Of a DNA stretch of 64,000 nt, positions 1 through 64,000 are shown piece after piece. Within the stretch, counting starts at the first letter, position 1; every line of letters begins with the position of its first letter. The stretch covers positions 147,914 to 211,913 of the forward strand of contig CAMTUG010000001.1 in assembly GCA_947084965.1 (NCBI GenBank), in the 5' to 3' direction. This stretch comes from an uncultured Parcubacteria group bacterium. Its GTDB lineage: Bacteria; Patescibacteriota; Patescibacteriia; UBA9934; CAMTUG01. The position numbers and the translations under genes were made by a program. The notes beneath the pieces are model-generated. The model searched no databases. It was not told where the DNA came from and saw nothing but the letters and a program-made list of their open reading frames with translations.

Positions 1-3
1 TGG

Positions 4-966
4 TTGGGAAGATGCTATAATCTCAACATGGAAGAGCAAAACCCCTCCATTCTCGGAAAAGAAGAGAAGGAATTTACCAAGATGTATACTCGCGGTCAGC
101 GCTGGATCACTCTGCGTCCTATTTTGCGTCGGGTGGGGATCGGCTGTTTGATCGCCTTTGATGTGCTGACAATCCTTTTTTATGCCTGGTCCTACGTTGA
201 TTATGGAATCATCGATTATTTTAAAGAGCGGGCGATGATCGGCTCGATCGCTGAGGGCACAGACGATCTGCGGGCGGTGAGCGTTGCTCGCGCGGCGACA
301 GCGTTGCAGGTGAGCTCGGTGGATATTTTTTCTCTCGGAGATGGGCGGGTAGATTTTCTCGCCTATCTCGCCAATCCAAATGAGGATTGGTACGTTCAGT
401 TTACGTACAGTTTCACCTACGGCAGTGCGACGACGGACACACGCGTCGGGTTTCTTCTGCCAGGGGAATCGAGAAAACCGATCACGGAGTTAGCGGTGGA
501 TGTGGAAACGATCCCGAGCCGAGCCACGCTCACGATCGGGGATTTGGAATGGGTGCGCCTTAATCATCACGCCATCACGGATTACACCGCCTGGCAAACG
601 GATCGTCTGCGATTTACGTACACGGATGTGACGTATGATCGTGCGGTGCCGATCGATACGACAACAGTCGGTCGATCCACGTTCAACATCAAGAATACTT
701 CTCCATACGGCTACTACGACGCTCGGTTTCACCTCATCCTTTTGCGCAATGAAAAGCCGGTCGGGGTCACTCGTTTCTCGCTCGCGAATTTTGAGCCGGG
801 GGAGTCGCGGACACTGTCGATCAGTTGGTTTGGGGAAGCACCCCAAGCGAACGAAACGTTGATCGTTCCTGACATTGATATTTTTGATCCTGCAAGCTAC
901 ATGCCGATCCGGGGAGAGACACAGCCCGATGTGCGGGAACGAATACCAACCGGAAGGAGGAGGTAA
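4..966 (+). CDS. hypothetical membrane-anchored protein, possibly 5'-truncated at the window edge
   Basis: Long ORF with one N-terminal hydrophobic helix (GIGCLIAFDVLTILFYAWSYV). No recognisable catalytic motif. Confidence 0.45.
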   Translation: MGRCYNLNMEEQNPSILGKEEKEFTKMYTRGQRWITLRPILRRVGIGCLIAFDVLTILFYAWSYVDYGIIDYFKERAMIGSIAEGTDDLRAVSVARAATALQVSSVDIFSLGDGRVDFLAYLANPNEDWYVQFTYSFTYGSATTDTRVGFLLPGESRKPITELAVDVETIPSRATLTIGDLEWVRLNHHAITDYTAWQTDRLRFTYTDVTYDRAVPIDTTTVGRSTFNIKNTSPYGYYDARFHLILLRNEKPVGVTRFSLANFEPGESRTLSISWFGEAPQANETLIVPDIDIFDPASYMPIRGETQPDVRERIPTGRRR

Positions 967-975
967 CGTCATTTT

Positions 976-2076
976 ATGAAGCGCCTCCTTTTTCTACTTT
1001 CGCGATTAGACTGGTTGCTTTTTGGGGCTGCCATGGTGTTGATCGCTTTTGGGCTCGCGGCGATCTATTCCGTTGCGCTTTCGATCGAGTCTACAGACTT
1101 CGGAAATGTAGAAAAGCAATTGGTGGCGATCGCGATCGGACTTTCAGTGGTCGTGTTTCTTTCCGCCAGCAATTACAAACTGTTGCGCAGCTGGACCTTG
1201 GTTATTTATTTTGGAGGAGTTCTGTTGCTGGTCGGCGTCCTTTTTTTTGGCTCCACGATCCGTGGAACAACCGGGTGGTTTGATTTTGGATTGTTCTCCT
1301 TCCAGCCAGTGGAATTCATGAAGATCGCTCTGGTGCTGACCCTCGCAAAGTATTTTAGTGAAAAGGCCCGACGGCAATTTGGCTGGAGGGAGTTGCTGGC
1401 GAGTGGAGTTCTGACAGCGATTCCTGTCGCCCTCACCATGCTTCAACCGGATCTCGGATCTGCACTGATGCTTATCGGTATCTGGTCCGTGCTGATTTTT
1501 TTTGCTGGTCTGAAGTGGCGGCAGGCGCTGCTTGTCGGTCTGCTTGCGTTGCTCTTCGGACTCTTCTCCTGGTTTGTCTTGTTTGATACGTATCAACACG
1601 AACGTATCCTGACCTTTATCGACCCCTCTCGTGATCCGCTCGGCCGTGGCTATAATGTGACACAGGCGATTATTGCGGTGGGGAGCGGGGAGTGGTTCGG
1701 ACGCGGGCTAGGGTTTGGTTCGCAAAGTCAGTTGAAGTTTTTGCCGGAGTCGCAGACGGATTTTATCTTCGCGGTTATCGCGGAGGAATTAGGATTCGTC
1801 GGCGTGCTTTTTATTCTTGGGGCGTTCGCTCTGTTATTTACTCGGCTCTTTCGACTCATCCGTTTCTCACGCGAGGATTATACGACCTACCTTCTTCTCG
1901 GAGTAATCGCCATTATTTTCTTACAGGTCCTCGTGAATATCGGCATGAACCTCGGATTATTGCCAGTGACGGGTATTGGCTTGCCGCTCGTCAGCTACGG
2001 CGGTTCCTCGATCATCATGGCGCTTGCGCTGATCGGAATCGCGGAAAGCGTGGCCGTGCGCACAAGCTCTTCGTGA
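976..2076 (+). CDS. SEDS-family cell-cycle protein (FtsW/RodA/SpoVE)
   Basis: 10-TM profile and typical SEDS motifs (GxxxWFxxG, LPESQTDFIFAVIAEELGFVG, GLLPVTGIGLPLVSYGGSS). Confidence 0.85.
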   Translation: MKRLLFLLSRLDWLLFGAAMVLIAFGLAAIYSVALSIESTDFGNVEKQLVAIAIGLSVVVFLSASNYKLLRSWTLVIYFGGVLLLVGVLFFGSTIRGTTGWFDFGLFSFQPVEFMKIALVLTLAKYFSEKARRQFGWRELLASGVLTAIPVALTMLQPDLGSALMLIGIWSVLIFFAGLKWRQALLVGLLALLFGLFSWFVLFDTYQHERILTFIDPSRDPLGRGYNVTQAIIAVGSGEWFGRGLGFGSQSQLKFLPESQTDFIFAVIAEELGFVGVLFILGAFALLFTRLFRLIRFSREDYTTYLLLGVIAIIFLQVLVNIGMNLGLLPVTGIGLPLVSYGGSSIIMALALIGIAESVAVRTSSS

Positions 2077-2102
2077 TGAAAGCGGTATAAGGAGTAAACA
2101 GA

Positions 2103-2133
2103 AAGCGGAGACACGAGCGTCTCTGTTTTCCAC
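2103..2133 (+). terminator. intrinsic terminator after the SEDS gene
   Basis: GC hairpin GGAGACACGAGCGTCTC followed by TGTTTTCC. Confidence 0.5.
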
Positions 2134-2169
2134 TTACCACTTACCAATTTCCCTGTATACTAAATTCAT

Positions 2170-2499
2170 ATGTCCTTCCAGCTTAACCCAGACAGTCAAC
2201 GCATCGTTTCCTACTGCCCTCTGTGCGAAACAGAGTTTAATCCGATGGAAGCACGCGTCCTCGACGAAAATGCCGAGGCGTCGTTAGTGCACGTACGCTG
2301 CAAGGAATGCCGCAACGCGATGCTGACCTTGGTGCAGATGACCAAGGCCGGGGTGAGTTCTGTCGGCCTTGTGACCGACCTTTCCTATGAAGACGTGGTT
2401 AAGTTTAAGGAAGAGGGGACTATTTCGATTGATGATGTCATGATGGCCCATCAAGGGCTTCAAAATGGCGATATTTTGACAGATTTAAAGGGGAACTAG
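2170..2499 (+). CDS. small hypothetical protein with N-terminal zinc-ribbon (CPLC...CKEC)
   Basis: CxxC-x24-CxxC at the N-terminus. Preceded by the CCACTTACCACTTACCAATT motif. Confidence 0.5.
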   Translation: MSFQLNPDSQRIVSYCPLCETEFNPMEARVLDENAEASLVHVRCKECRNAMLTLVQMTKAGVSSVGLVTDLSYEDVVKFKEEGTISIDDVMMAHQGLQNGDILTDLKGN

Positions 2500-2573
2500 C
2501 CTTTGCTCTTGACGCATTCTGCGTTTTTTTGTTTAATACAGCCACTTTCAAGGAGGAAGAATCAGAAATTATT

Positions 2574-3263
2574 ATGCAAACGTTGACCCTTAACGCCGAG
2601 GCCCGAACGATTCGTGGCCGCAAAAACTACGCGCTTCGTGAAAATCTCCAGATCCCGGCTGTGGTCTACGGTCCGGATATGGCTTCGACGATGATTACCG
2701 TCGGAAACACGGACTTTGCTCGCACCTTGCGTTCCGCTGGGGAATCGACTCTTATTGATCTGGTCGTTGCCGGTGCCGCACCGGTCAAAGTGCTGATCGG
2801 CGAAGTGCAGCGCGATCCGATTCGTCATGACATTACCCACATCGATTTCCGTCAGGTGAACATGAATAAGCCGATCGACGCCAAGATTGCGCTGAACTTC
2901 ATCGGAGAATCGGCAGCGGTCAAGGCGCTTGGTGGTACGTTGGTCAAGGCGTTGGAAGACTTGGAAGTGCGCTGTTTGCCAGGTAAGCTTGTGCACTCGA
3001 TCGACATCGACCTCTCGAAATTGGCGACCTTTGAAGACAACATCGCTGTGCGTGACCTGGTCATTCCAGAAGGGATGGAAGTGTTGACCGATGCCGACGT
3101 GACTGTTGCCTTGGTCGAAGCTCCACGTTCAGAAGAAGAGATGGCCGCTCTCGATGCCGCTGTCGACACCAGTGTTGATAAGGTGGAAGTCGTTGAGAAG
3201 AAGGGCAAGGAAGAAACTGCCGCCGAAGGCGAAGCCCCAGCCGCCGCACCAGAAGCCAAGTAA
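2574..3263 (+). CDS. rplY: 50S ribosomal protein L25 / general stress protein Ctc
   Basis: MQTLTLNAEARTIRGRKNYALRENLQIPAVVYG... is a typical L25/Ctc N-domain. AAGGAGGAAG RBS upstream, acidic C-terminal tail. The start sits at an internal Met of the 2529 ORF. Confidence 0.85.
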   Translation: MQTLTLNAEARTIRGRKNYALRENLQIPAVVYGPDMASTMITVGNTDFARTLRSAGESTLIDLVVAGAAPVKVLIGEVQRDPIRHDITHIDFRQVNMNKPIDAKIALNFIGESAAVKALGGTLVKALEDLEVRCLPGKLVHSIDIDLSKLATFEDNIAVRDLVIPEGMEVLTDADVTVALVEAPRSEEEMAALDAAVDTSVDKVEVVEKKGKEETAAEGEAPAAAPEAK

Positions 3264-3267
3264 AAAA

Positions 3268-4332
3268 ATGCTAAAGCTTTTAGAAAAAAAGAAGGAGCTA
3301 ACCGTGGGCGTCGCTATCGCGGCGCTCACTTTGGTTGTGATTTCGGTTTGGAACTTGTGGTCTGCTGGGTATGTTGGACAACCAGCAGTGGACGTCGTAC
3401 CGCCCGTGGCAACGTGTGCCTATCGCCATCCGTTGACCGGCGCCTGTTTGGAGCGTGATCCATACGACGGCGCCTTGCCGCCGGTTTACGCCGTGATGGT
3501 CGAAAACTCCCGCGACGCCTGGCCACAAGCCGGTTTGCTCGAATCCTTTTTGGTGTTTGAAGTGCCGACCGAAGCGAACATTCCGCGCCTTCTCGCTTTT
3601 TATCACGGGATCGATGCTTCTGTTGATCGGATCGGTCCGGTGCGCTCCGCTCGTCCTTATTTTATTGATTTGGCGACCCCGTTCCAGTCGCTCTACGCCC
3701 ACGTCGGCGGATCACCCGCGGCCGTTGCGGATTTAAAAACGACGACCGACGTTTTGAATCTTGACGAGATGGCTAACCAATATCAGTTCTGGCGCGATTC
3801 ATCCCGGGCGATGCCGCACAATGTATACACAGCGACCGATCTCTTGGCCCAAGGGCTCACCAAACGCTATCCGGAAAAGACGGAATGGAGCTATCCAACA
3901 TACACGTTTAAAGATGATGCTCCGAGCGGGTTGGCTCAGGATGTGATCGTGGAGTTTGGTGCTCCATCGTATCAGGTAACATGGAGGTATGAGGCCGAGC
4001 GCAATCAGTATCTGCGTTGGCACAACAGCTCAGAACACACAACCGAAGACGGCCACACGATCGCCGCCAATAACGTTGTCGTCATGTCGGCAGAGATCGC
4101 TGTGCTTGATAACGTCGGGCGATTGGATATTGAAACGGTGGGCGAAGGGGAGGCGCGGGTGATGCAGGATGGAAGGATTATTCAATCCACATGGAAGCGC
4201 GCGTCTGTTGATGAGCTTGTACGTTTCTACGATGAATCGGGCGCGGAGATCGCCTTGAATGGCGGCGCGACTTGGATCGAAATTGTCCCAACGCTTGACG
4301 ATCATTTTTTTGAAATCGTTGAAGCAGAATAA
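3268..4332 (+). CDS. DUF3048 (YerB-like) secreted/lipoprotein-type protein
   Basis: N-terminal TM/signal segment. Domain pattern ...YAVMVENSRDAWPQAGL...VFEVPTEANIPRLLAFYHG... resembles the DUF3048 N/C domains. Confidence 0.6.
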   Translation: MLKLLEKKKELTVGVAIAALTLVVISVWNLWSAGYVGQPAVDVVPPVATCAYRHPLTGACLERDPYDGALPPVYAVMVENSRDAWPQAGLLESFLVFEVPTEANIPRLLAFYHGIDASVDRIGPVRSARPYFIDLATPFQSLYAHVGGSPAAVADLKTTTDVLNLDEMANQYQFWRDSSRAMPHNVYTATDLLAQGLTKRYPEKTEWSYPTYTFKDDAPSGLAQDVIVEFGAPSYQVTWRYEAERNQYLRWHNSSEHTTEDGHTIAANNVVVMSAEIAVLDNVGRLDIETVGEGEARVMQDGRIIQSTWKRASVDELVRFYDESGAEIALNGGATWIEIVPTLDDHFFEIVEAE

Positions 4333-4343
4333 TATTTGCTGAA

Positions 4344-4380
4344 ATGGCGAAGCCGGTCGCGAAGTGTTCGCGGCCGGCTT
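4344..4380. terminator. bidirectional GC hairpin, left border of the first high-GC islet
   Basis: GAAGCCGGTCGCG-aagtgtt-CGCGGCCGGCTTTCGG. Confidence 0.45.
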
Positions 4381-4403
4381 TCGGTAGATGTGGAGAGTGT
4401 TGA

Positions 4404-5015
4404 TCAGGTCGTGGCGGGTTCCTCCTTGAGAGGAAGGGGAAGCCAGTCGAACGACAGCCAGCACTCACGATGGGTGCAGACTTCCGGTGGACGGCTCGAG
4501 CTGATCCCAGAGGGGTGCCCATTCCGACAGACCACGATCTGGGTCCCAGGGATCAGCCAGGACAACCCTTCGGTCGTGGCGAAGTGCAGGCGGACGATCC
4601 CGTCTCGCACCGGCTCGACCATGGCGACGATCTTGCCGCTGAGTCGGATGTCGCCCTCGAGGGCGAACCAGGTCGGCACGGCTTCGGCTGAGGGGCGGGG
4701 TTTGCCTGGCTTGAGCTTGCGCCAGCGCAGTCCACCGAGCGATGGGGCGTTGGCGATCTCGATTCCGTGATCGGTGTGCCCGAACCCGAGGCTGATCGTG
4801 AGGGCGAAGCGGAGCGGGACCCCCACACCCTGGAACATCAGGTATCGCCTCGGGCCGTGCGGCAGGGTGGCCCCCTTCGGGATGAAGGGGGAGTCGGTTG
4901 GGGCGACGAGGAGGACAGCGGGAATCGGTGAGGGCATCAAGATCTCCGGGAGATATGTGGTGAATCCACGGTTGATGATGTACCGCAGAGTGTGTGCAGA
5001 GTCAAGCGGAGTCAT
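4404..5015 (-). CDS. hypothetical protein encoded in high-GC islet 1
   Basis: 203-aa ORF with GC-rich codon usage (R/P/G-rich), unlike the flanking genes. Weak FGHTDHG motif that I cannot assign to a family. Confidence 0.4.
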   Translation of the reverse strand: MTPLDSAHTLRYIINRGFTTYLPEILMPSPIPAVLLVAPTDSPFIPKGATLPHGPRRYLMFQGVGVPLRFALTISLGFGHTDHGIEIANAPSLGGLRWRKLKPGKPRPSAEAVPTWFALEGDIRLSGKIVAMVEPVRDGIVRLHFATTEGLSWLIPGTQIVVCRNGHPSGISSSRPPEVCTHRECWLSFDWLPLPLKEEPATT

Positions 5016-5034
5016 TTGAACCGCGGAGTCAGGA

Positions 5035-5095
5035 TCACGTCACGACATGAATGGCCAGGAATCTATGTCGTGGCGGGATTCTGCGAAGCGGTGAG
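5035..5095. repeat. palindromic repeat, family C, copy 1
   Basis: CACGTCACGACAT-N16-ATGTCGTGGCGGGATTCTGC. A near-identical copy in inverted orientation lies at 56788-56850. Confidence 0.6.
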
Positions 5096-5104
5096 AAGGG
5101 CGAC

Positions 5105-5974
5105 TTAGATTTTAGCCACAACGATCCGGGCGCGATTGGTGAGGTCGTTCAATACGCGCACATCAGCGTTTGGAAAATAGTGTTTGACGACCGACGGGGC
5201 GCCCATCCGTTGATCAGGATCAATTTCAAAAATGACAGCGAGTTGGGCGGGGAAGTCGTTGCGACGCGTTTGGAGGGAGCGGAAGAGATCGTTGTAAAGC
5301 TCGAGGCCGTCAACGCCCCCGTCTAACGCGAGGCGCGGTTCATAATCGTGGACATCTGGTTGTGAGAGCGTCCATTGACGTGTGGATAAGTAGGGCAAGT
5401 TGGCGACGAGGATCACGCGTTCGAGCGGCTTGGTCTGTGTTGGATCGATCGGATCGATCAAGGATCCTGAAACAAACGTTATCCGATCATCGACGTTATT
5501 GATGACGGCGTTCTGTCGCGCCACCGTCAGTGCTCGATCGCTCACATCCACAGCGATGACCGGTAGTCCACTTTCGGCGGCGAGGGTCACCGCGATCGCT
5601 CCTGAGCCCGTACCGATGTCGATGAACACGGTGTCGCGTCCACCTGCCGCTTCCTGCAAGGCCGCTTCAACAACCTGTTCGGTTTCTGGACGTGGAATGA
5701 GAACGAATGGATTAACGACAAACGGACGGTTGTAAAAATCTTTCCAACCGAGGATGTAGGCGACCGGTTCGTGGCGGCTGCGGCGGTCAATCAATTGCTC
5801 AAAACGTTCGAGCGCCGCTTCACTCAGGGGCTGATCCATGTGGGTAAAGAGGTAGTTTTTTGGTCGATCAAGAACGTAGGCGAGCAAAAGCTGGGCGTCG
5901 AGCATCGGCGCATCGCTGACTCCGTGCTCCTTGAGTTTATTATTCGCCCAGGTGAGCGATTCCATGATCTGCAT
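5105..5974 (-). CDS. prmC: release-factor glutamine N5-methyltransferase PrmC/HemK
   Basis: SAM-binding motif DIGTGSGAIAV and catalytic NLPY motif. Directly downstream of prfA. The start is an internal Met; the ORF is open up to 6091. Confidence 0.85.
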   Translation of the reverse strand: MQIMESLTWANNKLKEHGVSDAPMLDAQLLLAYVLDRPKNYLFTHMDQPLSEAALERFEQLIDRRSRHEPVAYILGWKDFYNRPFVVNPFVLIPRPETEQVVEAALQEAAGGRDTVFIDIGTGSGAIAVTLAAESGLPVIAVDVSDRALTVARQNAVINNVDDRITFVSGSLIDPIDPTQTKPLERVILVANLPYLSTRQWTLSQPDVHDYEPRLALDGGVDGLELYNDLFRSLQTRRNDFPAQLAVIFEIDPDQRMGAPSVVKHYFPNADVRVLNDLTNRARIVVAKI

Positions 5975-6115
5975 AGCCACGTTGCACAGTAAATTTCGAG
6001 ATGGTTTGGATGACATGTGTGCCGAAAACGGTAAAGAGCGAGGAGGAATGTTCGATACATTTCGACGAGATCTGAGCCGTTTGCAGGCCACGTGGCGCCA
6101 AATCCAGCCGAAAGA

Positions 6116-7180
6116 TTACTGTGCGATGGGGCTAAAGCCTTCGCGCTCGGCTTTCTTTAAGTCTGCAATGACGCCCTCGATTTCACCTTCCATAATGCCT
6201 GGAAGGCCGTGATAGTTTTCGTTGATGCGGTGATCGGTTAAACGATCTTGCGGGAAGTTGTAGGTGCGGATCTTTTCTGAACGATCGCCAGTGCCGATTT
6301 GGCTCTTGCGCTCGGCCGATCGCTTGGCAGCTTCGCGGCGGCGTTGCTCATCGAACACACGCGCGCGCATCACGGTCATCGCCTTTTCCTTGTTCTGTTT
6401 TTGGGAACGCTCGTCCTGACACTGGACGGTAATGCCGGTCGGGATGTGGGTCATGCGGATCGCCGAGTAGGTGGTGTTGACGCTCTGTCCGCCGTTGCCC
6501 GAAGCGGTCGTCACTTCGATCTTTAGGTCGGCAGGATTCAATTCAAATTCGGTCTCTTCAATCACTGGCATCGTGGCAACGGTCACGGTTGAAGTGTGTA
6601 CGCGACCAGCTTTTTCCGTTTCTGGCACACGTTGCACGCGATGAACGCCGGATTCAAACTTTAAGTTGCTGTAGACGTTGTTGCCACCAATTTCAAAAAC
6701 AACCTCTTTAAATCCGCCGAGATCATTTTGACTTTGCGAATCTACTTCAATAGTCCAGCCTTTTTTCTCAGCAAACTTGGAATACATCCGAAACAGTTCC
6801 GCGGCAAAGAGCGCCGCTTCGTCACCTCCAGCGCCGGCACGAATTTCCATAATGATGCTCGCCTTGTCGAGTGGATCTGGCGGCACCAGCGCTTCTTCAA
6901 GCTTGGCGGTGAGGGAAGGAAGACCGGCTTTGATCGATGCGATTTCGGCTTCGGCCATCTCTTTCATTTCTGGATCAAGAAGCATCTCTTCGGCGGCGGC
7001 CAAGTTTGCGATCGCTTTTTCGTACTGATCTCCCAATTCAACAATACCGCGCACTTCACTGAAGGCCTGCCCGAGCGTCTTGGCTTTTTTCTGGTCGCGC
7101 AAAACAGCCGGGTCGCTCAGTTGCGTTTCCAGATTTTGCATCTCTTCGCGTTTTGTTTTGATCCCAGCGAGTAGGTCCAT
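6116..7180 (-). CDS. prfA: peptide chain release factor 1
   Basis: GGQ motif ([11 protein letters not shown]) and an RF1-type PxT-region (PET). Full-length class-I release factor architecture. Confidence 0.9.
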
Positions 7181-7246
7181 AAGGTGTTACGATCTTATCA
7201 CATAACAAAAGAACGCCGGCAAATTCCGAGCGTCCCTTTGCTGTCG

Positions 7247-7573
7247 TTACTTTTCGGCTTTTTTGGAAACGCGAACGGATTTCTTTTCTTCCACTTCGGT
7301 TTTCGGCCCGCTCGATTTGCGCTTTTCGGATTTGGCCGCGCGCTTGGTGGCACGGTTGACGACCGCTTCGGCCTTCTTGCCCATGCGTTCGCCGAACTTC
7401 TCGACGCGGCGGGCGGTGTCCAAAATGGTCTGCTTACCCGTGTAGAACGGGTGGCAAGCGGCACACAATTCGACCGAAATCGCCTGTTTGGTCGATCCGG
7501 TTTCATACTTAGCGCCACAAGCACAGCTGATCGTGGCATCCTCGAAATATTGGGGGTGAATCGTTGCTTTCAT
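7247..7573 (-). CDS. rpmE: 50S ribosomal protein L31 (Zn-ribbon type) with Lys-rich C-terminal extension
   Basis: MKATIHPQYFEDATISCACGAKYETGS...ELCAACHPFYTGKQ is canonical L31. Confidence 0.9.
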   Translation of the reverse strand: MKATIHPQYFEDATISCACGAKYETGSTKQAISVELCAACHPFYTGKQTILDTARRVEKFGERMGKKAEAVVNRATKRAAKSEKRKSSGPKTEVEEKKSVRVSKKAEK

Positions 7574-7599
7574 AGATGTGGCGGTATCCTAGCAGAACC

Positions 7600-8060
7600 C
7601 TCTAAAAAGTTCAAGAACCCTACCAGAAGTGGCGGGTTCTCGAGGAAGAAGTGAGGGAGTGTACGTTACGAATCGTATGAACGTTTGAGTAGCGGTGGAC
7701 ACGCGCATCGTTCATTCGGTTCGGGGACCCGACCGTTGGTGATCCGGTTCGTCCGTGCGCCGTGGTGTTTTCGGCGCTCCGTCCCTGTAGGCACTTCCTT
7801 GCGTTGGCGACCCATTCGCCCTCCTGCTCGTCTCGGCACCGTCGCGATTCGGGTGAGACGTCACAGGCAGCCATGCAGGAACGGTGGACTTCACCGTCAA
7901 CGGTTCAGGCCTTTCAACGACCCTCCCCACCGTTTAGGCACCTCCAAGCGGAGGCTCGCAAACGGCGAGGGTTGAGCACAGAGATTAACAAGTTTCTTTC
8001 GTTCCGTCAAGGGCCGGTAGGTTTGCCCCCAAAATTGAACCTGCCGCTGGGGAAATAGAC
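7600..8060 (-). ncRNA. GC-rich structured non-coding RNA candidate of about 450 nt (RNase P RNA-like?), ending in a hairpin+U-tract terminator just upstream of rpmE
   Basis: No plausible ORF in any frame (translations are R/P-rich junk). G+C is visibly higher than in neighbouring genes. On the minus strand it ends in the stem-loop GAGAACCC-N13-GGGUUCU followed by AACUUUUUAG. Minus-strand stretches weakly resemble bacterial RNase P conserved regions (GUGAAGUCCACCGUUCC; AAGGAAGUGCCUACAGGGA vs consensus AAAGUGCCACAGAAA), but no P4 pairing could be confirmed by eye. Confidence 0.35.
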
Positions 8061-8084
8061 GAAACGAGCTTCTTTGTTTAGAGT

Positions 8085-9113
8085 GTGATCCATATGGGAA
8101 CCCCTGTTGAACTCTTTAATTACGATCTGCCAGAATCGATGATCGCGCAGAAGTCCGTTGAGCCGCGGGATCACTCGCGGTTGATGGTTTTAGATCGGGA
8201 GAGCGGCACGATCGAACATCGAACGTTTTTTGAGATCGTCGATCTGCTTCGTGCTGGCGATGTGTTGGTCTTCAATAATACGAAGGTGTTTAAAGCGCGT
8301 TTAATCGGAGTGACAGACGTTTCGCCACAGGCGAATAAGTCTGTTATTGAACTCTTCTTGCTTCGTGAACGCGAAGGGAAGTGGGAAGCGATGGCGCGGC
8401 CGGGGAAGAAGCTTTCTGTTGGGGATGTGATTGATGTGGGGATCAAAGGGAAGATTACAGAGAAGAAGGAAGACGGAACGGTGATGATTGATTTTGGGAT
8501 GAGTCCTTCTGAAGTCCTTGCGTTTTGTGATGCCCATGGCGAAGTGCCGATTCCGCCATATGTGGTGAAATCAGAGCAGGCGACGGGGAATTATCAGACG
8601 GTATATGCCCGCGAGGTTGGAGCTGTGGCGGCGCCAACGGCAGGATTCCATTTCACCGAGCGTTTGCTCGATGCGCTCCGTGTCAAAGGGGTGCAGATAG
8701 AGTTTATAACGTTACATGTCGGGATCGGGACGTTTCGTCCGGTCAAAACAGCGACGCTCGAAGAGCATGTGATGCACGCTGAGTTTGTGCAGATCGATGC
8801 ACAGACGTCGGAGAGGATTCTGCTTGCGAAAAAAGAAGGGCGTCGGGTTATTGCGGTTGGCACAACAGTTGTGCGCGCACTCGAAGCGACGGGGGGCGAG
8901 CCGACGATGGGAGACGTCAACATTTTTATTATGCCGGGATACACGTTCAAAGTTATCGACGGGTTGATTACCAACTTTCATCTTCCAAAGTCAACGCTCT
9001 TGGCGCTCGTTTCTGCGTTTGCGGGAAGAGATCATGTGATGGCGGCGTACGAAGTTGCTAAAAAAGAAGGGTATCGATTTTATTCTTTTGGGGACGCGAT
9101 GTTTATCGCCTAA
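8085..9113 (+). CDS. queA: S-adenosylmethionine:tRNA ribosyltransferase-isomerase
   Basis: Full-length QueA-like sequence: N-term ELFNYDLPESMIAQ, C-term ...TNFHLPKSTLLALVSAF...GYRFYSFGDAMFI. Confidence 0.85.
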   Translation: MIHMGTPVELFNYDLPESMIAQKSVEPRDHSRLMVLDRESGTIEHRTFFEIVDLLRAGDVLVFNNTKVFKARLIGVTDVSPQANKSVIELFLLREREGKWEAMARPGKKLSVGDVIDVGIKGKITEKKEDGTVMIDFGMSPSEVLAFCDAHGEVPIPPYVVKSEQATGNYQTVYAREVGAVAAPTAGFHFTERLLDALRVKGVQIEFITLHVGIGTFRPVKTATLEEHVMHAEFVQIDAQTSERILLAKKEGRRVIAVGTTVVRALEATGGEPTMGDVNIFIMPGYTFKVIDGLITNFHLPKSTLLALVSAFAGRDHVMAAYEVAKKEGYRFYSFGDAMFIA

Positions 9114-9168
9114 ATAGCGAACGGACCGGCTCGAGTGGCGAGCAGGTCCGTTTGGCGCGAGGTTCCCC

Positions 9169-9558
9169 CTAGTGGCGGGAACGAAGGTGTCGGTTGAGGC
9201 GGCTGATCCAGAGCGCGTCCGGCATCGTCTGTCGGCCGACGTAGAGGAGGGCCGAGCACTGGGTGTCCGTCAGCAGGTTCTGGACGAGGCCGCGCTGGAT
9301 CAGGCGGTGGATGCGTTCGTAGTCCTCGGGGACTTCGGGGTGCTTGATGTAGTACATCGCCACCCGGAAGACCAGATCTGCATCAGACCCGAAGTTGAAG
9401 TCGTAGCGCTCGTCGATCACCACCTGGTAGGCGGCGGCGAAGAGGCGCTGCTGCAGGAGGAACCGGACGACTTCGGCGGGGTCGAGATCGACCGCCGGTT
9501 CCGGGGCGCGGGCGTGGAACGTCTCGCGCAGGTGAGGATGCGTAGCGGGGGATGCCAT
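9169..9558 (-). CDS. hypothetical protein (high-GC islet 2, downstream gene)
   Basis: 129-aa ORF with GC-rich codon usage. No recognisable motif. Confidence 0.4.
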   Translation of the reverse strand: MASPATHPHLRETFHARAPEPAVDLDPAEVVRFLLQQRLFAAAYQVVIDERYDFNFGSDADLVFRVAMYYIKHPEVPEDYERIHRLIQRGLVQNLLTDTQCSALLYVGRQTMPDALWISRLNRHLRSRH

Positions 9559-9730
9559 GGCGGGACCTCTTGGTGGGACGGGAATGGGCCGTGGGAATGG
9601 CCCGGAGGATCGGCTTGGGGCCGACGGGTGTATTAAGACATCAGTTTTAGTGCTTTGTCAAGCGGAAACCCGGGATGCTGCGTGCACCCCGGGTCCTGCG
9701 GCGACCCGAGTGGCGGGTCGCGCATCGAAG

Positions 9731-10084
9731 CTACTTGTTGGCGTCGGCACCGAAGAGGTCGTCATCGATCGCCGTGTTCTTGATCCCGGCGTGGCCGAGG
9801 TCGCCACGGAGGCCGGCGTCCGTCTGGGACAGCAGCTCCAGATCGACGCCGCGGCGGACGAGGGCGACGATTCGGGAGCGGTGATGCCCGGCGTTCTCCT
9901 CGATCAGCGCGCGGATGGCGGCCGTCAGCTCCTCCTTGTCCGGCCTGTACTTGGGGCGCAGACAGCAGTCGGCGGCGGCGGTCAGGCGCTTCTTCCCGAG
10001 GAGGCGCAGGACCTCGCTCGGCGGGGCGCCATTCTGGGGGTTCTGCTTGCGCTGGGGGCGGGGGGACGAGTTGCCGTTGGGCAT
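9731..10084 (-). CDS. hypothetical protein (high-GC islet 2, upstream gene)
   Basis: 117-aa ORF with a basic, low-complexity N-terminus. GC-rich. Confidence 0.4.
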   Translation of the reverse strand: MPNGNSSPRPQRKQNPQNGAPPSEVLRLLGKKRLTAAADCCLRPKYRPDKEELTAAIRALIEENAGHHRSRIVALVRRGVDLELLSQTDAGLRGDLGHAGIKNTAIDDDLFGADANK

Positions 10085-10298
10085 CGATTGACCTCATGTC
10101 TGGGAAGTCGTGGCATCTGTCGGAAGACACTTCCTTCAGGCACACCAACGACCCCGAGAGGGTAGGTCGTCTTGACGAAAAAGTCAATAATCTTTATACT
10201 TCCGCCATAAATCACACAGGTGTGACTAACGGTTTTGGGGCCTGCCCTGGCGTCTGCCAGGGTCCCAATCCCACACACCAACGAAAAAGGAAACTATT

Positions 10299-11135
10299 AT
10301 GTCGACCCTTCCTTCCATGGAAGAATTGCTCGCCGCTGGCGTGCACTTCGGCCACCAGTCCTCGCGCTGGCATCCAAAGATGAAACCGTTCATCTACGGG
10401 GTGCGTGGCGGCGTCCATATTACCAATCTGGACGAAACGGTTCGTCTTCTGCCTCAGGCCCTCGATTTCCTTTCGGGAATCGCTGCTCGTGGTGGAAATA
10501 TTTTGTTTGTCGGTACCAAGCCGCAAGCACGTGAGCTCGTCAAAGCCGCTGCGGAATCCTGCGGCATGCCGTACGTGCACAACCGTTGGCTCGGCGGCAC
10601 GATGACCAATTTTGCCGAGATCAAGCGTTTGATCAAAAAGTTCGTTGACTTGAAAGATAAGCAGGCCAAAGGCGAACTCGCTAAGTACACCAAACAGGAA
10701 CAGGTCTGGTTTGCCCGCGATATCGAAGACATGGATCGCAAAGTCGGTGGCATTCAAGCGATGACGCAGACGCCGGATGCGATCGTGATCATCGACATCA
10801 AAGCAGAAAAAACTGCGCTGATGGAAGCAAAGCAGAAGAACGTGCCGGTGGTGGCGATCGTTGACACCAACGTCAACCCAGATCAGATCGACTATCCGAT
10901 CCCAGGCAACGACGATGGGATCAAATCGATCGGCATGATGCTTACTTTGATGGCCGAAGCGGTCAACGAAGGGAAAGCCAACGCGGTCAAGATCGCGGCA
11001 GCGGCCAAGGCAGCCAAGGAGGAAGAGGCTGATACCAAAGTCAAAGCCGAAGCGGTCGCAGCCGTGGAAGAGTTAGATGAAAAAATTGCGGAGGAACTCG
11101 CTACCAAAAAGATGGAAGAGAAGGTCTCCGCCTAG
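10299..11135 (+). CDS. rpsB: 30S ribosomal protein S2
   Basis: LLAAGVHFGHQSSRWHPKM...VGTKPQA... is the canonical S2 sequence. An A/E/K-rich C-terminal tail is present. Confidence 0.95.
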   Translation: MSTLPSMEELLAAGVHFGHQSSRWHPKMKPFIYGVRGGVHITNLDETVRLLPQALDFLSGIAARGGNILFVGTKPQARELVKAAAESCGMPYVHNRWLGGTMTNFAEIKRLIKKFVDLKDKQAKGELAKYTKQEQVWFARDIEDMDRKVGGIQAMTQTPDAIVIIDIKAEKTALMEAKQKNVPVVAIVDTNVNPDQIDYPIPGNDDGIKSIGMMLTLMAEAVNEGKANAVKIAAAAKAAKEEEADTKVKAEAVAAVEELDEKIAEELATKKMEEKVSA

Positions 11136-11136
11136 G

Positions 11137-11245
11137 TAAATCCGAAATTATAAATCCGAAATCCGAAACAAAATCGAAACGGAAAGAGAAAAACTTTTTC
11201 TCACTCTGATTTTCTCTTTGTTTCGGATTTCCACATTCGAATTTT
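11137..11245. repeat. AT-rich long palindromic repeat, family A, copy 1
   Basis: Left arm AAATCCGAAATCCGAAACAAAATCGAAACGGAAAGAGAAAA; right arm TTTTCTCTTTGTTTCGGATTTCCACATTCGAATTT. Lies between rpsB and tsf. Confidence 0.7.
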
Positions 11246-11252
11246 AATCAGT

Positions 11253-11849
11253 ATGGCAGAGATTACAGCCGCTGCCGTTGCGCAGCTTCGTGAGATGACT
11301 GGTGCCGGAATGATGGACGCCAAAAAAGCGCTCGTCGAGGCGGAAGGGGATTTGGAAAAAGCTGCGGACGCCTTGCGCAAGAGTGGGGTGATCAAAGCGG
11401 GGAAGAAGGCGGAACGCGAAACCAAAGAAGGACGCGTTCACAGCTACATTCACAGCAACGGTAAAGTCGGCGTTCTCGTCGAAGTGTTGTGTGAAACGGA
11501 TTTCGTGGCGCGCAACGAAGCGTTCATCGAACTCTGCAACGACGTCGCCATGCACATCGCCGCTGCCGATCCGTTGTATCTCATCCGCGATCAGGTTCCA
11601 GCCAACGTCGTAGAAAAGGAACGCGAAATGGCTCTGGCGGAGATGGAAGGACAGATGAAACCGCAAGAGATCATGGACAAGATTGTGGAAGGAAAATTGA
11701 GCAAGTATTTCGCCGATGTCGTATTGATGGAGCAGGTCTTCGTTAAAGACGATACCAAGTCGGTCGAAGAGTACGTCAAAGGAAAGATCACCACCCTCGG
11801 TGAAAACATCCAGATCCGACGCTTCGCCCGTTTTCTGCTCGGAGCGTAA
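11253..11849 (+). CDS. tsf: elongation factor Ts (short form)
   Basis: ITAAAVAQLREMTGAGMMDAKKALVEAEGDLEKA and TDFVARNEAF motifs. Classical rpsB-tsf pairing. Confidence 0.95.
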   Translation: MAEITAAAVAQLREMTGAGMMDAKKALVEAEGDLEKAADALRKSGVIKAGKKAERETKEGRVHSYIHSNGKVGVLVEVLCETDFVARNEAFIELCNDVAMHIAAADPLYLIRDQVPANVVEKEREMALAEMEGQMKPQEIMDKIVEGKLSKYFADVVLMEQVFVKDDTKSVEEYVKGKITTLGENIQIRRFARFLLGA

Positions 11850-11865
11850 TTCACCGGTTAACAAG

Positions 11866-11890
11866 AGCCGCCTTTACGGGCGGCTTTTGT
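11866..11890 (+). terminator. intrinsic terminator after tsf
   Basis: GCCGCCTTTACGGGCGGC + TTTTGTG. Confidence 0.6.
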
Positions 11891-11902
11891 GTTATAATTT
11901 TA

Positions 11903-11930
11903 ACGTTGCGGGGCGCAGTGGCCCCGCCTA
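11903..11930 (+). repeat. GC-hairpin repeat, family B, copy 1
   Basis: GCGGGGCGCAGTGGCCCCGCCTATC. The gap ATG follows 14 nt downstream. Confidence 0.65.
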
Positions 11931-11942
11931 TCACATTCTCCT

Positions 11943-12947
11943 ATGCTTCGAGTTGCTATTAATGGGTTCGGACGGATCGGACGGAACGTATTTAAAGTTG
12001 GTTACGGCCGCAAAGGGGTTCAGTTTGTGGCGGTTAATGATTTAACGGAGCCGAAAATTTTGGCCCACCTGCTGAAATATGATTCGACGTTCCGCACCTG
12101 GAAGCACGAAGTAACGTACGATGATCACAATTTGTACATCGACGGCAAAAAACTCCCAGTTGTTGCTGAAATGGAGCCCGCCAAGCTTCCCTGGGGAAGA
12201 TATAAGGTAGACGTGGTGATTGAATCGACCGGTCGATTTACCGATGCAAAATCTGCTGGCGCGCATTTGGACGCGGGCGCCAAGAATGTGGTGATTTCCG
12301 CACCGGCCAAAGAAGTGCCGATGTATTTAATGGGCGTCAATCACAGCAAGCGAAAATCCTCGGAGAAGATCGTTAGTAATGCGTCCTGCACAACCAATTC
12401 AATCGCCCCGGTTGCTGAAATTGTCAACGAACTTTTTGGCATCAAGAAAGCGATGATGACGACAATTCATTCGGTGACGGCCGAACAAAATATCGTTGAT
12501 GGTTTGCCGCCGAAGTTGCATCCAGACATGCGTCGCGCCCGCTCGGCCCTGGTCAACATGGTGCCGACCTCGACCGGCGCGGCCAAGGCGACGATTGAAG
12601 CGATCCCTGAATTGAAAAATAAATTCGATGGGATCGCGGTGCGTGTGCCAACCATTGACGTTTCCCTCTCGGATTTTACATTCTTACTCAAGAAAAAAAC
12701 GACAGCAGAAGAGATCAACAAGGCCTTTGTCAAAGCCGCGGCCCAACCGCGCTGGAAAGGAATCCTTGGTGTGACCGACGAACCGCTGGTGTCAACTGAT
12801 TTTATCGGGAGTACATTTTCGAGCGTCGTCGATTTGCAGATGACCCGTGTCGTGGACGGTGACTTAGTAAAAGTTCTCGCCTGGTACGACAACGAATGGG
12901 GCTACAGTGTCCACCTGATGGACATGGCCGAACATATTGGAAAATAG
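11943..12947 (+). CDS. gap: glyceraldehyde-3-phosphate dehydrogenase
   Basis: INGFGRIGR NAD-binding motif and SCTTNS active-site Cys. Full length. Confidence 0.95.
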   Translation: MLRVAINGFGRIGRNVFKVGYGRKGVQFVAVNDLTEPKILAHLLKYDSTFRTWKHEVTYDDHNLYIDGKKLPVVAEMEPAKLPWGRYKVDVVIESTGRFTDAKSAGAHLDAGAKNVVISAPAKEVPMYLMGVNHSKRKSSEKIVSNASCTTNSIAPVAEIVNELFGIKKAMMTTIHSVTAEQNIVDGLPPKLHPDMRRARSALVNMVPTSTGAAKATIEAIPELKNKFDGIAVRVPTIDVSLSDFTFLLKKKTTAEEINKAFVKAAAQPRWKGILGVTDEPLVSTDFIGSTFSSVVDLQMTRVVDGDLVKVLAWYDNEWGYSVHLMDMAEHIGK

Positions 12948-14214
12948 ATCTGTGGCTCGCAAGATCGTCATTCTCGGTGCGGGGTTTGGGGGGCTGAAGA
13001 CGGCGCTCGATCTTGAGAAATTTTGTACGGGCCTCGGGGAGTGTGAAATTACTCTCGTTGATCGTCGCAGTGAACATCTGTATACGCCGCTTTTGTACGA
13101 AGTGGCGAGTGGATTTTTGTCCAAGCCAAATCATCTCTGTCGCGGGGCACTGCGACAAGGGGTCTGCGTCAGCTATGATGCGTATAAGACGATTTTGCGT
13201 TCGAAATGGGTGAAGTTTAAACACGGGGAAGTTGTTGGGCTCGATACGCCTGCGCAAGAAGTCCATCTCGGCGGGGGAGAACGCCTTTCGTATGATGTTC
13301 TCCTCGTCGCCCTCGGTTCCGAAGTTGCCTATTATGGTATCGCAGGATTGAAGGAGTATGGGTTTCCACTTAAAAACGTGCGCGACGCACTCAACGTGCG
13401 TGAACGGATCTTTCGACTCTTAGAACGGTATCGGACAGGGGTCGATCCATTTTTTTCGATCGTTGTTGGTGGCGGTGGTGCGACCGGCGTCGAATTCGCG
13501 GCTGAGATCGCTCATCATTTTAGGGAACTTGAACAGCAGAAGTTTTTGAAGAAGGGCGGATGGTCGGTGACCCTCGTTGATCAAGCCACAGATGTACTGA
13601 TGGCGTTTCCGAAGGCGTTGCGATCGTGCGCCCAGGCGCGATTGGAGTCGTTGGGGATTCGCGTGCTGTTGAATACGGTTGTGAAGGAAGTAACGGCTGA
13701 TGCGGTCATGGTTGAAACGGAGGGCAAGAAGATGCGGCTTGAAGCCGACGTCACCGTTTGGTGTGGAGGGATCAAACCTTCGTCCACGCTTGAGTCCCTC
13801 GGATTGCCGCTCGGACCAAAAGGGCACCTGATCGTTGATGAAACGTTGCGGGTGTCAGGGTCGACGAATATTTTTGCGATAGGGGACAATGCCCAAATAA
13901 AAGCAGGCGAAGGATTTGTTCCCGCTCTCGCTCAGGCGGCATTTACAGAAGCAGGCCACGTGGCGAAAAATATCTCTCTTCATCTACAAGAAAAGGAACT
14001 TCTCCCTTGGGTTCCACCAACAAGCTGGTGGTCGATCGTTCCCTTGGGGGGAAAGTACGCCGCGGCGCAGATCGGACCGTTCAAGATGATGGGAACGACG
14101 GCATACGTACTGCGTAAATTGGCAGACTTGCGATATTGGCTGATGATTCTGCCTGTCGTTGATGCATTCCGTGTCTGGTTCTCCGGAGCGAGTACGTACA
14201 TCAAAAACGATTAA
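12937..14214 (+). CDS. ndh: type II NADH:quinone oxidoreductase-like FAD/NAD(P) pyridine nucleotide-disulfide oxidoreductase
   Basis: Two Rossmann motifs (IVILGAGFGG; VVGGGGATGVE) and FAIGD motif. The actual start is probably the GTG at about 12952. Confidence 0.7.
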   Translation: MENRSVARKIVILGAGFGGLKTALDLEKFCTGLGECEITLVDRRSEHLYTPLLYEVASGFLSKPNHLCRGALRQGVCVSYDAYKTILRSKWVKFKHGEVVGLDTPAQEVHLGGGERLSYDVLLVALGSEVAYYGIAGLKEYGFPLKNVRDALNVRERIFRLLERYRTGVDPFFSIVVGGGGATGVEFAAEIAHHFRELEQQKFLKKGGWSVTLVDQATDVLMAFPKALRSCAQARLESLGIRVLLNTVVKEVTADAVMVETEGKKMRLEADVTVWCGGIKPSSTLESLGLPLGPKGHLIVDETLRVSGSTNIFAIGDNAQIKAGEGFVPALAQAAFTEAGHVAKNISLHLQEKELLPWVPPTSWWSIVPLGGKYAAAQIGPFKMMGTTAYVLRKLADLRYWLMILPVVDAFRVWFSGASTYIKND

Positions 14215-14223
14215 TGCGTTGTT

Positions 14224-15348
14224 ATGAAATTGCGCCGGATCCAATCCGTCAAACGTCTGGAGGGCAAGCGTGTTTTGGTTCGGGTGGATTTGAATGTGCC
14301 AATTGAAAAGGGAAAGGTGATTGACGGGCCTCATGGGCGGATCGCGCAGGCCGCGGCGGGAATCCAACTCCTGAGAAAAAAAGGGGCCCGTGTGATCGTC
14401 ATGACCCACCTCGGTCGCCCGAAATCTTCCAGGGACAGATCCGTTCGTCTCGCTCCGGTCGCGGCGCGACTTTCGGAATTGCTCGACGCTCCGGTTTTGT
14501 ACAACGGTTCACTCGTTGGTGAAAAGGCGGAAGCGTTGATCGCTCGATTGAAAAATGGCGGAGTGGCGCTCCTTGAAAATCTTCGTTATGACAAACGCGA
14601 GGAGGAGAATGATGCGGAATTTGCACATGAACTGGCTGCGCTCGCCGACCTCTACGTCAACGATGCCTTCGGGGTCTGTCATCGCGCTCATAGTTCAGTT
14701 GCGGCGATCACCAAAGAGCTCCCGAGTTATATGGGGCCGCTTCTGGAACGCGAGATCGCTGTTCTGGCGAACGTCATGGCCAAACCGAAGCGACCATTTG
14801 TGCTGTTGCTAGGCGGGGCGAAGATGGAGACGAAGATTGGTCTGATCCAGCAGTTGGGGCGAAAAGCGAACGTGATCTGTATTGGCGGCGCGCTGGCCCA
14901 TACCTTTCTGGTGACCAAAGGGGAGAAGATCGGTACGTCGCTGTACGAAAAGGATCAGGTCAAGGTTGCCAAGGAGCTGCTAACGCGATTTGGAAAGAAG
15001 ATTGTGCTTCCCGTTGATTTTGTGTGGAAGGATAAGGCGATTCAAGATTGTGGTCCGCGCACGATGCGTAATTTTTTACGTGAATTACAAAAGGCCAAGA
15101 CGATCGTCTGGAACGGTCCGCTCGGGCGGTGCGAAGTCAAACCGTTTTGTGAAGGGACGCATCTGGCGGCCCGAGCGATCGCGGCGATGAAGGCAGAAAC
15201 GATCGTTGGCGGGGGCGACACCGTCCCGATCCTCGAATCCCTTGGCGTGGCCGATCGTTTTACGCATGTTTCGACCGGTGGAGGAGCAATGCTCGCTTTT
15301 CTTTCCGGGGAGAAGCTCCCGGCGATCGAGGCCCTTATGGTAAAATAA
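14224..15348 (+). CDS. pgk: phosphoglycerate kinase
   Basis: RVDLNVP N-terminal motif and GGGA(M/S) C-terminal motif. Full length. Confidence 0.95.
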   Translation: MKLRRIQSVKRLEGKRVLVRVDLNVPIEKGKVIDGPHGRIAQAAAGIQLLRKKGARVIVMTHLGRPKSSRDRSVRLAPVAARLSELLDAPVLYNGSLVGEKAEALIARLKNGGVALLENLRYDKREEENDAEFAHELAALADLYVNDAFGVCHRAHSSVAAITKELPSYMGPLLEREIAVLANVMAKPKRPFVLLLGGAKMETKIGLIQQLGRKANVICIGGALAHTFLVTKGEKIGTSLYEKDQVKVAKELLTRFGKKIVLPVDFVWKDKAIQDCGPRTMRNFLRELQKAKTIVWNGPLGRCEVKPFCEGTHLAARAIAAMKAETIVGGGDTVPILESLGVADRFTHVSTGGGAMLAFLSGEKLPAIEALMVK

Positions 15349-15354
15349 CGTTCT

Positions 15355-16620
15355 ATGAAGCACACCATTGAACACATTCACGCTCACGAGATGTTGGATT
15401 CGCGTGGAAATCCAACGATCAAAGTTTCCATTTTGTTGAAAGACGGAACGGTCGGTAGTGCTTCGGTTCCATCGGGGGCGTCGACCGGCATTCATGAAGC
15501 GCTTGAATTGCGGGATGAGAACCCCAAACGGTATCGGGGCAAAGGGGTGCTAAAGGCGGTGCGCAATGTGAATGAACGGATCGCTCCGATTATTCGCGGG
15601 AAAAATGTTTTCGAACAACGTTCGATCGATGACTTGATGCGTTTGCTCGATGGAACAGAAAATAAACACAAACTCGGAGCGAATGCGATCCTCGGGGTTT
15701 CGCTTGCCTGCGCGCATGCCGGCGCTAAGGCCAAGAAGATGCCACTCTATCAATATATTCGCGCCGTGTACGATCTTCATTATACGAATGATCGATACAC
15801 GCTTCCGTACCCAACGATGAACATCATGAACGGTGGGGTCCACGCTGGGTGGGCGATCGATCTGCAGGAATGCATGATCATCCCACAGCAAAAGCAATTT
15901 AAAGAACGATTGCGTTGTGGGAGTGAAGTGTTTCACGCTCTCGGTGGCTTGTTAAAGAAAAAAGGTTTTTCCACACTGGTTGGCGATGAGGGTGGGTATG
16001 CGGCGAAGTTAAAATCAAATGAAGAGGCGTTGAAGATGATCATGCAGGCGATCACAACGGCCGGATATAAACCTGGACGCGACGTGAAGCTCGGCATGGA
16101 CCCGGCCTCCAGCGAGTTTTATAACGAGAAAACAGATCGTTATGTAATGAAGGCGGATAAAAAAGTTTTGACCGCTGAAGGGATGATCAAGATGTATCAA
16201 GGGTGGGCCAAGAAGTATCCGCTCGTCATGATCGAGGATGGATTAGCACAAGACGATTGGGAGAACTGGATCAAACTCACTAAGGTGATGGGAAAAATGA
16301 CAACGCTCGTTGGGGACGATCTCTTTGTGACCAACGTCGAACGGTTGCAGAAAGGGATCGAGATGCATGTTGGAAATGCGCTTCTAGTTAAAGTTAATCA
16401 GATCGGTACGTTGACTGAAGCGATCGACGCGATCCTCTTGGCGCAAGCGCACGGCTACAAAATTAACGTTTCGCATCGTTCTGGAGAAACAGAAGATACA
16501 ACGATCGCGGATCTCGCCGTGGCGGTCAACGCCGAACATATCAAAACAGGTTCGCTTTCGCGTTCGGAACGGTTAGCCAAATACAATCGTCTGCTTGAAA
16601 TCGAAGAAGAACTTGCCTGA
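15355..16620 (+). CDS. eno: enolase
   Basis: EMLDSRGNPT, SGASTG and SHRSGETED motifs. Confidence 0.95.
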   Translation: MKHTIEHIHAHEMLDSRGNPTIKVSILLKDGTVGSASVPSGASTGIHEALELRDENPKRYRGKGVLKAVRNVNERIAPIIRGKNVFEQRSIDDLMRLLDGTENKHKLGANAILGVSLACAHAGAKAKKMPLYQYIRAVYDLHYTNDRYTLPYPTMNIMNGGVHAGWAIDLQECMIIPQQKQFKERLRCGSEVFHALGGLLKKKGFSTLVGDEGGYAAKLKSNEEALKMIMQAITTAGYKPGRDVKLGMDPASSEFYNEKTDRYVMKADKKVLTAEGMIKMYQGWAKKYPLVMIEDGLAQDDWENWIKLTKVMGKMTTLVGDDLFVTNVERLQKGIEMHVGNALLVKVNQIGTLTEAIDAILLAQAHGYKINVSHRSGETEDTTIADLAVAVNAEHIKTGSLSRSERLAKYNRLLEIEEELA

Positions 16621-16701
16621 TTTGATTGAAGAAAAGTCTTCGCAAAGAGTGCGCGGAACAAGGTAGACGGGGATGGCACGAGCCGATACAATACCTCCAC
16701 T

Positions 16702-18267
16702 ATGGTGAAACCAGCAGTACTCATGGTGTTGGACGGTTGGGGCGTGGCCCCTGAAGGGGAAGGGAACGCCATTGTGACCGCCAACACCCCTGTTTTTGAT
16801 GATATTATCAAACGTTATCCGACGATGACCCTTCGCTCTTCAGGCGAAGAGGTCGGTTTGTCTTGGGGGGAGATGGGCAACTCCGAAGTTGGTCACTTGG
16901 CGATCGGAGCCGGGCGCGTCTATTATCAGATGCTTCCGCGCATTGATCGCGACATCGTGACCGGTGATTTTTTTGCAAATCCCGCATTGACTAAGGCGAT
17001 GACCGTTGGAAAAGAGAAAGCCCTGCATCTTGTCGGGCTTCTTTCACCTGGGCATGTACATGCTATGGACAGCCATTGTCATGCGCTGCTGAAGATGGCG
17101 GCAGATGCCGGAGTGAAGAACGTTTTTTTACACGTTATTTTAGACGGCCGCGATACGCTTTATAACGCTGGTCACGATTTTGTCACCACGTTGCAAACGA
17201 AGATGGCCGAAGTGGGGGTGGGAAAGATCGCCACGGTCGTCGGCCGTTTTTATGCGATGGATCGCGACAACCGTTGGGATCGCACCGGGAAGACGTACAA
17301 CATGATGGTCAAAGGCGAAGGTGAGGCAACGACAGAGGACGTCCTTGCTTCGATCAAGGCGTCGTACGCCAAAGAGGTGTATGACGAGCAGTTTCCGCCG
17401 ACCGTGGTGCTCGAAGGAGGCAAGCCGGTGGCTACAGTCAACGCGGGCGATGCGGTGATCTTCTTTAACTTCCGTCCTGATCGTGCCCGTCAATTGACCC
17501 GCGCGTTTGTCTTGCCTGACTTTGATAAGTTTTCTCGTCAGGCCGTTGAAAATCTCACGTTCGTGACCATGGCGGAATACGAAGCCGGACTCCCGGTTGA
17601 TGTTGCTTACCCACCGCAGAAGATCGTCAACACATTGGCCGAAGTGATCTCTCGACATGGGCTCAAACAGTTGCATATCGCTGAAACAGAAAAGTACGCC
17701 CACGTCACATTTTTTATGAACGGAACGCGCGAAGAGCCCTTTCCTGGGGAGGATCGCGTGATCATCCCGTCGCCGCGCGTTGCCAGTTACGACGAGGTGC
17801 CAGAGATGTCGGCCTATGCTCTAACAGATCGCGTCGTCAAAGAGGTTAAAGCTGGGACGTATGATCTGATCGTCCTGAATTTTGCCAACGGCGATATGGT
17901 CGGCCACACTGGCAATCTTCCGGCAACGGTGAAAGCCTGCGAAGCAGTAGACGAGTGCGTTGGCAACATTGTTTCGGCCACGCTGGAAGCGGGCGGGGTC
18001 GTCTTCGTCACTGCGGACCATGGGAATGCGGAGGAGGTTAAAAATCTGCAGACCGGGGACATGGACAAGGAGCATTCCACAAATCCGGTGCCCTTTTATG
18101 TGATCGGTGCTCAGTTCGAAGGGCAAGCTTCCCCTTCCGGAGAAGTTCCTGGCGGGGATCTTTCGCTGATGCCCCCGGTCGGGATGTTAGCCGACGTCGC
18201 CCCAACGATCCTTTCCGTTTTGGGGATTCCTCAGCCGGAAGAGATGACGGGTACACCCCTTATATGA
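16702..18267 (+). CDS. gpmI: 2,3-bisphosphoglycerate-independent phosphoglycerate mutase
   Basis: VLMVLDGWG N-terminus, TADHGNAE and other iPGM motifs. 521 aa. Confidence 0.9.
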   Translation: MVKPAVLMVLDGWGVAPEGEGNAIVTANTPVFDDIIKRYPTMTLRSSGEEVGLSWGEMGNSEVGHLAIGAGRVYYQMLPRIDRDIVTGDFFANPALTKAMTVGKEKALHLVGLLSPGHVHAMDSHCHALLKMAADAGVKNVFLHVILDGRDTLYNAGHDFVTTLQTKMAEVGVGKIATVVGRFYAMDRDNRWDRTGKTYNMMVKGEGEATTEDVLASIKASYAKEVYDEQFPPTVVLEGGKPVATVNAGDAVIFFNFRPDRARQLTRAFVLPDFDKFSRQAVENLTFVTMAEYEAGLPVDVAYPPQKIVNTLAEVISRHGLKQLHIAETEKYAHVTFFMNGTREEPFPGEDRVIIPSPRVASYDEVPEMSAYALTDRVVKEVKAGTYDLIVLNFANGDMVGHTGNLPATVKACEAVDECVGNIVSATLEAGGVVFVTADHGNAEEVKNLQTGDMDKEHSTNPVPFYVIGAQFEGQASPSGEVPGGDLSLMPPVGMLADVAPTILSVLGIPQPEEMTGTPLI

Positions 18268-18381
18268 AATACGAAATACGAAATCCGAAACAATTTATAA
18301 TGGTGAAAAGAGAAAACGGTTTTCAGATTCTGATTTTTCTCTTGTTTTGTATTTCGATATTCGAATTTCGAGTTTTGCCGT
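18268..18381. repeat. AT-rich long palindromic repeat, family A, copy 2
   Basis: AAATACGAAATACGAAATCCGAAACAATTT ... TTTTGTATTTCGATATTCGAATTTCGAG. Lies between gpmI and the PAP2 gene. Confidence 0.7.
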
Positions 18382-18888
18382 ATGTTAAAACTTGATTACA
18401 CCATCTCGTCTTGGCTTGACCAGCTGACCGACATGTCCCCATTTTGGGGCGATGTGGCGACGTTTTGCGCCCGTTACTTAGTGTTTGTGTTTGGTATCCT
18501 GGCCGTGTATGGACATCTGCAGTCATCACATCCGCAAGCACTGGTGTTGATGGTGGCTTCGTTGGCCCTCGGGTATGCAGTGACGATCGGGATCGCGTTT
18601 ACGGTGCGTCGTAAGAGGCCGTACGAATATCTGGGGGACATGAAGCATATGCGTCTGCCGGTTTACACCCCATCGTTTCCTTCGGGGCACGCCACGCTTG
18701 CTTTTGCCATCGCTGGGAGCTTTATCGGATCATACAGCGGAATCATTTTACCGATCGTCCTGATCATCGCCACGGTCATCGCCGTTTCCCGGGTGATCGT
18801 CGGGGTACATTATGTCAGTGATATTCTGGCCGGCGCGGTCATCGGCCTTGCCGCGAACTGGTTTATCGGCACACACATTATTTTATGA
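18382..18888 (+). CDS. PAP2-family membrane phosphatase (undecaprenyl-diphosphatase-like)
   Basis: PAP2 signature motifs KRPYEY...PSGH...SRVIVGVHYVSD. Confidence 0.8.
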   Translation: MLKLDYTISSWLDQLTDMSPFWGDVATFCARYLVFVFGILAVYGHLQSSHPQALVLMVASLALGYAVTIGIAFTVRRKRPYEYLGDMKHMRLPVYTPSFPSGHATLAFAIAGSFIGSYSGIILPIVLIIATVIAVSRVIVGVHYVSDILAGAVIGLAANWFIGTHIIL

Positions 18889-19982
18889 AAGCGATTATTT
18901 TAGCCGGCGGTTCAGGAACCCGGCTCTGGCCGCTGTCGCGTGAGCGCCAACCAAAGCAATTACAATCTGTTCTTGGGGGGAAGTCGCTTTTGCAGAATAC
19001 GTACGAGCGACTCCTGCGTTTGTTTACGCCGGGGGATATCTTGATTGCCACCGGCCGAGGAGACGCCAAGACGGTGCAGATGCAGCTGCCGAAAGTTCCT
19101 CCCAAGCAGTTGTTCGTCGAACCGGAGCGCAAAGGGACGGCGGCAGCGATCGGGTATGCCGTGGCCGCGATCGCTAAACATGATCCGGAGGAAACGTTCG
19201 TGGTCATTAATTCCGACGCCCACATCGTGGAGGTCGAAGAATATCTCGCCTGCATCTCCATGGCCGATGAGCTGGCCCGGTTGAAGCACGGCTCGGTCGT
19301 TTTGATCGGCGTCCGTCCGACCTACCCAGAAACGGGGTATGGCTATATTCATCTCGGTTCCGCTGCGGCCTGGGTCGGACCGACGGATAACCAGCGTTTG
19401 GCTCATTCCGTGGATAAATTTGTTGAAAAACCGAATGCCGATCTCGCCGCCGAGTACGTGCTTTCCGGCGAGTACTTGTGGAATCCGACGTTGATTGTGG
19501 CTCAAGCGGGGACGTTCTTAAGGCGGTACGAAGAGCACGCTCCAGAGATCTATCAGCAGCTGATGCGCATTCAAGCAGCGATCGGCAAGACCGGGGAAAA
19601 ACTGGCGATCGCCGACGCTTTTGAAAAAATACCGGAGGACTCAATTGACAAGGCGATCTTAGAAAAGGGCGGGAAGATGCTCGTCGTGCCGGGTAATTTT
19701 GGCTGGTCAGACATCGGTTCTTGGCGGGCGGTGTATGATGTACAAAGTGCGCTTGAAGAGAGCGAACAGAAGAACGTCGTGCGCGGTAACGTGGTGTGTG
19801 TGGAAGGATCTGGTAATCTGTTGTGTACGACAGAAAAGAAATTGCTCGCCGTTCACGGTGTGCATAACCTCGTTGTCATCGACACCGAAGATGCTCTCCT
19901 TGTTTGTTCGCGCGAAGATGCGCAAGGGGTCAAGCGGATCGTGAACGAGTTAAAGTCACGGGGAATGCAAAAGTTTTTATGA
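18885..19982 (+). CDS. mannose-1-phosphate guanylyltransferase-like nucleotidyltransferase
   Basis: N-terminal AIILAGGSGTRLWPLSRERQPKQ motif. Long GMPP/ManC-like C-domain. Confidence 0.8.
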   Translation: MKAIILAGGSGTRLWPLSRERQPKQLQSVLGGKSLLQNTYERLLRLFTPGDILIATGRGDAKTVQMQLPKVPPKQLFVEPERKGTAAAIGYAVAAIAKHDPEETFVVINSDAHIVEVEEYLACISMADELARLKHGSVVLIGVRPTYPETGYGYIHLGSAAAWVGPTDNQRLAHSVDKFVEKPNADLAAEYVLSGEYLWNPTLIVAQAGTFLRRYEEHAPEIYQQLMRIQAAIGKTGEKLAIADAFEKIPEDSIDKAILEKGGKMLVVPGNFGWSDIGSWRAVYDVQSALEESEQKNVVRGNVVCVEGSGNLLCTTEKKLLAVHGVHNLVVIDTEDALLVCSREDAQGVKRIVNELKSRGMQKFL

Positions 19983-21007
19983 AGATGGTGCTTTGGCTGA
20001 TCGCGTTCCTGACCGTCGCTGTGTTTGCCGGGGTAGCTGTTCTTGGTTGGGCAGTGTATGAAACGGCGTTGCGCGCCCCGTCTGCAGATGCGGCTGCGCT
20101 CGCGTTTGAAATCGCTCCGGGCGAAGGGGTCAATCAGATTAGCGTCGATCTCTACGAGCAGAATTTGATCAGCAGCAAGTTTTTGTTTGAAACGTACGTC
20201 TGGGCGATCCGTTCCGAAGGGAAGATTCAGGCCGGGGTGCACGCGTTAAAACCGGGGATGAATCTGATTACCTTAACTTCTGCCTTGACCGGCGCTGCTT
20301 CAGCCGCCGAGGTGGTCGTGACCATTCCGGAAGGATACACCTTGAAGCAGATCGGCGAGGTGCTGCAGGAAAAGCTCGGCATAGATCCGATCGAATGGGC
20401 GCGAGTAACCGGCGTTGATTCACCGATCGCTCACGCCGTTGATGTGACAAGGGACAAGCCGGATGGTGTAGACCTCGAGGGGTATCTCTTCCCAGATACG
20501 TATCACTTCACCAAAGACGATACCGCTGAAGCGATCGCTCTTGAGATGATCCAGACGCTCAAACGCCGCCTGCTGGAGAACGAAATCAATGCCTATCTCG
20601 GCGACGGTGATCTGTATAACTTTCACGAACTGTTAACACTCGCTTCGATCATCGAACGTGAAGTGATGACCGATGCCGATCGGGCACAGGTGTCGGATAT
20701 CTTTCATAAGCGGCTTGAAATCGGCATGGCCCTGCAGGCAGATTCGACCGTTAACTATGTGACCGGCGGTAAAGATCCGTCGATTTCGTACGACGACACG
20801 GAACTCGACTCGCCGTATAACACGTACAAATATGCTGGTTTGCCTCCTGGGCCGATCAGTAATCCGGGCATCGCATCCATTATGGCGGCGATCCATCCAG
20901 AATCAAACGACTACTGGTTTTTCTTGACGACTCCAGACGACGGCACGGTCATCTATGCAACAACGTATGCCGAACATCTGGCCAACAAGCAGAAGTATCT
21001 TCGTTAG
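19979..21007 (+). CDS. mltG: endolytic murein transglycosylase MltG (YceG family)
   Basis: N-terminal TM. YceG motifs LASIIEREV...LQADSTVNYV...PYNTYKYAGLPPGPISNPG. The start overlaps the manC stop. Confidence 0.85.
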   Translation: MKMVLWLIAFLTVAVFAGVAVLGWAVYETALRAPSADAAALAFEIAPGEGVNQISVDLYEQNLISSKFLFETYVWAIRSEGKIQAGVHALKPGMNLITLTSALTGAASAAEVVVTIPEGYTLKQIGEVLQEKLGIDPIEWARVTGVDSPIAHAVDVTRDKPDGVDLEGYLFPDTYHFTKDDTAEAIALEMIQTLKRRLLENEINAYLGDGDLYNFHELLTLASIIEREVMTDADRAQVSDIFHKRLEIGMALQADSTVNYVTGGKDPSISYDDTELDSPYNTYKYAGLPPGPISNPGIASIMAAIHPESNDYWFFLTTPDDGTVIYATTYAEHLANKQKYLR

Positions 21008-22673
21008 CCTGATTTTACTCTTCGCTCCGCTGCAGCTGGTGCAAGCGGAAGCTTTTACCTTTGATCGATTTACGAGCGATATCACGATCAACGCCGACGG
21101 TTCGTTTGATGTCATCGAAACGATCGAGGTCAACTTCGCCGAAGAGCGCCACGGGATCTATCGGGCGATCCCGACACGCTATACGGTCGACGAGGCGACC
21201 GATCGGTTGATCGGGGTGTCAGAAGTCAGTGTGACAGACGCCCTTGGCAATGACGTTGAGGCCTTGATTACTGACGACGGTTGGCTCAATATCCGCATCG
21301 GCTCGCCGGACGTGACCGTGATCGGCGCCCAGACGTACGTCATCAGCTACCAGGTCGATGGTGCATTATTGCGATTTGATACGTTTGATGAATTGTATTG
21401 GAACGTTACCGGCAGTGAGTGGGATGCACCGCCAACGCAGGTCACCGCCCGGATCCATCTTCCTGATGCCTTGGCTGTGGCGGGGGCAGAGCTCATGCCC
21501 TATTGTTATACCGGATCGTACGCATCAACGGCTTCGGATTGCTTGATCGATCTGCAGCCCCAGCTGATCACCATGACCACAGAGAACAACTTTTTGACCG
21601 TTGCGCTCGGATGGCCGCAAGGAACGATCGGGTACCAAGAGCCAGAGTTTGTTGCTCCTGTTGTGAGTGAGTCGTTGTATGGTGGGCGCACGACAGGGCA
21701 GATGTTATGGGTTTTTGCGACGAGTTTAATCGTCCCGATCATCACCTTTATGTACGTGCTTCGTTATTGGCGACGGCACGGGAAGGATCCAAAAGGGCGC
21801 GGGACGATCGTACCCGAATATGATCCACCAAAAGGGATCAAGCCTTCTGAGCTTGGGATCGTTTTTGATAATAGTTTGTCGCCGAGCGAAATGAGCGCGG
21901 CGATCGTGGATTTGGCGGTGCGCGGGCATCTGTTGATTAAAGAAGTGACCGTTGAGCGTTTTGGTCCAGACAAGCAGACGTACGAATTAGAAAAGCGCAC
22001 CAGCGATGACCCGCTGCGCGACTGGGAGAAGTTGTTACTTGAGGCGATCTTTGTGGGAGAAGAGACCACCGTTTCAGAAAGTACGCTCGTTTCGCGATTG
22101 CCCGAAAAGCGATCGGCGATCGAAGATGCGTTGTATGAAACCGTCGTCAAGGACGGATATTATCTGAAGAATCCAAAACAGGTGCGGATAGCATGGATCG
22201 TGATCGGCGGGATTCTGATTTTTATCGGTGGCGGCATCCTTCCGATTATCGGAGCTTCACTTTTTCCAACGGGGATCATTCTGATCGTCTTCGGATGGTT
22301 AATGCCGAAGCGTACGGAGCTCGGGGTGAAAACGATGGAACAGGCTAAGGGGTTCAAGATGTTTTTGGAGACAGCAGAAAAGTATCGTCTCGAGTGGCAG
22401 GAGAAAGAAGGGATTTTTGAGAAGTTCCTGCCGTTCGCCATGGTTTTCGGGGTTTCACAAAAGTGGGCCAAGGCGTTTGCTACGATCCATGCGACACAAT
22501 CGACCCCGGCGTGGTACGTTGGCACCCACGCGTTCAGTCCTGTGCTTTTCGCCGACTCGATGGAGAGCATCAACAAGTCGTTTGCGACGGCGATGGCCCC
22601 GATGTCATCTGGTTCTGGTGGTGGCGGGTCCTCCGGCGGAGGGTTCGGTGGGGGTGGGGGAGGATCCTGGTAA
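20955..22673 (+). CDS. DUF2207-like membrane protein with Gly-rich C-terminus
   Basis: Signal peptide, extracytoplasmic domain, TM helices around a cytoplasmic loop, and a C-terminal GGGGSSGGGFGGGGGGSW tail typical of DUF2207. Confidence 0.6.
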   Translation: MQQRMPNIWPTSRSIFVSLILLFAPLQLVQAEAFTFDRFTSDITINADGSFDVIETIEVNFAEERHGIYRAIPTRYTVDEATDRLIGVSEVSVTDALGNDVEALITDDGWLNIRIGSPDVTVIGAQTYVISYQVDGALLRFDTFDELYWNVTGSEWDAPPTQVTARIHLPDALAVAGAELMPYCYTGSYASTASDCLIDLQPQLITMTTENNFLTVALGWPQGTIGYQEPEFVAPVVSESLYGGRTTGQMLWVFATSLIVPIITFMYVLRYWRRHGKDPKGRGTIVPEYDPPKGIKPSELGIVFDNSLSPSEMSAAIVDLAVRGHLLIKEVTVERFGPDKQTYELEKRTSDDPLRDWEKLLLEAIFVGEETTVSESTLVSRLPEKRSAIEDALYETVVKDGYYLKNPKQVRIAWIVIGGILIFIGGGILPIIGASLFPTGIILIVFGWLMPKRTELGVKTMEQAKGFKMFLETAEKYRLEWQEKEGIFEKFLPFAMVFGVSQKWAKAFATIHATQSTPAWYVGTHAFSPVLFADSMESINKSFATAMAPMSSGSGGGGSSGGGFGGGGGGSW

Positions 22674-22683
22674 AAATCACTTT

Positions 22684-23346
22684 ATGCGTACGCTTATTCT
22701 GACGTCAGACGGACTGTCCCCAGAAATCGCCAAAGAACTTTTCTCCTTGCTAGGTAAAAAACCGGAAGAAGTTAAGCTCGGCTTTGTTGCAAACGCAATC
22801 GATCCAGATATCCAAAAACCAGAATCAGCTGTGTACCTTCTTCAGGAACGCGCGTCGTTCGAAGTGATTGGGATTCAAGATGTGATCGATGTGGATCTGC
22901 GCATTAAGGAAGATTTGGCAAAACTGGATGACTGCGACGTGGTTTATGTTGGTGGAGGGAATACGTTTTATCTTTTGAAGTTGATGCGCGACAGTGGGTT
23001 TGATAAGAAAATCAAAGAGCTGCTTTCGAACGACAAGATGTACGTCGGGGTCAGCGCCGGATCGATCGTGATGGGCACGAGCATTGAAACGGCAGGAGTT
23101 GGGCCGGCTGCGGATGCGAACGACGTAAAGTTGGAGGATCCACGTGGATTGCGTCACGTTCCGTTCATGGTCGCACCGCATCTGACGGCAGCCGAAAAGA
23201 TTTATTACGACCAGTTTGCGCGCACCCGCCAGCTGCGTCCGATCGTCGGGATCGAAGACGGGATGGCGATCATTTGCGAAGGGGATCGCTACCGCATCGT
23301 CGGTCCGGGAAAAGTACTCACCTGGCACAGCAAGTTATTCCGTTAG
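22684..23346 (+). CDS. S51-family peptidase (dipeptidase E-like)
   Basis: MRTLILTSDG... start and VGVSAGSIV nucleophile motif. Internal Met start of the 22417 ORF. Confidence 0.75.
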   Translation: MRTLILTSDGLSPEIAKELFSLLGKKPEEVKLGFVANAIDPDIQKPESAVYLLQERASFEVIGIQDVIDVDLRIKEDLAKLDDCDVVYVGGGNTFYLLKLMRDSGFDKKIKELLSNDKMYVGVSAGSIVMGTSIETAGVGPAADANDVKLEDPRGLRHVPFMVAPHLTAAEKIYYDQFARTRQLRPIVGIEDGMAIICEGDRYRIVGPGKVLTWHSKLFR

Positions 23347-23347
23347 T

Positions 23348-23617
23348 ATGCGACACGAAAAGAAAGTTTGGCCGGAATATTTTCAACGCATTGTCGATGG
23401 TACGAAGCGTTACGAATTACGGTTGGCGGACTGGGACTGCAACTCGGGCGACGAACTTGTCCTGAAAGAGTGGGATCCGCATACGAAGCAGTACACCGGA
23501 CGCGAGCTCGTCAAGTCGGTCACCTACGTCATGCGCACCAAAGATCCTGCTCATGAGAAGTTCTGGCCCAAAGATGAGATTGAAAAGCACGGGTTCCAGA
23601 TTATATCGTTTGAATAG
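23348..23617 (+). CDS. DUF3850/ASCH-like small protein
   Basis: MRHEKKVWPEYFQRIVDGTKRYELRLADWDCNSGDELVLKEWDP matches the DUF3850 pattern. Confidence 0.65.
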   Translation: MRHEKKVWPEYFQRIVDGTKRYELRLADWDCNSGDELVLKEWDPHTKQYTGRELVKSVTYVMRTKDPAHEKFWPKDEIEKHGFQIISFE

Positions 23618-23762
23618 GTGTTAGGAATCGATGGCACGATTATCTGTCGATAACCCCGGTGAAGTTTTGTTTTTTACTACTTGTTGTCAGAAAAAGTTAA
23701 CAACAGGGAGGATTGACGCGGGGTACTTTTTGAGGTAGCGTGGGAGGACGGTAACATTTTTT

Positions 23763-24194
23763 ATGAATCACATCTCGGAGGAAAAGTTTGTGGCAAGCAT
23801 GCAGGGGGTAGAAAACCGCTTTCAGCAGATGGATAACCGTTTTGAGCAAATCGATAATCGCTTTCAGCTGGTGGATAACCGTTTTCAACAGGTGGACAAA
23901 CGATTCGAACAAATCGATAACCGTTTTCAACAGGTGGATAATCGTTTACAGCAGGTTGATAAGCGTTTTGAGCAGGTTGATAAGCGTTTAGACACGCTCG
24001 AGTTTCAGGTAAAGGGATTGAGAGACGATATTCGACAGGTTGAGGATAAGATGGACGTTAAGTTCGATACGATCATCAACATGCTCGATCGAGACACCCG
24101 ATGGAAAACGGACACCGAAGCTGAGGTTGCTGCGGCCCATGCGAGAATCGATCGTGTCGAAGTGCAACTTGCGCTCAAGCCAACGACGCCATAA
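23763..24194 (+). CDS. heptad-repeat coiled-coil protein (8x [I/V]D[N/K]RF[E/Q]Q)
   Basis: 21-bp tandem DNA repeats at about 23818-23985 encode MDNRFEQ IDNRFQL VDNRFQQ VDKRFEQ ... Confidence 0.55.
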   Translation: MNHISEEKFVASMQGVENRFQQMDNRFEQIDNRFQLVDNRFQQVDKRFEQIDNRFQQVDNRLQQVDKRFEQVDKRLDTLEFQVKGLRDDIRQVEDKMDVKFDTIINMLDRDTRWKTDTEAEVAAAHARIDRVEVQLALKPTTP

Positions 24195-24261
24195 GGATGC
24201 CTGGGTTACGAGGTTTTTGGCGGGGTCAGTGACCCTGCTTTGTGTTATAATCATCGGGCAT

Positions 24262-26388
24262 ATGAAGGAATTTATGCTCTCGGGCGGAGCTCCGGACGTG
24301 CCCAAGATTGATTACCAAAACGAGCTAAACGCAGAGCAGCTCGAAGTGGTGTTGAACGGCGATGGGCCGTGTTTGGTATTGGCCGGAGCGGGTTCGGGGA
24401 AGACACGGACGATCACGTATCGCGTGGCCTATTTGCTCGAGCAAGGGGTGCGACCAGATGAGATTCTGCTTTTGACCTTCACCAACAAGGCGGCCAAAGA
24501 GATGATGGAGCGCATCACCCACTTGCTCGGGTCGGTGCCGTACGGACTGTGGGGCGGGACGTTCCATTCGATCGGGAACCGCATTTTGCGTCAGTATGCC
24601 AACGTCATCGGCTACCAATCGAACTTCACGATCATGGATCACGATGATTCTGTGGATCTGGTGAAGATCGTCATTAAGGATTTAAAGATTGATACCAAGG
24701 AGAAGCGTTTTCCTTCGGCCGCCGTCGTACACGCGATTATTTCGTATAGTCGCAACGCCAAGATGTCGATCGAAGAAACGGTCGAGACGAAGTACTCTCA
24801 ATTTGTTGATGACAGTTCGACGATCGCGCGGATCGCGGCGCAGTATGAATCGCGCAAGCGCACCGGGAACACGATGGACTTTGATGACTTGTTGTTGCTC
24901 CTCGCTGATCTTTTAGCCACAAATCCACAAGTAAAAAATGCGCTTGCGACACGATTCCGCTATGTGTTGGTGGATGAGTATCAGGATACGAACGTGATTC
25001 AGGCGCGGCTAGTCAATGATCTCTCGAGTGTGCATCGCAATCTGCTCGTGGTCGGCGACGACGCTCAGTCGATCTATTCCTTCCGGGCGGCAGAGATCAG
25101 AAATATTTTAGGATTTCCGAACGCCCACTCGGGGGCCAAGACGTTCCGTCTGGAGACAAACTATCGTTCCACGCCAGAAATTTTGTCCCTGGCCAACTCG
25201 ATCATCGAACAGAACACGGACCAGTTTTCTAAAGAGTTGATCGCGGTGCGTGACGCATTTGAAAAACCAAACTTGATTCCAACGTCAGACACGCGCCAAG
25301 AGGCGCAGTACATTAGCGAGCAGATCGTCCAGATGATCGATAAGGGGATGCCGCTTTCTGAAATTGCCGTCTTGTTCCGCGCCGCGCATCACTCGCAAGC
25401 ATTAGAAATGGAGCTGTCGCGCCGCAACATTCCGTACGAGTTCCGCGGTGGGATGAAGTTTTTTGAACGCGCGCATATCAAGGACGTGGTTTCTTACATT
25501 CGTTTGATCGCTAACCCCAAAGACGGGATGGCTTGGATCCGTGTGCTGTCGCATCAGGTTGGAATTGGGGCGGTGACCGCGACCAAGATTATGGAGGTGA
25601 TGCAGAATTTTGAATCGATCGCTCAGGCGCTCGAAGCGGATTCAACGGGGTTCGTGCCAGGGCGCAGTTCGTCTGGCTGGCGATCCCTGACATCCGTCCT
25701 CAACTCGATGCACAAAACGGATCGCCAGCCGTCGTCGTTGATTCGCATTGTCGCTACCTCTGCCTATCAAGATTACTTGAACGCCGAGTATCCAAATGCG
25801 GCGGAGCGGTTGGAAGATATCGAACAGTTCGCCATTTTTTCAGAGCAATATTCTGACCTGTCGCAATTCTTGGAAGAAGTTTCACTTAAAGACGACTACG
25901 GCGCGGTGCAAGAAGAGGGTGGATACAAAGAAGAGCGGATGATTCTGTCGACGATTCATCAGGCTAAGGGACTTGAGTGGAACGCGGTTTTTGTGATGAA
26001 CTTGACCGACGGAGCCTTCCCGCATCCTCGGGCACTCAGTGAAGCGGGAGGGATCGAGGAAGAACGTCGCTTGTTCTATGTCGCCACCACGCGCGCGCGC
26101 AAGCATCTCTTTCTCACGTATCCAATTACCAGCGGGTATGAAACAATGGAGGTGCGCCAGCCGTCAATGTTCCTCGACGAGTTACCAAAAGGGTTGCTTG
26201 AGGAGGTGCGCGTCAAACGTCCGGCCGCGTCCTATCTTTCTTCACCTCGCGATTTGGGATCAAAAAGTCGTTGGGGGGAGAGTAGTGATGAGGAGTATGA
26301 CGAACCGACGATCGTTCTTGATGGGATGGGGGAGGTAAAGAAGGCTCCGCCGCGGACCGGGTTTTTGCGTTCTATCGATGAATTATGA
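24262..26388 (+). CDS. UvrD/PcrA-family ATP-dependent DNA helicase
   Basis: Walker A (AGAGSGKTRTI), DEYQDTN, and SF1 motifs through TIHQAKGLEW / YVATTRAR. Confidence 0.9.
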   Translation: MKEFMLSGGAPDVPKIDYQNELNAEQLEVVLNGDGPCLVLAGAGSGKTRTITYRVAYLLEQGVRPDEILLLTFTNKAAKEMMERITHLLGSVPYGLWGGTFHSIGNRILRQYANVIGYQSNFTIMDHDDSVDLVKIVIKDLKIDTKEKRFPSAAVVHAIISYSRNAKMSIEETVETKYSQFVDDSSTIARIAAQYESRKRTGNTMDFDDLLLLLADLLATNPQVKNALATRFRYVLVDEYQDTNVIQARLVNDLSSVHRNLLVVGDDAQSIYSFRAAEIRNILGFPNAHSGAKTFRLETNYRSTPEILSLANSIIEQNTDQFSKELIAVRDAFEKPNLIPTSDTRQEAQYISEQIVQMIDKGMPLSEIAVLFRAAHHSQALEMELSRRNIPYEFRGGMKFFERAHIKDVVSYIRLIANPKDGMAWIRVLSHQVGIGAVTATKIMEVMQNFESIAQALEADSTGFVPGRSSSGWRSLTSVLNSMHKTDRQPSSLIRIVATSAYQDYLNAEYPNAAERLEDIEQFAIFSEQYSDLSQFLEEVSLKDDYGAVQEEGGYKEERMILSTIHQAKGLEWNAVFVMNLTDGAFPHPRALSEAGGIEEERRLFYVATTRARKHLFLTYPITSGYETMEVRQPSMFLDELPKGLLEEVRVKRPAASYLSSPRDLGSKSRWGESSDEEYDEPTIVLDGMGEVKKAPPRTGFLRSIDEL

Positions 26389-26939
26389 ATCCACACTACA
26401 AGCGCTATCGCGGGGGCGGGGGGAGTCATCACGCTTCAAAGTCATGGCTCGGACTCGGGGTATTAGTGCTCGGGGTGTTTCTCACGTTTGGCGGGATCGT
26501 TTGGTTTCGTAAATCAGCTGATCAGTTGGAGATCGGTGGAGAGGATGATTCGACATCAACGACTGGGATAGAAGTTCGGGATGAGACGGCACCGACGCGC
26601 CGTTCGCGCGAAGAGGTGCTGTTAACCGATACTGCCGGAGGATCGCAGACGATCGTTAGCCGGGAAATCGAAGATCGCGTTTTTCGCTTGGCGATCGTCT
26701 CGCATTTGAGCGATCCGCCCGTGGGGCAATTCTACGAAGGGTGGTTGTTACGCGAAGATCCATTTGATTTTTTCTCGGCTGGTGCGATGGTCAAAAATGC
26801 GGACGGCACCTACGCTCTGGTGTGGGAAGGTCCGCGCGGAAAAGATTTCGCTGATTTCACGAACATCATCATTACCCGAGAATTACCGGACGGAGATTCA
26901 GCGCCGTCTTCGGTGCATGTGCTCGAAGGGTCTTTTTAA
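26385..26939 (+). CDS. hypothetical single-pass membrane protein (anti-sigma-K RskA-like C-domain?)
   Basis: TM at residues 20-40. C-domain ...DPPVGQFYEGWLL...DGTYALVWEG resembles RskA C-terminal domains; weak. Confidence 0.4.
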   Translation: MNPHYKRYRGGGGSHHASKSWLGLGVLVLGVFLTFGGIVWFRKSADQLEIGGEDDSTSTTGIEVRDETAPTRRSREEVLLTDTAGGSQTIVSREIEDRVFRLAIVSHLSDPPVGQFYEGWLLREDPFDFFSAGAMVKNADGTYALVWEGPRGKDFADFTNIIITRELPDGDSAPSSVHVLEGSF

Positions 26940-26942
26940 TCT

Positions 26943-28259
26943 ATGGAGTCGGTCCGTGCCCAACATCTCGAACGCAACTGGGACAAGAACGACGCCCAGT
27001 ATTTCGTTACGTTTTTAGCCGATCGGTTTTATCCGTTGAACGAACGATTCGCACGGGCATTTGAAAAACGTTTCGGCGGGGTGTGGAAACCGATCTATAT
27101 TCTGTCTGGCATGCCAAATGAACTTTTTCGCCCCGAGAACTTTTTGATCGTCAATCGTCAACATCATCCGGGAACGGTCTGTCTGCAAGATTACGAAGAT
27201 CAGAATGTCGAGTTTTCAACTTCGCCAAAGGTGAAGAAGATGCTGAAGACGCTTCTTAAAAAGCAAGGCCGTTTGTTTATCGTTCCGTTCACCGCGTCGC
27301 ATCTGACGATCAAGATGTCCGGCCTCACCGTGATCGCTCCACGAGCAGACTTGGCCAAGAAGTACGACAACAAGATCGAGCATATAAAACTTTTCGAGCG
27401 CCTCGGTGTGGCAACACATCGCTATGCCATTTTCAAAAACGCCGATGATCTGCGTCGCCACGCACCTCATTTGCCAGCGTGTTATCTGTCTGCTCCGTTC
27501 ACGAGCGGTGGGGCAGAGGCCGGGTTTGTTTATGGGCCGGCTGACGTTGAGAAGTTTCTTACCTCACTACGCGAAGTGAATGCCAAAGGGGCGATCCTCG
27601 CCACGCGGATCGTTAAAGATATCATCCTTGCTCCGAACGTCAATGCGATTGTGCTTGGCAAAGATAAGGTCGAGGTGATTGCTGTCGCTGATCAGGTGCT
27701 CCACGGCAACGCCTACCTCGGCAACATCTATCCGAGCAAAGCGAGTAAAGCGATGCGTGCGAAGATGATCGAAGCGACCAAGATCGTCGGACGTTATCTT
27801 TCGCGCCTCGGCTATCGTGGATTATTTGGTATTGATTTTTTGATCGATCGCAAGGGAGGAATGTACGCCACGGATTTGAATCCGCGCCGACAAGGTGGGT
27901 ATTTCTGCAACGTGCTTATGTCGAAGAAAGTTGATTTAGTTGATCTTGAAGTTGCTGTGGCACTGGGCGAGAAGATTCCTGCAATTACAATGAAGGACTT
28001 TCAGTGTGCGTTTGCTTGGGGGCATTCAAAGATTAAACCGCACGGAAAGGCGCGGAAGATCAGAAAAGTTTTAAAGAATGGCGACGCCGAGGATCCGTTT
28101 CATGAAGTGGGGGCGGAGTTTTCAGCGATCTTTTATGAGAAGGATTCTGTGATGGAGTCGGGGAGTGCTGGGTATTATGTGGTGAGTGGGAAGTCGCGTT
28201 CGACTGTTGCAAAGAAAACGGAATTGGAACCAGAGAGGATTTTGAAACGGGTTTTTTAA
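26943..28259 (+). CDS. ATP-grasp superfamily enzyme of unknown specificity
   Basis: C-terminal ATP-grasp motifs (GLFGIDFLIDRKGGMYATDLNPRRQG). No recognisable substrate or precursor-peptide gene nearby. Confidence 0.55.
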   Translation: MESVRAQHLERNWDKNDAQYFVTFLADRFYPLNERFARAFEKRFGGVWKPIYILSGMPNELFRPENFLIVNRQHHPGTVCLQDYEDQNVEFSTSPKVKKMLKTLLKKQGRLFIVPFTASHLTIKMSGLTVIAPRADLAKKYDNKIEHIKLFERLGVATHRYAIFKNADDLRRHAPHLPACYLSAPFTSGGAEAGFVYGPADVEKFLTSLREVNAKGAILATRIVKDIILAPNVNAIVLGKDKVEVIAVADQVLHGNAYLGNIYPSKASKAMRAKMIEATKIVGRYLSRLGYRGLFGIDFLIDRKGGMYATDLNPRRQGGYFCNVLMSKKVDLVDLEVAVALGEKIPAITMKDFQCAFAWGHSKIKPHGKARKIRKVLKNGDAEDPFHEVGAEFSAIFYEKDSVMESGSAGYYVVSGKSRSTVAKKTELEPERILKRVF

Positions 28260-28361
28260 TCATCGCCGAGAGGTTGGGGTACTTAAAAACATCTTTTACA
28301 ACTCGTTTGAATACATAATGTCGTCAAACGAAGTGTAAATGTACTTTTTGAGACACCCAAC

Positions 28362-29588
28362 CTACAACTCGTGATCGTAATGCCAGCCGCTGGAACGCGT
28401 TTTGAACTCGACTCCTAAGAGAGAGGCGCGTGTCCACGACCCTGATCCATACCGGGACTGAATTTTATCCAAGGCAGAAGTTGCGCTGAGCAATCTCTGT
28501 TCTTTTTTAAACAATGATCGCGCTTCAGCACCAGTGCAAAGCTGGCTGGCGGTGATGCCGATCAGGCGCACAGGGTGATCGAGATCGTTTTTGATTAAAC
28601 TCCAACCGATCTCGGCCAGTTTGGCGCCGTCGGACGTTGGTTCAGCAAAGCGATGCTCGCGGCCAAATCCGCCCAAGTCGCCGAAGCGTACGTAGGCAGA
28701 AACAGAACGAGCGACAAGTCCGTCTCGGCGCAATCGCCAAGCGACTTTGTCGGCGAGTGCCAGCAGTTGCCGCTTAATATCGCGCGGGTCATCTAAATCA
28801 CGCGGCATCGTATACGAATGACCAACAGATTTCGGTGCTGCCTCGCTACTGGCAACAGGGGAGTCGTCGCGACCAAAGGCCGCCTCATGTAACCACCAGC
28901 CCCAACTTTTAAACTCTTGTACCAGGAGCTCGCGCGGATAGCGGCGCAATTGTTCAACAGTAAAAATGCCCAGATCGGCCAGATGCTCCTGTGTGCGCCG
29001 GCCGATTCCGGAGATATCCTCAAGTTCGCAAGATCCAACAAAGTCGAGCACCGCTTCTGGCCGCACAACGGTTAGGCCGTTTGGTTTGTGGGAGCCAGCA
29101 GCGAGTTTAGCGATTAACTTATTCGGCCCGATGCCAACCGACGCCGTAATTCGTTCACCGCACTCTTCTGCCAATCGCGCACGAATCGTCTGGGCCAGCA
29201 TCATTGCTCCAAAGTAGTCACGTGCGGCGTGGGTGACATCAAGATAGCTTTCGTCTACGCTCGCTGGCTCAACCTGGTCCGTATAGTCGCGATAAATCGC
29301 ATTGAACCGAGCGGTAATCTCGGAATACTTTTCTGGATCTCCCGGAATAATAATCAAAGAAGGACAGATGCGTCGTGCTTCCCAGGTCGACATTGCTGTT
29401 TTCACTCCAAGCCGTTTGGCTTCAACAGATGCTGTAGCCACGATCGTGCGTTGGGCCTGATCCGCTCGTGAAGGATCAAAACTCTTGCCACTGACCCCAA
29501 TCGGCTTGCCACGCAAAAACGGATTCGCTTGCTGTTCAACGCTCGCGAAGTACGAGTTCATGTCGATGTGCATGATGATGCGATCCAT
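28362..29588 (-). CDS. dinB: DNA polymerase IV (Y-family)
   Basis: IMHIDMNSYFASVE, SVDESYLDV and other UmuC/DinB motifs. Confidence 0.9.
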   Translation of the reverse strand: MDRIIMHIDMNSYFASVEQQANPFLRGKPIGVSGKSFDPSRADQAQRTIVATASVEAKRLGVKTAMSTWEARRICPSLIIIPGDPEKYSEITARFNAIYRDYTDQVEPASVDESYLDVTHAARDYFGAMMLAQTIRARLAEECGERITASVGIGPNKLIAKLAAGSHKPNGLTVVRPEAVLDFVGSCELEDISGIGRRTQEHLADLGIFTVEQLRRYPRELLVQEFKSWGWWLHEAAFGRDDSPVASSEAAPKSVGHSYTMPRDLDDPRDIKRQLLALADKVAWRLRRDGLVARSVSAYVRFGDLGGFGREHRFAEPTSDGAKLAEIGWSLIKNDLDHPVRLIGITASQLCTGAEARSLFKKEQRLLSATSALDKIQSRYGSGSWTRASLLGVEFKTRSSGWHYDHEL

Positions 29589-29716
29589 AAGGGAGTGGAT
29601 AGTGATATCGACGGAGGAGGTTCGAGCTGACGAGTTCTCTTTTCGCGCGCAGCCCTTATCCTTTCTTCGGGGTCGAGCACGAAAAGAGTGTCAGCGAGAC
29701 CGAGTACGGCGATATC

Positions 29717-29965
29717 TTATCCATCACAATACATTTCGGTTAATCGCCACTCGAGCAATTCTGGATCCAGTTTTAACTTAAACGCGTTGGCATCATCAGA
29801 GACAGAGAAGTAGAATAAACGCTTCGTCCCTTCGCGGCCAGGGTGCACCAGGTTCACATGCTTAATGTCATACATCTGGTTTTGCCAACGCATCTTCAGC
29901 GGCCGCACGCGGTTTTTGGTGAACGTGACGATCACGTCCACCGGGTCGTTCAAAAACGTGTGCAT
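29717..29965 (-). CDS. hypothetical small protein in the lexA-dinB operon
   Basis: 82-aa ORF co-oriented between lexA and dinB, ending 129 nt upstream of the dinB start. No known motif. Confidence 0.45.
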   Translation of the reverse strand: MHTFLNDPVDVIVTFTKNRVRPLKMRWQNQMYDIKHVNLVHPGREGTKRLFYFSVSDDANAFKLKLDPELLEWRLTEMYCDG

Positions 29966-29966
29966 A

Positions 29967-30158
29967 TTAAATGTGCGCTAAGATCCCGCGGACGATCTGC
30001 TTAAACTTGCGGCGGCTGGTGTGTACCCGCAGCATCTTGCGCGCATGTTGAATCCGGCGCAGGGACTTGGTTGGCATGAACGAAACGGTCGAACCGTAGT
30101 AGCGAAGAATGGCTTCAGACATAGAGTTTTGTATAGGCGGGGCCACTGCGCCCCGCAT
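29967..30158 (-). CDS. hypothetical small basic protein in the lexA-dinB operon (true start probably the internal Met at 30122)
   Basis: 51-63 aa, Arg/Lys-rich. The first 12 codons of the long form overlap the family-B hairpin repeat. Confidence 0.35.
   Translation of the reverse strand: MRGAVAPPIQNSMSEAILRYYGSTVSFMPTKSLRRIQHARKMLRVHTSRRKFKQIVRGILAHI
30126..30152 (-). repeat. GC-hairpin repeat, family B, copy 2 (inverted orientation)
   Basis: Minus-strand reading GCGGGGCGCAGTGGCCCCGCCTATAC, downstream of lexA. Confidence 0.65.
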
Positions 30159-30210
30159 GAGTTAACAAATTTAATCAACCGTACATGGGCGTACCTTTGC
30201 CTCCGTTGAA

Positions 30211-30837
30211 TTATGCCGTCGCAAATTTACGAATCACTCCGCGTACAATTCCTTGGATGTTGATGTCACCGTTCACGATAATCGGCTGCATGGTCGAGTT
30301 AGCTGGTTGCAGACGAATGTGGGTTGATTCACGGTAGAAGCGTTTGAGTGTGGCGTAAGCGTTGTCGAGGAGCGCCACGACGATGTCTCCGTTCTTTGGT
30401 GAAGGGTTGCGTTCGATGATCACGTAGTCGCCGTCGAAAATTCCATCTTCGATCATCGAGCGCCCTTTGACTTTGAGCACATACGAGTTGGTCTGATCGA
30501 TCACAAAGTCGCTCGGCACCGCTATCGCTTCACGCTGTTCGACCGCTTCGATCGGTTCACCGGCGGTGATCAGCCCCGAGAGCGGGAGCATGATCGCCAA
30601 TGGGTGTGATTCCACGCGGTTCATCGGGTGCGACAGGCTGAGCGACCGCGCTTCGCCTTCTTCGCTCCCGGTCAGGAACCCTTTGTCGATCAGCGCCTGG
30701 ACGTGCTGGTGCACGGTGGCAGGGGAGGAGAGCTCGAACGCGTCGGCGATTTCGCGGTACGTCGGCGCATACCCGTTCTCTTCGATCTGGTTCCTGATGA
30801 ACTCCAGGATCTCGGATTGTTTCTTTGTCAGCGCCAT
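30211..30837 (-). CDS. lexA: LexA repressor (S24 peptidase)
   Basis: N-terminal wHTH (LTKKQSEILEFI...YREIAD). Cleavage-site and Ser/Lys dyad motifs (VKGRSMIEDGIFDGD...; KRF). Confidence 0.9.
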   Translation of the reverse strand: MALTKKQSEILEFIRNQIEENGYAPTYREIADAFELSSPATVHQHVQALIDKGFLTGSEEGEARSLSLSHPMNRVESHPLAIMLPLSGLITAGEPIEAVEQREAIAVPSDFVIDQTNSYVLKVKGRSMIEDGIFDGDYVIIERNPSPKNGDIVVALLDNAYATLKRFYRESTHIRLQPANSTMQPIIVNGDINIQGIVRGVIRKFATA

Positions 30838-30849
30838 AAGTTATGTGAT

Positions 30850-30906
30850 TCGCCCGTTCGGCTTATGTTCGTACTATAGACCGAACAAAAACCGAACGCA
30901 AGCGAT
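30850..30906. promoter_or_regulatory. candidate SOS operator: two GTTC-N7-GTTC direct repeats in inverted arrangement upstream of lexA
   Basis: Plus strand GTTCGGCTTATGTTCG-tactatagac-CGAACAAAAACCGAAC. In lexA sense this reads GTTCGGTTTTTGTTCG. It sits about 30-80 nt upstream of the lexA ATG and overlaps a TATAGT -10-like hexamer. Confidence 0.4.
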
Positions 30907-30962
30907 AGGGTGGGGATAAGTTTCAAAGTGGTACTATTACAGACATGTTTAGTTAGTTAAGT

Positions 30963-32213
30963 TTGTCTGTGTCGTATTCGGATGTTTTAAAAAAGTTTCT
31001 CTGGATGCTGTTTGCCTGGGTTTTTGGGCTTACGATTTTTGGTATCACTTTTGCCATAACAGAGATTCCTCAGCCCTGGCTTATGATAGTTGTGGCAGGG
31101 GTTGTTATCCTTGTTGCAGCACAGTTGATGTATTCAACAATAAGTGATCTTGAGAGTAAATTTAAAAAGGAAATTTCCGCGATTGAAGGTGGGGCAAACT
31201 CAATAATCATCGCGGCAGAAAAGTTCAAAGTTAGTGCTGAAGAAGATGCGGCGCTTTGGAAGAAAACACTTTTGGAACGAAGTAGTGGCTTCCCAAGTCT
31301 TGTTGACTTGATTGGGGAGTATGAAAAGCTTCGTGATCAGAAAGATGAATACTATTTAAATAGAAAGTCTCATCCGGCGCATCGGGCTGCAGACTTAGTT
31401 GCGGAGCATTCGAGATTAAGACGCGAGGCGGAACGTAAGAGACGTCAGATTCAGGCGATCATCGAATATTATGAAAGTATCGCTCCGTTTCTTCTTGATT
31501 TTAAGGAACAGGAGTTTGGCGACCTTGATGCAGAGAACACATTGGCTGACTATACGCCAGAAGAGCAGCAAGATCCGGTAACGCAATATTTGGTTAAGGA
31601 CGAGTACAGAAGTCTTTCTTCTACCGAGAGAAATCAGCGTGCGCTCGATAGGTTCTGGTCACGACCAAAGTCAAATTGGATGATTGGTCGTTTGTACGAA
31701 CGATATGTTGGATACTTATTTGAAGCTGATGGCTATGATGTCGAATACTACGGTATTTTTAAGGGGTATGAGGATCTTGGTCGGGATTTGATTTGTAGGA
31801 AAGGGAAACAGGTCGTGATTGTACAGTGCAAGAACTGGTCGAAGTTTAAAACTGTTTTCGAGAATCACATCTTTCAGTTTTTCGGGACCGTATTTTATTT
31901 CCGTGACCAGAACCGCGATAGAGATGTATCCGCGGCATTTTATTGCACAACATCCGTTTCAGACTTTGCTCGCAGATTTGCATCTGAGCTGGGCGTCAAG
32001 CTTTTTGAGAACCACGTTTTCGATCGGTCCTACCCATGTATAAAATGTAATATCTCGTCAGGTGGTGAAAAGATTTACCATCTTCCATTTGATCAACAGT
32101 ATGACAATGTTAAGATCGAGGTCCATAAAGGCGAGTTTTATTGCAAGACTGTACAAGAAGCCGAAAAAGCCGGATTCAGAAGGGCTTTTCGGTGGGCAGG
32201 TTTGAAACAGTAG
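30963..32213 (+). CDS. membrane-anchored coiled-coil protein with C-terminal Mrr-cat (PD-(D/E)xK restriction-endonuclease-like) domain
   Basis: Two N-terminal TM helices and a long charged helical region, then RLYERYVGYLFEADGYDVEYYG...DLGRDLICRKGKQVVIVQCKNW typical of the Mrr catalytic fold. Cys-containing C-terminal tail. TTG start. Confidence 0.65.
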   Translation: MSVSYSDVLKKFLWMLFAWVFGLTIFGITFAITEIPQPWLMIVVAGVVILVAAQLMYSTISDLESKFKKEISAIEGGANSIIIAAEKFKVSAEEDAALWKKTLLERSSGFPSLVDLIGEYEKLRDQKDEYYLNRKSHPAHRAADLVAEHSRLRREAERKRRQIQAIIEYYESIAPFLLDFKEQEFGDLDAENTLADYTPEEQQDPVTQYLVKDEYRSLSSTERNQRALDRFWSRPKSNWMIGRLYERYVGYLFEADGYDVEYYGIFKGYEDLGRDLICRKGKQVVIVQCKNWSKFKTVFENHIFQFFGTVFYFRDQNRDRDVSAAFYCTTSVSDFARRFASELGVKLFENHVFDRSYPCIKCNISSGGEKIYHLPFDQQYDNVKIEVHKGEFYCKTVQEAEKAGFRRAFRWAGLKQ

Positions 32214-32265
32214 GCGGTTCCTTGGGTGCTCAGTCAAGTGTTAATCGGTGGTAGAATATAAGCCT

Positions 32266-32619
32266 ATGAGTGACATCAAAAAGCTCCAGGATGAGGTCGT
32301 GGCCTTTCGGGATGCGCGCGACTGGAAGCAGTTTCACAAGCCGAAGGATTGTGCAATTTCGTTGACGCTTGAGGCGGCGGAAGTTGCCGAACTCTTTCAG
32401 TGGAAAAACGATGAAGAGATTGATGCCTATCGTCCAGGCGGCGCAAAGCACGACGACATTAGTGATGAACTCGCGGACGTGATGTACTGGGTGCTTTTGC
32501 TTGCCAATGACTTCGGTGTCGACTTAGATGAAGCTTGGAGTCGCAAGATGGCGAAGAATGATGCGAAGTATCCGGTCGATAAAGCGAAGGGATCGCATAA
32601 AAAATATACTGAACTCTAG
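32266..32619 (+). CDS. MazG-like all-alpha NTP pyrophosphohydrolase
   Basis: EAAEVAELF...DELADVMYWVLLLANDFGVDLDEAWSRKMAKNDAKYP are MazG/NTP-PPase EExxE and D-E motifs. Its stop lies 3 nt before the DUF2075 start. Confidence 0.7.
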   Translation: MSDIKKLQDEVVAFRDARDWKQFHKPKDCAISLTLEAAEVAELFQWKNDEEIDAYRPGGAKHDDISDELADVMYWVLLLANDFGVDLDEAWSRKMAKNDAKYPVDKAKGSHKKYTEL

Positions 32620-32622
32620 TTT

Positions 32623-34476
32623 GTGTTTGTTTATCGACATACTGTCGCGGGGTTCCGCGAAGACGTTGAAAAGAATCAGATCGGCGACATCGTTCAATCG
32701 TATTACGAGAATACGACCGGCCGTCGAGTTTCGCCAAACGAGAAACGTTCATGGAGCAATTCGCTTCAGTTTATGGAGCGTATTGTTCGACGATCGAACG
32801 TTGCTCCGTCGTGCGGTATTTTGATTGAATATGTGATTCCATCAACATCCAATCGGATCGACTTTTTTATTTCCGGGCATGATGACGCAGGTAATAAGAA
32901 CTTTGTCATTATTGAATTGAAACAATGGGAGACAGCGGAGGCAACTGAAAAGGAGGATATTGTTTCAACTTTTCTCGGCGGTAGTGTGCGCGAGACGACA
33001 CATCCGTCGTACCAAGCACTTTCCTACAAACTTTTTCTCGAGGACTATAACGAAAACATTGATTCAAAAAATCTCATACCGCATTCCTGCGCCTATTTGC
33101 ACAACTTTGCTGAACGCAGTCCCGAACCGCTCACTTTGGGAATTTATGCCGATACGGTGAAAGAGTCACCGATTTACTTCCGTGATGACTACGAAAAACT
33201 GGAACAGTTTTTGAAGAAGTATGTTGGCCAGGGCAACGGCGAAGAGATCTTGTACGAAGTTGAATACGGCCGTATTCGTCCGAGCAAGAAGTTGATTGAT
33301 TACGTCTCGAGCATGCTCGAGGGGAATCAGGAGTTTATCTTGCTCGACGAACAAAAGATTGCCTACGAAACGGCGATGTTTGTAGCGAGGCAAGAAGAAA
33401 AGTCCGTTGTCATTATTTCCGGTGGACCTGGCACAGGGAAGTCCGTTGTCTCCGTTAATCTTCTCGGTGGGTTGTTACGAGATGAAATGAACGCCGTCTT
33501 TGTTGCTCCGAACGCTTCGTTTCGCGATGCAATGGTGCACAAGCTCGCGAGGAAGATGAAAAAGACGCGGCTCAAGTCGTTGTTTAAAGGATCCTCGGTG
33601 TTTGTTGATGCAGAGCCGAACACGTTTGGTGCGATCATTATTGACGAAGCTCACCGTTTGAAGAACGAAAAGGCGTACATGTATCAAGGTGAGAATCAGG
33701 TTGAGGACATTGTCCGTGCAGCCAAGACGAGCATTTTCTTCGTTGATGATAATCAAGTGATTCGTCCGGATGATATCGGCTGTGAAGACGAGATTCGACG
33801 CGTCGCTAAGGCGGAAGGAGCTAGGGTTTACGAAGTCGAGTTGAAAGCTCAATTCCGTTGCGCTGGTGCGGAGGGGTATTTGAACTGGTTGGACAACACA
33901 CTGCACATCCAAGAAACGGCGAACTTCGACGGTTGGGAGCAACAGGGGTTTGAGTTTAAAGTTTTCGATGATCCAAATGCGCTTGCTAACGCAATCAAGG
34001 CAAAGCAAGTGGAAGGGAAAAGCGCGCGGCTTGTCGCGGGTTACGCTTGGGAATGGACGAGCGGCAAAGAGGGGAATATGGACGCGCAGCACAACGATGT
34101 CACAATCCCCGAATATGACTTCTCAATGCCGTGGAACTCGCGAAAGATCGGTACGACCTGGGCGATCGATCCAGGCGGCGTCCACCAGATCGGCTGCGTT
34201 CACACCTCTCAGGGCCTGGAGTTCGACTACATTGGTGTGATCGTCGGGAAGGATTTGCAGTTTGATCCTGCCACGGGCGAGTTTTACACCGATTGGTCGG
34301 AGTACAAGGATCACAACGGTAAGAAAGGACTAAAAAAGGATCCAGAAAAGTTGAACCGCCTTGTGCGCAATATCTACAAGATTTTGATGACACGCGGGCA
34401 GAAGGGATGTTACGTTTATTTCGTCGACAAGAATGTCGAAGATTACTTTAAGAAGAGGTTGGGACCACAAAAATAA
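32623..34476 (+). CDS. DUF2075-type (Schlafen-like) P-loop NTPase with N-terminal PD-(D/E)xK nuclease-like region
   Basis: N-terminal SWSNSLQFM... and IDFFISGHDDAGNKNFVIIELKQWE (D-E-K). Walker A ISGGPGTGKSV, Walker B IIIDEAH. C-terminal helicase-like region to ...CYVYFVD. GTG start coupled to the MazG-like gene. Confidence 0.65.
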   Translation: MFVYRHTVAGFREDVEKNQIGDIVQSYYENTTGRRVSPNEKRSWSNSLQFMERIVRRSNVAPSCGILIEYVIPSTSNRIDFFISGHDDAGNKNFVIIELKQWETAEATEKEDIVSTFLGGSVRETTHPSYQALSYKLFLEDYNENIDSKNLIPHSCAYLHNFAERSPEPLTLGIYADTVKESPIYFRDDYEKLEQFLKKYVGQGNGEEILYEVEYGRIRPSKKLIDYVSSMLEGNQEFILLDEQKIAYETAMFVARQEEKSVVIISGGPGTGKSVVSVNLLGGLLRDEMNAVFVAPNASFRDAMVHKLARKMKKTRLKSLFKGSSVFVDAEPNTFGAIIIDEAHRLKNEKAYMYQGENQVEDIVRAAKTSIFFVDDNQVIRPDDIGCEDEIRRVAKAEGARVYEVELKAQFRCAGAEGYLNWLDNTLHIQETANFDGWEQQGFEFKVFDDPNALANAIKAKQVEGKSARLVAGYAWEWTSGKEGNMDAQHNDVTIPEYDFSMPWNSRKIGTTWAIDPGGVHQIGCVHTSQGLEFDYIGVIVGKDLQFDPATGEFYTDWSEYKDHNGKKGLKKDPEKLNRLVRNIYKILMTRGQKGCYVYFVDKNVEDYFKKRLGPQK

Positions 34477-34515
34477 AACAGCCATCCTCCTTTGGCTGCT
34501 CTATCCGGTACCCGG

Positions 34516-34719
34516 TTAATCGGTGTTGCACTCACGTACGCAGTAGTAACAGCCGTTGACCTGGCTGTAGTACACTTGTGCGGCGTGGACAGCAGCTCGA
34601 CAGTTGGTGAAGTCGCCCAGGTATTTCGCATTTTCCCCATTTGGGAAGAAGGAACAGCCCAGGGTGTGGACCTCGTGATCCCCGTTTGCCTGCGCGTTTG
34701 TATTGACGTAGTAACGCAT
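34516..34719 (-). CDS. small Cys-rich (metal-binding?) protein, second gene of the unknown two-gene operon
   Basis: 67 aa, MRYYVNTNAQANGDHEVH..C..C..CYYCVREC. Five Cys with a C-terminal CxxCxxxC. 21 nt downstream of the 331-aa ORF. Confidence 0.5.
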   Translation of the reverse strand: MRYYVNTNAQANGDHEVHTLGCSFFPNGENAKYLGDFTNCRAAVHAAQVYYSQVNGCYYCVRECNTD

Positions 34720-34740
34720 AGTTTTTCGTGAGATTTTGAA

Positions 34741-35736
34741 TTAGCCGACCTTTGTTTTATGAAGCCGTTGTTTAACTGCTTTTGATAGCTTTGTCTTCCA
34801 GCCGTGGACATGCACGACACGATCGAAGTCGCGTTGTGCTAGGGCGAGCAACTGAAGACGGCTCAGTTTACTTAGATCCTCCCAATTGCATCCCATGATG
34901 TACGCAGCATTTCCATATTCCACATTCTCGAAGACTACTAGGTCGTCAGCATATTGCGCGCCGAAATAGCGACGGAATCCGTCCGTTCCAGCGATGTATT
35001 GCTTTGGATCGAGCGTACTTAGGAAACCGTAACGATCCTCAACGTTTTTTCTGAGTTCAGGGGAGACGACTCGACGTGTGCCGATGATTTTTTCGATATT
35101 GCTCTCGCGTTCTCCTGGCGGCAGGATTTGCCACGTGATCGCCACGGTTTTCAAGTAGTCCTCTCTGCTCGCGCTTGCCAGAAACACATCAACGTGTCCG
35201 ACGTTTTCCTGAATGATTCCAAGATTATAAAGTAGGTCTGCCTCTAAGTTGGACTTTTCGTATTCGAGCACCTCCTCGGATCGGAAGTTGATCGTGACAC
35301 GACCGTCTGGATTTTGATCAAGCACATCAATACGGATTGCGAGCTGTTTTGCTGGGAAATATTCACGTTCGTAAACATCGCGATCCCATTCGACTGTGTG
35401 TGAGCCGTTGCTCCAGTCACCGAAGTTCGGAGCCTCGAACGAATAGTGTTTCTGAGTCATAGGTAGGTCCTTGCGAACGCGCTCTCGTCCGTTAAGGTTT
35501 GTGTCTGACCAGCGGCCCATGTTGGCCGGGGGAATTACAGATTCTGGAGCAACGACACGACCGTCTTTTACCTCGATGTTCAGATGTGCGTAGCGTCCAG
35601 CGGCGATCGAAGCGATGGTGGTTTTAATGGTTGTACCGACGACGAAGCCTGTTTTCATGGTCGCAACCTTGGTGTGGATCCGTTTCGGGACTTTTAGGAA
35701 GCTTCGTGGCTTCCAGGGTATTTCTCGATATGACAT
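34741..35736 (-). CDS. unknown 331-aa protein (possible C-terminal Rx6H HEPN-like motif), first gene of a two-gene operon divergent from the XRE/ImmA pair
   Basis: No family recognised by eye. C-terminal ...LAQRDFDRVVHVHGW contains an R-x6-H spacing. AT-rich codon usage like the rest of the island. Confidence 0.5.
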   Translation of the reverse strand: MSYREIPWKPRSFLKVPKRIHTKVATMKTGFVVGTTIKTTIASIAAGRYAHLNIEVKDGRVVAPESVIPPANMGRWSDTNLNGRERVRKDLPMTQKHYSFEAPNFGDWSNGSHTVEWDRDVYEREYFPAKQLAIRIDVLDQNPDGRVTINFRSEEVLEYEKSNLEADLLYNLGIIQENVGHVDVFLASASREDYLKTVAITWQILPPGERESNIEKIIGTRRVVSPELRKNVEDRYGFLSTLDPKQYIAGTDGFRRYFGAQYADDLVVFENVEYGNAAYIMGCNWEDLSKLSRLQLLALAQRDFDRVVHVHGWKTKLSKAVKQRLHKTKVG

Positions 35737-35878
35737 AATGGGCTCGGGACTTTTGGAATTAGAGTAGCGCTGTCGGACCGCCCCAGTGGTTCGTTTCAGT
35801 GTGTTGATGCCAGTTTATCAGTACGGCAAATATCTTGTCAAATCGAACCGAAACCGGTATGCTATCAAAGCAATAAAT

Positions 35879-36208
35879 ATGGAAAATGAAAATGTCACGA
35901 TCGGGTCCAGAATTCGAGCCGAACGAAAACGACTCGGAATATCTCAGCTGCGGCTCGCTAAAGACGTCGGCTTTGAGTCGGCAACAGCGATCTCGTTGAT
36001 CGAAAGCGGGGTGAGAAGCGTTGCTGCAGAGAAGCTTGGCCTTATTGCAAGGGCCCTGAAAGTTGACATCAAGCAGTTGCTAGGACAGAGGCCTGATCAG
36101 GTGGATGTCATCGTCGCACTTAGGGCCGACAAGGAGCTTGGTTCGGCCGAGAAGAATTACATTCTCAATTTTATCCAAAATGCAAAACATCAACACAGAA
36201 AAGGATGA
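35879..36208 (+). CDS. XRE-family helix-turn-helix regulator
   Basis: IGSRIRAERKRLGISQLRLAKDVGFESATAISLIESG is a canonical HTH_3. Internal Met start of the 35786 ORF. Confidence 0.75.
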   Translation: MENENVTIGSRIRAERKRLGISQLRLAKDVGFESATAISLIESGVRSVAAEKLGLIARALKVDIKQLLGQRPDQVDVIVALRADKELGSAEKNYILNFIQNAKHQHRKG

Positions 36209-36689
36209 GCTGGACTTGGGGCCGCGAAAGAACTTTGCCTTGGCGATGGCTCGTAAGCTGTTGAAGTGTGCGGAGATCACGGCCGCTCCTGTTTCATTAC
36301 ATCGTGTAGTTGAGTATGCTAGGAGGGACAGAAACCTCACTATTATTTTGGAGAAGATCCCGGGTCGTATCTCAGGGATCATGGTCAAGGTTCGCGACCT
36401 CGACGAAGTCTCCACCTTTATCGGTATTAACACGGAAGAACCGTGGCACAGGCAGCGTTATACACTCGGTCATGAATTGGGTCATGTGTTTATGGAACAT
36501 TCCGGATGCACGGGCGATGATTCATACGAAGAACGTGAAGCCCAGATATTTGCAGCGGAACTTCTTATGCCAACGGCGTTCATCAAACAGGACTTAAAGG
36601 CCCTGCGTAACATCCCGGCGCTTGCTAGGCTATACTGCGTAAGTGAGCATGCGCTTAGTATTAAGCTTAAAGATTGCAGACTGATTTAG
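36180..36689 (+). CDS. ImmA/IrrE-family zinc metallopeptidase (DUF955)
   Basis: HEXXH motif (TLGHELGHVFMEH) with downstream E (EEREAQIFAAELLMP). Overlaps the XRE gene end. Confidence 0.75.
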   Translation: MQNINTEKDELDLGPRKNFALAMARKLLKCAEITAAPVSLHRVVEYARRDRNLTIILEKIPGRISGIMVKVRDLDEVSTFIGINTEEPWHRQRYTLGHELGHVFMEHSGCTGDDSYEEREAQIFAAELLMPTAFIKQDLKALRNIPALARLYCVSEHALSIKLKDCRLI

Positions 36690-36753
36690 CTGGCAGTTAA
36701 ATCAATCTAATTTCAGCTGCTAAGGATCAACGAGAGGCGGAAAGATCTGTAGT

Positions 36754-37482
36754 ATGAATCAACAATCCACCCTCCAACGCATCATCCGCCTCAAGCAGCT
36801 CTTCGCTGACCGCAAGATCCCGACGCTTTCGAGCCATGAAGTGAATCCGGGGTTGGAGAAAGGGTCGAGGGAGAATTATTTATACTTCACTCTGCCTCCG
36901 TGTTTGAATTTTCAGCGACAGTCGCCGGCGATGTGGAAGTCGGCGCTCGCGACGTGGGAGGATCCGGAGACGAATTATTTGTTTTTTCCTGAGCGCGTGG
37001 CAACGACAGACATCGAGAAAGTGCGGGTGGATTTGCGCAAACACAAACTTTCGTTGCAACCGAATAAGCACACGGAGATTTGGACCAAGATCTGTCAGGT
37101 GTTGCACGAGAAGTTTTCTGATGACCCACGGGAGATCTTGCGGAGAGGGGAGATGGATGCGGGAAAGGTTTTGGATCTGATTCAAGTTGAGCACAAGGAG
37201 CGCTTTCCGTATTTGCGTGGGCCAAAGATGGCTAACTATTGGTTGTACATTTTGTCGCAATACACGGACGTGCAGTTTTCGAATATGGCCTGCATCTCGA
37301 TCATTCCTGATACGCACGTGGCGCAGTGCTCGGTGAAGCTCGGGCTCACGAAGGATGGGGCGGGACCGGAAGAGATCGCTGAGGCGTGGGTGAAGGTGCT
37401 GGCGGGGTCGGGAATTGATCCTGTCACGATGCATCCGGTTTTATGGAACTGGAGTCGCAACGATTTCCAACCGGAGGTTTAG
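36754..37482 (+). CDS. conserved hypothetical protein
   Basis: 242-aa ORF. Its TAG stop is embedded in the family-B hairpin repeat. Confidence 0.45.
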   Translation: MNQQSTLQRIIRLKQLFADRKIPTLSSHEVNPGLEKGSRENYLYFTLPPCLNFQRQSPAMWKSALATWEDPETNYLFFPERVATTDIEKVRVDLRKHKLSLQPNKHTEIWTKICQVLHEKFSDDPREILRRGEMDAGKVLDLIQVEHKERFPYLRGPKMANYWLYILSQYTDVQFSNMACISIIPDTHVAQCSVKLGLTKDGAGPEEIAEAWVKVLAGSGIDPVTMHPVLWNWSRNDFQPEV

Positions 37483-37508
37483 GCGGGGCACAGTGGCCCC
37501 GCCTATCT
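37481..37508 (+). repeat. GC-hairpin repeat, family B, copy 3
   Basis: TAGGCGGGGCACAGTGGCCCCGCCTATC. Confidence 0.65.
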
Positions 37509-37526
37509 GTTATAATTGCCAGCACT

Positions 37527-37964
37527 ATGGCCACTTGGTTTCGTTTGGTTACAAGACGCGTGGTGCGGAGGCGGGTGCGACGGGGGCTGAAAGGCACGCG
37601 GGCGGAGTTTTTGGCACTCAAGGAACAGGCGAGGGTCTTGGTGCACGAACGCATCAAGCATTTCTGCACGATCTATCCGTTCGTCTGTAATCGTGTCAGC
37701 ATTCGCAATCAAGGGTCGCGCTGGGGGAGCTGTTCCAAAAAGGGGAATCTGAATTTTCATTATCGCATCGCCCTTCTGCCAGAACACTTACGCGATTACG
37801 TGATCGTGCACGAGTTGTGCCACTTGGGGGAGTTTAATCATTCGCGCAACTTTTGGGATCTGGTCGCTCGCGCGGTGCCCAATCACAGAGTGTTGCGATC
37901 AGAATTACGTCAGCACGCGATCGACTTCAAAAAACAGTATGTCATGGAACAAACTGCCGGCTGA
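37527..37964 (+). CDS. DUF45/YgjP-family HExxH metal-dependent hydrolase
   Basis: ...RWGSCSKKGNLNFHYRIALLPEHLRDYVIVHELCHLGEFNHSRNFWDLV matches the DUF45 core. Confidence 0.7.
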   Translation: MATWFRLVTRRVVRRRVRRGLKGTRAEFLALKEQARVLVHERIKHFCTIYPFVCNRVSIRNQGSRWGSCSKKGNLNFHYRIALLPEHLRDYVIVHELCHLGEFNHSRNFWDLVARAVPNHRVLRSELRQHAIDFKKQYVMEQTAG

Positions 37965-38205
37965 CTTTAAAGACAAACCGCGACTCACGCGTTGGTGGAT
38001 CAACATCAAGGTGTTGTTGCATCTGAAAGCGGTGAAGACCGAATGTTGCGAAACGTTTCGCAAAGGGTTCACGCCTGATGGGGAACAGTTCGTGGCCTGC
38101 GCGGGATGCCCGACGCGCTATGACAAAAATTCAGAAAGTCCGTGCTATCGCTACTTAGCGCGTTGGGCCAAGGAGCGTGCGCCAAAAAAGAAAAACGGGG
38201 CATAA
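37939..38205 (+). CDS. small Cys-rich hypothetical protein
   Basis: 88 aa with CCETF...CAGCP...C. Followed by a strong terminator. Confidence 0.35.
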   Translation: MSWNKLPADFKDKPRLTRWWINIKVLLHLKAVKTECCETFRKGFTPDGEQFVACAGCPTRYDKNSESPCYRYLARWAKERAPKKKNGA

Positions 38206-38222
38206 CCGCCCCGCTTTTTTCT
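38188..38222. terminator. bidirectional intrinsic terminator
   Basis: AAAAAAGAAAAACGGGGCATAACCGCCCCGCTTTTTTCTTT. Confidence 0.7.
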
Positions 38223-38227
38223 TTCGA

Positions 38228-38773
38228 TTACTTTGTTTCCGTTCCTTCGGTTGGATATGCTTTGACCGGCACCGCGACTTCGGCGCTCCAGTAGTTTTTG
38301 CCGAGCACGACCGCATGAGCGCGCAGGTAAATGATCTGACCTACAAGGTCGTCACCTGCTTTGATGTTGTCTTCAAAGTCCGCTGGGACAGCGAACGATC
38401 CTTTTTTATACGCTTCTGTTGAATGGGCATAGCCAGCCGTTGTGCCATCAACCTCGGTTCCAAAATCTCCTGGATGCGAGGTGGTGTCCCACCAGATCGC
38501 GGTCGAGGTTAAGATCGTTGCTTCGGAGGCGACGTTCCAATCCACGCCGAAGATCGTTCCGGCAACGATCGATTTTGGCGCGCCGGTCAGGGTGACGGTG
38601 AGCGGTACATCGACCGCGCCCGGAGTCGGCTGTTCTTGCTTTGTCTCGTCGCTCGGAGCGGTCGCCTGCTTCTGCGTAATAAACAAAATCCCGGCCACGA
38701 CGATAATCACGAGCGACAGCCACACCCAGCCTGGCGTCCCGCCTTTTTTGCCCTCCTGCTTTGTTTCGTCCAT
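38228..38773 (-). CDS. hypothetical membrane-anchored extracytoplasmic protein
   Basis: N-terminal TM (WVWLSLVIIVVAGILFI), then a Thr/Ala-rich domain. Confidence 0.5.
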   Translation of the reverse strand: MDETKQEGKKGGTPGWVWLSLVIIVVAGILFITQKQATAPSDETKQEQPTPGAVDVPLTVTLTGAPKSIVAGTIFGVDWNVASEATILTSTAIWWDTTSHPGDFGTEVDGTTAGYAHSTEAYKKGSFAVPADFEDNIKAGDDLVGQIIYLRAHAVVLGKNYWSAEVAVPVKAYPTEGTETK

Positions 38774-38815
38774 AAAATAAGGTCTTTATTGATTAGTCGG
38801 CCCCTCCATGATAGC

Positions 38816-39844
38816 ATGACGCACCAGCCTATGAAAGTCGTTCAAGCGTTTACCGAAGGCCATCCGGACAAAGTCTGCGACCAGATCGCGGACGCGATTG
38901 TCGATGAATATTTGCGTCGTGATCCTGCTTGTAGCGTCGACCTGTCGGTCATGGGCGCGCATGGGATGCTGACGATCGGCGGCACGGTGTCGTCGGATGC
39001 GGATTTTGACTGCGCCGAGTTAGCCAAACGCGTCTACCGCGAAATCGGCTACAGCGATGATATTGAACCGTTTGTAAATGTAGACGTGCGTCCCAAGCGC
39101 GACAACAAACACGGCAGTGACGGGACGATTTTTGTGAACGGCTATGCTACGCGCGAAACGCGTGAGTTTTTGCCACAGCCGGTGGTGTTGGTGAATACGT
39201 TAGCGCGACGAATTGATGAGATGCGCAAAAGCGTGCCGGGGTTTTCGTGGATTCGCCCAGACGGCAAAGTGCAGTTGATGATGGACGGCGCGATCATCAA
39301 AGGGGTGACGGTCTTGTTGCAACACGAAGAATCGATGGATCACTCTACCTTGCAGCAGATGATGCTCGAGAAGGTGATTAAGTTAACGCTCGGTCCGGTC
39401 GATCATGCCTTTGTGAGTGTCAATCCGATCGGCTGTTTTTGCGAAGGTGGGTTGGGGCACGACACGGGAGCCAGCAATCGCAAAGTCGATGCCGATACCT
39501 ACGGCGGATTAATTCCGTTCGGGAGCGGCGGGTTGAGTGGGAAAGATCCTGGTCGCACCGAACGCGCCGCCGCCTACATGGCGCGCTATGTAGCCAAGAC
39601 GTTGGTGAAAGAAGGGGTGGCGGACAATGTGCTCGTGAAGCTGGCGTATTCGCTCGGCCGTGCCGAACCGGTAGTTGTTGAAGCGCGTACCGGCGATGGA
39701 CGCGACGTCACCGAACTGATCAAATCGCGTTTTGATTTTCGTACCGAAGCGATCGTCGAGCGCTTGGACTTGCGCCGTCCGATCTATCGCGCAACGGCGA
39801 CCTACGGACATTTTGGGAAAGAAGGGTTGCCCTGGGAGGAATAA
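38816..39844 (+). CDS. metK: S-adenosylmethionine synthetase
   Basis: GHPDKVCDQIADAI, GAHGMLTIGG and GGGAFSGKD-like (FGSGGLSGKDPGRTERAAAYMARYVAKTLV) motifs. Confidence 0.85.
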   Translation: MTHQPMKVVQAFTEGHPDKVCDQIADAIVDEYLRRDPACSVDLSVMGAHGMLTIGGTVSSDADFDCAELAKRVYREIGYSDDIEPFVNVDVRPKRDNKHGSDGTIFVNGYATRETREFLPQPVVLVNTLARRIDEMRKSVPGFSWIRPDGKVQLMMDGAIIKGVTVLLQHEESMDHSTLQQMMLEKVIKLTLGPVDHAFVSVNPIGCFCEGGLGHDTGASNRKVDADTYGGLIPFGSGGLSGKDPGRTERAAAYMARYVAKTLVKEGVADNVLVKLAYSLGRAEPVVVEARTGDGRDVTELIKSRFDFRTEAIVERLDLRRPIYRATATYGHFGKEGLPWEE

Positions 39845-39931
39845 TGTTGAAAAGCGAGCGCGGTCGGACCAGTTTGGCCGACCGCGTGTTCGTTGTGCCG
39901 CTTGCCCGACGGAGCCCTGGCGAAGGCCGGT

Positions 39932-40909
39932 CTAGGGCGACGGCGTGAGGGGTGGAAGTGCGTAGCGGGCGAGCCAGCGCTCAGTCTTGAAGCAGTGGAC
40001 GCTGGCTGCGGTAAGGTCAGGGGCGACCTCGAAGCGGATCTGGTACTGCGATCCCCGCGGCGACCGCTGCTGGTAAGCGAACATCGACACGAGGTCGAGG
40101 ATGGCGAGCACCTCGTCGGCGGTCGGGTTCGTGAGCGAGATCATCCCGAGGTGGTCAGTGCCTTCGGGGAGGTTGCACCCCAGGTGCTCCGGCGCGACGA
40201 TCGGCGTGCTACCTCCGGCGCCGATGATCGCTTCGCGGACGGACTGCGCCATCCAGTGGAGGAGGCCGGTCCGGTGCTTGCGCTCCGCCTGGATCGTCTT
40301 CGAACGATCGATCACGCTGACCGGATTGATCGCTTCGTCGGGGGTCCAGGCACGGACGAAGGGGCACTCGGCGAAGCAGAGGGCGATCGCGCCGTGGCGG
40401 TGTTCGCCCATCCGTCCGAGGCGCGTGCCGATCACCTGGAGCTTCATCTCGAGGATCCCAGGGCCGCGATGCCGCTGCTCCGTGGGGTCGCTTTCCGGGT
40501 TCAGCCAGTAGACGATGTGTGTCCAGAACAGGTCACGCGTGTCGTTCGGTTCGAGGGTGAACTTGCTGGCCCAGGCGCAGTAGTCGGCGTAGCGCTCGAG
40601 GATCGTGACCGCGTGCTTCATGGCGATCCCGCGGGCCTTGCCGGCCGCGAGCCAGGTGTTGTTGATCTGGCGGACCAGGCTCTTGATGACCGACCCTCGC
40701 GTGCTCGTCTGGTTCAGGATGCCCTGGGCGTCGTACTCGGCGGCGACCCGGCGGGCCGTTTCGAGCATCTGCCGTTCGGTCGGCGAGAGGTAGAACCAGT
40801 CACGGCAGAGCCGCTCTTCGACGTCGAGGCGGTGCAGCCAGTGGCGGTCGAGCTCCCAGGGGAGCGGGAGGTGGTTGGGGTGGATCGGAGGGGCGGTCAG
40901 ATCGTTCAT
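39932..40909 (-). CDS. hypothetical protein (high-GC islet 3)
   Basis: 325-aa ORF with GC-rich codon usage. No recognisable motif. Confidence 0.4.
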   Translation of the reverse strand: MNDLTAPPIHPNHLPLPWELDRHWLHRLDVEERLCRDWFYLSPTERQMLETARRVAAEYDAQGILNQTSTRGSVIKSLVRQINNTWLAAGKARGIAMKHAVTILERYADYCAWASKFTLEPNDTRDLFWTHIVYWLNPESDPTEQRHRGPGILEMKLQVIGTRLGRMGEHRHGAIALCFAECPFVRAWTPDEAINPVSVIDRSKTIQAERKHRTGLLHWMAQSVREAIIGAGGSTPIVAPEHLGCNLPEGTDHLGMISLTNPTADEVLAILDLVSMFAYQQRSPRGSQYQIRFEVAPDLTAASVHCFKTERWLARYALPPLTPSP

Positions 40910-41064
40910 CGTTGACTCCGCACGGTTACCACCGTGAGGCGAAGGGTGAAACCCCTTGAATCACATGCGACCCGCATGCTCACTCGGTACTCACCGAGCT
41001 AGATCAAGGACAGGTGGCGCCTGCGCTTTTGGATTATCAATAAAATCCGCCCGCGTCAAGTGTT

Positions 41065-41796
41065 GTGTTATACTTCTTGCGATATATGAAAGGAACACTC
41101 GGGCTTGTAACGGTGATCATGATTTTTGCAGGAACGTTGTTTGTGATCGTCACAGAACATCCAGAAGGGCGTCGTGTGACGAGCGAAGACGGTCGCGTGA
41201 CACTCGAAGGCGAACTTACTCCCGAGGCACAGATCTCGATCGAGAGCGCTCCGCACGGAGTCGGACCGTGGACCGCAGTGATTGCTGGGGAGTACCAAGC
41301 GTTCCCTTCGGATTTTGTTTTGACCACGCCTCTCACCGTCAGCTTCACCTATGCAACCGAAGATCTCGGCGGGGCAGATCCTCGTGCACTGCGTGTCGGT
41401 TTTTATGATGAGGAGTTTGGCATGTGGCGGACGGTGCCGACAGCGATTGCGGATAATGCTGCCTCTGCGCTGATCTACAATTTTGACGCGCTGTTCGCCC
41501 TTTTACTGATGGATGCTGTTGCTGTACCAAATTTTGAAGTCGAGATCGCCGAGCTTCTTTCCGCTGCTCCGGATGAAGCCGTAGGATATGAACTCGTTGT
41601 GGCGTACGCTCAAGTGCCGGGGGATTTTGTGATCCTTGAAGGTACGACCCAAAGTGGTGGATGCGGTGGGCGGTATCGTATCGGAGAATCAACGACGATG
41701 ACGTCGATCGGGGACAAATTTGGTGACGGACTTGAGTATCAGATTATGGTGATTTGGCAGTTGGGCGAAGGGTGCGGAAGAGCGATGATTCAATAA
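41065..41796 (+). CDS. hypothetical membrane-anchored protein
   Basis: N-terminal TM (LGLVTVIMIFAGTLFVIV) plus an extracytoplasmic domain. Confidence 0.5.
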   Translation: MLYFLRYMKGTLGLVTVIMIFAGTLFVIVTEHPEGRRVTSEDGRVTLEGELTPEAQISIESAPHGVGPWTAVIAGEYQAFPSDFVLTTPLTVSFTYATEDLGGADPRALRVGFYDEEFGMWRTVPTAIADNAASALIYNFDALFALLLMDAVAVPNFEVEIAELLSAAPDEAVGYELVVAYAQVPGDFVILEGTTQSGGCGGRYRIGESTTMTSIGDKFGDGLEYQIMVIWQLGEGCGRAMIQ

Positions 41797-41928
41797 ATAC
41801 GAAAATCGAAATTCGAAACAAATTCGAAATGAAAATAGGAAAACGTTAAACCTGTTTCAACATTTCCGATTTTCTATTCTGAGTTGTTTCGAATTTCGAC
41901 TTTCGGATTTTGTATTTATAGAAACAAC
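41797..41928. repeat. AT-rich long palindromic repeat, family A, copy 3
   Basis: AAATACGAAAATCGAAATTCGAAACAAATTCGAAATG ... GAGTTGTTTCGAATTTCGACTTTCGGATTTTGTATTT. Lies between convergent genes. Confidence 0.7.
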
Positions 41929-41932
41929 CGGC

Positions 41933-43099
41933 CTAGCGGGAGGCACGGTCGTTTTTGAGTTCGGCGTTGAGCCGAGCGTAGACGATGAGAGCGATGAGTC
42001 CACCGACGAGGGCCAGGCCCGAAGTGATCAGGAACGGTTGTGGCGCCGTGGCCACGAAGCTCGCACCAACGAATCGTCCGAGGGAAGCGGCGGTGAACCC
42101 CATGGCGAGCGCGGAGCCTTGCAGACCCGGCGTCAGCTTGCTTTGCAGAGCGCCGATGAAGGCGTCGCCAAGGAAGCCGAGGTAGGTCACGAGGACGAGG
42201 ATGGCGAAGATCGCTCCGAGGCTGTGCGCGATGATCGGCAGGAGAAAGACGCCGGCCGAAGCGGCAAGCGCGAAGGTGGTCGCCAGCCCTTCGTTTTTCA
42301 TCTCCATCCGCCGCGAACGGAAGATCACGCTGCCAAAGGTGGCGAGTAAGGTTGCCAGAGCGAGAAGCAATCCGCTCGTTTTGTCTGCGAGTGTGGCGAG
42401 TTGGAGGACCGCTTGCAGGTAGAACCCCAAGAACGAGGCGGCGGTGAAGAATGAGATCCCGAGCGAGAGGAGCAGGGTCGCGGTGATTCTGGGTCCAGAC
42501 GGCGGGGCAAGTTCGTAGTGAGCGATCGGCATCCGTCGGATGATGACGATGAGCGCACCGATGATCACGGCAAGAAGGACGGTGAAGGTGTTGATGCCGA
42601 ACTTCTCGACGATTGCGGTTGGCAGCACCAGCCCCATCACTGAACCGACCAGTCCGTAGCCGATCACCCCGGCGATCCCTTTGGCTCGCTCTTCGGATGT
42701 TGTGTGGTAAGCCATGCCGGCGAGGCAGACGACGACGCCCCCGCCGCCGATCCCGAGGAGGAAGCGGTGGATGATCCATCCGGCGAATCCGCCGAAGAAG
42801 AGTGGGGGGATCGCGAGCAGAAGGAAGATTCCGCCAACGGTCAGGAGTCGCCGTTCGTGAACGCGATCGGCGAGGTAACCGAAGATCGGTACGGACAGGA
42901 ACTGAGCGAGGGCAAAGGCGCCGACGATCAGGCCGACCTCAGCTTCCGACAGTCCCTCGGTTCCGAGGAGGAACGGAGTCAATGCGAAGATCGCCTGGCT
43001 GAGCGCCGTGACGACAAAGGTGTAGTTGCGAACAGCAGCGAGGTATCGCTGACCTTCAGGGGTGTTTGTGTTGTCTTTGAAGAAGCGCATGTTTTCCAC
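41933..43099 (-). CDS. MFS-family transporter
   Basis: 12 predicted TM segments. MFS signature G-x-L-x-D-R-x-G-R-R-like (GYLADRVHERRLL). Confidence 0.75.
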   Translation of the reverse strand: MENMRFFKDNTNTPEGQRYLAAVRNYTFVVTALSQAIFALTPFLLGTEGLSEAEVGLIVGAFALAQFLSVPIFGYLADRVHERRLLTVGGIFLLLAIPPLFFGGFAGWIIHRFLLGIGGGGVVVCLAGMAYHTTSEERAKGIAGVIGYGLVGSVMGLVLPTAIVEKFGINTFTVLLAVIIGALIVIIRRMPIAHYELAPPSGPRITATLLLSLGISFFTAASFLGFYLQAVLQLATLADKTSGLLLALATLLATFGSVIFRSRRMEMKNEGLATTFALAASAGVFLLPIIAHSLGAIFAILVLVTYLGFLGDAFIGALQSKLTPGLQGSALAMGFTAASLGRFVGASFVATAPQPFLITSGLALVGGLIALIVYARLNAELKNDRASR

Positions 43100-43284
43100 C
43101 TCAATAGCCTATTTGATCAGTAAGTTTGAGGCAGGTCAATCATAAGGGATGTCAGACGATTCTGACAGGGGAGCGGATTTTGGCGGGTTGGATTAGGGCG
43201 AACGCTGTCAGAACTCCCTGACTCTCCTGTGGACAACTCTTCTGTGTTATACTGTCAGCAGATTTAATTTTCTTTCGAGGAGGT

Positions 43285-43530
43285 ATGGAACCTATCCAGA
43301 AAAAAACAAAGGCTAAGGCCAAAACGCGAACGAAGAAGATGACCCCGGTCGTCATTAAGAGTTCGGGGATCTGTAAAACGTGCTCGGCCCTCCCCGTCGG
43401 GAGTATGGAGTTGACCTCGCTCCTTCTCGTTCTTATCTTCTCGCTCGTTTCGGTCCTGTTCACATCGATCTTAGCGCTCGACGCCCAACAGGAAAAGATC
43501 GTCGCCCTCGAAGCGCAAGTTCAACAGTAA
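43285..43530 (+). CDS. small hypothetical membrane protein
   Basis: Lys-rich N-terminus then one TM. Directly upstream of the PPIase gene. Confidence 0.35.
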   Translation: MEPIQKKTKAKAKTRTKKMTPVVIKSSGICKTCSALPVGSMELTSLLLVLIFSLVSVLFTSILALDAQQEKIVALEAQVQQ

Positions 43531-43539
43531 TTCTTTCGT

Positions 43540-44148
43540 ATGAAGCGGATGCTTATTGTCCCCATGTTCGCGTTGTTATTGATCGGTGCGGGATGTAAGG
43601 GGGATTCATTCATTGAACCGAGTGCTGAGCCGACCGAAATTCAACCGTCGGCAGAAGAATCTATGACAGAACCAAAACCAGGCGAGTTCCCGGGCGTGAT
43701 CGCGGAAGCCGAACGTTTGAACAAGCAGGTCCGGATGATGACGGATAAAGGCGAGATCGTCTTTGAGTTGTACGGCGACACCGCGCCAAAAGCGGTCAGT
43801 AACTTTATTACCCTCACCAACAACGGGTACTTCAACGGCCTGACGTTCCACCGTCGCGTCGAAGGGTTTGTGATTCAGGGTGGGGATCCGGATGGTAATG
43901 GTACTGGCGGCCCGGGCTACACCTTTGAAGACGAATTAAGCGACAACTACACCTACGAACGTGGCGTGGTAGCGATGGCCAATCGGGGTCCAGACACCAA
44001 CGGTTCGCAATTCTTCATCATGCTTGCGGATTACCCATTGCCAAAGTCCTACACGATTTTCGGTCGGGTGACGTCCGGGCTCGAAGCGGTTGATGCGATT
44101 CAGGTTGGTGATAAGATGACGACCGTAGCGATCGAAGCGAAACCGTAA
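43540..44148 (+). CDS. cyclophilin-type peptidyl-prolyl cis-trans isomerase, lipoprotein
   Basis: Lipobox LIGAGC. GDTAPKAVSNF...FHRRVEGFVIQGGDP...GSQFFI cyclophilin motifs. Confidence 0.85.
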   Translation: MKRMLIVPMFALLLIGAGCKGDSFIEPSAEPTEIQPSAEESMTEPKPGEFPGVIAEAERLNKQVRMMTDKGEIVFELYGDTAPKAVSNFITLTNNGYFNGLTFHRRVEGFVIQGGDPDGNGTGGPGYTFEDELSDNYTYERGVVAMANRGPDTNGSQFFIMLADYPLPKSYTIFGRVTSGLEAVDAIQVGDKMTTVAIEAKP

Positions 44149-44372
44149 CGGGATTCACTGAAGAGATCGGAGCGGGGCCGTTGTGCTCCGCTCCTTGATT
44201 TTGTTGTTCGCAGAAGTGTTGGGTGTCTCAAAAATACAAGTTTCAAACTTTTTGAGCACTAAATGTAGTCAAAAAGTTGTTGAAGACACTTTTTTGACGC
44301 ACCCCGAGAGAGTGACGACTTGGAGAAACGTCGACGCCGGCCTCGAGTAGGAGGCCGGCGGAGCGCGGTAGT

Positions 44373-44810
44373 TCACTTGAAGAGAAAGAACAGGCTGAGG
44401 ACGATCACGATCGTTCCGATGGCGGCGAGGACCCACACCTCGGAAGACCAGGACCGGTAGTGGAGGATGTTGTCGCGAATCTTCTGCCAGTCGAAGGAGC
44501 CGCTGAGGAGCGCCGCGGCGCTCCAGGTCGGCTGGCGCGGCTCCTCCAGGCTTTCGCGATTGAGGACCTTGGTCGCCACCTCGACGGCGTTGAATCGCCT
44601 GTTGCAGTAGGCGATCATCTGCCCCCTCCCGTCGAAGTGGAAGTACTCGATGAGGCGGGGCGAGATGATGATGATCAGCTTCGCGCCGTTGATCTGCGGG
44701 ACGTAGAACCCGCCGGTCGCGCGCGGGTCGGTCGTGTTGATGGGGGCTGGGGAGAGGATGAGGAACGTGCCCTCACCCTGGTCGGTGATGATCAATTCGA
44801 TGTCAGCCAT
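44373..44810 (-). CDS. hypothetical protein with C-terminal TM (high-GC islet 4)
   Basis: 145-aa ORF with GC-rich codon usage and a C-terminal hydrophobic segment. Confidence 0.4.
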   Translation of the reverse strand: MADIELIITDQGEGTFLILSPAPINTTDPRATGGFYVPQINGAKLIIIISPRLIEYFHFDGRGQMIAYCNRRFNAVEVATKVLNRESLEEPRQPTWSAAALLSGSFDWQKIRDNILHYRSWSSEVWVLAAIGTIVIVLSLFFLFK

Positions 44811-44883
44811 GGGGCCTTCCTGGGTGGTCGAGAAGAATAGCGACCTAAAGAAAATAAGTCAACCCTATGCTATAATTGACCGT

Positions 44884-46278
44884 ATGCCGAAGGCTTTGAC
44901 AGAGAAAACGTTTTATCGGTTTTTGAAATGCCCGACCTGGGTCTATTTTGATGCCCACCAAACACAAAAGTCCCATGATGCTTTGCTTTCGCGGTTGATG
45001 GACGATGGATTGTTACCCGAGGTGGAACGCGAGATGTTGCGCGATCGCGGGTTTGCCGAAGTGGATTCAGAAGAGCAAGACGATGCTTTTAGTCGCACCA
45101 TGCAACTGATGAAAGCGGGGGAACAGACAATTTTGCACGGAGTCTTGATCCACGGCCACGCGGTTGGGCATCCTGATGTACTCGAACGCGTCGAAGGACG
45201 GTCAAAGTTTGGGAACTATTATTATATCGCCTGCGACATCAAACGGAATCGTCATCTGCAAGACGTCTATAAATTTCAAGGGGCGTTTTACGCAGAACTA
45301 TTGGAACGCATCCAGGGGGTGAAACCAAACCAGGGCTATGTCATGACACCGGACGGCGATGTGCAAAGTTATGTTCTGGCGCCGTTCGAAGCGGAATATC
45401 ACTTGACGCTGAACGCGATAGAACAGATTTTGGCTGGACAGAAGCCCCCGCACTTTGTCACAAGCGGGTGCAAGCAGTCTCCATGGTTTTCGGAATGTAA
45501 AAATACGTCGCTTATCTGTGATGATCTGTCGCTCATCAATCGTATTTGGCGCACAGAAGTCGAAGCGTTGCAGAATGCAGGTGTACAATCGGTTGGAGCG
45601 CTGGCTGCCAGCGATCCAGATATGCTTGCTGGTAAAACGGGTCTGACCCGTGATCGTCTGCATCATTTACGACTCCAAGCCACAGCGCTCGTAGAAAAGC
45701 GCACCATCGTTACAGAATCGATCCCGTTTCCATCATCAAACATCGAGTTATATTTTGACGTTGAAAGCGACCCGGTCCGCGACCTTGAATTTCTATTTGG
45801 CGTGTTGGTTGTTGATCATGGTAAGGAAACGTACCACTCGTTCGTCGCTGACACGCCAGACGAAGAAGGCAAAGCGTGGCTTGATTTCATCGCCTTTCTC
45901 GCGCAGTATCCGGACGCTCCGATCTACCATTTTGGCTGGTACGAAATCGAAGTGATGAAACGGATGGGAACGAAGTATGGAAATCTCGACGTCGCCGAAC
46001 GAATAATCGAACGACAGATGAAAGATCTGCTCATCACGATTCGTGACGCGGTCATCTTTCCGTTGCACTTCTATTCGCTCAAAGACATCGCCAAGCTTCT
46101 AGGGTTCAACTGGCGCAATGCCGATGCATCAGGAATCAACGCCGTGATGTGGTACGAGGAATACTTGACCAATCGCCGCAAAAAATCAAAACTTCAAGAT
46201 ATTATCGATTATAATGAAGACGACTGCCGCGCCACCTACGTCGTAAAAAAATGGTGCGCGGAAAAATCTGGAGTATGA
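44884..46278 (+). CDS. TM0106-family RecB-like nuclease (PD-(D/E)xK/Cas4-like N-domain + RNase-H-like C-domain)
   Basis: N-terminal FLKCPTWVYF...GHPDVL...YYYIACDIK (Cas4/RecB-like D-E-K). C-terminal IELYFDVESDP...YHFGWYE exonuclease-like fold. Internal Met start of the 44734 ORF. Confidence 0.6.
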   Translation: MPKALTEKTFYRFLKCPTWVYFDAHQTQKSHDALLSRLMDDGLLPEVEREMLRDRGFAEVDSEEQDDAFSRTMQLMKAGEQTILHGVLIHGHAVGHPDVLERVEGRSKFGNYYYIACDIKRNRHLQDVYKFQGAFYAELLERIQGVKPNQGYVMTPDGDVQSYVLAPFEAEYHLTLNAIEQILAGQKPPHFVTSGCKQSPWFSECKNTSLICDDLSLINRIWRTEVEALQNAGVQSVGALAASDPDMLAGKTGLTRDRLHHLRLQATALVEKRTIVTESIPFPSSNIELYFDVESDPVRDLEFLFGVLVVDHGKETYHSFVADTPDEEGKAWLDFIAFLAQYPDAPIYHFGWYEIEVMKRMGTKYGNLDVAERIIERQMKDLLITIRDAVIFPLHFYSLKDIAKLLGFNWRNADASGINAVMWYEEYLTNRRKKSKLQDIIDYNEDDCRATYVVKKWCAEKSGV

Positions 46279-47111
46279 AAAAGTTCGTGATTATTCTCGC
46301 GTTTGTCCTTCTTGCGGGCGGTGTTTACGCCAATCGCGGGACGATCTCTGATTGGTTTACCGAAGCGCAAAAACCGAACGTGCCGGAAGTGGCGTTTGAA
46401 GATGTTGCTGAAACAGAAGAGGAAGGGGGCGTAGACGTTCCGGTGGTCGTGGAGACGGACGAAGAACCCCTTGTCGACGAGCCTGTGGTTGAACCAGTGC
46501 CGGAGGAAGAGCCAGAAGCAGAACCGGTTGCATCAGCGCTTCCGGCGGAATTTAATCTTGCCGTGCCCTTTACTTCGCAAGCGCCGCATAGCAACTGGGC
46601 AGAACCGTACAACGAAGCGTGCGAAGAGGCGTCGGCGTTGATGGCTGCCTACTACTTGATGGGCAAACCGTCCGGGAAGATCGATCCGAGTGTTGCTGAC
46701 GCGGAACTGTTAAAGATCGTTGAGTTTGAAAATCAACTTTTTGGATTTTATAAAGATACGACCGCCGAAGAAACGGCGCTGCTGATTGAATCGTTCTATC
46801 ATCTCTCTACGGAGCTCTTAGAAAATCCGACCATCGAACAGATCAAATCCGCGTTGAACGACGGCTATCCAGTGATCGTTCCGGCCGCGGGCCGCCAGCT
46901 TGGGAATCCAAACTTTACGGGTGCGGGGCCGCTCTACCATATGTTTGTACTCAAGGGGTATACTGAAAATGGCTTCATCACCAACGATCCGGGCACTCGC
47001 CTCGGAGCGGACTATTTTTACACCTACGAGACGGTGATGTCCGCGATGCATGATTGGAACGGGGGAGAAGTAGAGACCGGGGCCAAAGTCGTGATTATTG
47101 TGAAGCCGTAA
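46275..47111 (+). CDS. secreted C39-like peptidase domain protein with acidic Pro/Glu-rich linker
   Basis: Signal peptide, PE-rich spacer, then LAVPFTSQAPHSNWAEPYNEACEEASALMAAYY (C39_2-like catalytic Cys region). Confidence 0.6.
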   Translation: MKKFVIILAFVLLAGGVYANRGTISDWFTEAQKPNVPEVAFEDVAETEEEGGVDVPVVVETDEEPLVDEPVVEPVPEEEPEAEPVASALPAEFNLAVPFTSQAPHSNWAEPYNEACEEASALMAAYYLMGKPSGKIDPSVADAELLKIVEFENQLFGFYKDTTAEETALLIESFYHLSTELLENPTIEQIKSALNDGYPVIVPAAGRQLGNPNFTGAGPLYHMFVLKGYTENGFITNDPGTRLGADYFYTYETVMSAMHDWNGGEVETGAKVVIIVKP

Positions 47112-47113
47112 GT

Positions 47114-47575
47114 ATGATGGAAAATCTTTTGCTCGGTTCCGCGATCGGGGCGATCGCCGGCGTGGTGCTCGCTATTCCTGGAGTTATTTTGGAATCTGCA
47201 CGCCGTACCAAGAATTTGCCGTTGATTATCGATGTGAAAGAAGTGTGGGGTAAAAAGCTAACGGACAACGAAGTTTTTCTCGTTTCGCTTTTGATTCATC
47301 TGATTTTTTCAACGCTCGCGGGGACGATCTACGTCCTGTTTGCAGAAAGTGGCTGGTTGTTTATCACCAATGCTCCTTACGCTCTGCACTCCATCGAGAT
47401 TTTTGCCGTTTTTGCCTGGGCGGTAACGGGTGCCCTGCTGTATCCGCTCCTTGGCTTTGGTTTTTTTGGCCGCCGTGAAGGTCATCACATCTGGTTTGAA
47501 ATGCTCGTCACTCAATTACTTCTCGGCCTTCTCTTCTGGCTCGCGATTCGTTATTATCAGCCGTTTTTCTTCTAG
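47114..47575 (+). CDS. hypothetical 4-5 TM membrane protein
   Basis: Hydrophobic profile only. Confidence 0.45.
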   Translation: MMENLLLGSAIGAIAGVVLAIPGVILESARRTKNLPLIIDVKEVWGKKLTDNEVFLVSLLIHLIFSTLAGTIYVLFAESGWLFITNAPYALHSIEIFAVFAWAVTGALLYPLLGFGFFGRREGHHIWFEMLVTQLLLGLLFWLAIRYYQPFFF

Positions 47576-47577
47576 AT

Positions 47578-48798
47578 ATGGAAGAAGCGGCATTGTCGGT
47601 CGGACAATTTATTCAGATCATCAACGAAACGCTCCGCCAAACGTTTGCCGGGCCTTTTGTGATTGAGGGGGAGATTTCAGGCTACACGGTGAAGGACGGG
47701 AAGTGGATTATTTTTAGTTTGAAAGATGAGGCTGAAGCGAATACGAAGTTGAAATGTTTCGCCACGGTCTACAAAGTGAGTGGAAGTTTTGAAGATGGGA
47801 TGCGGGTGCGGGTGTCGGGGATGCCAAGCGTAAAGCAGTGGAGTGATTTTCAGCTTGATGTGCAGCAGATGGAACCGGTGGGGGAGGGGGCGCTCAAACG
47901 GGCCTATGATCTGCTCAAGAAAAAACTTGAAGCAGAAGGATTGTTTTCAATCGCGCGCAAGAGAGAGATTCCAAAGTTTCCAGAACGCATCGGATTAATC
48001 ACCTCGAGTGACGCCGCTGCGTACGGAGACTTTTTGCGTATCTTGAATAATCGTTGGGGCGGAGTAACCGTTTTGCACGCCAACGTGCGGGTGCAAGGGA
48101 AAGAAGCGGTCGGCGAAATTTTGCAGGCGTTTCAAGCCTTTGGGTCTTTGTCGAAGAACGAACGACCTGATGTGATCGTTTTGACGCGCGGTGGTGGATC
48201 GCTTGAGGACTTGCACTCCTTTAATGATGAGCAGGTCGCCCGGGCGGTGTACGGCTCCTCGATCCCGGTTGTCTGCGGCGTTGGTCATGAGCGCGATGAA
48301 TCGCTCTGTGATTTTGTTGCTGATGTGCGCGCTTCAACGCCGAGTAATGCGGCGGAGCGTGTGGTACCGGATCGCCGCGATGTTTCGTACGCTCTGAACA
48401 TGATGATCGAACGGATGGGGGACCGCCTGCACCGCACGATCGATGACCGCAAGAACGTGATCGATTCCGCCATGCGATCGATCACCCACGTGATGGAGCG
48501 ACAGAAGGCGAGTGTGGATCATATCGTCCAGCGACTGCTCTTGCGCACCGGAGGATGGACAGCCCAGATTCGTCAGTCGGTTGAAGCATCGGAGCGCCTG
48601 CTCAAGAACGTGGATCCGACACGTGTCCTCTCTCGTGGCTATTCCATTGTGAAGATCGGCGAGAAAGTCATCAAAGATGCGAGCGAGCTTGAGGCTGGGG
48701 CTATGATTGAGGTAACATTGGGGCGCGGAGGATTTGAGGCGGAAATAGGGAAAATCCGAAATCCGAACTTCGAAACAAATTCGAATCGGAAATCGTAA
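47578..48798 (+). CDS. xseA: exodeoxyribonuclease VII large subunit
   Basis: OB-fold N-terminus (FVIEGEISGY...), catalytic region (GLITSSDAAAYGDF, RGGGSLEDL) and coiled C-terminus. The last about 18 codons are encoded by a family-A repeat. Confidence 0.85.
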   Translation: MEEAALSVGQFIQIINETLRQTFAGPFVIEGEISGYTVKDGKWIIFSLKDEAEANTKLKCFATVYKVSGSFEDGMRVRVSGMPSVKQWSDFQLDVQQMEPVGEGALKRAYDLLKKKLEAEGLFSIARKREIPKFPERIGLITSSDAAAYGDFLRILNNRWGGVTVLHANVRVQGKEAVGEILQAFQAFGSLSKNERPDVIVLTRGGGSLEDLHSFNDEQVARAVYGSSIPVVCGVGHERDESLCDFVADVRASTPSNAAERVVPDRRDVSYALNMMIERMGDRLHRTIDDRKNVIDSAMRSITHVMERQKASVDHIVQRLLLRTGGWTAQIRQSVEASERLLKNVDPTRVLSRGYSIVKIGEKVIKDASELEAGAMIEVTLGRGGFEAEIGKIRNPNFETNSNRKS

Positions 48799-48875
48799 GT
48801 TTGAAAATGCTTTCCCCCCTTTCCTATTTTCCGATTGTTTCGGATTTCGATATTCGAGTTTCGTATTTATAATCA
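48745..48875. repeat. AT-rich long palindromic repeat, family A, copy 4 (overlaps the xseA 3' end)
   Basis: GAAAATCCGAAATCCGAACTTCGAAACAAATTCGAATCGGAAATCG ... TTTTCCGATTGTTTCGGATTTCGATATTCGAGTTTCGTATTT. Confidence 0.7.
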
Positions 48876-48878
48876 TCT

Positions 48879-49079
48879 ATGCCAAAAAAGGAAATCAATT
48901 TTGCCAAAGCGTTCGAGGAGTTGGAGGCGATCACCGAATGGTTTGAGCAGGACGGCGCCGATCTTGATGAAGGTTTGAAAAAGTTCGAACGCGGTCTCGA
49001 GCTGGCCAAACTGTGCAAAGAAAAGTTAGCAGAAGTGGAGAATCAGGTCGAGATGATCAAAAAGAAATTTGTTGAATAG
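48879..49079 (+). CDS. xseB: exodeoxyribonuclease VII small subunit
   Basis: FEELEAITEWFEQDGADLDEGLKKFERGLELAKLCKEKL is typical XseB. Confidence 0.85.
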   Translation: MPKKEINFAKAFEELEAITEWFEQDGADLDEGLKKFERGLELAKLCKEKLAEVENQVEMIKKKFVE

Positions 49080-49761
49080 TATGGCGATCTTTGTTTTGTC
49101 TGTTGGGGGGTCGACGGTCGTTCCGGGCGGCGTGCCGAACGTGAAGTTTTTGCGCGAACTCCGTACGCTGCTGTTGCGCGGAGTGAAAGTCGGGCATCAG
49201 TTTGTGATTGTCACCGGCGGCGGAGGAACGTGTCGAACGTACCAAGATGCCCTAAAGCAGCTTGGTGGTTCGCGTGATGACCTTGATTGGATCGGGATTC
49301 ACACGACGCGATTTAATGCTCAACTGTTACGATTGGCTTTGGGTAAAGCGGCAGCCAAAGAGATCACGATCGCGCCGACCGATCTGCCCCAAAAGCCCAA
49401 GGATAAAATCATGATCAGTGGTGGATGGAAGCCGGGGAACTCAACCGACACCAAGGCGGTTCAGCTCGCCAAGCGCGTTGGAGCCAAACTCGTCATCAAT
49501 ATCAGCAACGTCGACTATCTTTACACCAAAGATCCGCGTAAGTTCAAAGACGCAGAGGTGATCGAAGAGACGACCTGGAAAGCGTACCGCAAAATGATCG
49601 GTACCAAGTGGACGCCAGGGATGAATATTCCATTTGACCCGATCGCCTCCAAGCTCGCAGATCAATCCAAGATCGATGTCTTGCTTCTCGGCCCTGACAC
49701 TAAAAATCTCGAACGCGCCTTAACCGGCAACGCATTCAAAGGCACTGTGATCCACAAATAA
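49069..49761 (+). CDS. pyrH: uridylate (UMP) kinase, short archaeal-like form
   Basis: Amino-acid-kinase fold: VLSVGGS..., VIVTGGGGTCRTY, MISGGWKPGNSTD. Confidence 0.8.
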   Translation: MLNSMAIFVLSVGGSTVVPGGVPNVKFLRELRTLLLRGVKVGHQFVIVTGGGGTCRTYQDALKQLGGSRDDLDWIGIHTTRFNAQLLRLALGKAAAKEITIAPTDLPQKPKDKIMISGGWKPGNSTDTKAVQLAKRVGAKLVINISNVDYLYTKDPRKFKDAEVIEETTWKAYRKMIGTKWTPGMNIPFDPIASKLADQSKIDVLLLGPDTKNLERALTGNAFKGTVIHK

Positions 49762-49769
49762 GATAGGCG

Positions 49770-49797
49770 AGGCCTAGTGGCCCCGCCTATCTCTATC
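49770..49797 (+). repeat. GC-hairpin repeat, family B, copy 4
   Basis: TAGGCGAGGCCTAGTGGCCCCGCCTATC, immediately after the pyrH stop. Confidence 0.65.
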
Positions 49798-49837
49798 TCC
49801 TCTTTTTTCCTCTCAACCTCTCTCCTCTAACCATCTT

Positions 49838-50239
49838 TTACTTCAACGTGACGGTGGCACCAGCGGCTTCGAGCTTGGCCTTCAATTCGTCGGCTTCGGC
49901 TTTCTTGGCACCTGGTTTGACGACTTTCGGTGCGCCATCGACGATGTCTTTGGCTTCCTTCAATCCGAGGCCGGTGACTTCGCGCACGACTTTGATCACA
50001 TTGATCTTCTGTTCGCCAGCGGAGGTCAATTCGACATCAAACGAATCCTTCACTTCCGCTTCGGCGGCGCCACCAGCGGCTGGGGCGGCCATCATCATGG
50101 CAGGAGCGGCGGCGCTCACACCAAATTTGTCTTCGAGCACTTTGACCAATTCGGCGAGGTCAAGGACGCTCATCTTTTCGATTTCGGACACGAGTGCCTG
50201 GAACTTGGCTGGCACTTCAACCTTGTTTTCTTCTGACAT
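49838..50239 (-). CDS. rplL: 50S ribosomal protein L7/L12
   Basis: Ala-rich hinge and C-terminal ...[19 protein letters not shown]...AGATVTLK. Confidence 0.95.
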
Positions 50240-50248
50240 AGTTTTAAG

Positions 50249-50776
50249 TTAAGCGGGTTTCTTATCTTTGACCGCGTTCAGGACGTTCACGAGGCCGCGC
50301 AAGTTACCAGCAAGTACGTTGACGAAGCCGGAGATCGGCGCATTGAGTGTTCCAACCAACTGACCAAGCAATTCCTGTTTGCCTGGGAGTTTGGAAAGGG
50401 ACGTAACCATGGACGCTTCGATTCCCTTGTTCTCGAGGATACCGCCGACGAACGACATCGTCTCGCGGCCCTTTACGAACTTGGCCATCATTTTGGCTGG
50501 ACCCACTTCGTCTTCGTAACCGACGACGGTGAGCACCGAACCTTCCATGTGGCGGAGATCGATCCCTTCGAGGCCAGCCGATTTGGCGGCCAAGTCGAGA
50601 AGCGTCTTTTTGGCGATGAACACTTCCATACCGCCTTTCTTGGCTTCGGCACGGAGGGCGTTGGCATCATCCATGGTGTACCCGCTGATCTTGGTAAAGA
50701 CCGCGGACTTCATGCGCCCAAACTTGTCGGCGATCTCTTGAACGATCGCTTCCTTTTGATCCCTTGATTTGGGCAT
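50249..50776 (-). CDS. rplJ: 50S ribosomal protein L10
   Basis: MPKSRDQKEAIVQEIADKF... L10 N-domain. rplJ-rplL order. Confidence 0.9.
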   Translation of the reverse strand: MPKSRDQKEAIVQEIADKFGRMKSAVFTKISGYTMDDANALRAEAKKGGMEVFIAKKTLLDLAAKSAGLEGIDLRHMEGSVLTVVGYEDEVGPAKMMAKFVKGRETMSFVGGILENKGIEASMVTSLSKLPGKQELLGQLVGTLNAPISGFVNVLAGNLRGLVNVLNAVKDKKPA

Positions 50777-50995
50777 AGGTTTGTTGTGGTTTCTTGGCGT
50801 TAGAGCCGAGAAACAAAAATACGACCTTTATTAAAGCCGTAGGGCCGAGATTTAGAAAACCTCGAACGATACGCCTCGGCAGGACTTACCTGGGCTTTTG
50901 GCCCAAAACCTGCTGTCTACAGCTTCTGACCGGAGTATACGGGGGTTTCTTTAAAAGGTCAATATATAAACCCAAACCCCGCCCTTGCGGACGGG
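50777..50995 (-). promoter_or_regulatory. possible L10/L12 autoregulatory leader (5' UTR of rplJ)
   Basis: About 220-nt untranslated stretch between the tRNA and the rplJ start with several stem-loops. Assigned by position only. Confidence 0.25.
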
Positions 50996-51027
50996 GCTAG
51001 ATGGTCCCGGAAGCGAGTTTTGACTCG

Positions 51028-51103
51028 TGGTGGACCGGACGGGAATCGAACCCGTAATTCCAGGTGTCAAGCCAGGCGGAGTTACCCTTACTCCCACCGG
51101 CCC
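51028..51103 (-). tRNA. tRNA with CCA encoded; anticodon loop CUUGACA (apparent anticodon UGA, Ser) on a class-I scaffold; identity uncertain
   Basis: Minus-strand read GGGCCGG-UG-GGAG-UAAGGGUAA-CUCC-G-CCUGG-CUUGACA-CCUGG-AAUU-ACGGG-UUCGAUU-CCCGU-CCGGUCC-A-CCA. Acceptor, D and T arms are canonical (GTTCGATTCC T-loop). The anticodon stem has a central U.U mismatch and position 37 is C. Confidence 0.6.
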
Positions 51104-51132
51104 ACGGCTTCCGGGACGAAAACAGAAAGGCC

Positions 51133-51172
51133 CCCGAGATCATCGTGTGATGATTCTCGAGGGCCACTTCCG
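51133..51172 (-). terminator. intrinsic terminator after the 714-aa membrane-protein gene
   Basis: Minus-strand GAGAAUCAUCACACGAUGAUCUCGGGGGCC followed by UUUCUGUUUUCG. Confidence 0.5.
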
Positions 51173-51272
51173 TGACACCTAGAGCTAAGGTTCATCGATA
51201 AACCCCCGCCTGGTTAGGATTATTTCATCACATTTCGACGATTTTGTCAACCGTGCTTTTGTGGATATTACC

Positions 51273-53417
51273 CTAGAATCCGAAGCGCGAAATCGTGTTG
51301 TTGGAGAGAACGGTGATCGTTTTGCCGATCTCATCGACGATCATACTCTTTGCCCCCTTGAACGCATCGTTTTGATATTGAGCGATGAGTGTTCCTTTGT
51401 CTTTGTTCAACAAAACCACGCGTCCCTCAACAGGATCAAGAATGTAGAGCGTCGTTGATGTTTCGTTCGTCCATAGTTCTGTTGCTCGCAAGAGCGGCGG
51501 ATCGACCTGTGTTGCTTTCCAATCTGTTTCTTTGCCTGAGAGGAATCGCACGATCGTGCCGTCCGCTTTCAACACCCAGATGTAGCCGTCGATGGCGATT
51601 GCTGTGCCATCCGTCAGAGTCGAGACGCCGCTCACGACCCATGCTGAACCGCCGTCGAATCCGCTGGCGGTTGACTGGTGTCTGTAAATCTGGCCTGTGG
51701 CAGGAGAGAGGATGTACATCTTGCCGGCGTAGTAGGCGAGATCAAGCCCTTCGCGGCTGACCGAGAGCGGGGTGACCTGACCACTTTCCGGGATGTAGCG
51801 TGAGAGTCCGTCGTCGAGCCAGTAGACCGCATTGTCGCTTGTGGTCGTTGCCTTTGGTGCACCGACTTCGCCTTTGGTCACCGAAACTTCCGCGATGGAT
51901 TTGTCTGTCGTATTTACAGCGAAGATGCTGCCGGTGTCGCTCACGGCGTACGTCGTACCATTAAAGTTCACCAGAGCGTTGAGCGCTGTTTCACTCGTGA
52001 CGATCGTTTCGGGCGAGACGACGGTCAGGTGGCGAAGCTCGTTGCGAGACGCTGCGATCTTTTCTTTGAGTGCGATTGTGGTTGAGGCTCGATCTTCATC
52101 ATCACCTGTAGGTAGTCCCTCGACCAATCCCATCGCCTCTGCGAGCAGTGATGCGGCCTGTTCTTCGTTGCCGTAAATCAAACTGGCCTCAGCGTTTTCA
52201 ATCTTTTTTTCAATCGCTTCCACAGATTGATTGAACGCTTCGCGTTCGGCCGCGTGCGTTTGCTGTTTGTTCATGAGGACAAGTCCACTGACGAGCACAA
52301 AGGCCACTCCGACAATACCGAGGAGGATATACTTACTCGTTTTTGGCAGGGAATTGAATTTGCTGATCACGGCCCGGGCCGCAAGATCAAATCGTTTGCC
52401 CAAACGGCTGACGGTAGAGAAGGATTTTCTTGGCTCGGTGACAATCCGTTTCGTAATCAAGAAGAGAGCGACGGCCAGGCCGACGACAATCTTTCCCGCG
52501 ATCGTAATGACGACAACGATCATCCGCCAGAGGAATCGCACCAGCCGCCTGAGCATCTTGCGTCGCATCTCTGCTCCGCGAGAAGGGAAGAGAAATCGCC
52601 AGACTTTCATCAGAATGCCGCGCACTTCTGGCTTTTGTTCAGAAAGAAATTTGTCTGTCTTTGAAGTGGTTCTGTCTAACTGTTCGAGTGATGCTTCCGC
52701 CGTCGCACTGCTGACTTGGAGCGGTTCATCAATACGTTCGGCTTTGAGGACGACGGTGGCGAAGGTGGTACTTTGTGGGAGGTATTGGCGAATTTTTGAA
52801 ACGGCGCTGTTCGGAGGCAAGGTTGTGAGCACGTCGTTTAACGTTCCTGGCGCAATGTCATGTCGTGAAAGGCGGGCTCCTAAATACAAAACATCACCAG
52901 AGCGTAATTCGCCATCGAGGACGGTCAAGAACGGCTTTTTCCAACTTGGCATCTCCTCTTCAACGCGCATTCCGCGGCCTAAGTCATACACCTCGTAGCG
53001 TTCCTTTTCACTTTTGTGCAAAAACTGAGCGGCGAGCGAACCGAACCCACTGACGATGACTAGCTGTTCGTCCGCAATACCGATGACTGACGAGGTGTCG
53101 TTGATGGAAAGAGAGAACGTTCCTTCTTCAAAGGCCCGTCCAATATCTTCATTGAGCGCTTGCAGAAGCTGTTCAAAGCGGTGGGTCAAATTCGTCGTTG
53201 CTTCGACCGTATCAGCCAGACGCTCCAGGTGGGTGTGGATGATCGACTCGACCGCCTCGAATGATTCTTTGCTCCCATGGGCCGAAAGGACGCCGAATAC
53301 AAACCCATGGATAGGCTCGACCGTCATCAGGAACGACTGCGCATGGAGGCTCGCTTCGCCCGATTCTTCCGCATATTGGGCCGCTTTCAGGATGTGGATG
53401 GATTTTTCGTCTTTCAT
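51273..53417 (-). CDS. large hypothetical membrane protein: cytoplasmic N-domain, 2-3 TM, extracytoplasmic repeat-rich C-domain
   Basis: 714-aa ORF. TM helices around residues 300-390. The C-terminal region has repeated T/S/G/V beta-strand-like motifs. Confidence 0.55.
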   Translation of the reverse strand: MKDEKSIHILKAAQYAEESGEASLHAQSFLMTVEPIHGFVFGVLSAHGSKESFEAVESIIHTHLERLADTVEATTNLTHRFEQLLQALNEDIGRAFEEGTFSLSINDTSSVIGIADEQLVIVSGFGSLAAQFLHKSEKERYEVYDLGRGMRVEEEMPSWKKPFLTVLDGELRSGDVLYLGARLSRHDIAPGTLNDVLTTLPPNSAVSKIRQYLPQSTTFATVVLKAERIDEPLQVSSATAEASLEQLDRTTSKTDKFLSEQKPEVRGILMKVWRFLFPSRGAEMRRKMLRRLVRFLWRMIVVVITIAGKIVVGLAVALFLITKRIVTEPRKSFSTVSRLGKRFDLAARAVISKFNSLPKTSKYILLGIVGVAFVLVSGLVLMNKQQTHAAEREAFNQSVEAIEKKIENAEASLIYGNEEQAASLLAEAMGLVEGLPTGDDEDRASTTIALKEKIAASRNELRHLTVVSPETIVTSETALNALVNFNGTTYAVSDTGSIFAVNTTDKSIAEVSVTKGEVGAPKATTTSDNAVYWLDDGLSRYIPESGQVTPLSVSREGLDLAYYAGKMYILSPATGQIYRHQSTASGFDGGSAWVVSGVSTLTDGTAIAIDGYIWVLKADGTIVRFLSGKETDWKATQVDPPLLRATELWTNETSTTLYILDPVEGRVVLLNKDKGTLIAQYQNDAFKGAKSMIVDEIGKTITVLSNNTISRFGF

Positions 53418-53505
53418 ACAACAAGTCTAGCATTGACCCCCTGATTCCTATTCCTGTACATTATACGGCATGGGGGAGTAAGGGCAATACCTGATTGAAT
53501 ACTAT

Positions 53506-54132
53506 ATGGCGTCAGACCCCACAAAAAAAGCAAAAGGCGGGTTCCGGGTTGAACACCTCTTTGGTTCGCAGACGCGCGCACGTTTGCTTGCGATCTTTGT
53601 TCAATCTCCGGACCAGCCATTTTTTGTTCGCGAGTTGACTCGTCGTATCGATGCTCAGCTCAATTCCGTGCGTCGCGAGCTGATAAACTTGGTTGCATTA
53701 GGAATTATCCGTGAAGTCGTTGAGGAAGCGGAGAATAAAAAAGACAAGAAAAAGTTTTACGTTGCGGACCAAGATTTTCTGCTGTTTGGAGATTTACGTT
53801 CGCTGATGAAGAAGATTCAGCTGTTGATGAAGAAAAATCTTGTTCAAGAGATCGACACCAAGGCCAAAGTCGATCTGCTCATCCTCACCGGTCGTTTTGT
53901 CGATAACAACGAAGCGCCGGTCGATCTCCTGGTCGTAGGCGACATGAAGGAAGAAGAGATGCAAAAGATGTTGCAAACATTTGAAAAGGAATTCGGATTA
54001 GAGGTAAACTTTACCATCATGACCCGCGAAGAGTACGGATACCGTAAGCAGGTGTCCGATCGGTTCCTCTACGGAATCTTAAATGCGGAGCACATGACGA
54101 TGATCGACCGTATCTCGGTCAAAGCCAAATAA
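53506..54132 (+). CDS. hypothetical winged-helix DNA-binding protein
   Basis: N-terminal wHTH-like segment (ARLLAIFVQSPDQPFFVRELTRRIDAQLNSVRRELINLVALGII). Confidence 0.4.
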   Translation: MASDPTKKAKGGFRVEHLFGSQTRARLLAIFVQSPDQPFFVRELTRRIDAQLNSVRRELINLVALGIIREVVEEAENKKDKKKFYVADQDFLLFGDLRSLMKKIQLLMKKNLVQEIDTKAKVDLLILTGRFVDNNEAPVDLLVVGDMKEEEMQKMLQTFEKEFGLEVNFTIMTREEYGYRKQVSDRFLYGILNAEHMTMIDRISVKAK

Positions 54133-54134
54133 CT

Positions 54135-54530
54135 ATGCGCCTGCTGATCCGTGCTCAAGATATTGCCTGGACCACGATCGGCCTCTCGGAACATGGGCGC
54201 GTCAAGGTGTCGGGACGTGTGGATTCAAGGCCGGAGACGATCTTAAACGCCGTACTCGACTTTCTCCGCCGAGAAAAAACAGATCTGCAAGCGATCGATT
54301 CGATCGGGATCGTGCGTGGGGTCGGGTCGTTCACGTCGCTCCGAAATTCGCTCACCTTCGTAAATACGGTACAATACGTTCGTGACCTGCCGATCGCTGG
54401 TGTTGTCGCCGGTTTGACCGAAGCGGATCGAACGGTCCTCGGCCGTCTCGCTCGCGCTCGCGCGACAAAGAAAACGCTCCAGCCATCGTATGGGCGGAAA
54501 GCGATGATCACTAAATCTAAGAGAAAGTAG
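54135..54530 (+). CDS. TsaB/YeaZ-like (inactive Kae1 paralogue) fragment protein
   Basis: GIVRGVGSFTSLRNSLTFVNTV resembles the TsaB GxGSFTGxRIG region. Short (131 aa). Confidence 0.4.
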   Translation: MRLLIRAQDIAWTTIGLSEHGRVKVSGRVDSRPETILNAVLDFLRREKTDLQAIDSIGIVRGVGSFTSLRNSLTFVNTVQYVRDLPIAGVVAGLTEADRTVLGRLARARATKKTLQPSYGRKAMITKSKRK

Positions 54531-54605
54531 TAAGCGGTAAGTAGTAAGCAGAGAAACAAGTGTCTCCACTTACCACGTACCAATTACTCATAACCAAAAA
54601 GACCT

Positions 54606-55286
54606 ATGCCCGACGCCCTCTTTATCGTCCAGTCCGCGTTCGCCGATATGTGGAGTTCCCTCATTACGTTCCTGCCGCGCTTCGTCGGAGCGCTCGTCGT
54701 CTTCCTGATCGGCGTGATTATCGCCGGGCTTTTGAAGCGCCTGGTGATGCGCCTGTCGGACATGTTGAAGCTCGACATGATCGCCGAAAAGCTCGAGGTC
54801 AAGCAGTCGTTCCAGAAAGCGGGGATGAAGTTGCATGTCGCCGCCCTTCTCGGGTGGATCGTCAAATGGTTCTTCGTCATCGTCTTCTTGATCGCCGCCA
54901 CCGACATCCTCGGTTGGGGAGAAGTCACCAGCTTCTTGAAGGACGTGGTGATGTACTTGCCAAACGTGATCATCGCCGTGATCATCCTGTTGGTCGGGGT
55001 GCTCGTTGCCAATTTTACCCGCAACGTGGTCAAGTCTGCGGTTGAAGCGGCCCACCTCACGAGCGGTGATTTCCTGTCTGGACTCAGCCGCTGGTCGATC
55101 CTTGTCTTCTCCTTCATGGCCGCCTTGGTCCAGTTGGGAATCGCCGAAGGATTAATCCAAACGCTGTTCACAGGGTTCATCGCCATGCTGGCGATCGCTG
55201 GTGGATTAGCCTTCGGTTTGGGGGGCAAGGAACAGGCCGCGAAGTTCCTCGGTAAATTGAAGCGCGATATCTCGTCTGAAGAATAA
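54606..55286 (+). CDS. hypothetical membrane protein with repeated TM-helix units
   Basis: Four or five TM segments. Preceded by the CCACTTACCACGTACCAATT motif. Confidence 0.5.
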   Translation: MPDALFIVQSAFADMWSSLITFLPRFVGALVVFLIGVIIAGLLKRLVMRLSDMLKLDMIAEKLEVKQSFQKAGMKLHVAALLGWIVKWFFVIVFLIAATDILGWGEVTSFLKDVVMYLPNVIIAVIILLVGVLVANFTRNVVKSAVEAAHLTSGDFLSGLSRWSILVFSFMAALVQLGIAEGLIQTLFTGFIAMLAIAGGLAFGLGGKEQAAKFLGKLKRDISSEE

Positions 55287-55291
55287 TTGAT

Positions 55292-56770
55292 GTGCGGACA
55301 CAGTACGGAGAACACCGATTTCTCGAGGTGGTCCCAGGCGCTCTCGTCTGGGCCACCTTTGTGTTAGCGATCGTTCTTTCCTTTGTAGCCCCGATCCCGG
55401 TGATCATTTTTATTATCGTCTTTGATCTGTACTGGCTTTTTCGAGTGATCTATTTCGTGACCTACCTGATCGCTTCGTACCGTCGATATAAAAAGGAGAT
55501 TCTGGTCGATTGGTTTGCGGAGCTTCAGAAAATCCCTAACTGGCAGAGGATTCATCATGTCGTGTTTTTGCCAACGTACAAAGAAGGATATGAGATTTTA
55601 AAGGCGGCCGTTGTATCTCTGGTGAAATCGACGTATCCGAGCGATCGGATGATCGTCGTTTTGGCCGGGGAAGAACGCGATCGCGACGCGTTTGAAAAGA
55701 TGGCTAAACGTTTGGGGGAGGAATACGGTAAAGCCTTCGCCAAGTTTTTGATCACGGTACACCCAAAAAATTTGCCAGACGAAATTCCTGGGAAAGGATC
55801 GAACTTGGCGTATGCGGCCTCTCAGGTGAAGCCATTGATTGAAGAGATGCAGATCCCTGTGGAGGATGTGGTCGTAAGCGCTTTTGATGTCGATACGATC
55901 GCTCATCCACACTATTTCGCGCGGCTGACCCAAATCTATCTGACCACGCCAGATCCGACCCGATCGTCGTATCAACCACTGACCACGTTCAGCAACAATA
56001 TTTGGAATGCGACCGCTCCGGTGCGTGTCGCTTCGTTTGGAACGACCTTTTGGCTCTTAACCGAACTGGCGCGTCCGGAACGGAGCTGGACCTTTTCTTC
56101 ACACAGCATGTCTTGGAAGATGCTGCTCGACGTTGGATTTTGGGAGAAGAATATGGTGAGTGAAGATTCTCGTATCTTCTTGCAAGGATTGCTGCATTAT
56201 CACGGCGATTATCGGGTTACCCCGATCTATCTTCCTGTGTCCATGGACGCGGTCACCGGGTCGACCTACGTCGAGTCGCTCAAGGCGTTGTACAAACAAC
56301 AGCGTCGCTGGGCTTGGGGGGTTGAACACTTTCCGTACATGGTGCCGCGATTGTTGGCGGACAGATTGATGCCGATGCGTACAAAAATAAAGTACATCTG
56401 GAATCACATGGAAGGGATGTATACCTGGGGCACAGCGCCAATTCTGATCTTCATTCTCGGCTATCTACCGTTGTGGGTTTCGCGCGAAGCATCTTCTGTG
56501 CTTGTCGCTTCCACGCCGTTCACCCTTGAGTGGATCATGCGTTTGGCGATGGTCGGTGTGTTTGTTTCCGGGATCCTCGGCATGCTGATGCTCCCTGATC
56601 GCCCGAAGCACGTCAAACCCTACACCTGGGTGGTGATGCTTCTCCAGTGGGCATTGATGCCGTTTACCTTTATTTTATTCGGTGCTTTTCCTGCGATCGA
56701 CGCGCAGACGCGTTTGATGCTCGGTCGCTATCTTGGGTTCAACGTGACCAAGAAGAACGCGCGCAAGTAA
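55292..56770 (+). CDS. processive family-2 glycosyltransferase, integral membrane
   Basis: D,D,D and QQRRW (QxxRW) motifs. N- and C-terminal TM bundles. Confidence 0.8.
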   Translation: MRTQYGEHRFLEVVPGALVWATFVLAIVLSFVAPIPVIIFIIVFDLYWLFRVIYFVTYLIASYRRYKKEILVDWFAELQKIPNWQRIHHVVFLPTYKEGYEILKAAVVSLVKSTYPSDRMIVVLAGEERDRDAFEKMAKRLGEEYGKAFAKFLITVHPKNLPDEIPGKGSNLAYAASQVKPLIEEMQIPVEDVVVSAFDVDTIAHPHYFARLTQIYLTTPDPTRSSYQPLTTFSNNIWNATAPVRVASFGTTFWLLTELARPERSWTFSSHSMSWKMLLDVGFWEKNMVSEDSRIFLQGLLHYHGDYRVTPIYLPVSMDAVTGSTYVESLKALYKQQRRWAWGVEHFPYMVPRLLADRLMPMRTKIKYIWNHMEGMYTWGTAPILIFILGYLPLWVSREASSVLVASTPFTLEWIMRLAMVGVFVSGILGMLMLPDRPKHVKPYTWVVMLLQWALMPFTFILFGAFPAIDAQTRLMLGRYLGFNVTKKNARK

Positions 56771-56787
56771 ACTTGACCTCCTCACCG

Positions 56788-56850
56788 CTACGCAGAATCC
56801 CGTCACGACATAGATTCTTGGTCATTAATGTCGTGACGGGATTCCGCTCC
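56788..56850. repeat. palindromic repeat, family C, copy 2 (inverted relative to copy 1)
   Basis: GCAGAATCCCGTCACGACAT-agattcttggtcatta-ATGTCGTGACGGGATTCCGC. The loop is the reverse complement of the 5035 copy's loop. Confidence 0.6.
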
Positions 56851-56934
56851 GCGGTTCGGAGGGCACAAGTTAGCCCCAACGCGGAGCAGACTTCGACCAG
56901 CGACATTAAATGACTAAAAAGATGTCGCGGGTCG

Positions 56935-58983
56935 ATGTCTGCGGAGCGACGGGGCCCTCTAGTGAACAAAGGGAATTTCAGCTATAATTCGGGCATGTCT
57001 CACACTGCTGATTTTTTGCACCAGCACTCGGATCCTGTCCATAAACCCACTGGACGGCCGGTTTGGCCGTTTGTCTTGATGGGGGTACTCGGCCTCGTCG
57101 TTCTGTACCTGATCGTTGCCGCCCTCGGAGCGGGACGGGTGCTTGCTGCCTCGCTTGATGCCAAGGACGAAATTCGTTCTGCTCAAGAATCAGCCGCTGC
57201 GCTCGAATTTGAGGCGTCGCGTACGGCACTTGATCGAGCCAGGGATGATATTGATCGCGCTCAAGGTGGACTCATCTGGTTGCAGCCGTTGACGCTCCTT
57301 CCGTTTCTCGGCGATCAAGTTTCTGCGGTTGAACAAGTTTTGTCTGCAAGTGAGGAATTGATCCCCGCACTCACTGATGCGATTGCTATTGCCGAAGAGG
57401 TGGTGAGCGTTGTTGATCGTGCTCGCGAAATCGGAACGATCGACGTGGACGCAGAGGTGAGTTATCTAACGATGCCGGCTGATCTGCGCCGTGACCTGCT
57501 CAAAAAATTGCATCAATCCCTTCCCGAGTTTGAACGCATTCGCGCCCGGATCGCCATTGCCGAACAAGACGTCCTCGCTCTGAACGAATTGCATCTCGTC
57601 GGGCCGATCGCTGAAGCGATTGAGCCGTTTCGGATTCTCCTTCCTGAACTTGCCCAGACGATGGATCTACTGATCCCCGTTTCAGCCTTGCTTCCGGAGT
57701 TAGCTGGCACAGAAGATCCGTCGCGCTTCCTGCTCCTCTTTCAAAACAACGCTGAGTTGCGCCCGGGGGGTGGGTTTATTGGGACGATCGGTGAGTTGAC
57801 GATGAACAATGGATTGATTCAAACACTCACTTCGGAAGACGTTTATAATATTGATGGATTGGTCGAGGGGCGGGTCACGACCGCTGCACCTCCGCCATTC
57901 CCAAAATATCTCGGCGTGAATAATTGGTATTTGCGGGATGCCAACTGGTCGCCGGATTTTGCTGTTTCAGCAAGAAAGACGATCGAGTTGTACGACGCAG
58001 AGCGTGCCCTCATTGATCAGCCCGCTACGACGTATGACGGTGTGATCGGTTTTACTCCGACGTATGCTTCCGCGCTCCTTAAAATCGTCGGGCCGATTAC
58101 GATTGAAGATCAGACGTTCACCGCCGAAAACATCATCGACACCCTTGAGTATCAGGTCGAGCTCGGATTTTTAGAGTCCGGGTTGCCCCGTTCGCAACGC
58201 AAAGATGTTGTTGGTCATCTCATGGCCGAAGTCGTGGCACGTCTTCTGTCGATGCCGCTCTCAAATTGGCCGACGCTGATCGAAGCGACGCTCACGGCGC
58301 AGAGCGAAAAACAGCTCCTTGTGATGATGATCGATTCCGAATCCCAAGCGATTGTCGAAAAGGCGGGATGGGGTGGAACGCTGCATCCGAACGAGCTCGA
58401 TACGCTGTTGGTCGTCGATGCCAACCTGGCGAGTTTGAAAACGGATCCGGTCGTGGATCGTCAGATCAGCTACCGTGTTCGTCAGAACGACGAAGGTCGT
58501 CTGGTGGCGAATGTGGAGATCACCTACACCCACACCGGCAATTTTGATTGGAAGACGACCCGTTACCGAACGTACACGCGTGTTTACGTTCCGCTTGGGA
58601 GTGAATTGATTCGCACCCAAGGATTGCTCGCTAATGACAAACTAAAGAATCCGTCACTGGCCGCTGGTACCCCGGACGTCTTTACTGATCTTGGCTACAC
58701 GGTTTTTGCCGGGTTTACTTCGATCGAACCGGGGGAAATTGGGACGATCTCTTTCAGCTACTATCTGCCGGATAAGATCGCTGAGATGGTCACTTCGGGT
58801 CGATATGGATTGGACATTATTAAACAGCCAGGAGCGGCCAATCATGATTTGACGGTCGATGTTGATTTTGGTACACCGATTGTCTTCGCCTCGCCCGCAG
58901 AAGATGTTTCGCAATACGGCGACACACGGTATCTCTTGAACACTATTTTAGATCACAATAAGGGGGTTGTGGTAAGATTCTGA
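56935..58983 (+). CDS. DUF4012 domain protein (cell-envelope associated)
   Basis: N-terminal TM. Hallmark LLLFQNNAELRPGGGFIGTIGEL. Confidence 0.7.
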   Translation: MSAERRGPLVNKGNFSYNSGMSHTADFLHQHSDPVHKPTGRPVWPFVLMGVLGLVVLYLIVAALGAGRVLAASLDAKDEIRSAQESAAALEFEASRTALDRARDDIDRAQGGLIWLQPLTLLPFLGDQVSAVEQVLSASEELIPALTDAIAIAEEVVSVVDRAREIGTIDVDAEVSYLTMPADLRRDLLKKLHQSLPEFERIRARIAIAEQDVLALNELHLVGPIAEAIEPFRILLPELAQTMDLLIPVSALLPELAGTEDPSRFLLLFQNNAELRPGGGFIGTIGELTMNNGLIQTLTSEDVYNIDGLVEGRVTTAAPPPFPKYLGVNNWYLRDANWSPDFAVSARKTIELYDAERALIDQPATTYDGVIGFTPTYASALLKIVGPITIEDQTFTAENIIDTLEYQVELGFLESGLPRSQRKDVVGHLMAEVVARLLSMPLSNWPTLIEATLTAQSEKQLLVMMIDSESQAIVEKAGWGGTLHPNELDTLLVVDANLASLKTDPVVDRQISYRVRQNDEGRLVANVEITYTHTGNFDWKTTRYRTYTRVYVPLGSELIRTQGLLANDKLKNPSLAAGTPDVFTDLGYTVFAGFTSIEPGEIGTISFSYYLPDKIAEMVTSGRYGLDIIKQPGAANHDLTVDVDFGTPIVFASPAEDVSQYGDTRYLLNTILDHNKGVVVRF

Positions 58984-58988
58984 CCCTT

Positions 58989-59993
58989 ATGTTCTCCAAA
59001 AAAATCGCCATCGACCTCGGAACCACGACCGTGCTGGTGTACATGCCCAAGCGCGGTATTATTATCCATGAACCGTCGGTCGTGGCTATTTCAACGATCG
59101 ATAAAAAAGTGTTGGCCGTAGGGAAAGAAGCCAAAGACATGCTCGGTCGCACTCCAGACACGATCGTGGCCAAGCGGCCGCTCAAAGACGGGGTGATTGC
59201 TGACTACAAAACAACCGAAGCGATGCTCCGTTATTTTATTAACAAAGCGCTCGGGGGGATCCGCTTGTTCCGTCCAGAAGTGATGGTCGCTGTTCCTGGC
59301 GGGATCACCTCGACCGAGCGCCGTGCAGTGATCGATGCTGCAGTTTCGGCTGGAGCCAAAGCGGCCTACATCATCAAAGAACCGATCGTCGCCGCGATCG
59401 GCGCTAACATTCCGATCGGCTCACCGAGCGGACATATGGTGATCGACATTGGTGGTGGGACGGCCGAGATGGCGGTGCTTTCGCTCGGGGGGATCGTCTC
59501 TTCTGCTTCCGTGCGCATCGGCGGGGTCAAAATTGACGCCGCGATTCAGGAATTCATTCGCCGCAAGTATGGGTTGGCGATTGGCGAGCGCACTAGCGAA
59601 GAGATTAAGATCAAAATTGGTTCAGCGATGTACCTGCCCGAAAAGATGACGCTTGAAATCAAAGGCCGCGACATGATTAGCGGTTTGCCAAAGTTTTTAG
59701 AAGTCACAAGTGACGATGTGACCGAAGCGATTCAAAACGAACTTGAGGGGATTATTGCGACGGTGAAAGAAGTGTTGCACAAAACGCCGCCGGAACTGTC
59801 TGCGGACGTGATGGACAAGGGGATCGTGCTGACCGGGGGATCATCACAGCTGCGTAATTTGGATCAGCTGATCGCCGAAGCGACCGGCGTGCCGACCTAC
59901 GTCGCGGATGAACCGCAGATGTGCGTGGCTAAGGGAACGGGGATCGCGCTCGAAAATTTGGAAGCGTACAAGCGAAGTGTATTTAGCTCTTAA
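58989..59993 (+). CDS. mreB: rod-shape determining actin homologue MreB
   Basis: IAIDLGTTTVLVY...EPSVVA... DGVIAD... GGGTAE are actin-fold phosphate/adenosine motifs. Confidence 0.9.
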   Translation: MFSKKIAIDLGTTTVLVYMPKRGIIIHEPSVVAISTIDKKVLAVGKEAKDMLGRTPDTIVAKRPLKDGVIADYKTTEAMLRYFINKALGGIRLFRPEVMVAVPGGITSTERRAVIDAAVSAGAKAAYIIKEPIVAAIGANIPIGSPSGHMVIDIGGGTAEMAVLSLGGIVSSASVRIGGVKIDAAIQEFIRRKYGLAIGERTSEEIKIKIGSAMYLPEKMTLEIKGRDMISGLPKFLEVTSDDVTEAIQNELEGIIATVKEVLHKTPPELSADVMDKGIVLTGGSSQLRNLDQLIAEATGVPTYVADEPQMCVAKGTGIALENLEAYKRSVFSS

Positions 59994-60112
59994 ATTCGAA
60001 ATACGAAATTCGAAATTCGAAATAAACTCGAATCGAAAATGGGAAGTTTGAAAATTTTCACTCCTTCCTCTTTTCCGATTGTTTCGGATCTCGGATTTCG
60101 AATTTCGTATTT
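59994..60112. repeat. AT-rich long palindromic repeat, family A, copy 5
   Basis: TAAATTCGAAATACGAAATTCGAAATTCGAAATAAACTCGAATCGAAAATGGGAAGTTTGAAAA ... TTTTCCGATTGTTTCGGATCTCGGATTTCGAATTTCGTATTTAT. Confidence 0.75.
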
Positions 60113-61156
60113 ATGACCACCTTTGGTATAGAAGTCAATCCTGCATCCCGCGAGCAGAAGACGGGGACCGAGTGGTACACCGTTAAGCTGGTCGAAGCGA
60201 TGCAAAAGCAGGTGCGTCCTGGCGACGAGGTACGGTTGTATTCGCGTGAGAATTTGAAATGGCCGTTCAAGCGATTATGGACTCAGCTTCGGTTGAGTTG
60301 GGAAATGCTCCGTCGTCCACCGGATGTGTTGTTCGTGCCGGCCCACGCCGTGCCGCGTGTGCATCCGAAAAAAACGGTGACGACCGTTCATGACCTAGGG
60401 TTTAAACGGTTTCCTCATTTGTATGAATCAAAGGCGCGTCGCTATTTAGAAGCGACGACCAAGTTTGCGGTAAAGAAGTGTGCAAGAATTATCACACCGT
60501 CGGAGTTTACAAAGCACGAGTTGGTCGAGTTGTATCACGCCGATCCGGACAAGATTGTCGTCACTCCGCTCGCCCCGATCATGTCTCCGCTTACCACTAA
60601 CCAATTACCACTTTCCCATACCTTTCTGACAATGTCGCGCATCGAGTCAAAAAAGAATATCGCCGCACTTATCCGCGCCTTTGAGATTTTTAAGGAGCGC
60701 CGTGGGGTAGGGGATCCGTTCGAGTTGTATCTTGCCGGCAAACCAGGATTTGGCTACGGCGCGATCAAACAGTTGATCGATCGTTCACCAGCACGGGCGT
60801 CGATTAAGGAACTCGGTTTTGTGACCGATGAACAGGCCCGCAATCTTTTTGCGAGTGCCTATGCCTATGTCTATCCTTCTTGGTACGAGGGATTTGGAAT
60901 CAGCGCCGTCGACGCCATGCAATTTGGGACGCCGATCATCGCCAGCAACATTCCAGCGCTGCACGAAGCCGCGGGCGAAGCAGCGGTGTATTTTGATCCC
61001 AACTCACCGCAAGAACTCGCTCGGCACATGTCCGAGCTGGCAGATAATCCAACGCTGCGCAATGAACTTGCACAAAAGTCTCTTGTCCAAGTCGCCCAGT
61101 TTTCTTGGGAAAAAACAGCAGAGCAGACGTGGGGAGTTTTACGTTCGTTGACTTAA
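60113..61156 (+). CDS. family-1 (GT4) glycosyltransferase
   Basis: C-terminal ...YPSWYEGFGISAVDAMQFGTPIIAS... is the EX7E GT4 signature. Confidence 0.8.
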   Translation: MTTFGIEVNPASREQKTGTEWYTVKLVEAMQKQVRPGDEVRLYSRENLKWPFKRLWTQLRLSWEMLRRPPDVLFVPAHAVPRVHPKKTVTTVHDLGFKRFPHLYESKARRYLEATTKFAVKKCARIITPSEFTKHELVELYHADPDKIVVTPLAPIMSPLTTNQLPLSHTFLTMSRIESKKNIAALIRAFEIFKERRGVGDPFELYLAGKPGFGYGAIKQLIDRSPARASIKELGFVTDEQARNLFASAYAYVYPSWYEGFGISAVDAMQFGTPIIASNIPALHEAAGEAAVYFDPNSPQELARHMSELADNPTLRNELAQKSLVQVAQFSWEKTAEQTWGVLRSLT

Positions 61157-61295
61157 ATTCGAAATACGAAATCCGAAATACGAAACAAATTCGAACTGGA
61201 AAAGGGAAGTTTGCAAACGTTCTCCCGTTTCCTTTTTCCGATTGTTTCGTATTTCGATATTCGGATTTCGTATTTTCCTGCTATACTAAACCTAT
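61157..61295. repeat. AT-rich long palindromic repeat, family A, copy 6
   Basis: TAAATTCGAAATACGAAATCCGAAATACGAAACAAATTCGAACTGGAAAAGGGAAGTTTGCAAA ... TTTTTCCGATTGTTTCGTATTTCGATATTCGGATTTCGTATTTTCC. Confidence 0.75.
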
Positions 61296-62066
61296 ATGGA
61301 TCAACTGACACGCGAACTGACGCATCTCGGTCTCAGTGAAAAAGAGGCGGCGGTGTATGTGGCGGCATTGCAACTCGGGCCGTCGCCGGTGCAAGAGATT
61401 TCTAAGCACGCCAAAGTCAATCGGGCGACGACCTATGTGATGATCGAAACGTTGATTCTGCGTGGACTGATTTCGAGCACGCAAAAAGACAAGAAGCGCA
61501 TCTTCATCGCCGAAGCGCCAGACCGTTTGCTCGCCATCATGCGTCTGCAAAAAAAGGAGCTGGAGGAAAAAGAATCCGAGTTGGCAAAAGTCCTTCCGAA
61601 GCTCAACGCCCTGTTTAATCGATCAGGAGAAAAGCCGGAGGTGCGCTATTTGGAAGGCCGCGAAGGGCTAGAGATGTTGCGTCGTCATTTTGAGGAATTG
61701 CAGGGCGAAACGGTGCAGATCATCGGGTATGACGCGTTTACAAAAGTGATGGAGCACGAAACGACGCATAAGCATCGTCAAGTGTTAAAAAAGAAACGTG
61801 CCCCGATTCGAGCGATTTTGGTCAGTACTCGGAGCCGTGCGGATTTGGATCCGCAGTTTCAAGAAACGCTCGGTGAGGTCTTTGAGTACCGCGTCGTTCA
61901 TCCAAAAGATTTTCCGTTCAAAGTTGAAGGGGAGGTGACGATTCGCGCGGACAAAATTCATATGTTCACCTACGCGGTTACGCCGCTGGCGGTAGAAATT
62001 CGCTCATCGGTGTTGGCAGATGCTTTGCGCGGAATGTTCGAACTTGCTTGGAAGGCCGCTAAATAA
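61296..62066 (+). CDS. TrmB-family transcriptional regulator
   Basis: N-terminal LGLSEKEAAVYVAALQLGPSPVQEISKHAKVNRATTYVMIETL wHTH plus a TrmB-like C-domain. Confidence 0.7.
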   Translation: MDQLTRELTHLGLSEKEAAVYVAALQLGPSPVQEISKHAKVNRATTYVMIETLILRGLISSTQKDKKRIFIAEAPDRLLAIMRLQKKELEEKESELAKVLPKLNALFNRSGEKPEVRYLEGREGLEMLRRHFEELQGETVQIIGYDAFTKVMEHETTHKHRQVLKKKRAPIRAILVSTRSRADLDPQFQETLGEVFEYRVVHPKDFPFKVEGEVTIRADKIHMFTYAVTPLAVEIRSSVLADALRGMFELAWKAAK

Positions 62067-62890
62067 CTTCGAAGGCCCCACCGAGTGAGGTGAGGCCTGT
62101 GGTCGCGGACGCGGTCGTGCGTCGTCAGTGCTCGAGGACCCCCTCGCCCGTTTCTGGTCCTTGCCAGATCTGCCACCCTGGCATCCGTTTGCGCACGATC
62201 GGCCGTGCGACGTCCTTTTTCCCGTAGCCGGGAAAGGATTGTGGAGACGAATCGGGAGCGGCGGCTCCGTTGTCTCCGAAGCGGATGCGCGGGGTGGGGA
62301 TTCGGGGCGGACTGGCGGCGAGCATGACGACCTCTTAATGGCCACTTCAGACAGGAACTGTGGCCTCACCATGGGTCGAGATGACCCAATGGGACCTGAC
62401 AAGGTAGCAAGGAATTTCGGCCGTGTCAAGCTTTCGTGACAGGAAAAGTGAAAAATTAAAGGATATAAAGGAGAAAAAATGCAATCGTGTTTGGAGATAT
62501 TGACAATCTCCCTTTAATCGTGATAGCTTCATCGGTCCCGCAAGGGGCACCGCGTTTGGCCTTAAATCCAAACGTTGGGGAGCTCAAGGCCCGCCGCAAG
62601 GCGGGTTTTGTGTTGAAAAGCAAAAGCCTCTGCTGGGGAGAACAGAGGTTTTTGCATTCTCAGAGACAACGAAGTGGTCTTCGTTCTCTCATTCGAGCCG
62701 CCGTTTGAAGTGATCAGTGGTACCGGCTTCTGAAGCCGGTACCAGGACTGGATGTTTATGATTTTTCCTCCACACAACGCGCGAGTACTTGTTACCGGCT
62801 CCGGGAGCCGGTAACGGGTGATTCGTGCATTCTGTGGAGGAGGGGACGAGCCGTAGTGCCCGTCCCGCTCCAACGTGGGTGTGGTCTTGT

Positions 62891-63955
62891 TCAGTTCACG
62901 AGGGCCTCCTCGACTTTCGACGCCGAGATGGACACCTTGGTCATCCACTCGGCACCGAGCTTCGCCTTCAGCACCGCCTTGAGGTCCGCCACCGTCGTCG
63001 GCTTGATGAGGCCGAAGTTGACGATGCCGAGCTCCTCGAGGAGGGTCACGACCTTGCGGACCTTGCGGCCGGAGTCGAGCTTGCTCCAGGGGAACATGAT
63101 CGTCTGCGCCTTGGGGGCCTCGACGACCACTTCGGGGGTCGGGGGTTCGACGATCGGCTCCGGCGCGATCTCCTCGGCCTCGGTCTGCACCTCCTCGGTG
63201 ATGGCCTCGACCTCGTCGGTCGGGGCCGGGTTGGGGTTGATCTCCGGCTCGGGCGCCGGCGCCTGCTCCGCGGCCGGCGGGGCGTCGGTGGCCTCGTTCG
63301 CCGCGGCCGGGGCGTTGTTCTCGACGGTCGGGGCCGCGACCTTCTGGTCGTAGTACCCGGCAGCCTTGCGGATGCCGTGGCACTCCTGGCAGAAGATCGG
63401 CTTGCTCTTGTCGAGCTTGTTTTTCGACGCCGCCAGCCCCCCGCAGTCGCTGCAGTGGTAGTGGAAGTGCTGCTTGCGATCGTAGGTGCAGCACTTGCGG
63501 TAGTCCTGCGTCGGCGGGATCATCTGCTCGAACGACCACGGGACCGGCGCGGGGATCTTCTTCACCGTGCGCACGTACTCGCACTTCGCCCACTCCGCCT
63601 CGAGCTCGGCCATTCGCTCCTGCCGGGCCTCCTCGTAGTCGTCCTCGTAGTCCTCCAGCTCCTCCACGGTGTACTGGTGGACCTCACCGCCGTCGAACCC
63701 CTGCCACGGGTCCTCGTCCGCCTCGAGCACGATCGTGATCGTCGTGCGGTCGAAGTCCTCGCTGTCGTCGTCCCACTTCGACTGCACGTAGGTGATGGAC
63801 TCGATCTCGTCCACCTCGTCCTCCGTGCTCGGCTCGCGGTTCACGGCGTCGCGGATCCGCAGGCCGCCGAGGGTGTTGTCCATGTCCGCCGGGTCGAGGT
63901 TGTGGGCCTCGAGGTAGGCGATCATGGCCTGGGACAGCTTGGGGCGGCGGGCCAC
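62891..63955 (-). CDS. hypothetical acidic protein with Cys/His cluster (high-GC islet 5); may continue beyond the window
   Basis: Long GC-rich ORF. D/E-rich N-half, CCTYDRKQHFHYHCSDCGG...CQECHG metal-binding-like cluster, A/P/E-rich linker. Confidence 0.45.
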   Translation of the reverse strand: MARRPKLSQAMIAYLEAHNLDPADMDNTLGGLRIRDAVNREPSTEDEVDEIESITYVQSKWDDDSEDFDRTTITIVLEADEDPWQGFDGGEVHQYTVEELEDYEDDYEEARQERMAELEAEWAKCEYVRTVKKIPAPVPWSFEQMIPPTQDYRKCCTYDRKQHFHYHCSDCGGLAASKNKLDKSKPIFCQECHGIRKAAGYYDQKVAAPTVENNAPAAANEATDAPPAAEQAPAPEPEINPNPAPTDEVEAITEEVQTEAEEIAPEPIVEPPTPEVVVEAPKAQTIMFPWSKLDSGRKVRKVVTLLEELGIVNFGLIKPTTVADLKAVLKAKLGAEWMTKVSISASKVEEALVN

Positions 63956-64000
63956 GCCCTTCCAGTAGTGGGCGCGGTTGCCGCCCGGGGTCTTCTCGGC

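Follow-up and report, generated by a model that had tools for sequence, protein, structure and literature searches.

A probable mosaic island beside lexA in a Parcubacteria bacterium, with candidate defence modules and an unannotated protein family linked to DNA-damage regulators

Introduction

What is the role of a 6.6-kb, low-GC block that adjoins lexA, the SOS repressor gene, in an uncultured Parcubacteria group bacterium? The block covers roughly positions 30922-37506 of the 64,000-nucleotide stretch of DNA analysed here, which we call the window. The original prediction, made from the letters alone, was of a candidate undescribed defence locus that may as a whole be wired to DNA-damage signalling. 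Is it one such system, several unrelated ones, a set of stress-response genes or the remains of a mobile element? Classical defence systems are regarded as scarce in CPR bacteria, so that candidates from this group are useful.

The island and its borders

The features of the region are collected in Table 1. The original prediction was right about the genes and domains present, as the open reading frames and the Pfam, NCBIfam and PADLOC profiles confirm, and about the drop in GC content past the lexA promoter. The island has a GC fraction of 0.476 and the rest of the window 0.535, and the three lowest of the 64 one-kb segments lie at 31-34 kb (0.435, 0.461, 0.476). The dip is deepest in gene A (0.428) and slight across D-G (0.495).

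The original prediction also called the block accessory, and only one close relative (L086, a 3.2-kb contig) documents a variable junction. Its dinB-lexA segment is 85% identical to ours at the nucleotide level up to position 30921, in the lexA promoter, where homology stops and different low-GC DNA follows. In clustering at 90% identity none of the genes B, C, D, E, F, G and H has a cluster mate, whereas the backbone genes for LexA, MetK and a YgjP-like protein have such mates elsewhere, as does gene I, the next after H. The homology break, the GC contrast and this difference in cluster mates indicate that the block is accessory DNA at a variable spot; the lexA flank is a variable hotspot in this lineage. 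The right edge is probably near 37506, and H is thus probably the final gene of the block. H itself gave no matches in Pfam, PADLOC, PHROG or PDB. Two genes of 242 and 173 aa beside an A homologue (L125) were considered as relatives of H and I, and rejected; they have no similarity and the lengths are a coincidence.

As predicted, no integrase, transposase or phage structural family was matched by any of the ten proteins scanned (30.9-38 kb), and neither flanking direct repeats nor a tRNA was found at the block. A 24-nt inverted repeat with copies at 30133 and 37483 was rejected as an island border, as its four copies in the window identify it as a dispersed hairpin. LexA has the LexA_DNA_bind and Peptidase_S24 domains (L085 gene table), and its promoter region contains a nested inverted repeat, CGTTCGG..CCGAACG, at 30856-30898. 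Patterns derived from the repeat upstream of lexA gave nothing above chance inside the island, which speaks against the wiring of the whole locus to DNA-damage signalling.

Table 1. Positions of the features in and around the island (coordinates are those of the window).
Feature	Position	Strand	Details
lexA-82-aa ORF-dinB backbone string	28362..30837	-	lexA 30211-30837, 82-aa ORF 29717-29965, dinB 28362-29588
lexA promoter region and left island junction	30838..30962		L086 homology ends 30921
A, nuclease: two TM segments, helical linker, Mrr_cat PD-(D/E)xK domain, C-terminal 'sunset'	30963..32213	+	Pfam, NCBIfam
B, MazG-like all-alpha NTP pyrophosphohydrolase	32248..32619	+	Pfam MazG-like PF12643 1.9e-17
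C, N-terminal PD-(D/E)xK-like nuclease and SF1 DUF2075 (Schlafen group 3) helicase	32623..34476	+	Pfam 3.9e-92
E, 67-aa protein of zinc type, rich in His and Cys, 21 nt 3' of D	34516..34719	-	
D, 331-aa basic protein, unannotated family; candidate damage-induced effector	34741..35736	-	
Divergent promoter region D/F	35737..35878		-35 boxes overlap: TTGACA (D), TTGTCA (F)
F, 109-aa XRE-family repressor, CapH/ImmR-like	35879..36208	+	HTH_3 1.8e-10
G, ImmA/IrrE (M78) zinc peptidase, HELGH motif	36180..36689	+	Peptidase_M78 6.2e-16; ORF open from 36105
H, 242-aa protein	36754..37482	+	singleton at 90% clustering; next gene I has mate
GC-rich hairpin after H	37483..37506		one of four dispersed copies; terminator-like; probable right block edge

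A membrane-tethered nuclease

Gene A, which the gene caller starts at 31005, encodes two N-terminal hydrophobic segments, a Pfam Mrr_cat domain (1.4e-9) and the C-terminal NCBIfam 'sunset' domain (NF051437, 1e-7). At least 4692 proteins, the majority from Patescibacteria, are homologous to A at 50-57% identity, and A homologues stand alone in varied contexts. Given its abundance and strong conservation across CPR genomes, A may have a role typical of the lineage instead of a defensive one. As a first module of the island, the protein is held in the membrane by its two TM helices, with the Mrr-type catalytic domain predicted on the cytoplasmic side, and could cut incoming DNA at the membrane, by analogy with SNIPE (see below). 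PDB sequence searches with A, C and G returned no match, and none of the PADLOC models covers A, B, D or E.

A MazG-like and Nhi-like cassette

The nearest solved relatives of B are dCTP pyrophosphatase 1 / RS21-C6 (PDB 6sqw/2a3q), which match at 2.3e-19 over residues 2-117. In C the SLFN-g3_helicase/DUF2075 domain occupies residues 260-602 (3.9e-92). The motifs Ey..R.DF..ELKQW, GGPGTGK and DEAHRL are invariant, and so is an E..D..ExK-type motif within residues 68-102 across 16 homologues. The statement that nothing here matches a named system was too strong. By architecture C is 'Nhi-like', that is, an N-terminal nuclease and a DUF2075 helicase in one protein (Millman et al. 2022), and it has partial matches to the PADLOC models PDC-S41 (3.6e-17, residues 3-315, model positions 5-292 of 657), AbiO (1e-13, residues 235-412) and Nhi (1.7e-12, residues 236-390 only); F and G match capH and capP.

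B and C had been described as an overlapping pair. They are indeed adjacent, but 3 nt apart; a 4-nt overlap is found in relatives. B adjoins the C homologue in 12 of the 22 metagenome loci with C, none of which contains A, D, E, F or G. Two plasmids carry the pair as well, one from Priestia, where a type I R-M system adjoins it, and one from an archaeon. This pairing is conserved across bacteria and archaea, and a literature search found no description of it. We propose that B would hydrolyse (modified) dCTP-type nucleotides, and that C would unwind and degrade invader DNA as an Nhi-like nuclease-helicase. This conserved dCTPase-like and Nhi-like cassette is a further candidate from the island.

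Protein D, its partner E and the regulators near D

The most interesting gene of the island is D. It had no matches in Pfam, NCBIfam or PADLOC and only chance-level ones in PHROG. No structural neighbour was found in the PDB, a D profile run against PDB sequences gave no match either, and a literature search found no description of the family. There are about 2000 clusters at 50% identity, in many phyla, on plasmids and in one prophage, where D sits between the lysis and tail-fibre genes (a moron position). On a Sinorhizobium plasmid it lies beside an AAA ATPase and a helicase, at another locus it closes a LexA-like / patatin / CD-NTase-like gene string, and it co-occurs with CBASS-like and E1-like/DUF6527 operons. 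Several identities for D were discarded. The residues of a nucleotidyltransferase (GS..DxD), a GIY-YIG or a PD-(D/E)xK enzyme are not conserved in alignment A1, and these assignments have no structural support; an acidic DNA mimic or PsiB-like protein does not fit a family with a median pI of 9.

E has no Pfam matches, belongs to a PHROG family and travels with transposons and resolvases; its homologues adjoin RhuM, STAND, SIR2 and Tn3 genes. E is a mobile-element hitchhiker and not a fixed partner of D. A relationship to the 'sunset' domain of A was rejected (hhalign probability 0.3%).

Which genes accompany D elsewhere? In 80 non-redundant loci from many phyla, the 3 kb upstream of D were compared with the 3 kb downstream and with the flanks at 3-8 kb. 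Upstream, ImmA occurs in 18 loci, a HEPN-like gene in 15 and a LexA-like gene in 9; downstream none of these occurs, and the flanks contain ImmA in three loci, a HEPN-like gene in one and a LexA-like gene in none. The PADLOC capP model matches six of the upstream neighbours (best 8.8e-49) and the capH model five, and a LexA-like gene overlaps or abuts D in L052, L065, L059 and L055. About 40% of D loci (33/84) have no regulator or partner nearby, and some of the neighbours there, such as ThyX or DNA polymerase B, resemble housekeeping genes. Across many phyla the layout of D recurs, the regulators being LexA-like, ImmA/CapP-like or linked to a sigma factor. Judged by these neighbourhoods, the unannotated D family is linked to DNA-damage regulators. 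The predicted defence-type content of the island is borne out.

The regulator pair F/G

In the window the regulatory layout is plain to see: the genes F and G are divergent from D, across overlapping promoters. The D promoter has an extended -10 box (TGaTAAACT) and a conserved leader of about 85 nt. One other locus, L004, shares only G-F-D, at 68% nucleotide identity (D 74% at the amino acid level), with a DUF2188 gene in the place of E. The D/F promoter region is 81% identical between the two loci, against 68% across the whole module, and the divergent boxes are conserved.

F starts with the ATG at 35879 and matches the PADLOC capH model at 2.1e-7 (model positions 6-99 of 103). G is 169 aa long according to the gene caller (169-194 aa depending on the start) and equally short in L004; it matches capP at 4e-19, over model positions 7-153 of 242 only. 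[quoted passage not shown] 2022; Calloji et al. 2026). The XRE/ImmA pair had been taken as one of a kind that senses DNA damage, but G has no GAF domain to form this groove, therefore sensing of the CapP kind cannot be assumed. In a third of CapPs (33%) a cysteine-switch loop is inserted after HExxH, ahead of the third zinc ligand (Lau et al. 2022; Calloji et al. 2026). In G, as in L004, a Cys lies 12 residues past the initial His of the HELGH motif; compared with the Thauera CapP, the loop lacks about 11 residues.

For this third module we propose that F would repress the overlapping divergent promoters. Upon stress the ImmA-type peptidase G would cleave F and D would be expressed, here together with E. 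D, a basic and probably nucleic-acid-binding protein whose fold is without a solved relative, would then act as the effector.

Competing interpretations

Our preferred reading, held with moderate confidence, is that the block is accessory DNA of mosaic make-up, located in a variable hotspot by the lexA promoter and composed of at least three independently mobile modules of conflict or defence type: A; B and C; and F/G and D with E. The modules appear independent because L004 shares only G-F-D, the C loci are devoid of A, D, E, F and G, the A homologues stand alone and those of E travel elsewhere. A single locus or system, as originally predicted, did not hold up, as A, B+C and F/G+D are found apart from one another elsewhere and E does not always accompany D. 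That all the genes from A to G make up a single integrated defence system coupled to the SOS response is highly improbable: the genes are contiguous and adjoin lexA, and some C homologues lie beside an operon of LexA-like and DUF2075-like genes, but the modules are combined in no other locus examined, the gene orientations imply at least three transcription units and the search for LexA-operator-like repeats inside the island detected none.

Could D instead be a factor for DNA-damage tolerance or repair, of SOS or IrrE/DdrO type, and its module a stress response rather than an immune one? We regard this as rather unlikely. The LexA-like genes that overlap D in CPR genomes are co-oriented with it, D is a few kb from lexA-dinB both in the window and in L045, and an ATP-dependent DNA ligase, DNA polymerase B and ThyX are among its neighbours elsewhere. 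The basic pI would suit such a role, and repair genes are controlled by IrrE/DdrO, the pair most closely related to CapP/CapH. A repair factor sits badly, however, with the patchy distribution of D across phyla, its presence on plasmids and in the moron slot of a prophage, the pairing with a HEPN-like protein in 15 loci and the company of CBASS-like and E1-like/DUF6527 operons. The idea that the block, or at least F-G-D-E, is a decayed ICE or prophage remnant, with F/G as an ImmR/ImmA switch and D/E as leftover cargo, is less probable still. No integrase, excisionase, replication or structural genes were found in the region, nor direct repeats or a tRNA at its flanks. Moreover, the G-F-D triad is kept as a unit in the different genomic context of L004, and many genomes in which D is linked to regulators have no sign of a mobile element. 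The ImmA-like size of G and its missing GAF domain, the PHROG family and transposon company of E, the moron position of D and the low GC are what such a remnant would explain.

Within the mosaic reading, a bolder hypothesis can be put forward only tentatively. D may be a large family of stand-alone, DNA-damage-induced effectors, with a fold without a solved relative, placed repeatedly under three unrelated damage-sensing switches (LexA-like autocleaving repressors, XRE+ImmA/CapP and sigma-factor-linked ImmA) and coupled to HEPN-like proteins in one clade. It could be a new kind of effector, anti-phage or abortive-infection in type, or have a new role in SOS, and the MazG and Nhi-like pair could form another defence cassette, of two genes and so far without a name, common to bacteria and archaea. 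The damage-responsive regulators CapH/CapP, CapW and CapK/CapS now serve as flags for immune operons. In about 40% of the loci sampled D follows such a regulator, yet the family has no annotation, defence-database model or structural relative, which makes it a concrete, testable candidate for a new effector.

Comparison with known systems

The type IV restriction enzyme Mrr consists of Mrr_cat and an N-terminal winged-helix DNA-recognition domain, Mrr_N. A shares the catalytic domain, but its N-terminus is made of TM helices and a coiled region without a match to Mrr_N. The recently described SNIPE, a nuclease bound to the membrane, cuts phage DNA while this is being injected and carries a DUF4041 DNA/TMP-binding domain and a GIY-YIG nuclease (Nature 2026). 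In both proteins a membrane anchor at the N-terminus is followed by an elongated linker and, on the cytoplasmic side, by the nuclease at the C-terminus. They have no homology: A has Mrr_cat (PD-(D/E)xK) where SNIPE has GIY-YIG, has two TM segments and a C-terminal 'sunset' domain, and has no DUF4041; Mrr_cat and 'sunset' are the only domains found in it. A, a CPR-wide, membrane-tethered Mrr nuclease with a logic parallel to that of SNIPE, is likewise a candidate from the island.

C resembles Nhi of S. epidermidis, the 'Nhi-like' proteins, PDC-S41 and AbiO in joining, within one polypeptide, an N-terminal PD-(D/E)xK nuclease to an SF1 helicase of the DUF2075 type, although its profile matches to Nhi, AbiO and PDC-S41 are only partial. 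It differs from them in having a conserved MazG/DCTPP1-like gene as its partner, as seen in 12/22 relatives. This gene, B, is an all-alpha MazG-type NTP pyrophosphatase like DCTPP1/RS21-C6, which it matches over its full length. If active, B would act beside a nuclease-helicase, and not alone as dNTP-depleting defence enzymes do.

F/G are like CapH/CapP in their matches to the PADLOC models and in their arrangement, with adjacent genes for an HTH repressor and an M78 peptidase lying upstream of the controlled operon on the opposite strand. Other D loci have a full-length CapP (8.8e-49) and the sigma-factor variant described for CBASS. The 169-aa G differs from CapP in having neither the HTH-like linker nor the GAF domain, and hence no ssDNA groove. 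CapH/CapP control CBASS, DISARM or a Ub-like system, whereas the putative target of F/G is the unannotated D. ImmR/ImmA, of ICEBs1 and phage-like elements, sit in and control a mobile element, whereas F/G have no integrase, excisionase or conjugation genes nearby (30.9-38 kb). Both pairs combine a short M78 anti-repressor peptidase of about 170 aa with a co-transcribed XRE repressor and are oriented divergently from the target promoter; unlike that of ImmR/ImmA, the putative target of F/G is a single effector-like gene.

Genes and borders of the accessory block

The original prediction placed an AT-rich defence island beside lexA and dinB and offered it as a candidate undescribed locus. The reading frames lie at the positions it gave, and profile searches agree with its domain calls (see the table). 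The low G+C is confirmed at 0.476 against 0.535 in the remaining window, and when the 64 one-kb values are ranked, the bottom three all fall at 31-34 kb. The fall is concentrated in gene A (0.428) and is slight across D-G. As predicted, integrase, transposase and phage structural families were matched by none of the 10 proteins scanned; the sole tRNA in the window is at 51 kb.

Genes of the island with their positions in the window and their domain content
Gene	Position	Strand	Content
A	30963-32213	+	Membrane nuclease: two N-terminal hydrophobic segments, then Mrr_cat (1.4e-9); C-terminal NCBIfam 'sunset' domain (1e-7)
B	32248-32619	+	MazG-like (1.9e-17)
C	32623-34476	+	Nuclease-helicase: DUF2075/Schlafen-group-3 helicase (3.9e-92)
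D	34741-35736	-	331 aa, no Pfam family
E	34516-34719	-	67 aa, no Pfam family
F	35879 (ATG) to 36208	+	XRE HTH protein
G	36180-36689, ORF open from 36105	+	M78 ImmA/IrrE peptidase

This island is real, accessory and of defence type in content. L086, a 3.2-kb contig from a different sample, matches window 28668-30921 at 85% identity, a stretch that spans dinB, an 82-aa ORF, lexA and the lexA promoter (protein identity 99% for LexA and 94% for DinB). The match stops at 30921, past the counterpart of which L086 is unrelated low-GC DNA (0.44) coding for a 161-aa protein. Among the 15 billion proteins of a sequence collection, cluster mates at ≥90% identity exist for LexA, MetK and the YgjP-like product of gene I, whereas B, C, D, E, F, G and the 242-aa protein H have none; this comparison covers B-H, the exact A sequence being absent from the collection. 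From the end of the L086 match and the cluster mates of the backbone but not of B-H, we therefore draw the accessory block from ~30922 to the hairpin at 37483-37506, H included.

That hairpin was rejected as an island-specific border, since three further copies are dispersed over the window. The 24-nt GC-rich element, ATAGGCGGGGCCACTGCGCCCCGC, lies at 11908-11931, 30133-30156, 37483-37506 and 49767-49790, with none expected by chance, directly 3′ of genes like a REP or terminator element.

The closest relative of the B+C pair (L087 2438-4714, 68% amino acid identity) has a counterpart of gene I as well, a YgjP-like gene of 60% identity. Other cargo separates it from C: two genes of 198 and 123 aa, and one for a 250-aa Cas4-like nuclease. 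The content between these two anchors therefore varies.

The backbone beside the island (24040-30837) is a DNA-repair neighbourhood with a UvrD-type helicase, a 438-aa protein without a Pfam match, dinB and lexA. The 82-aa ORF between the last two (29717-29965) is kept in L086, matches no family and apparently belongs to the lexA-dinB gene string. Upstream of lexA, a nested inverted repeat (30856-30898, CGTTCGG..GTTCG..CGAAC..CCGAACG), also kept in L086, is a candidate LexA operator of the lineage; pattern searches found no convincing copy of it within the island. Elsewhere, one-kb patches at 9001-10000, 40001-41000, 42001-43000 and 63001-64000 reach a G+C of 0.63-0.68 against a mean of 0.53, and a 325-aa ORF (39932-40909, minus strand) has no Pfam match and a long antisense ORF.

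One system or several modules

The idea that the block is a single locus was not borne out, as its parts occur apart in other genomes: the D module, B+C, A and E are each found separately. The closest D homologue (L004, 74% amino acid identity) matches the window in G-F-D alone, at 68% nucleotide identity over 34763-36688. Its flanks are unlike those of the window, and a DUF2188 gene stands in the position of E. Homologues of C (37-68% identity) are found in 22 metagenomic loci, 12 of which have a MazG-like gene directly adjacent, mostly through a 4-nt overlap, and A, D, E, F and G occur in none of the 22. Two plasmids carry the B+C pair as well, one haloarchaeal and one from Priestia, where a type I R-M system lies on one side of the pair and restriction genes on the other. 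Gene A has at least 4692 full-length homologues at 50-57% identity, mostly in Patescibacteria, which are solitary and in unrelated contexts. The 112 homologues of E (50-70% identity) neighbour RhuM/nSTAND, a SIR2-STAND gene with resolvases, a Tn3 transposase or small phage-like gene clusters; E and D are together in just one of 80 D loci, in an arrangement unlike that of the window.

The D family and its control

D, the controlled gene, is the true puzzle of the island. All 55 aligned family members were scanned at lenient thresholds without a match in Pfam, NCBIfam or PADLOC. Matches to PHROGs are isolated and at chance level: the best, E 0.0019, is seen in 2 of the 55, and D itself gives phrog_13816 at E 0.025. 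The family is sizeable: a word-index search gave 709 matches, clustering at 50% left 2019 representatives, and all are of single-domain length (~320-340 aa). Residues that do not vary include H113, E177, E270/N271 and R306/H309. Its loci are spread over Saccharibacteria, other CPR groups, Chloroflexota, Nitrospirota, Acidobacteriota, Cyanobacteria, Proteobacteria, Bacteroidota, Bacillota and Actinomycetota, and include 14 plasmids and one prophage, where D lies between lysis and tail-fibre genes.

We compared the 3 kb upstream of D with the 3 kb downstream and the 3-8 kb flanks in 80 non-redundant loci. An ImmA-type peptidase lies upstream in 18, mostly divergent; some are XRE fusions, and others come with a sigma-like gene and a 157-aa gene, an arrangement published for certain CBASS regulators. 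A LexA-like S24 repressor lies upstream on the same strand in 9, overlapping D or ≤63 nt away in 4 of these. In 15, the upstream stretch encodes a protein of 227-258 aa in which the motif RNxLTHR is invariant; it is putatively HEPN-like, on a sub-threshold Pfam match. None of the three occurs within 3 kb downstream in any of the 80 loci, and the 3-8 kb flanks hold 3, 0 and 1, respectively. The PADLOC capP model matches 6 and capH 5 of the upstream neighbours (best 8.8e-49).

Some of these loci are operon-like. At L041 4404-8972, a LexA-like gene, a patatin-like gene, a 351-aa CD-NTase-like gene, a 147-aa gene, DUF2188 and a D homologue follow on one strand, which has the appearance of a CBASS-like operon controlled by a LexA-type repressor. 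In L010, L011, L013 and L051 the D homologue is last in a string of XRE, ImmA, DUF6791-ThiF (E1-like) and DUF6527. This ubiquitin-like operon type was tied to CapH/CapP by Lau et al., who also described DUF2188 operons under CapH/CapP, one type of which, 'DUF2188 + hypothetical protein', may contain D.

In the window, D and F start from overlapping, divergent sigma-70-like promoters, and the promoter boxes and ~85-nt D leader are kept in L004 at 81% identity. At 81%, the leader (35737-35811 against L004 9925-10000) is better conserved than the coding module (68%), and its L004 copy holds an inverted repeat of 10 nt. The leader may serve as an operator or as an RNA element.

Comparison with known systems

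From gene context we infer the mechanisms proposed for the island's modules. F aligns to almost the whole capH model (2e-7), while G covers only positions 7-153 of the 242 in capP, where the protein ends. Unlike CapP, G is without a GAF domain and is for this reason closer to the ImmA type.

C has invariant PD-(D/E)xK nuclease (Ey..R.DF..ELKQW), Walker A (GGPGTGK) and Walker B (DEAHRL) motifs in that order, the same nuclease-then-helicase architecture as published for Nhi and the 'Nhi-like' defence protein. Its PADLOC matches to PDC-S41, AbiO and Nhi are significant yet partial. The closest solved relatives of B are dCTP pyrophosphatase 1 and RS21-C6 (2.3e-19, full length). By analogy with what is established for DCTPP1, B would hydrolyse nucleotides of the dCTP type, which may be modified, and C would attack invader DNA. 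No published description of this pairing was found in the literature searched. In L102 (7854-10532), L108 (3434-6112) and L105, a LexA-like gene precedes another DUF2075-like gene, a distant one, and the two run convergently to the C homologue, which suggests that DUF2075 helicases are likewise put under SOS-type control.

The accessory, defence-type content of the original reading stands beside a different overall picture: the island is a mosaic of known kinds, with a Nhi-like nuclease-helicase and its new partner, an ImmA/CapP-style switch and a membrane nuclease. The last of these, A, has none of the domains of SNIPE, and the two have in common the logic of a membrane anchor joined to a nuclease.

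Follow-up and report, generated by a model that had tools for sequence, protein, structure and literature searches.

A DCTPP1-like MazG enzyme encoded with a DUF2075 nuclease-helicase: a conserved gene pair and candidate mobile defense cassette

What do a small MazG-like protein and a 617-aa DUF2075 protein, encoded by two closely spaced genes of an uncultured Parcubacteria group bacterium, do together? The locus was analyzed within the window, that is, the whole stretch of 64,000 nucleotides, and its features are given in Table 1. A sequence-only reading had described the pair as a translationally coupled nucleotide-depleting enzyme and Schlafen-like sensor or effector, and as a plausible two-component immunity module. 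Both ORFs were present where that reading had placed them, separated by the 3-nt spacer TTT, and the GTG start of the second ORF was backed by its homologues, with M1 invariant and Y4 nearly invariant among 28 sequences. The reading that we favor, with a probability of about 0.5, is a mobile Nhi-like cassette that defends against invading DNA, in which a pyrophosphatase for modified dCTP would be the accessory.

Table 1. Features of the gene pair and its upstream neighbors in the window
Feature	Position	Strand	Basis
MazG-like (DCTPP1-type) all-alpha NTP pyrophosphatase, 117 aa; ATG at 32266, TAG at 32617-32619	32266..32619	+	PF12643; PDB DCTPP1; invariant residues
Gene junction: TAG stop, 3-nt spacer, GTG start	32617..32625	+	Sequence
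617-aa nuclease-helicase (DUF2075 / SLFN-group-3 helicase family), GTG at 32623	32623..34476	+	PF09848; homologues; Foldseek
N-terminal PD-(D/E)xK-fold nuclease domain, aa 1-235	32623..33327	+	
Glu69, putative catalytic residue	32827..32829	+	Invariant, 28 homologues
Asp80, 'D' of PD-(D/E)xK	32860..32862	+	Invariant
Glu98-Leu-Lys100, 'ExK' of PD-(D/E)xK	32914..32922	+	E98, L99, K100, Q101, W102 invariant
SF1B-like helicase / DUF2075 domain, aa 260-602	33400..34428	+	Pfam; Foldseek SF1B helicases
Walker A GGPGTGKS	33421..33444	+	G268, P269, T271-S274 invariant; G267, G270 nearly
Walker B IIIDEAH	33634..33654	+	D341-K347 invariant
Helicase motif V-like HTSQGLEFD	34201..34227	+	H527, T528, Q530-D535 invariant; S529 nearly
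Helicase motif VI-like LMTRG (Arg591)	34384..34398	+	L588, R591 invariant; M589, G592 nearly
Membrane-anchored Mrr_cat nuclease with sunset domain	30963..32213	+	Pfam Mrr_cat 1.4e-09; NCBIfam sunset 1e-07
Candidate LexA boxes: 22-nt imperfect palindrome, two GTTC-N7-GTTC motifs	30855..30898	.	lexA / Mrr_cat divergent promoter region
lexA (LexA_DNA_bind + Peptidase_S24)	30211..30837	-	Pfam
Y-family polymerase gene, after lexA	28362..29588		Pfam

The MazG assignment was confirmed by a match to the Pfam family MazG-like PF12643 (1.6e-17, 63.9 bits with a cut-off of 27), and the best-matching PDB relative was mouse/human DCTPP1 (RS21-C6, mammalian dCTP pyrophosphatase 1; 2.3e-19), which is 40% identical to the 117-aa protein along its full length. 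DCTPP1 is a sanitizer of dCTP and C5-modified dCTP. The metal-binding ExxE ... ExxD pattern was present, and among 26 partner MazG sequences E36, E39, E68, D71, W20, K94, and Y102 were invariant and E42 nearly so. When the pocket residues named in PMC13291643 were mapped through the alignment to PDB DCTPP1, the same metal ligands, the Trp-Trp base sandwich, the His51 filter, and Tyr129 were found in the window enzyme (Trp47=W20, Phe50=F23, His51=H24, Trp73=W46, Asp98=D71, and Tyr129=Y102). His38 aligned with Gln8, whereas the other cytosine-pocket residues W20, W46, H24, F23, and Y102 were kept. The window enzyme differs further from DCTPP1 in being prokaryotic, minimal, and encoded with a nuclease-helicase. 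Judged by its residues, the protein is a DCTPP1-like pyrophosphatase with an intact metal site, and we infer that its substrates would be nucleotides of the dCTP type, above all those with a C5 modification or another non-canonical feature.

In the 617-aa protein, the Pfam family SLFN-g3_helicase (formerly DUF2075) PF09848 covered the C-terminal part with 3.9e-92, in agreement with the earlier domain assignment, and more than 8000 homologues were found. Foldseek matched the protein to RecD, Dna2, RecD2, Dda, and SLFN14; the PDB sequence search with the helicase profile returned P-loop noise only. A restriction-endonuclease fold was found for the 235-aa N-terminal domain, which forms a family of its own with 1336 clusters. 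The segments IDFFISGHDD and IIELKQWE and the two Walker motifs, all quoted earlier, were present, and the nuclease residues E69/D80/E98/K100, like motifs I, II, V, and VI of the helicase, were invariant among 28 homologues. The protein is a PD-(D/E)xK nuclease domain followed by a complete SF1B-like helicase. Its description as Schlafen-like is right for the helicase domain, the family PF09848 being common to human SLFN11-type (group III) Schlafens, and for nothing else in the protein. A Schlafen RNase reading of the N terminus was rejected, the AlbA_2-like core RNase domain with Ex4ExK being absent and a PD-(D/E)xK DNase-type fold standing in its place; bacterial Schlafens with shown defense are defined by that RNase domain, not by the PF09848 helicase.

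The nearest characterized architectures are defense proteins. Nhi (S. epidermidis SERP2475; Bari et al. 2022) and the Nhi-like proteins (Millman et al. 2022) share the N-terminal PD-(D/E)xK-type nuclease and the DUF2075/SF1B helicase in one polypeptide and are validated single-gene anti-phage proteins, and for Nhi both activities were reconstituted in vitro (Bari et al. 2022). AbiO, an abortive-infection protein of Lactococcus, is likewise a validated defense protein, toxic at high copy number, in which a PD-(D/E)xK N-domain and an SF1B/SLFN-group-3-like helicase are predicted only. The likeness is one of architecture: the PADLOC models of Nhi, AbiO, and PDC-S41 gave weak partial matches of 45-65 bits to the window protein, as they did to 10 relatives, and full-length membership in the Nhi or AbiO family HMMs was not found with PADLOC. 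The Nhi model aligned with the P-loop region only (residues 236-390, 1.7e-12, 44.8 bits) and the AbiO model weakly with residues 235-412 only (1e-13, 48.9 bits). The window protein has a larger N-domain than Nhi. PDC-S41 was the sole defense model whose alignment covered the N-terminal domain (3.6e-17, residues 3-315), by a weak match of 59.9 bits over profile positions 5-292 of 657 that recurred similarly in nine relatives; on this alignment the window protein is a distant relative of PDC-S41, not a member. The immunity proposed earlier has its single-gene precedents in Nhi, Nhi-like proteins, and AbiO, and the analogy with them is one ground on which a defense role is proposed for the locus. 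Because Nhi and AbiO share its domain architecture, the 617-aa protein would be the effector of the favored cassette: its SF1B-type motor would load on DNA and translocate, and its N-terminal domain would cut the DNA of phages or other invading mobile elements.

The pairing of the two genes was analyzed across genomes. At 80 species-representative helicase loci, a MazG gene was present in 47, on the same strand every time; it lay usually directly upstream of the helicase gene, mostly abutting its start codon, and downstream in 5 loci. The tight coupling seen in the window extends to relatives, with a 4-nt ATGA stop/start overlap in at least nine homologous loci and spacers no longer than 35 nt at most other junctions, and the pairwise identities of the two proteins co-varied (Mantel r = 0.71, 0/2000 permutations). 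When the search was started from MazG, a DUF2075 protein was found at 34 of 71 evaluable loci, including GIY-YIG + DUF2075(+S24) variants and both gene orders, and all three sampled abundant gut MazG clusters lie upstream of a DUF2075 gene. MazG and the helicase lie side by side far more often than chance would allow, and their pairing, conserved from phylum to phylum and in archaea, is no local peculiarity of the window; the lack of co-occurrence that would have counted against the earlier reading was not seen. An adjacency without any functional link between the two genes could be argued from the remaining 37 of 71 MazG loci, which have no DUF2075 gene, and from DUF2075 genes that occur without MazG. 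This explanation is effectively refuted by the synteny statistics, namely, the same-strand co-occurrence, the overlaps, and the co-variation, and by the reappearance of the pairing in either gene order and alongside another nuclease domain, GIY-YIG.

The partnership is nevertheless not obligate. MazG was absent from 33 of the 80 helicase relatives (about 40%), and its presence was clade-structured; the gene was gained or lost no fewer than 12 times, starting from a root inferred to be MazG-positive. Because of these absences and turnovers, MazG appears as an ancestral yet dispensable accessory rather than an obligate second component. No MazG-helicase fusion protein was among the best 120 matches of either search. 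A third conserved gene was rejected: there was no close co-directional ORF upstream in 45 of 72 pairs or downstream in 57, and the neighbors, where present, were spread over 49 different Pfam families.

The absence of MazG from 33 relatives and the 5 loci with MazG downstream are ill-suited to an obligate antidote, as would be required if a self-toxic nuclease-helicase were restrained by the coupled MazG, through binding or removal of an activating nucleotide, in a toxin-antidote or addiction unit that stabilizes the element or causes abortive infection. Such a unit would fit the small upstream gene with its stop overlapping the next start in relatives, the inheritance of the pair as a unit, its carriage by plasmids and mobilizable elements, and the toxicity of AbiO; E. 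coli mazG, too, lies in the mazEF operon. The MazG catalytic residues are invariant, however, and therefore selection acts on enzymatic activity rather than mere binding, and we regard the antidote explanation as quite doubtful.

Nucleotide-depleting defenses exist, and the earlier proposal that the helicase senses foreign nucleic acid while MazG, as the effector, depletes (d)NTPs in bulk and aborts infection could draw on the conserved, co-evolving pair and on DefensePredictor, which predicted the MazG domain to be defensive without validation. Bulk depletion is not the role that fits this MazG best, the nearest solved relative being a dCTP and modified-dCTP sanitizer and no bulk dNTPase, and the 117-aa enzyme lacks a regulatory domain. 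The 617-aa protein has its own conserved nuclease active site and is therefore an effector in its own right, and 33 relatives do without MazG; we consider depletion improbable. In the favored cassette, the co-translated MazG-like enzyme would instead hydrolyze dCTP-type nucleotides, modified ones above all, and so either block the reconstruction of (hyper)modified DNA by phages or keep breakdown products from being built back into host DNA.

The helicase was patchily distributed across domains, in bacteria and archaea and on plasmids, and the alternative of a housekeeping helicase was not borne out by this patchy, mobile occurrence. Restriction or modified-DNA genes of plasmids and mobilizable elements were frequent neighbors, with DpnI, methylases, Fic, and NurA among the immediate ones; a Priestia plasmid showed the order MutT - MrcB_N - MazG - DUF2075 next to a type I RM system, and gut mobilizable elements carried NUDIX - DUF3427/NOV_C - MazG - DUF2075. 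In the McaZI group of modification-dependent restriction enzymes, which lie adjacent to DUF2075 NTPases, a link between DUF2075 proteins and modified-cytosine readers of the DUF3427 type had been noted before (Lutz et al. 2019). The gut elements have the same operon with MazG sitting between DUF3427 and DUF2075, whereas a pyrophosphatase is unmentioned by Lutz et al. 2019 and the window has Mrr_cat, not DUF3427. The flanks of 25 chromosomal loci (±6 kb, 112 flanking ORFs, Pfam and PADLOC) were heterogeneous, with many housekeeping genes and a minority of defense-model matches, and the scan had no background set by which enrichment could be quantified, so that enrichment in defense islands is not demonstrated. 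A phage origin was rejected, the IMG/VR viral-contig pattern scan having confirmed no relative and PHROGs having no dedicated helicase family; only 4 GenBank phage records matched, and a few phage records carry the pair.

In the window, the Mrr_cat gene ends 52 nt upstream of MazG with no terminator-like site between them and is possibly co-transcribed with the pair; no Mrr_cat homologue lay next to the pair at other loci, and the gene is not conserved with it. Scans for promoters and terminators near the pair gave no signal above that of shuffled sequence, and a hairpin past its stop codon was not significant (z = -1.45). A capH/capP-like pair follows downstream, and the locus coincides with a GC dip.

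The pair lies near lexA, dinB, and uvrD and is divergent from the lexA-dinB operon; the promoter region common to both sides holds candidate LexA boxes. An SOS or DNA-damage module, in which the nuclease-helicase would process damaged or stalled replication intermediates, MazG would clear oxidized or otherwise damaged dCTP from the pool, and LexA or S24 would tie their expression or activity to RecA*, fits these neighbors equally well. The lexA adjacency was, however, seen at the window locus only, and GTTC-N7-GTTC, with 7 occurrences in the window versus 3.7 expected, was not enriched as a motif alone; the paired palindrome as a LexA box is suggestive only. The window protein has no S24 domain by Pfam; a LexA-like one was present at the C terminus in 9 of the 80 loci (about 10-15% of relatives), all of them with MazG (9/9, p = 0.006), and was fused in GIY-YIG variants as well. 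In relatives P0025 and P0092, the cleavage site (Cys-Gly / Ala-Gly) and the Ser-Lys dyad of the fused domain are retained. These fusions, the many chromosomal neighborhoods that are no defense islands, and the house-cleaning function known for DCTPP1 and MazG, the mycobacterial MazG included, would also suit a damage role. The patchy, mobile, cross-domain distribution including archaea and plasmids, the mobilizable elements on which the cassette rides beside restriction genes, and the defense proteins that are its nearest characterized architectures argue against it, and we consider an SOS module rather unlikely. For the favored defense cassette, the S24-bearing relatives would probably be gated by RecA-ssDNA-stimulated self-cleavage, and in the window the same damage or ssDNA signal may work at the level of transcription, by way of the neighboring lexA and the candidate boxes. 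In SLFN11, ssDNA binding and a response to replication stress are properties of the helicase domain, which parallels these S24/LexA links.

The architecture of nuclease plus DUF2075 helicase is already known, and the pairing with MazG is undescribed in the literature covered, in which, with subscription journals outside the coverage, no paper joined DUF2075 or Nhi with MazG or a pyrophosphohydrolase. A MazG-like partner or S24 fusion is mentioned in neither the Nhi preprint nor the Millman et al. preprint, and no mention of a MazG partner of AbiO was found; no named system was found for the pair, in line with the sequence-only reading, which had recognized none. Tentatively, and at a low probability, MazG-DUF2075(-S24) might be an unrecognized, widespread immune or genome-guardian system, in which RecA-ssDNA, through S24 or LexA, would license the nuclease-helicase, the DCTPP1-type enzyme would destroy modified dCTP specifically, and type IV readers (Mrr, MrcB_N, and DUF3427) would cooperate, so that cytosine-hypermodified phages would be hit in both their DNA and their precursor pool. 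Such a system would be a prokaryotic counterpart of human SLFN11, by its helicase domain, and DCTPP1 acting together.

If the pair is defensive, the MazG/DCTPP1 fold would gain a role in immunity, so far predicted by a recent survey without validation. The cassette suggests an undemonstrated strategy of cutting invader DNA while removing modified precursors, and the S24 fusions, with self-cleavage induced by RecA*, are a simple candidate switch for activating a helicase domain that human SLFN11 also has. At 2.2 kb the cassette is short, and it is self-contained and occurs in the cultivable Paenibacillus, Halomonas, and Priestia, so that experiments on it should be straightforward.

The MazG-like gene and the adjoining DUF2075 gene form a genuine, ancient and mobile two-gene unit. 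Most likely, with a probability of roughly one half, it provides defence through an Nhi-like nuclease-helicase, to which a DCTPP1-type enzyme is an accessory. The sequence-only reading had placed two same-strand ORFs here, the stop of the first lying 3 nt ahead of the GTG start of the second, and both positions and spacing were confirmed exactly (TAG stop, TTT, GTG 32623). This start is backed by 28 homologues, which begin at the same residue. The domain calls, MazG-like and DUF2075 (now SLFN-g3_helicase), also held, with weaker Pfam matches of the 117-aa ORF to MazG and PRA-PH. An independent assembly holds an identical protein in the same gene order.

Features of the window and comparison loci (L-numbers, retrieved loci)
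Feature	Position or locus	Strand	Details
UvrD-type helicase gene	24040-26388	+	few kb from the lexA/polymerase genes
lexA, then Y-family polymerase gene (IMS/DinB)	28362-30837	-	
Low-GC stretch	30001-34000		GC 0.47-0.48 vs about 0.52-0.53 in most of the window
Imperfect palindrome, 22 nt	30855-30898		in the lexA/Mrr_cat intergenic region (divergent genes); two GTTC-N7-GTTC motifs
Mrr_cat nuclease gene	30963-32213		416 aa; two predicted N-terminal membrane helices, coiled region, Mrr_cat domain, C-terminal 'sunset' domain
MazG-like gene	32266-32619	+	117 aa; PF12643, 1.6e-17
SLFN-g3_helicase (former DUF2075) gene	32623-34476	+	617 aa; PF09848, 3.9e-92, residues 260-602
Cys-rich gene	34516-34719	-	67 aa; phrog_4298, 1e-21
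331-aa gene	34741-35736	-	
HTH_3 + Peptidase_M78 (ImmA/IrrE) pair	35786-36689		PADLOC capH (2e-07), capP (4e-19)
S24-fused DUF2075 genes	L005-L007, L009, L010, L067, L074, L077, L079, L082-L086, L104, L163		
NTP-PPase + PLD-SF2-DUF3427	L062:2136-5592, L069:817-4287, L023:10194-13086, L027:11014-13792, L036:11007-13752		
MazG-like homologue + HNH or AAA_11/AAA_12	L095:1817-2806, L153:1146-2246, L139:3147-4943		
MazG-like + DUF2075, Microcystis phage Mwe-JY31	L165 (PP438423.1):4657-6863		22-kb record deposited as phage

Conserved co-occurrence, the check that the sequence-only reading had proposed, was found in both directions of search. With one genome per species, 80 loci encoding helicase relatives at 42-63% identity were scanned, spanning CPR bacteria, Gammaproteobacteria, Omnitrophota, Planctomycetia, Bacteroidota, Paenibacillus, Clostridia, spirochaetes, Halomonas and methanogenic archaea. 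A MazG-like gene lay within 6 kb of the helicase gene in 47 of them, always on the same strand, upstream in 42 (about 33 within 35 nt) and downstream in 5. Ten of the junctions inspected showed an ATGA overlap between the MazG stop and the start codon of the helicase gene. The two proteins covaried in pairwise identity (Pearson 0.71; equalled by 0 of 2000 label permutations), and MazG presence required 12 changes on the neighbour-joining tree versus 24.7 with shuffled labels; the inferred root was MazG-positive and the clade of the window protein uniformly so. In the reverse search with a MazG profile, 71 of 80 metagenomic loci were evaluable and a DUF2075 protein adjoined MazG in 34, in 21 of these with the same N-terminal domain as the window protein. 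The remaining pairs either had the helicase gene upstream or carried GIY-YIG with DUF2075, to which a Peptidase_S24 was often added at the C-terminus. Three MazG-like clusters that are very abundant in the human gut were looked up, and each lay directly upstream of a DUF2075 gene. MazG is thus an ancestral partner of the DUF2075 helicase core, inherited together with it but dispensable. A rival account gives the pair a toxin-antidote logic.

The pair also occurs in a Microcystis phage record in which every gene is annotated as hypothetical; only 4 phage records, this one included, have a helicase relative.

The closest solved relatives of the 117-aa protein were mouse and human DCTPP1/RS21-C6 (E=2.3e-19; 40% identity along nearly its whole length). 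When 26 MazG-like proteins encoded beside DUF2075 genes were aligned, E36, E39, E68 and D71, which are the metal ligands, were invariant, as were F14, R18, W20, F44, K94 and Y102. When the pocket residues that PMC13291643 names for DCTPP1 were transferred by alignment, Trp47, Phe50, His51, Trp73, Asp98 and Tyr129 corresponded to W20, F23, H24, W46, D71 and Y102, whereas His38 was not conserved (Gln8). The protein is therefore very probably an active enzyme, and a cytosine-type substrate is plausible. The rival bulk-depletion model would have such an enzyme drain the nucleotide pool.

In the 617-aa protein, Walker A (GGPGTGKS), Walker B (IIIDEAH), HTSQGLEFD and the LMTRG arginine motif were invariant or nearly so among homologues. 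The suspected N-terminal PD-(D/E)xK segment carries a canonical site, with E69, D80 and E98-L-K100 invariant. The full-length AF2 model (pLDDT 70.6) matched the SF1B helicases RecD, Dna2, RecD2 and Dda, and also SLFN14; residues 1-235 modelled alone gave a confident fold (pLDDT 85.8, pTM 0.82). A profile of this N-domain retrieved 1336 clusters (50% identity) at E<=1e-10, N-terminal in all, with complete proteins of about 620-650 or about 780-815 aa.

The nuclease plus DUF2075/SF1B architecture is shared with Nhi (S. epidermidis), Nhi-like (Millman et al.) and AbiO, all validated single-gene defences. Sequence did not place the 617-aa protein within Nhi or AbiO: in it and ten relatives, the PADLOC models covered only the P-loop region (45-65 bits), and the candidate model PDC-S41 aligned weakly to the N-domain. 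Those bacterial Schlafens with recently demonstrated defence activity are defined by an RNase domain that the 617-aa protein lacks. MazG has been predicted, without validation, as a defence domain (PMC13092281). No paper in the searchable literature joins MazG or a pyrophosphohydrolase to DUF2075 or Nhi, in line with the sequence-only reading, which did not recognise the pair as a named system. The overall kind is already known; the MazG partnership and the proposed S24 gating are new.

Most pairs had no closely spaced co-directional neighbour and no third gene was conserved; where present, neighbours varied (Fic, TPR, DpnI, C5 and N6/N4 methylases, MrcB_N, NurA, Gp49). The 6 kb on either side of 25 chromosomal loci were mixed, with housekeeping genes and some defence-model matches (mad3, PDC-S05, PDC-S23, IetA). 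The cassette thus behaves like a self-contained insertion. On a Priestia plasmid, the order MutT, DUF3578/MrcB_N, nucleotide pyrophosphohydrolase, DUF2075 was flanked by a restriction endonuclease and a type I RM system. In human gut metagenomes (L167-L170, L175-L177), an operon of NUDIX, DUF3427/NOV_C, a 102-aa protein, MazG-like, DUF2075, DUF6414 and AAA ATPase genes sits on mobilisable elements (HTH_17, Rep, MobC) in hundreds of contigs. Its DUF3427/NOV_C protein is a member of the McaZI group, enzymes that depend on modified cytosine and whose adjacency to DUF2075 NTPases has been noted (PMC6765204). Small all-alpha NTP-PPases, MazG-like or PRA-PH-like, also lay directly upstream of PLD-SF2 helicase-DUF3427 ORFs of roughly 820-1040 aa, so partnering with nuclease-helicases is wider than DUF2075. 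Taken with the window Mrr_cat gene and the resemblance to DCTPP1, these contexts point to a possible connection with modified-cytosine DNA. In some loci, close MazG-like homologues were partnered instead with HNH endonucleases or an AAA_11/AAA_12 SF1 helicase.

A C-terminal S24 domain, absent from the 617-aa window protein, was found in about 10% of the closest homologues (about 775-795 aa). In two of these, P0025 and P0092, it retains a LexA/UmuD-like cleavage site (..PCG.. / ..AACG..), the GxSM serine and the lysine. Of the 80 genome loci, 9 have it behind the helicase, all nine MazG-positive (hypergeometric p=0.006), and GIY-YIG variants have it there too; MazG lies upstream of the S24 variant with an overlapping junction. 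The LexA-like self-cleavage domain is thus fused to nuclease-helicases of both PD-(D/E)xK and GIY-YIG type, with a MazG-like gene adjacent in all.

In the window, an SOS-like cluster (lexA, Y-family polymerase, UvrD-type helicase) lies directly beside the cassette; lexA-dinB and the Mrr_cat-MazG-helicase genes point away from each other, and uvrD is near. A rival explanation is an SOS/repair role of the cassette. The intergenic palindrome contains candidate LexA boxes of a direct-repeat type that is known in Alphaproteobacteria. The window shows no enrichment of GTTC-N7-GTTC alone (7 occurrences versus 3.7 expected), and LexA control is therefore only hypothetical.

The Mrr_cat gene ends 52 nt ahead of the MazG-like gene with no terminator-like site between them, and may be co-transcribed with the pair; it was not conserved beside the pair in other loci. 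The local GC drop is consistent with horizontally acquired DNA. Downstream, the capH/capP-like pair is divergent from the 331-aa and Cys-rich genes, and together these may form a second regulated module.

Follow-up and report, generated by a model that had tools for sequence, protein, structure and literature searches.

A GAF-less CapH/CapP–ImmR/ImmA-like regulator pair faces a widespread, uncharacterised cargo gene in a Parcubacteria group genome

A 64,000-nucleotide stretch of contig CAMTUG010000001.1 from an uncultured Parcubacteria group bacterium (the window) encodes an HTH protein and an M78 zinc peptidase that are divergently oriented to a two-gene operon, the first product of which is a 331-aa protein of a widespread uncharacterised family. 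We consider it plausible, if short of probable, that the pair is a GAF-less switch of the CapH/CapP–ImmR/ImmA type controlling a probably conflict-related cargo, the whole forming a mobile cassette in which a cleavable repressor silences the cargo operon. What the data show is the arrangement of the genes, their inheritance together, a conserved promoter region and partnerships that recur with a fixed polarity and by clade; repression, cleavage and effector activity are proposed. By analogy with related systems, the peptidase probably cleaves the putative repressor.

All four open reading frames named in the initial annotation are present at the positions it gave (Table 1), and the many homologues of each gene argue that none is a chance ORF. 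The longest ORFs are too long for both regulators, and two starts were corrected: the HTH gene begins at ATG 35879 (109 aa) and the peptidase gene at ATG 36180 (169 aa), the latter product being identical to the recorded protein P0382. With these starts the two regulator genes, which had been described as overlapping, do so by 29 nt. Their divergence from a two-gene minus-strand operon is likewise real, and from the ORF coordinates the shared region (35737-35878) measures 142 bp. Within the cargo operon the 331-aa gene lies upstream and is separated from the 67-aa gene by 21 nt.

Table 1. Features of the cassette, in positions of the window.
Feature	Position	Strand	Description
67-aa ORF	34516-34719	-	Second gene of cargo operon; Cys/His-rich small protein; phrog_4298 family
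331-aa ORF	34741-35736	-	First gene of cargo operon; conserved cargo; widespread uncharacterised family
Cargo-leader conserved blocks	35745-35799	-	CTGAAACGAACC (35788-35799); GGGGCGGTCCG (35774-35784); GCGC (35767-35770); GTCCCG (35745-35750)
Cargo-operon promoter (putative)	35812-35844	-	-35 TTGACA (35836-35841); 18-nt spacer; extended -10 TGATAAACT (35812-35820); consensus scan
HTH-peptidase operon promoter (putative)	35835-35863	+	-35 TTGTCA (35835-35840); -10 TATGCT (35858-35863); consensus scan
HTH_3 repressor, 109 aa	35879-36208	+	CapH/ImmR-like; Pfam HTH_3, PADLOC capH and orthologues
M78 (ImmA/IrrE-type) zinc peptidase, 169 aa	36180-36689	+	Pfam Peptidase_M78 and PADLOC capP; recorded as P0382

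The HTH protein matches Pfam HTH_3 (E 1.8e-10) over residues 12-65 (43-96 of the 140-aa ORF that was scanned) and PADLOC capH (E 2e-7), of which it covers profile positions 6-99 out of 103. Its HTH is N-terminal, with a tail of ~40 aa at the C-terminus; orthologues of 109-114 aa that are 61-72% identical occupy the same position in loci L088-L093. The peptidase, which carries the sequence HELGH, matches Pfam Peptidase_M78 (E 6.2e-16) and PADLOC capP (E 4e-19), the latter only at profile positions 7-153 of 242. As capH and capP are the best PADLOC matches of the two proteins, their initial assignment as CapH/CapP-like regulators holds. Further matches of the peptidase in PADLOC and NCBIfam include the RmrA and spr1629 repressor/antitoxin families, and phmmer found no relatives of it in the PDB. 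The zinc-site residues H98-E99-xx-H102 and E127 are invariant in 15 aligned homologues (14 close ones and the distant L024). In the loop between HEXXH and E127, H107 is present in 14 of the 14 close homologues and C110 in 13; the loop is shorter than that of CapP, and the acidic pair of the CapP switch loop is seen in the window protein but not in these homologues.

The peptidase chain ends 42 aa past E127. Both it and its 14 closest homologues (157-198 aa) are devoid of the two domains that form the ssDNA groove of CapP and IrrE, a central HTH-like domain and a GAF domain at the C-terminus. The switching by ssDNA that had been suggested for this locus is thus not to be assumed: since the GAF half of the peptidase is missing, its sensor is not a groove of the CapP/IrrE type. 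A DNA-damage trigger would instead rest on the analogy to ImmA and on the parallel association of the cargo family with S24 repressors.

The putative promoters of the two operons have overlapping -35 boxes that are arranged back-to-back. These promoter calls are consensus matches whose number in the region is not above that in shuffled sequence, and their weight comes from conservation only. An alignment with three related loci shows no variation in GATTTGACAA or in most of TGATAAACT (TGATA..CT); the TTGTCA box of the HTH-peptidase operon falls inside an invariant block, and a TAxxxT hexamer is kept at the corresponding -10 position in all four loci. The cargo-leader blocks are also invariant or nearly so in the four loci, despite proteins that are only 61-74% identical, and may represent operator half-sites or a stem in the leader. 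The promoter is flanked on both sides by an inverted repeat, GGTTCGTTT/AATCGAACC. When the leader was considered as a structured RNA, it gave one predicted 6-bp stem (CGGGAC/GTCCCG) without covariation and had no match in Rfam.

The family of the 331-aa protein comprises ~2,000 clusters (at 50% identity), is uniform in length (~325 aa) and is distributed over many bacterial phyla. Both cargo genes were thought to lie outside recognised families, and indeed neither protein matches Pfam, NCBIfam or PADLOC; none of 44 members of the 331-aa family matches any defence-system model of PADLOC-DB v2. The only weak Pfam match that recurs across these members is DUF3106 (16 of 44, best E 1e-3). It spans residues 195-246 of the window protein, a W-E-I-L-P-P-G-E-R stretch included, and was judged to be motif-level noise. 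The AlphaFold model of the protein is confident (pLDDT 90.7) and has no enzyme-like structural relative; Foldseek against BFVD returned nothing, and a sequence-profile search of the PDB gave no matches. The protein had also been likened to HEPN RNases by the R-x6-H spacing near its C-terminus. The spacing is present (R302...H309), but the residues that never vary in the family are R306, H309 and W313, and R302 is not among the conserved positions. Residues 304-308 are predicted to form a β-strand and HEPN models in Pfam are not matched; the identification as a HEPN RNase was rejected.

The phyletic spread of the 331-aa family is patchy. Members are found on plasmids and in the small genomes of CPR bacteria, and phages hardly carry them (one weak match among 50,697 phage records and two loci among 2.9 million IMG/VR contigs). 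Elsewhere the homologues adjoin restriction–modification, toxin–antitoxin, helicase, transposase and integrase genes, and in the window the cassette lies within a ~7-kb low-GC island together with Mrr-type nuclease, MazG-like and DUF2075/Schlafen-type helicase genes. This context, together with the patchy spread, the plasmids and the near-absence from phages, fits conflict genes. Downstream of the peptidase gene, a 242-aa product contains an HhH-GPD-like ‘IPDTHV’ motif, recognised from the sequence and a weak NCBIfam match; the gene is not conserved with the module in the nearest relatives.

In all three nearest relatives the HTH, M78 and 331-aa genes have the same divergent layout and differing flanking genes. 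The identities to the window proteins are 61-72% (HTH), 62-64% (M78) and 70-74% (331-aa protein), and promoter and leader blocks are conserved as well. The three genes are inherited together, and their presence in four different backbones indicates that the module travels as a whole and is not tied to a particular element. Regulator pairs 52-61% identical to that of the window face other small cargo, either DUF2188 or an 88-91-aa family.

The partners of the 331-aa family were counted in 80 species-level loci. An M78 peptidase is encoded upstream of the homologue in 16 loci (11 divergent, five co-directional) and downstream in none, so that the expected recurrence of the family next to HTH/M78 pairs was found both here and in the nearest relatives, always with the pair upstream. 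A LexA-like S24 repressor lies upstream in five of the 80 loci (adjacent in four), and a HEPN-like protein immediately upstream in 14. This protein of ~230 aa has an invariant R-N-x-L-x-H-R sequence and precedes one whole clade of the family; four of 12 members gave weak matches to HEPN_Cthe2314 (best E 9e-4). The three partner classes never occur together in one locus and fall into separate clades of the family tree. Such exclusive, clade-specific upstream partners suggest that the cargo is the constant element and the control device exchangeable. Of these devices, two are repressor systems, and for their characterised relatives cleavage after DNA damage is known. In 41 of the 80 loci, more than half, all three partners are absent, which suggests that the family does not always need tight control. 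A conserved downstream partner was looked for and none was found. With its repeated wiring to damage-type switches or an RNase-like partner, the family is a good but unproven candidate for a stress- or phage-induced effector.

The 67-aa protein has a different history. Its five cysteines (C22, C40, C57, C60 and C64) include a CxxCxxxC motif at residues 57-64, and it matches phrog_4298, a family of unknown function, at 1e-21. This is a common prophage gene (132 IMG/VR loci). The initial annotation treated the 331-aa and 67-aa proteins as a pair, but a 67-aa homologue is found near a 331-aa homologue in only one of 82 loci, where it lies on the other strand. A role as co-evolving partner or antitoxin of the 331-aa protein was rejected, as the pairing is not conserved. 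In the closest relatives (L088, L089-L091 and L092-L093) the slot directly downstream of the 331-aa gene is held by a DUF2188 gene that is absent from the window. The 67-aa protein is not a divergent DUF2188 (hhalign probability 0.2%). We propose that the gene for this zinc-type protein came from a phage and, as an accessory gene, took the place of DUF2188 in this slot.

The regulators can be compared with several characterised systems. CapH/CapP, which regulates CBASS and other immune operons (Lau et al. 2022; Calloji et al. 2026) and for which the repressor-cleavage mechanism has been shown (Lau et al. 2022, bioRxiv 10.1101/2022.04.27.489752), consists of a ~100-aa repressor (HTH at the N-terminus, oligomerisation tail at the C-terminus) and, after it, an M78 peptidase with HEXXH and a downstream Glu ligand, and is encoded upstream of the regulated operon on the opposite strand. 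The window shares the gene order, the repressor build (109 aa; oligomerisation by the tail is putative), the zinc ligands (H98, E99, H102 and E127) and the divergent region. [quoted passage not shown] In contrast to CapP, the peptidase has neither the central HTH-like nor the GAF domain, and its close homologues do not keep the acidic pair of the switch loop. The cargo here is not a known defence system, matching no PADLOC model. CapH/CapP-like pairs facing ‘DUF2188 + hypothetical protein’ operons are already known (Lau et al. 2022, Fig. 6F, which cites Burroughs & Aravind 2020). The three closest relatives of the window locus are laid out comparably (M78 and HTH, then the divergent 331-aa gene followed by DUF2188), and the regulators have more distant relatives that face DUF2188 directly. 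In the window itself DUF2188 is absent, and the unrelated 67-aa protein takes its place.

A short GAF-less M78 peptidase beside a cI-like repressor, divergent from the controlled genes, is also characteristic of ImmR/ImmA from ICEBs1 and phage phi105, and is found here. The window differs in having no integrase or element backbone, and the cargo family in being almost absent from phages and in travelling with its module independently of any element. In DdrO/IrrE (PprI) of Deinococcus, an M78 peptidase cleaves an HTH repressor and thereby turns on damage-response genes. A signal of this kind is also suggested for the 331-aa family by its parallel association with LexA-type repressors, but IrrE has a GAF domain and binds ssDNA, and DdrO/IrrE is the master of a regulon whereas the regulator here serves a local cassette. 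The HEPN-like partner of one 331-aa clade recalls HEPN toxin modules (Anantharaman et al. 2013; Cthe_2314-like HEPN). It is absent from the window, and the 331-aa protein is not itself a HEPN protein.

These similarities suggest how the cassette might work. The HTH protein would bind the conserved divergent region with its shared -35 boxes and repress both its own operon and that of the cargo. A stress signal, most likely DNA damage or the replication of a phage or mobile element, would activate the peptidase, possibly when the conserved Cys110/His107 loop is released from its zinc. The activated peptidase would then, in the manner of ImmA/ImmR, CapP/CapH and IrrE/DdrO, cut the repressor between the HTH and the C-terminal tail, and the strong promoter would fire. 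The 331-aa protein, the conserved payload, would act as a conflict-system effector that harms an invader or the cell and for this reason would have to be kept off.

The same data were weighed against other functions. The cargo could be a benign DNA-damage-response protein (repair, damage tolerance or cell-cycle control), with the HTH/M78 pair as a local DdrO/IrrE-like or SOS-like regulator. In four genomes, from CPR bacteria or Gammaproteobacteria, a LexA-like S24 repressor gene is immediately followed by a member of the family, and in L038 such a repressor is encoded 3 kb from the homologue. The cassette of the window is 4 kb from lexA-dinB, with uvrD nearby, and both this proximity and the LexA-type link are just as compatible with a benign role in the SOS response or in repair. 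The occurrence of the family in small CPR genomes and the HhH-GPD-like motif of the 242-aa product point in the same direction, although the latter gene does not accompany the module elsewhere. We nevertheless regard a benign role as rather unlikely: HEPN-like proteins are a hallmark of conflict systems and one whole clade is paired with such a protein, and the family is patchy, plasmid-borne and surrounded by restriction–modification, toxin–antitoxin and transposase genes.

It appears improbable that the HTH/M78 pair serves a mobile element or decayed prophage as an ImmR/ImmA switch for lysogeny or excision, in which case the 331-aa and 67-aa genes would be the first early genes of that element and take part in its life cycle. 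The HTH-then-peptidase order and its divergence from the controlled genes are as in ImmR–ImmA, the 169-aa peptidase resembles ICEBs1 ImmA in size and in lacking a GAF domain, and the 67-aa gene is typical of prophages. In L089 and L090 the module is located between a large serine recombinase gene and genes for a ParB-methyltransferase and a large terminase. An early phage gene is, however, hard to reconcile with the scarcity of the 331-aa family among phage records and IMG/VR contigs; the island in the window shows neither an integrase (among the genes between 28.4 and 39.8 kb) nor att-like direct repeats nor a flanking tRNA, and the four backbones of the module differ. An addiction module of three toxin–antitoxin-like components (Xre, COG2856 peptidase and toxin), with stabilisation of the island rather than a response to damage or phage as its main role, is very unlikely on our assessment. 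It would suit L003, where the HTH, M78 and 331-aa genes are co-directional and operon-like with a 115-nt gap, and L012 and L052, in which fused HTH–M78 proteins face the 331-aa homologue. It would also suit the RmrA and spr1629 matches of the peptidase. In type II toxin–antitoxin systems the toxin usually occupies the downstream slot, as does the 331-aa family in the HEPN-linked clade. Most M78-linked loci are divergent rather than operonic, and the proposal overlaps largely with that of a switch-controlled conflict cassette, from which it differs mainly in the assigned purpose.

Extending the switch-controlled conflict cassette to the whole family leads to a more speculative proposal, which we put forward tentatively. 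The 331-aa proteins may constitute a new effector class without recognisable fold relatives, present in most bacterial phyla including the CPR and held in check by three interchangeable safety devices: the GAF-less M78 peptidase with its HTH partner, a LexA-like self-cleaving repressor, or the HEPN-like protein. Such effectors would serve anti-phage defence or damage-triggered cell suicide, and the GAF-less peptidase with its Cys loop would sense the trigger in a manner unlike the CapP/IrrE groove.

Protease-cleaved repressors (ImmA/ImmR, IrrE/DdrO and CapP/CapH) are a general means by which bacteria make the expression of dangerous or costly genes depend on DNA damage and infection, and most of their cargo is still uncharacterised. 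One such cargo family is defined here. Its structure is confidently predicted and unmatched in the libraries searched, and it has repeatedly become linked to damage-type switches or to a HEPN-like partner. The minimal peptidase is unable to use the ssDNA-sensing mechanism of CapP and could therefore show how short ImmA-type enzymes are activated. As a compact unit of three or four genes, the cassette is a directly testable candidate for a new effector.

The four genes lie at the place and in the arrangement described in the initial annotation, and ORF calls and Pfam matches confirm the HTH protein and the overlapping HELGH peptidase. The longest ORFs are too long for both regulators. Orthologue lengths and the 169-aa protein on record that is identical to the window peptidase (P0382) fit the ATG starts tabulated here, which we therefore adopted. 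With these starts the two regulator genes overlap by 29 nt, and the divergent spacer between the HTH and 331-aa genes spans 142 bp (35737-35878). A recognisable Shine-Dalgarno sequence is absent before all four genes (34720-34740, 35737-35760 and 35865-35878 inspected) and the HTH gene has a predicted leader of no more than ~10 nt; the source organism may make little use of SD-dependent initiation.

Features of the cassette and its surroundings, with the divergent cargo gene of two related regulator loci
Feature	Position	Strand	Basis or remark
uvrD-type helicase	24040-26388	plus	
dinB-type Y-family polymerase	28362-29588	minus	IMS; tandem with lexA
lexA	30211-30837	minus	LexA_DNA_bind and Peptidase_S24; tandem with dinB, directly beside island
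416-aa protein	within 30963-34476	plus	Mrr_cat nuclease domain; hydrophobic segments near N-terminus (by eye)
123-aa MazG-like protein	within 30963-34476	plus	
617-aa DUF2075/Schlafen-group-3 helicase	within 30963-34476	plus	PADLOC PDC-S41, AbiO and Nhi-like matches
67-aa ORF	34516-34719	minus	21 nt beyond 331-aa ORF
331-aa ORF	34741-35736	minus	ORF calling
Regulator promoter-like site	-35 TTGTCA 35835-35840, 17 nt, then TATGCT	plus	consensus scan
Cargo promoter-like site	-35 TTGACA 35836-35841, 18 nt, then TGATAAACT	minus	consensus scan
HTH_3 protein, 109 aa	start ATG 35879	plus	Pfam HTH_3, orthologue lengths
Peptidase_M78 (ImmA/IrrE) protein, 169 aa, HELGH	start ATG 36180	plus	Pfam, P0382, orthologue lengths
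242-aa protein	within 36754-37964	plus	64-nt gap after peptidase gene
YgjP-like metallopeptidase ORF	37443-37964	plus	overlaps end of 242-aa gene
88-91-aa cargo gene	L183 4292-4567; L185 3791-4057	minus	divergent from HTH/M78 pair

The three closest relatives of the cassette are found on separate contigs with different flanking genes and have the identical layout, M78 and HTH genes divergent from the 331-aa gene (62-64%, 61-72% and 70-74% identity to the window proteins respectively). Because this layout is kept in independent contigs, the three genes travel together; they are inherited as a module, and its control region is conserved. The spacer contains two promoter-like sites, back to back and with their -35 boxes in common. 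Such matches are not more numerous there than in shuffled sequence, and the sites carry weight because they are conserved among related loci. In an alignment of the spacer with those of the three relatives (protein identity only 61-74%), the invariant or nearly invariant blocks are GATTTGACAA, the greater part of TGATAAACT (TGATA..CT) and, in the leader, CTGAAACGAAC, GGGnCGGTC, GCGC and TCCCG. They may be operator half-sites or part of a leader structure. The leader has a predicted CGGGAC/GTCCCG stem; it shows no covariation, and an Rfam search of the leader gave no match.

The 67-aa gene had been proposed to form an effector module with the 331-aa gene. However, a 67-aa homologue is present near a 331-aa gene in only one of 82 loci, on the opposite strand there, and in the three closest relatives a DUF2188 gene (missed by the gene caller in L088) occupies the slot directly behind the 331-aa gene. 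DUF2188 also accompanies the 331-aa family in L007, L010, L038, L039 and L050. We therefore regard the 67-aa gene as a replacement in a variable accessory slot, outside the conserved core. Comparison of the two families ruled out that the 67-aa family is a DUF2188 relative. It is tightly conserved (66-72 aa, 51-70% identical to the window copy), with NGDHEVH, C22, G56-C57 and C60 invariant and C40, C64 and H65 nearly so. In the window protein N65 replaces the His that over 90% of the family keep in the C-terminal CxxCxxxCH, which may mean the loss of one likely metal ligand; two other aligned members also have CNT at this position. The protein matches phrog_4298, and its family occurs in 132 IMG/VR loci, mostly ~40-kb proviruses where it sits inside small-gene arrays, and in islands with RhuM and nSTAND genes.

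The 90%-identity collection contains 709 homologues of the 331-aa protein, and a profile search found 2,021 clusters at 50% identity with E ≤1e-3 (327 with E ≤1e-30). Nearly all of the best 150 matches are full-length, about 300-350 aa, the shorter ones covering part of the profile; none exceeds this length or carries a further, fused domain. The family is spread over CPR groups, Chloroflexota, Nitrospirota, Acidobacteriota, Cyanobacteria (on a plasmid), Pseudomonadota, Bacteroidota, Actinomycetota, Bacillota and others. It is rare in viral collections, with one weak match in 50,697 phage records and two loci among 2.9 million IMG/VR contigs. The 44 members searched gave no significant Pfam and no PADLOC match, and the window protein no NCBIfam match. 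The AlphaFold model (44-sequence alignment) is confident (pLDDT 90.7); in it the N-terminal half is beta-rich and the C-terminal half alpha/beta. The alignment has 38 invariant columns, including D90, H113, Y122, E177, R235, E270, N271, N276, R306 and H309, a pattern that suggests a defined active or binding site. The C-terminal R-x6-H, initially likened to that of HEPN RNases, does not hold up as such: R302 varies within the family, and a beta-strand is predicted for the segment.

Partners were counted by calling ORFs in 80 species-representative loci and searching those within 3.5 kb of the 331-aa homologue with purpose-built HMMs. An M78 peptidase lies upstream in 16 loci (11 divergent, 5 co-directional) and downstream in none. 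Recurrence beside XRE/ImmA pairs stands for the 331-aa family and fails for the 331/67 pair. Five loci have a LexA-like S24 repressor upstream (four directly adjacent on the same strand), and 14 a HEPN-like protein of ~230 aa immediately upstream on the same strand. None of the three partners is present in 41 loci, and a further four have an HTH match alone upstream. The classes do not co-occur and fall into separate clades of a neighbour-joining tree, where HEPN-linked members make up one clade, S24-linked members one cluster and M78-linked members several clades. The HEPN-like gene and its 331-aa clade form a tight two-gene unit with gaps of -45 to +18 nt (L015, L017, L029, L030, L034, L036, L040, L042, L043, L045, L046, L051, L055 and L064). 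In this HEPN-like family (alignment A2) R164-N-x-L-x-H169-R170 is invariant, and four of 12 members match HEPN_Cthe2314 weakly (best E 9e-4); Anantharaman et al. (2013) give no known gene-neighbourhood association for Cthe_2314-type HEPN. No recurrent downstream partner was found among the mixture of integrases, transposases, restriction-modification and metabolic genes following the 331-aa homologues.

Plasmid-borne homologues are annotated 'hypothetical' and neighbour an ImmA/IrrE operon (Segatella), helicases (Sinorhizobium, Lactococcus SK11 plasmid 5), or stand alone. On the small Lactococcus cremoris SK11 plasmid 5 (L098, 1-3905) the gene for a 303-aa distant relative, with 32% identity over the C-terminal half, comes right behind that for a very large DEAD/DEAH helicase, and on a Sinorhizobium plasmid (L095) a relative lies behind genes for an AAA ATPase and a helicase. 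Linkage to helicases may thus recur as a fourth context. In groundwater contigs L089 (2300-10193) and L090 the HTH/M78/331-aa/DUF2188 module is flanked on one side by a large serine recombinase and on the other by ParB_N-methyltransferase and Terminase_6C genes, then GmrSD-like and MmeI-like restriction genes; the region mixes prophage-like with defence genes in a mosaic.

The proposed CapH/CapP-like architecture is borne out by the divergent layout and by the best PADLOC matches, capH for the HTH protein (2e-7) and capP for the peptidase (4e-19), but not with respect to the sensor. CapP binds ssDNA in a groove between its peptidase and GAF domains, and one in three CapP proteins carries a cysteine-switch loop (Lau et al., 2022; Calloji et al., 2026). 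The capP profile has 242 positions, of which the window peptidase covers 7-153 only, and the protein ends 42 residues past E127; its 14 close homologues are all of 157-198 aa. It thus has no GAF domain, hence not that specific ssDNA sensor, and its size and layout are nearer to those of ImmA. The residues of the zinc site, H98, E99, H102 and E127, are invariant across 15 aligned homologues. A loop at the place that corresponds to the CapP cysteine switch contains H107 (in 14 of 14 close homologues) and C110 (in 13); the acidic pair after the Cys occurs in the window protein only. By reasonable analogy the peptidase would cleave the HTH repressor; the trigger is not simply transferable from CapP because the GAF domain is missing. 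The switch type is already known; this GAF-less, Cys-loop version and its cargo are uncharacterised.

The regulator is modular. In L183 and L185, pairs with peptidases 61% and 52% identical to that of the window face, in place of a 331-aa gene, an 88-91-aa family (YDLxAPGK...PLES; full pattern xSYDLxAPGKxY...KPLESxW...DTNDxxxxVD), together with DUF2188 in L185. By eye this family looks Cas2/VapD-like. Lau et al. (2022) noted pairs of the CapH/CapP type that face 'DUF2188 + hypothetical protein' operons divergently, and cite a predicted defence role for DUF2188 (Burroughs and Aravind, 2020). Such switches with unassigned cargo, DUF2188 operons included, are already published in outline.

The cassette lies in a ~7-kb island (30.9-38 kb) whose left part has a GC content of 0.44-0.48 vs ~0.52. 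The island is bordered by lexA-dinB (28362-30837, minus), with uvrD further out, and by metK on the other side; no integrase, att-like repeat or flanking tRNA was found. The lexA proximity may not be accidental, since five other genomes have a LexA-like gene next to or close to the 331-aa homologue. The three co-directional genes of the low-GC part (Mrr_cat, MazG-like, DUF2075) look like a separate candidate defence module converging on the 67-aa gene. Beyond the peptidase, the 242-aa protein has no family match, only a weak NCBIfam N-glycosylase match (E 0.22), and its 'IPDTHVAQCSVKLGL' stretch resembles an HhH-GPD glycosylase motif; neither its gene nor the YgjP-like gene is kept with the module in relatives. 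Elsewhere in the window, four segments are GC-rich (0.63-0.68 vs an average of ~0.52: 9001-10000, 40001-41000, 42001-43000, 63001-64000), and long ORFs of 340 and 325 aa overlap on opposite strands at 39893-40915.

Of the three devices found upstream of the 331-aa family, two are repressor systems; their characterised relatives undergo cleavage after DNA damage. The cassette would keep its payload switched off until it receives a signal of the damage or infection type. We tentatively favour a conflict effector as the payload, at somewhat below even probability. A benign SOS function would suit the same damage-linked repressors; we consider it unlikely. What inclines us to the conflict effector is the existence of a HEPN-linked clade, the setting in islands and on plasmids, and the family's patchy distribution. 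That the 331-aa gene serves the life cycle of a mobile element seems improbable, and that the cassette is purely an addiction module slightly more so. The 331-aa family is the constant element across bacteria, with exchangeable devices in front of it, and the cassette is concrete enough for testing with a few constructs.
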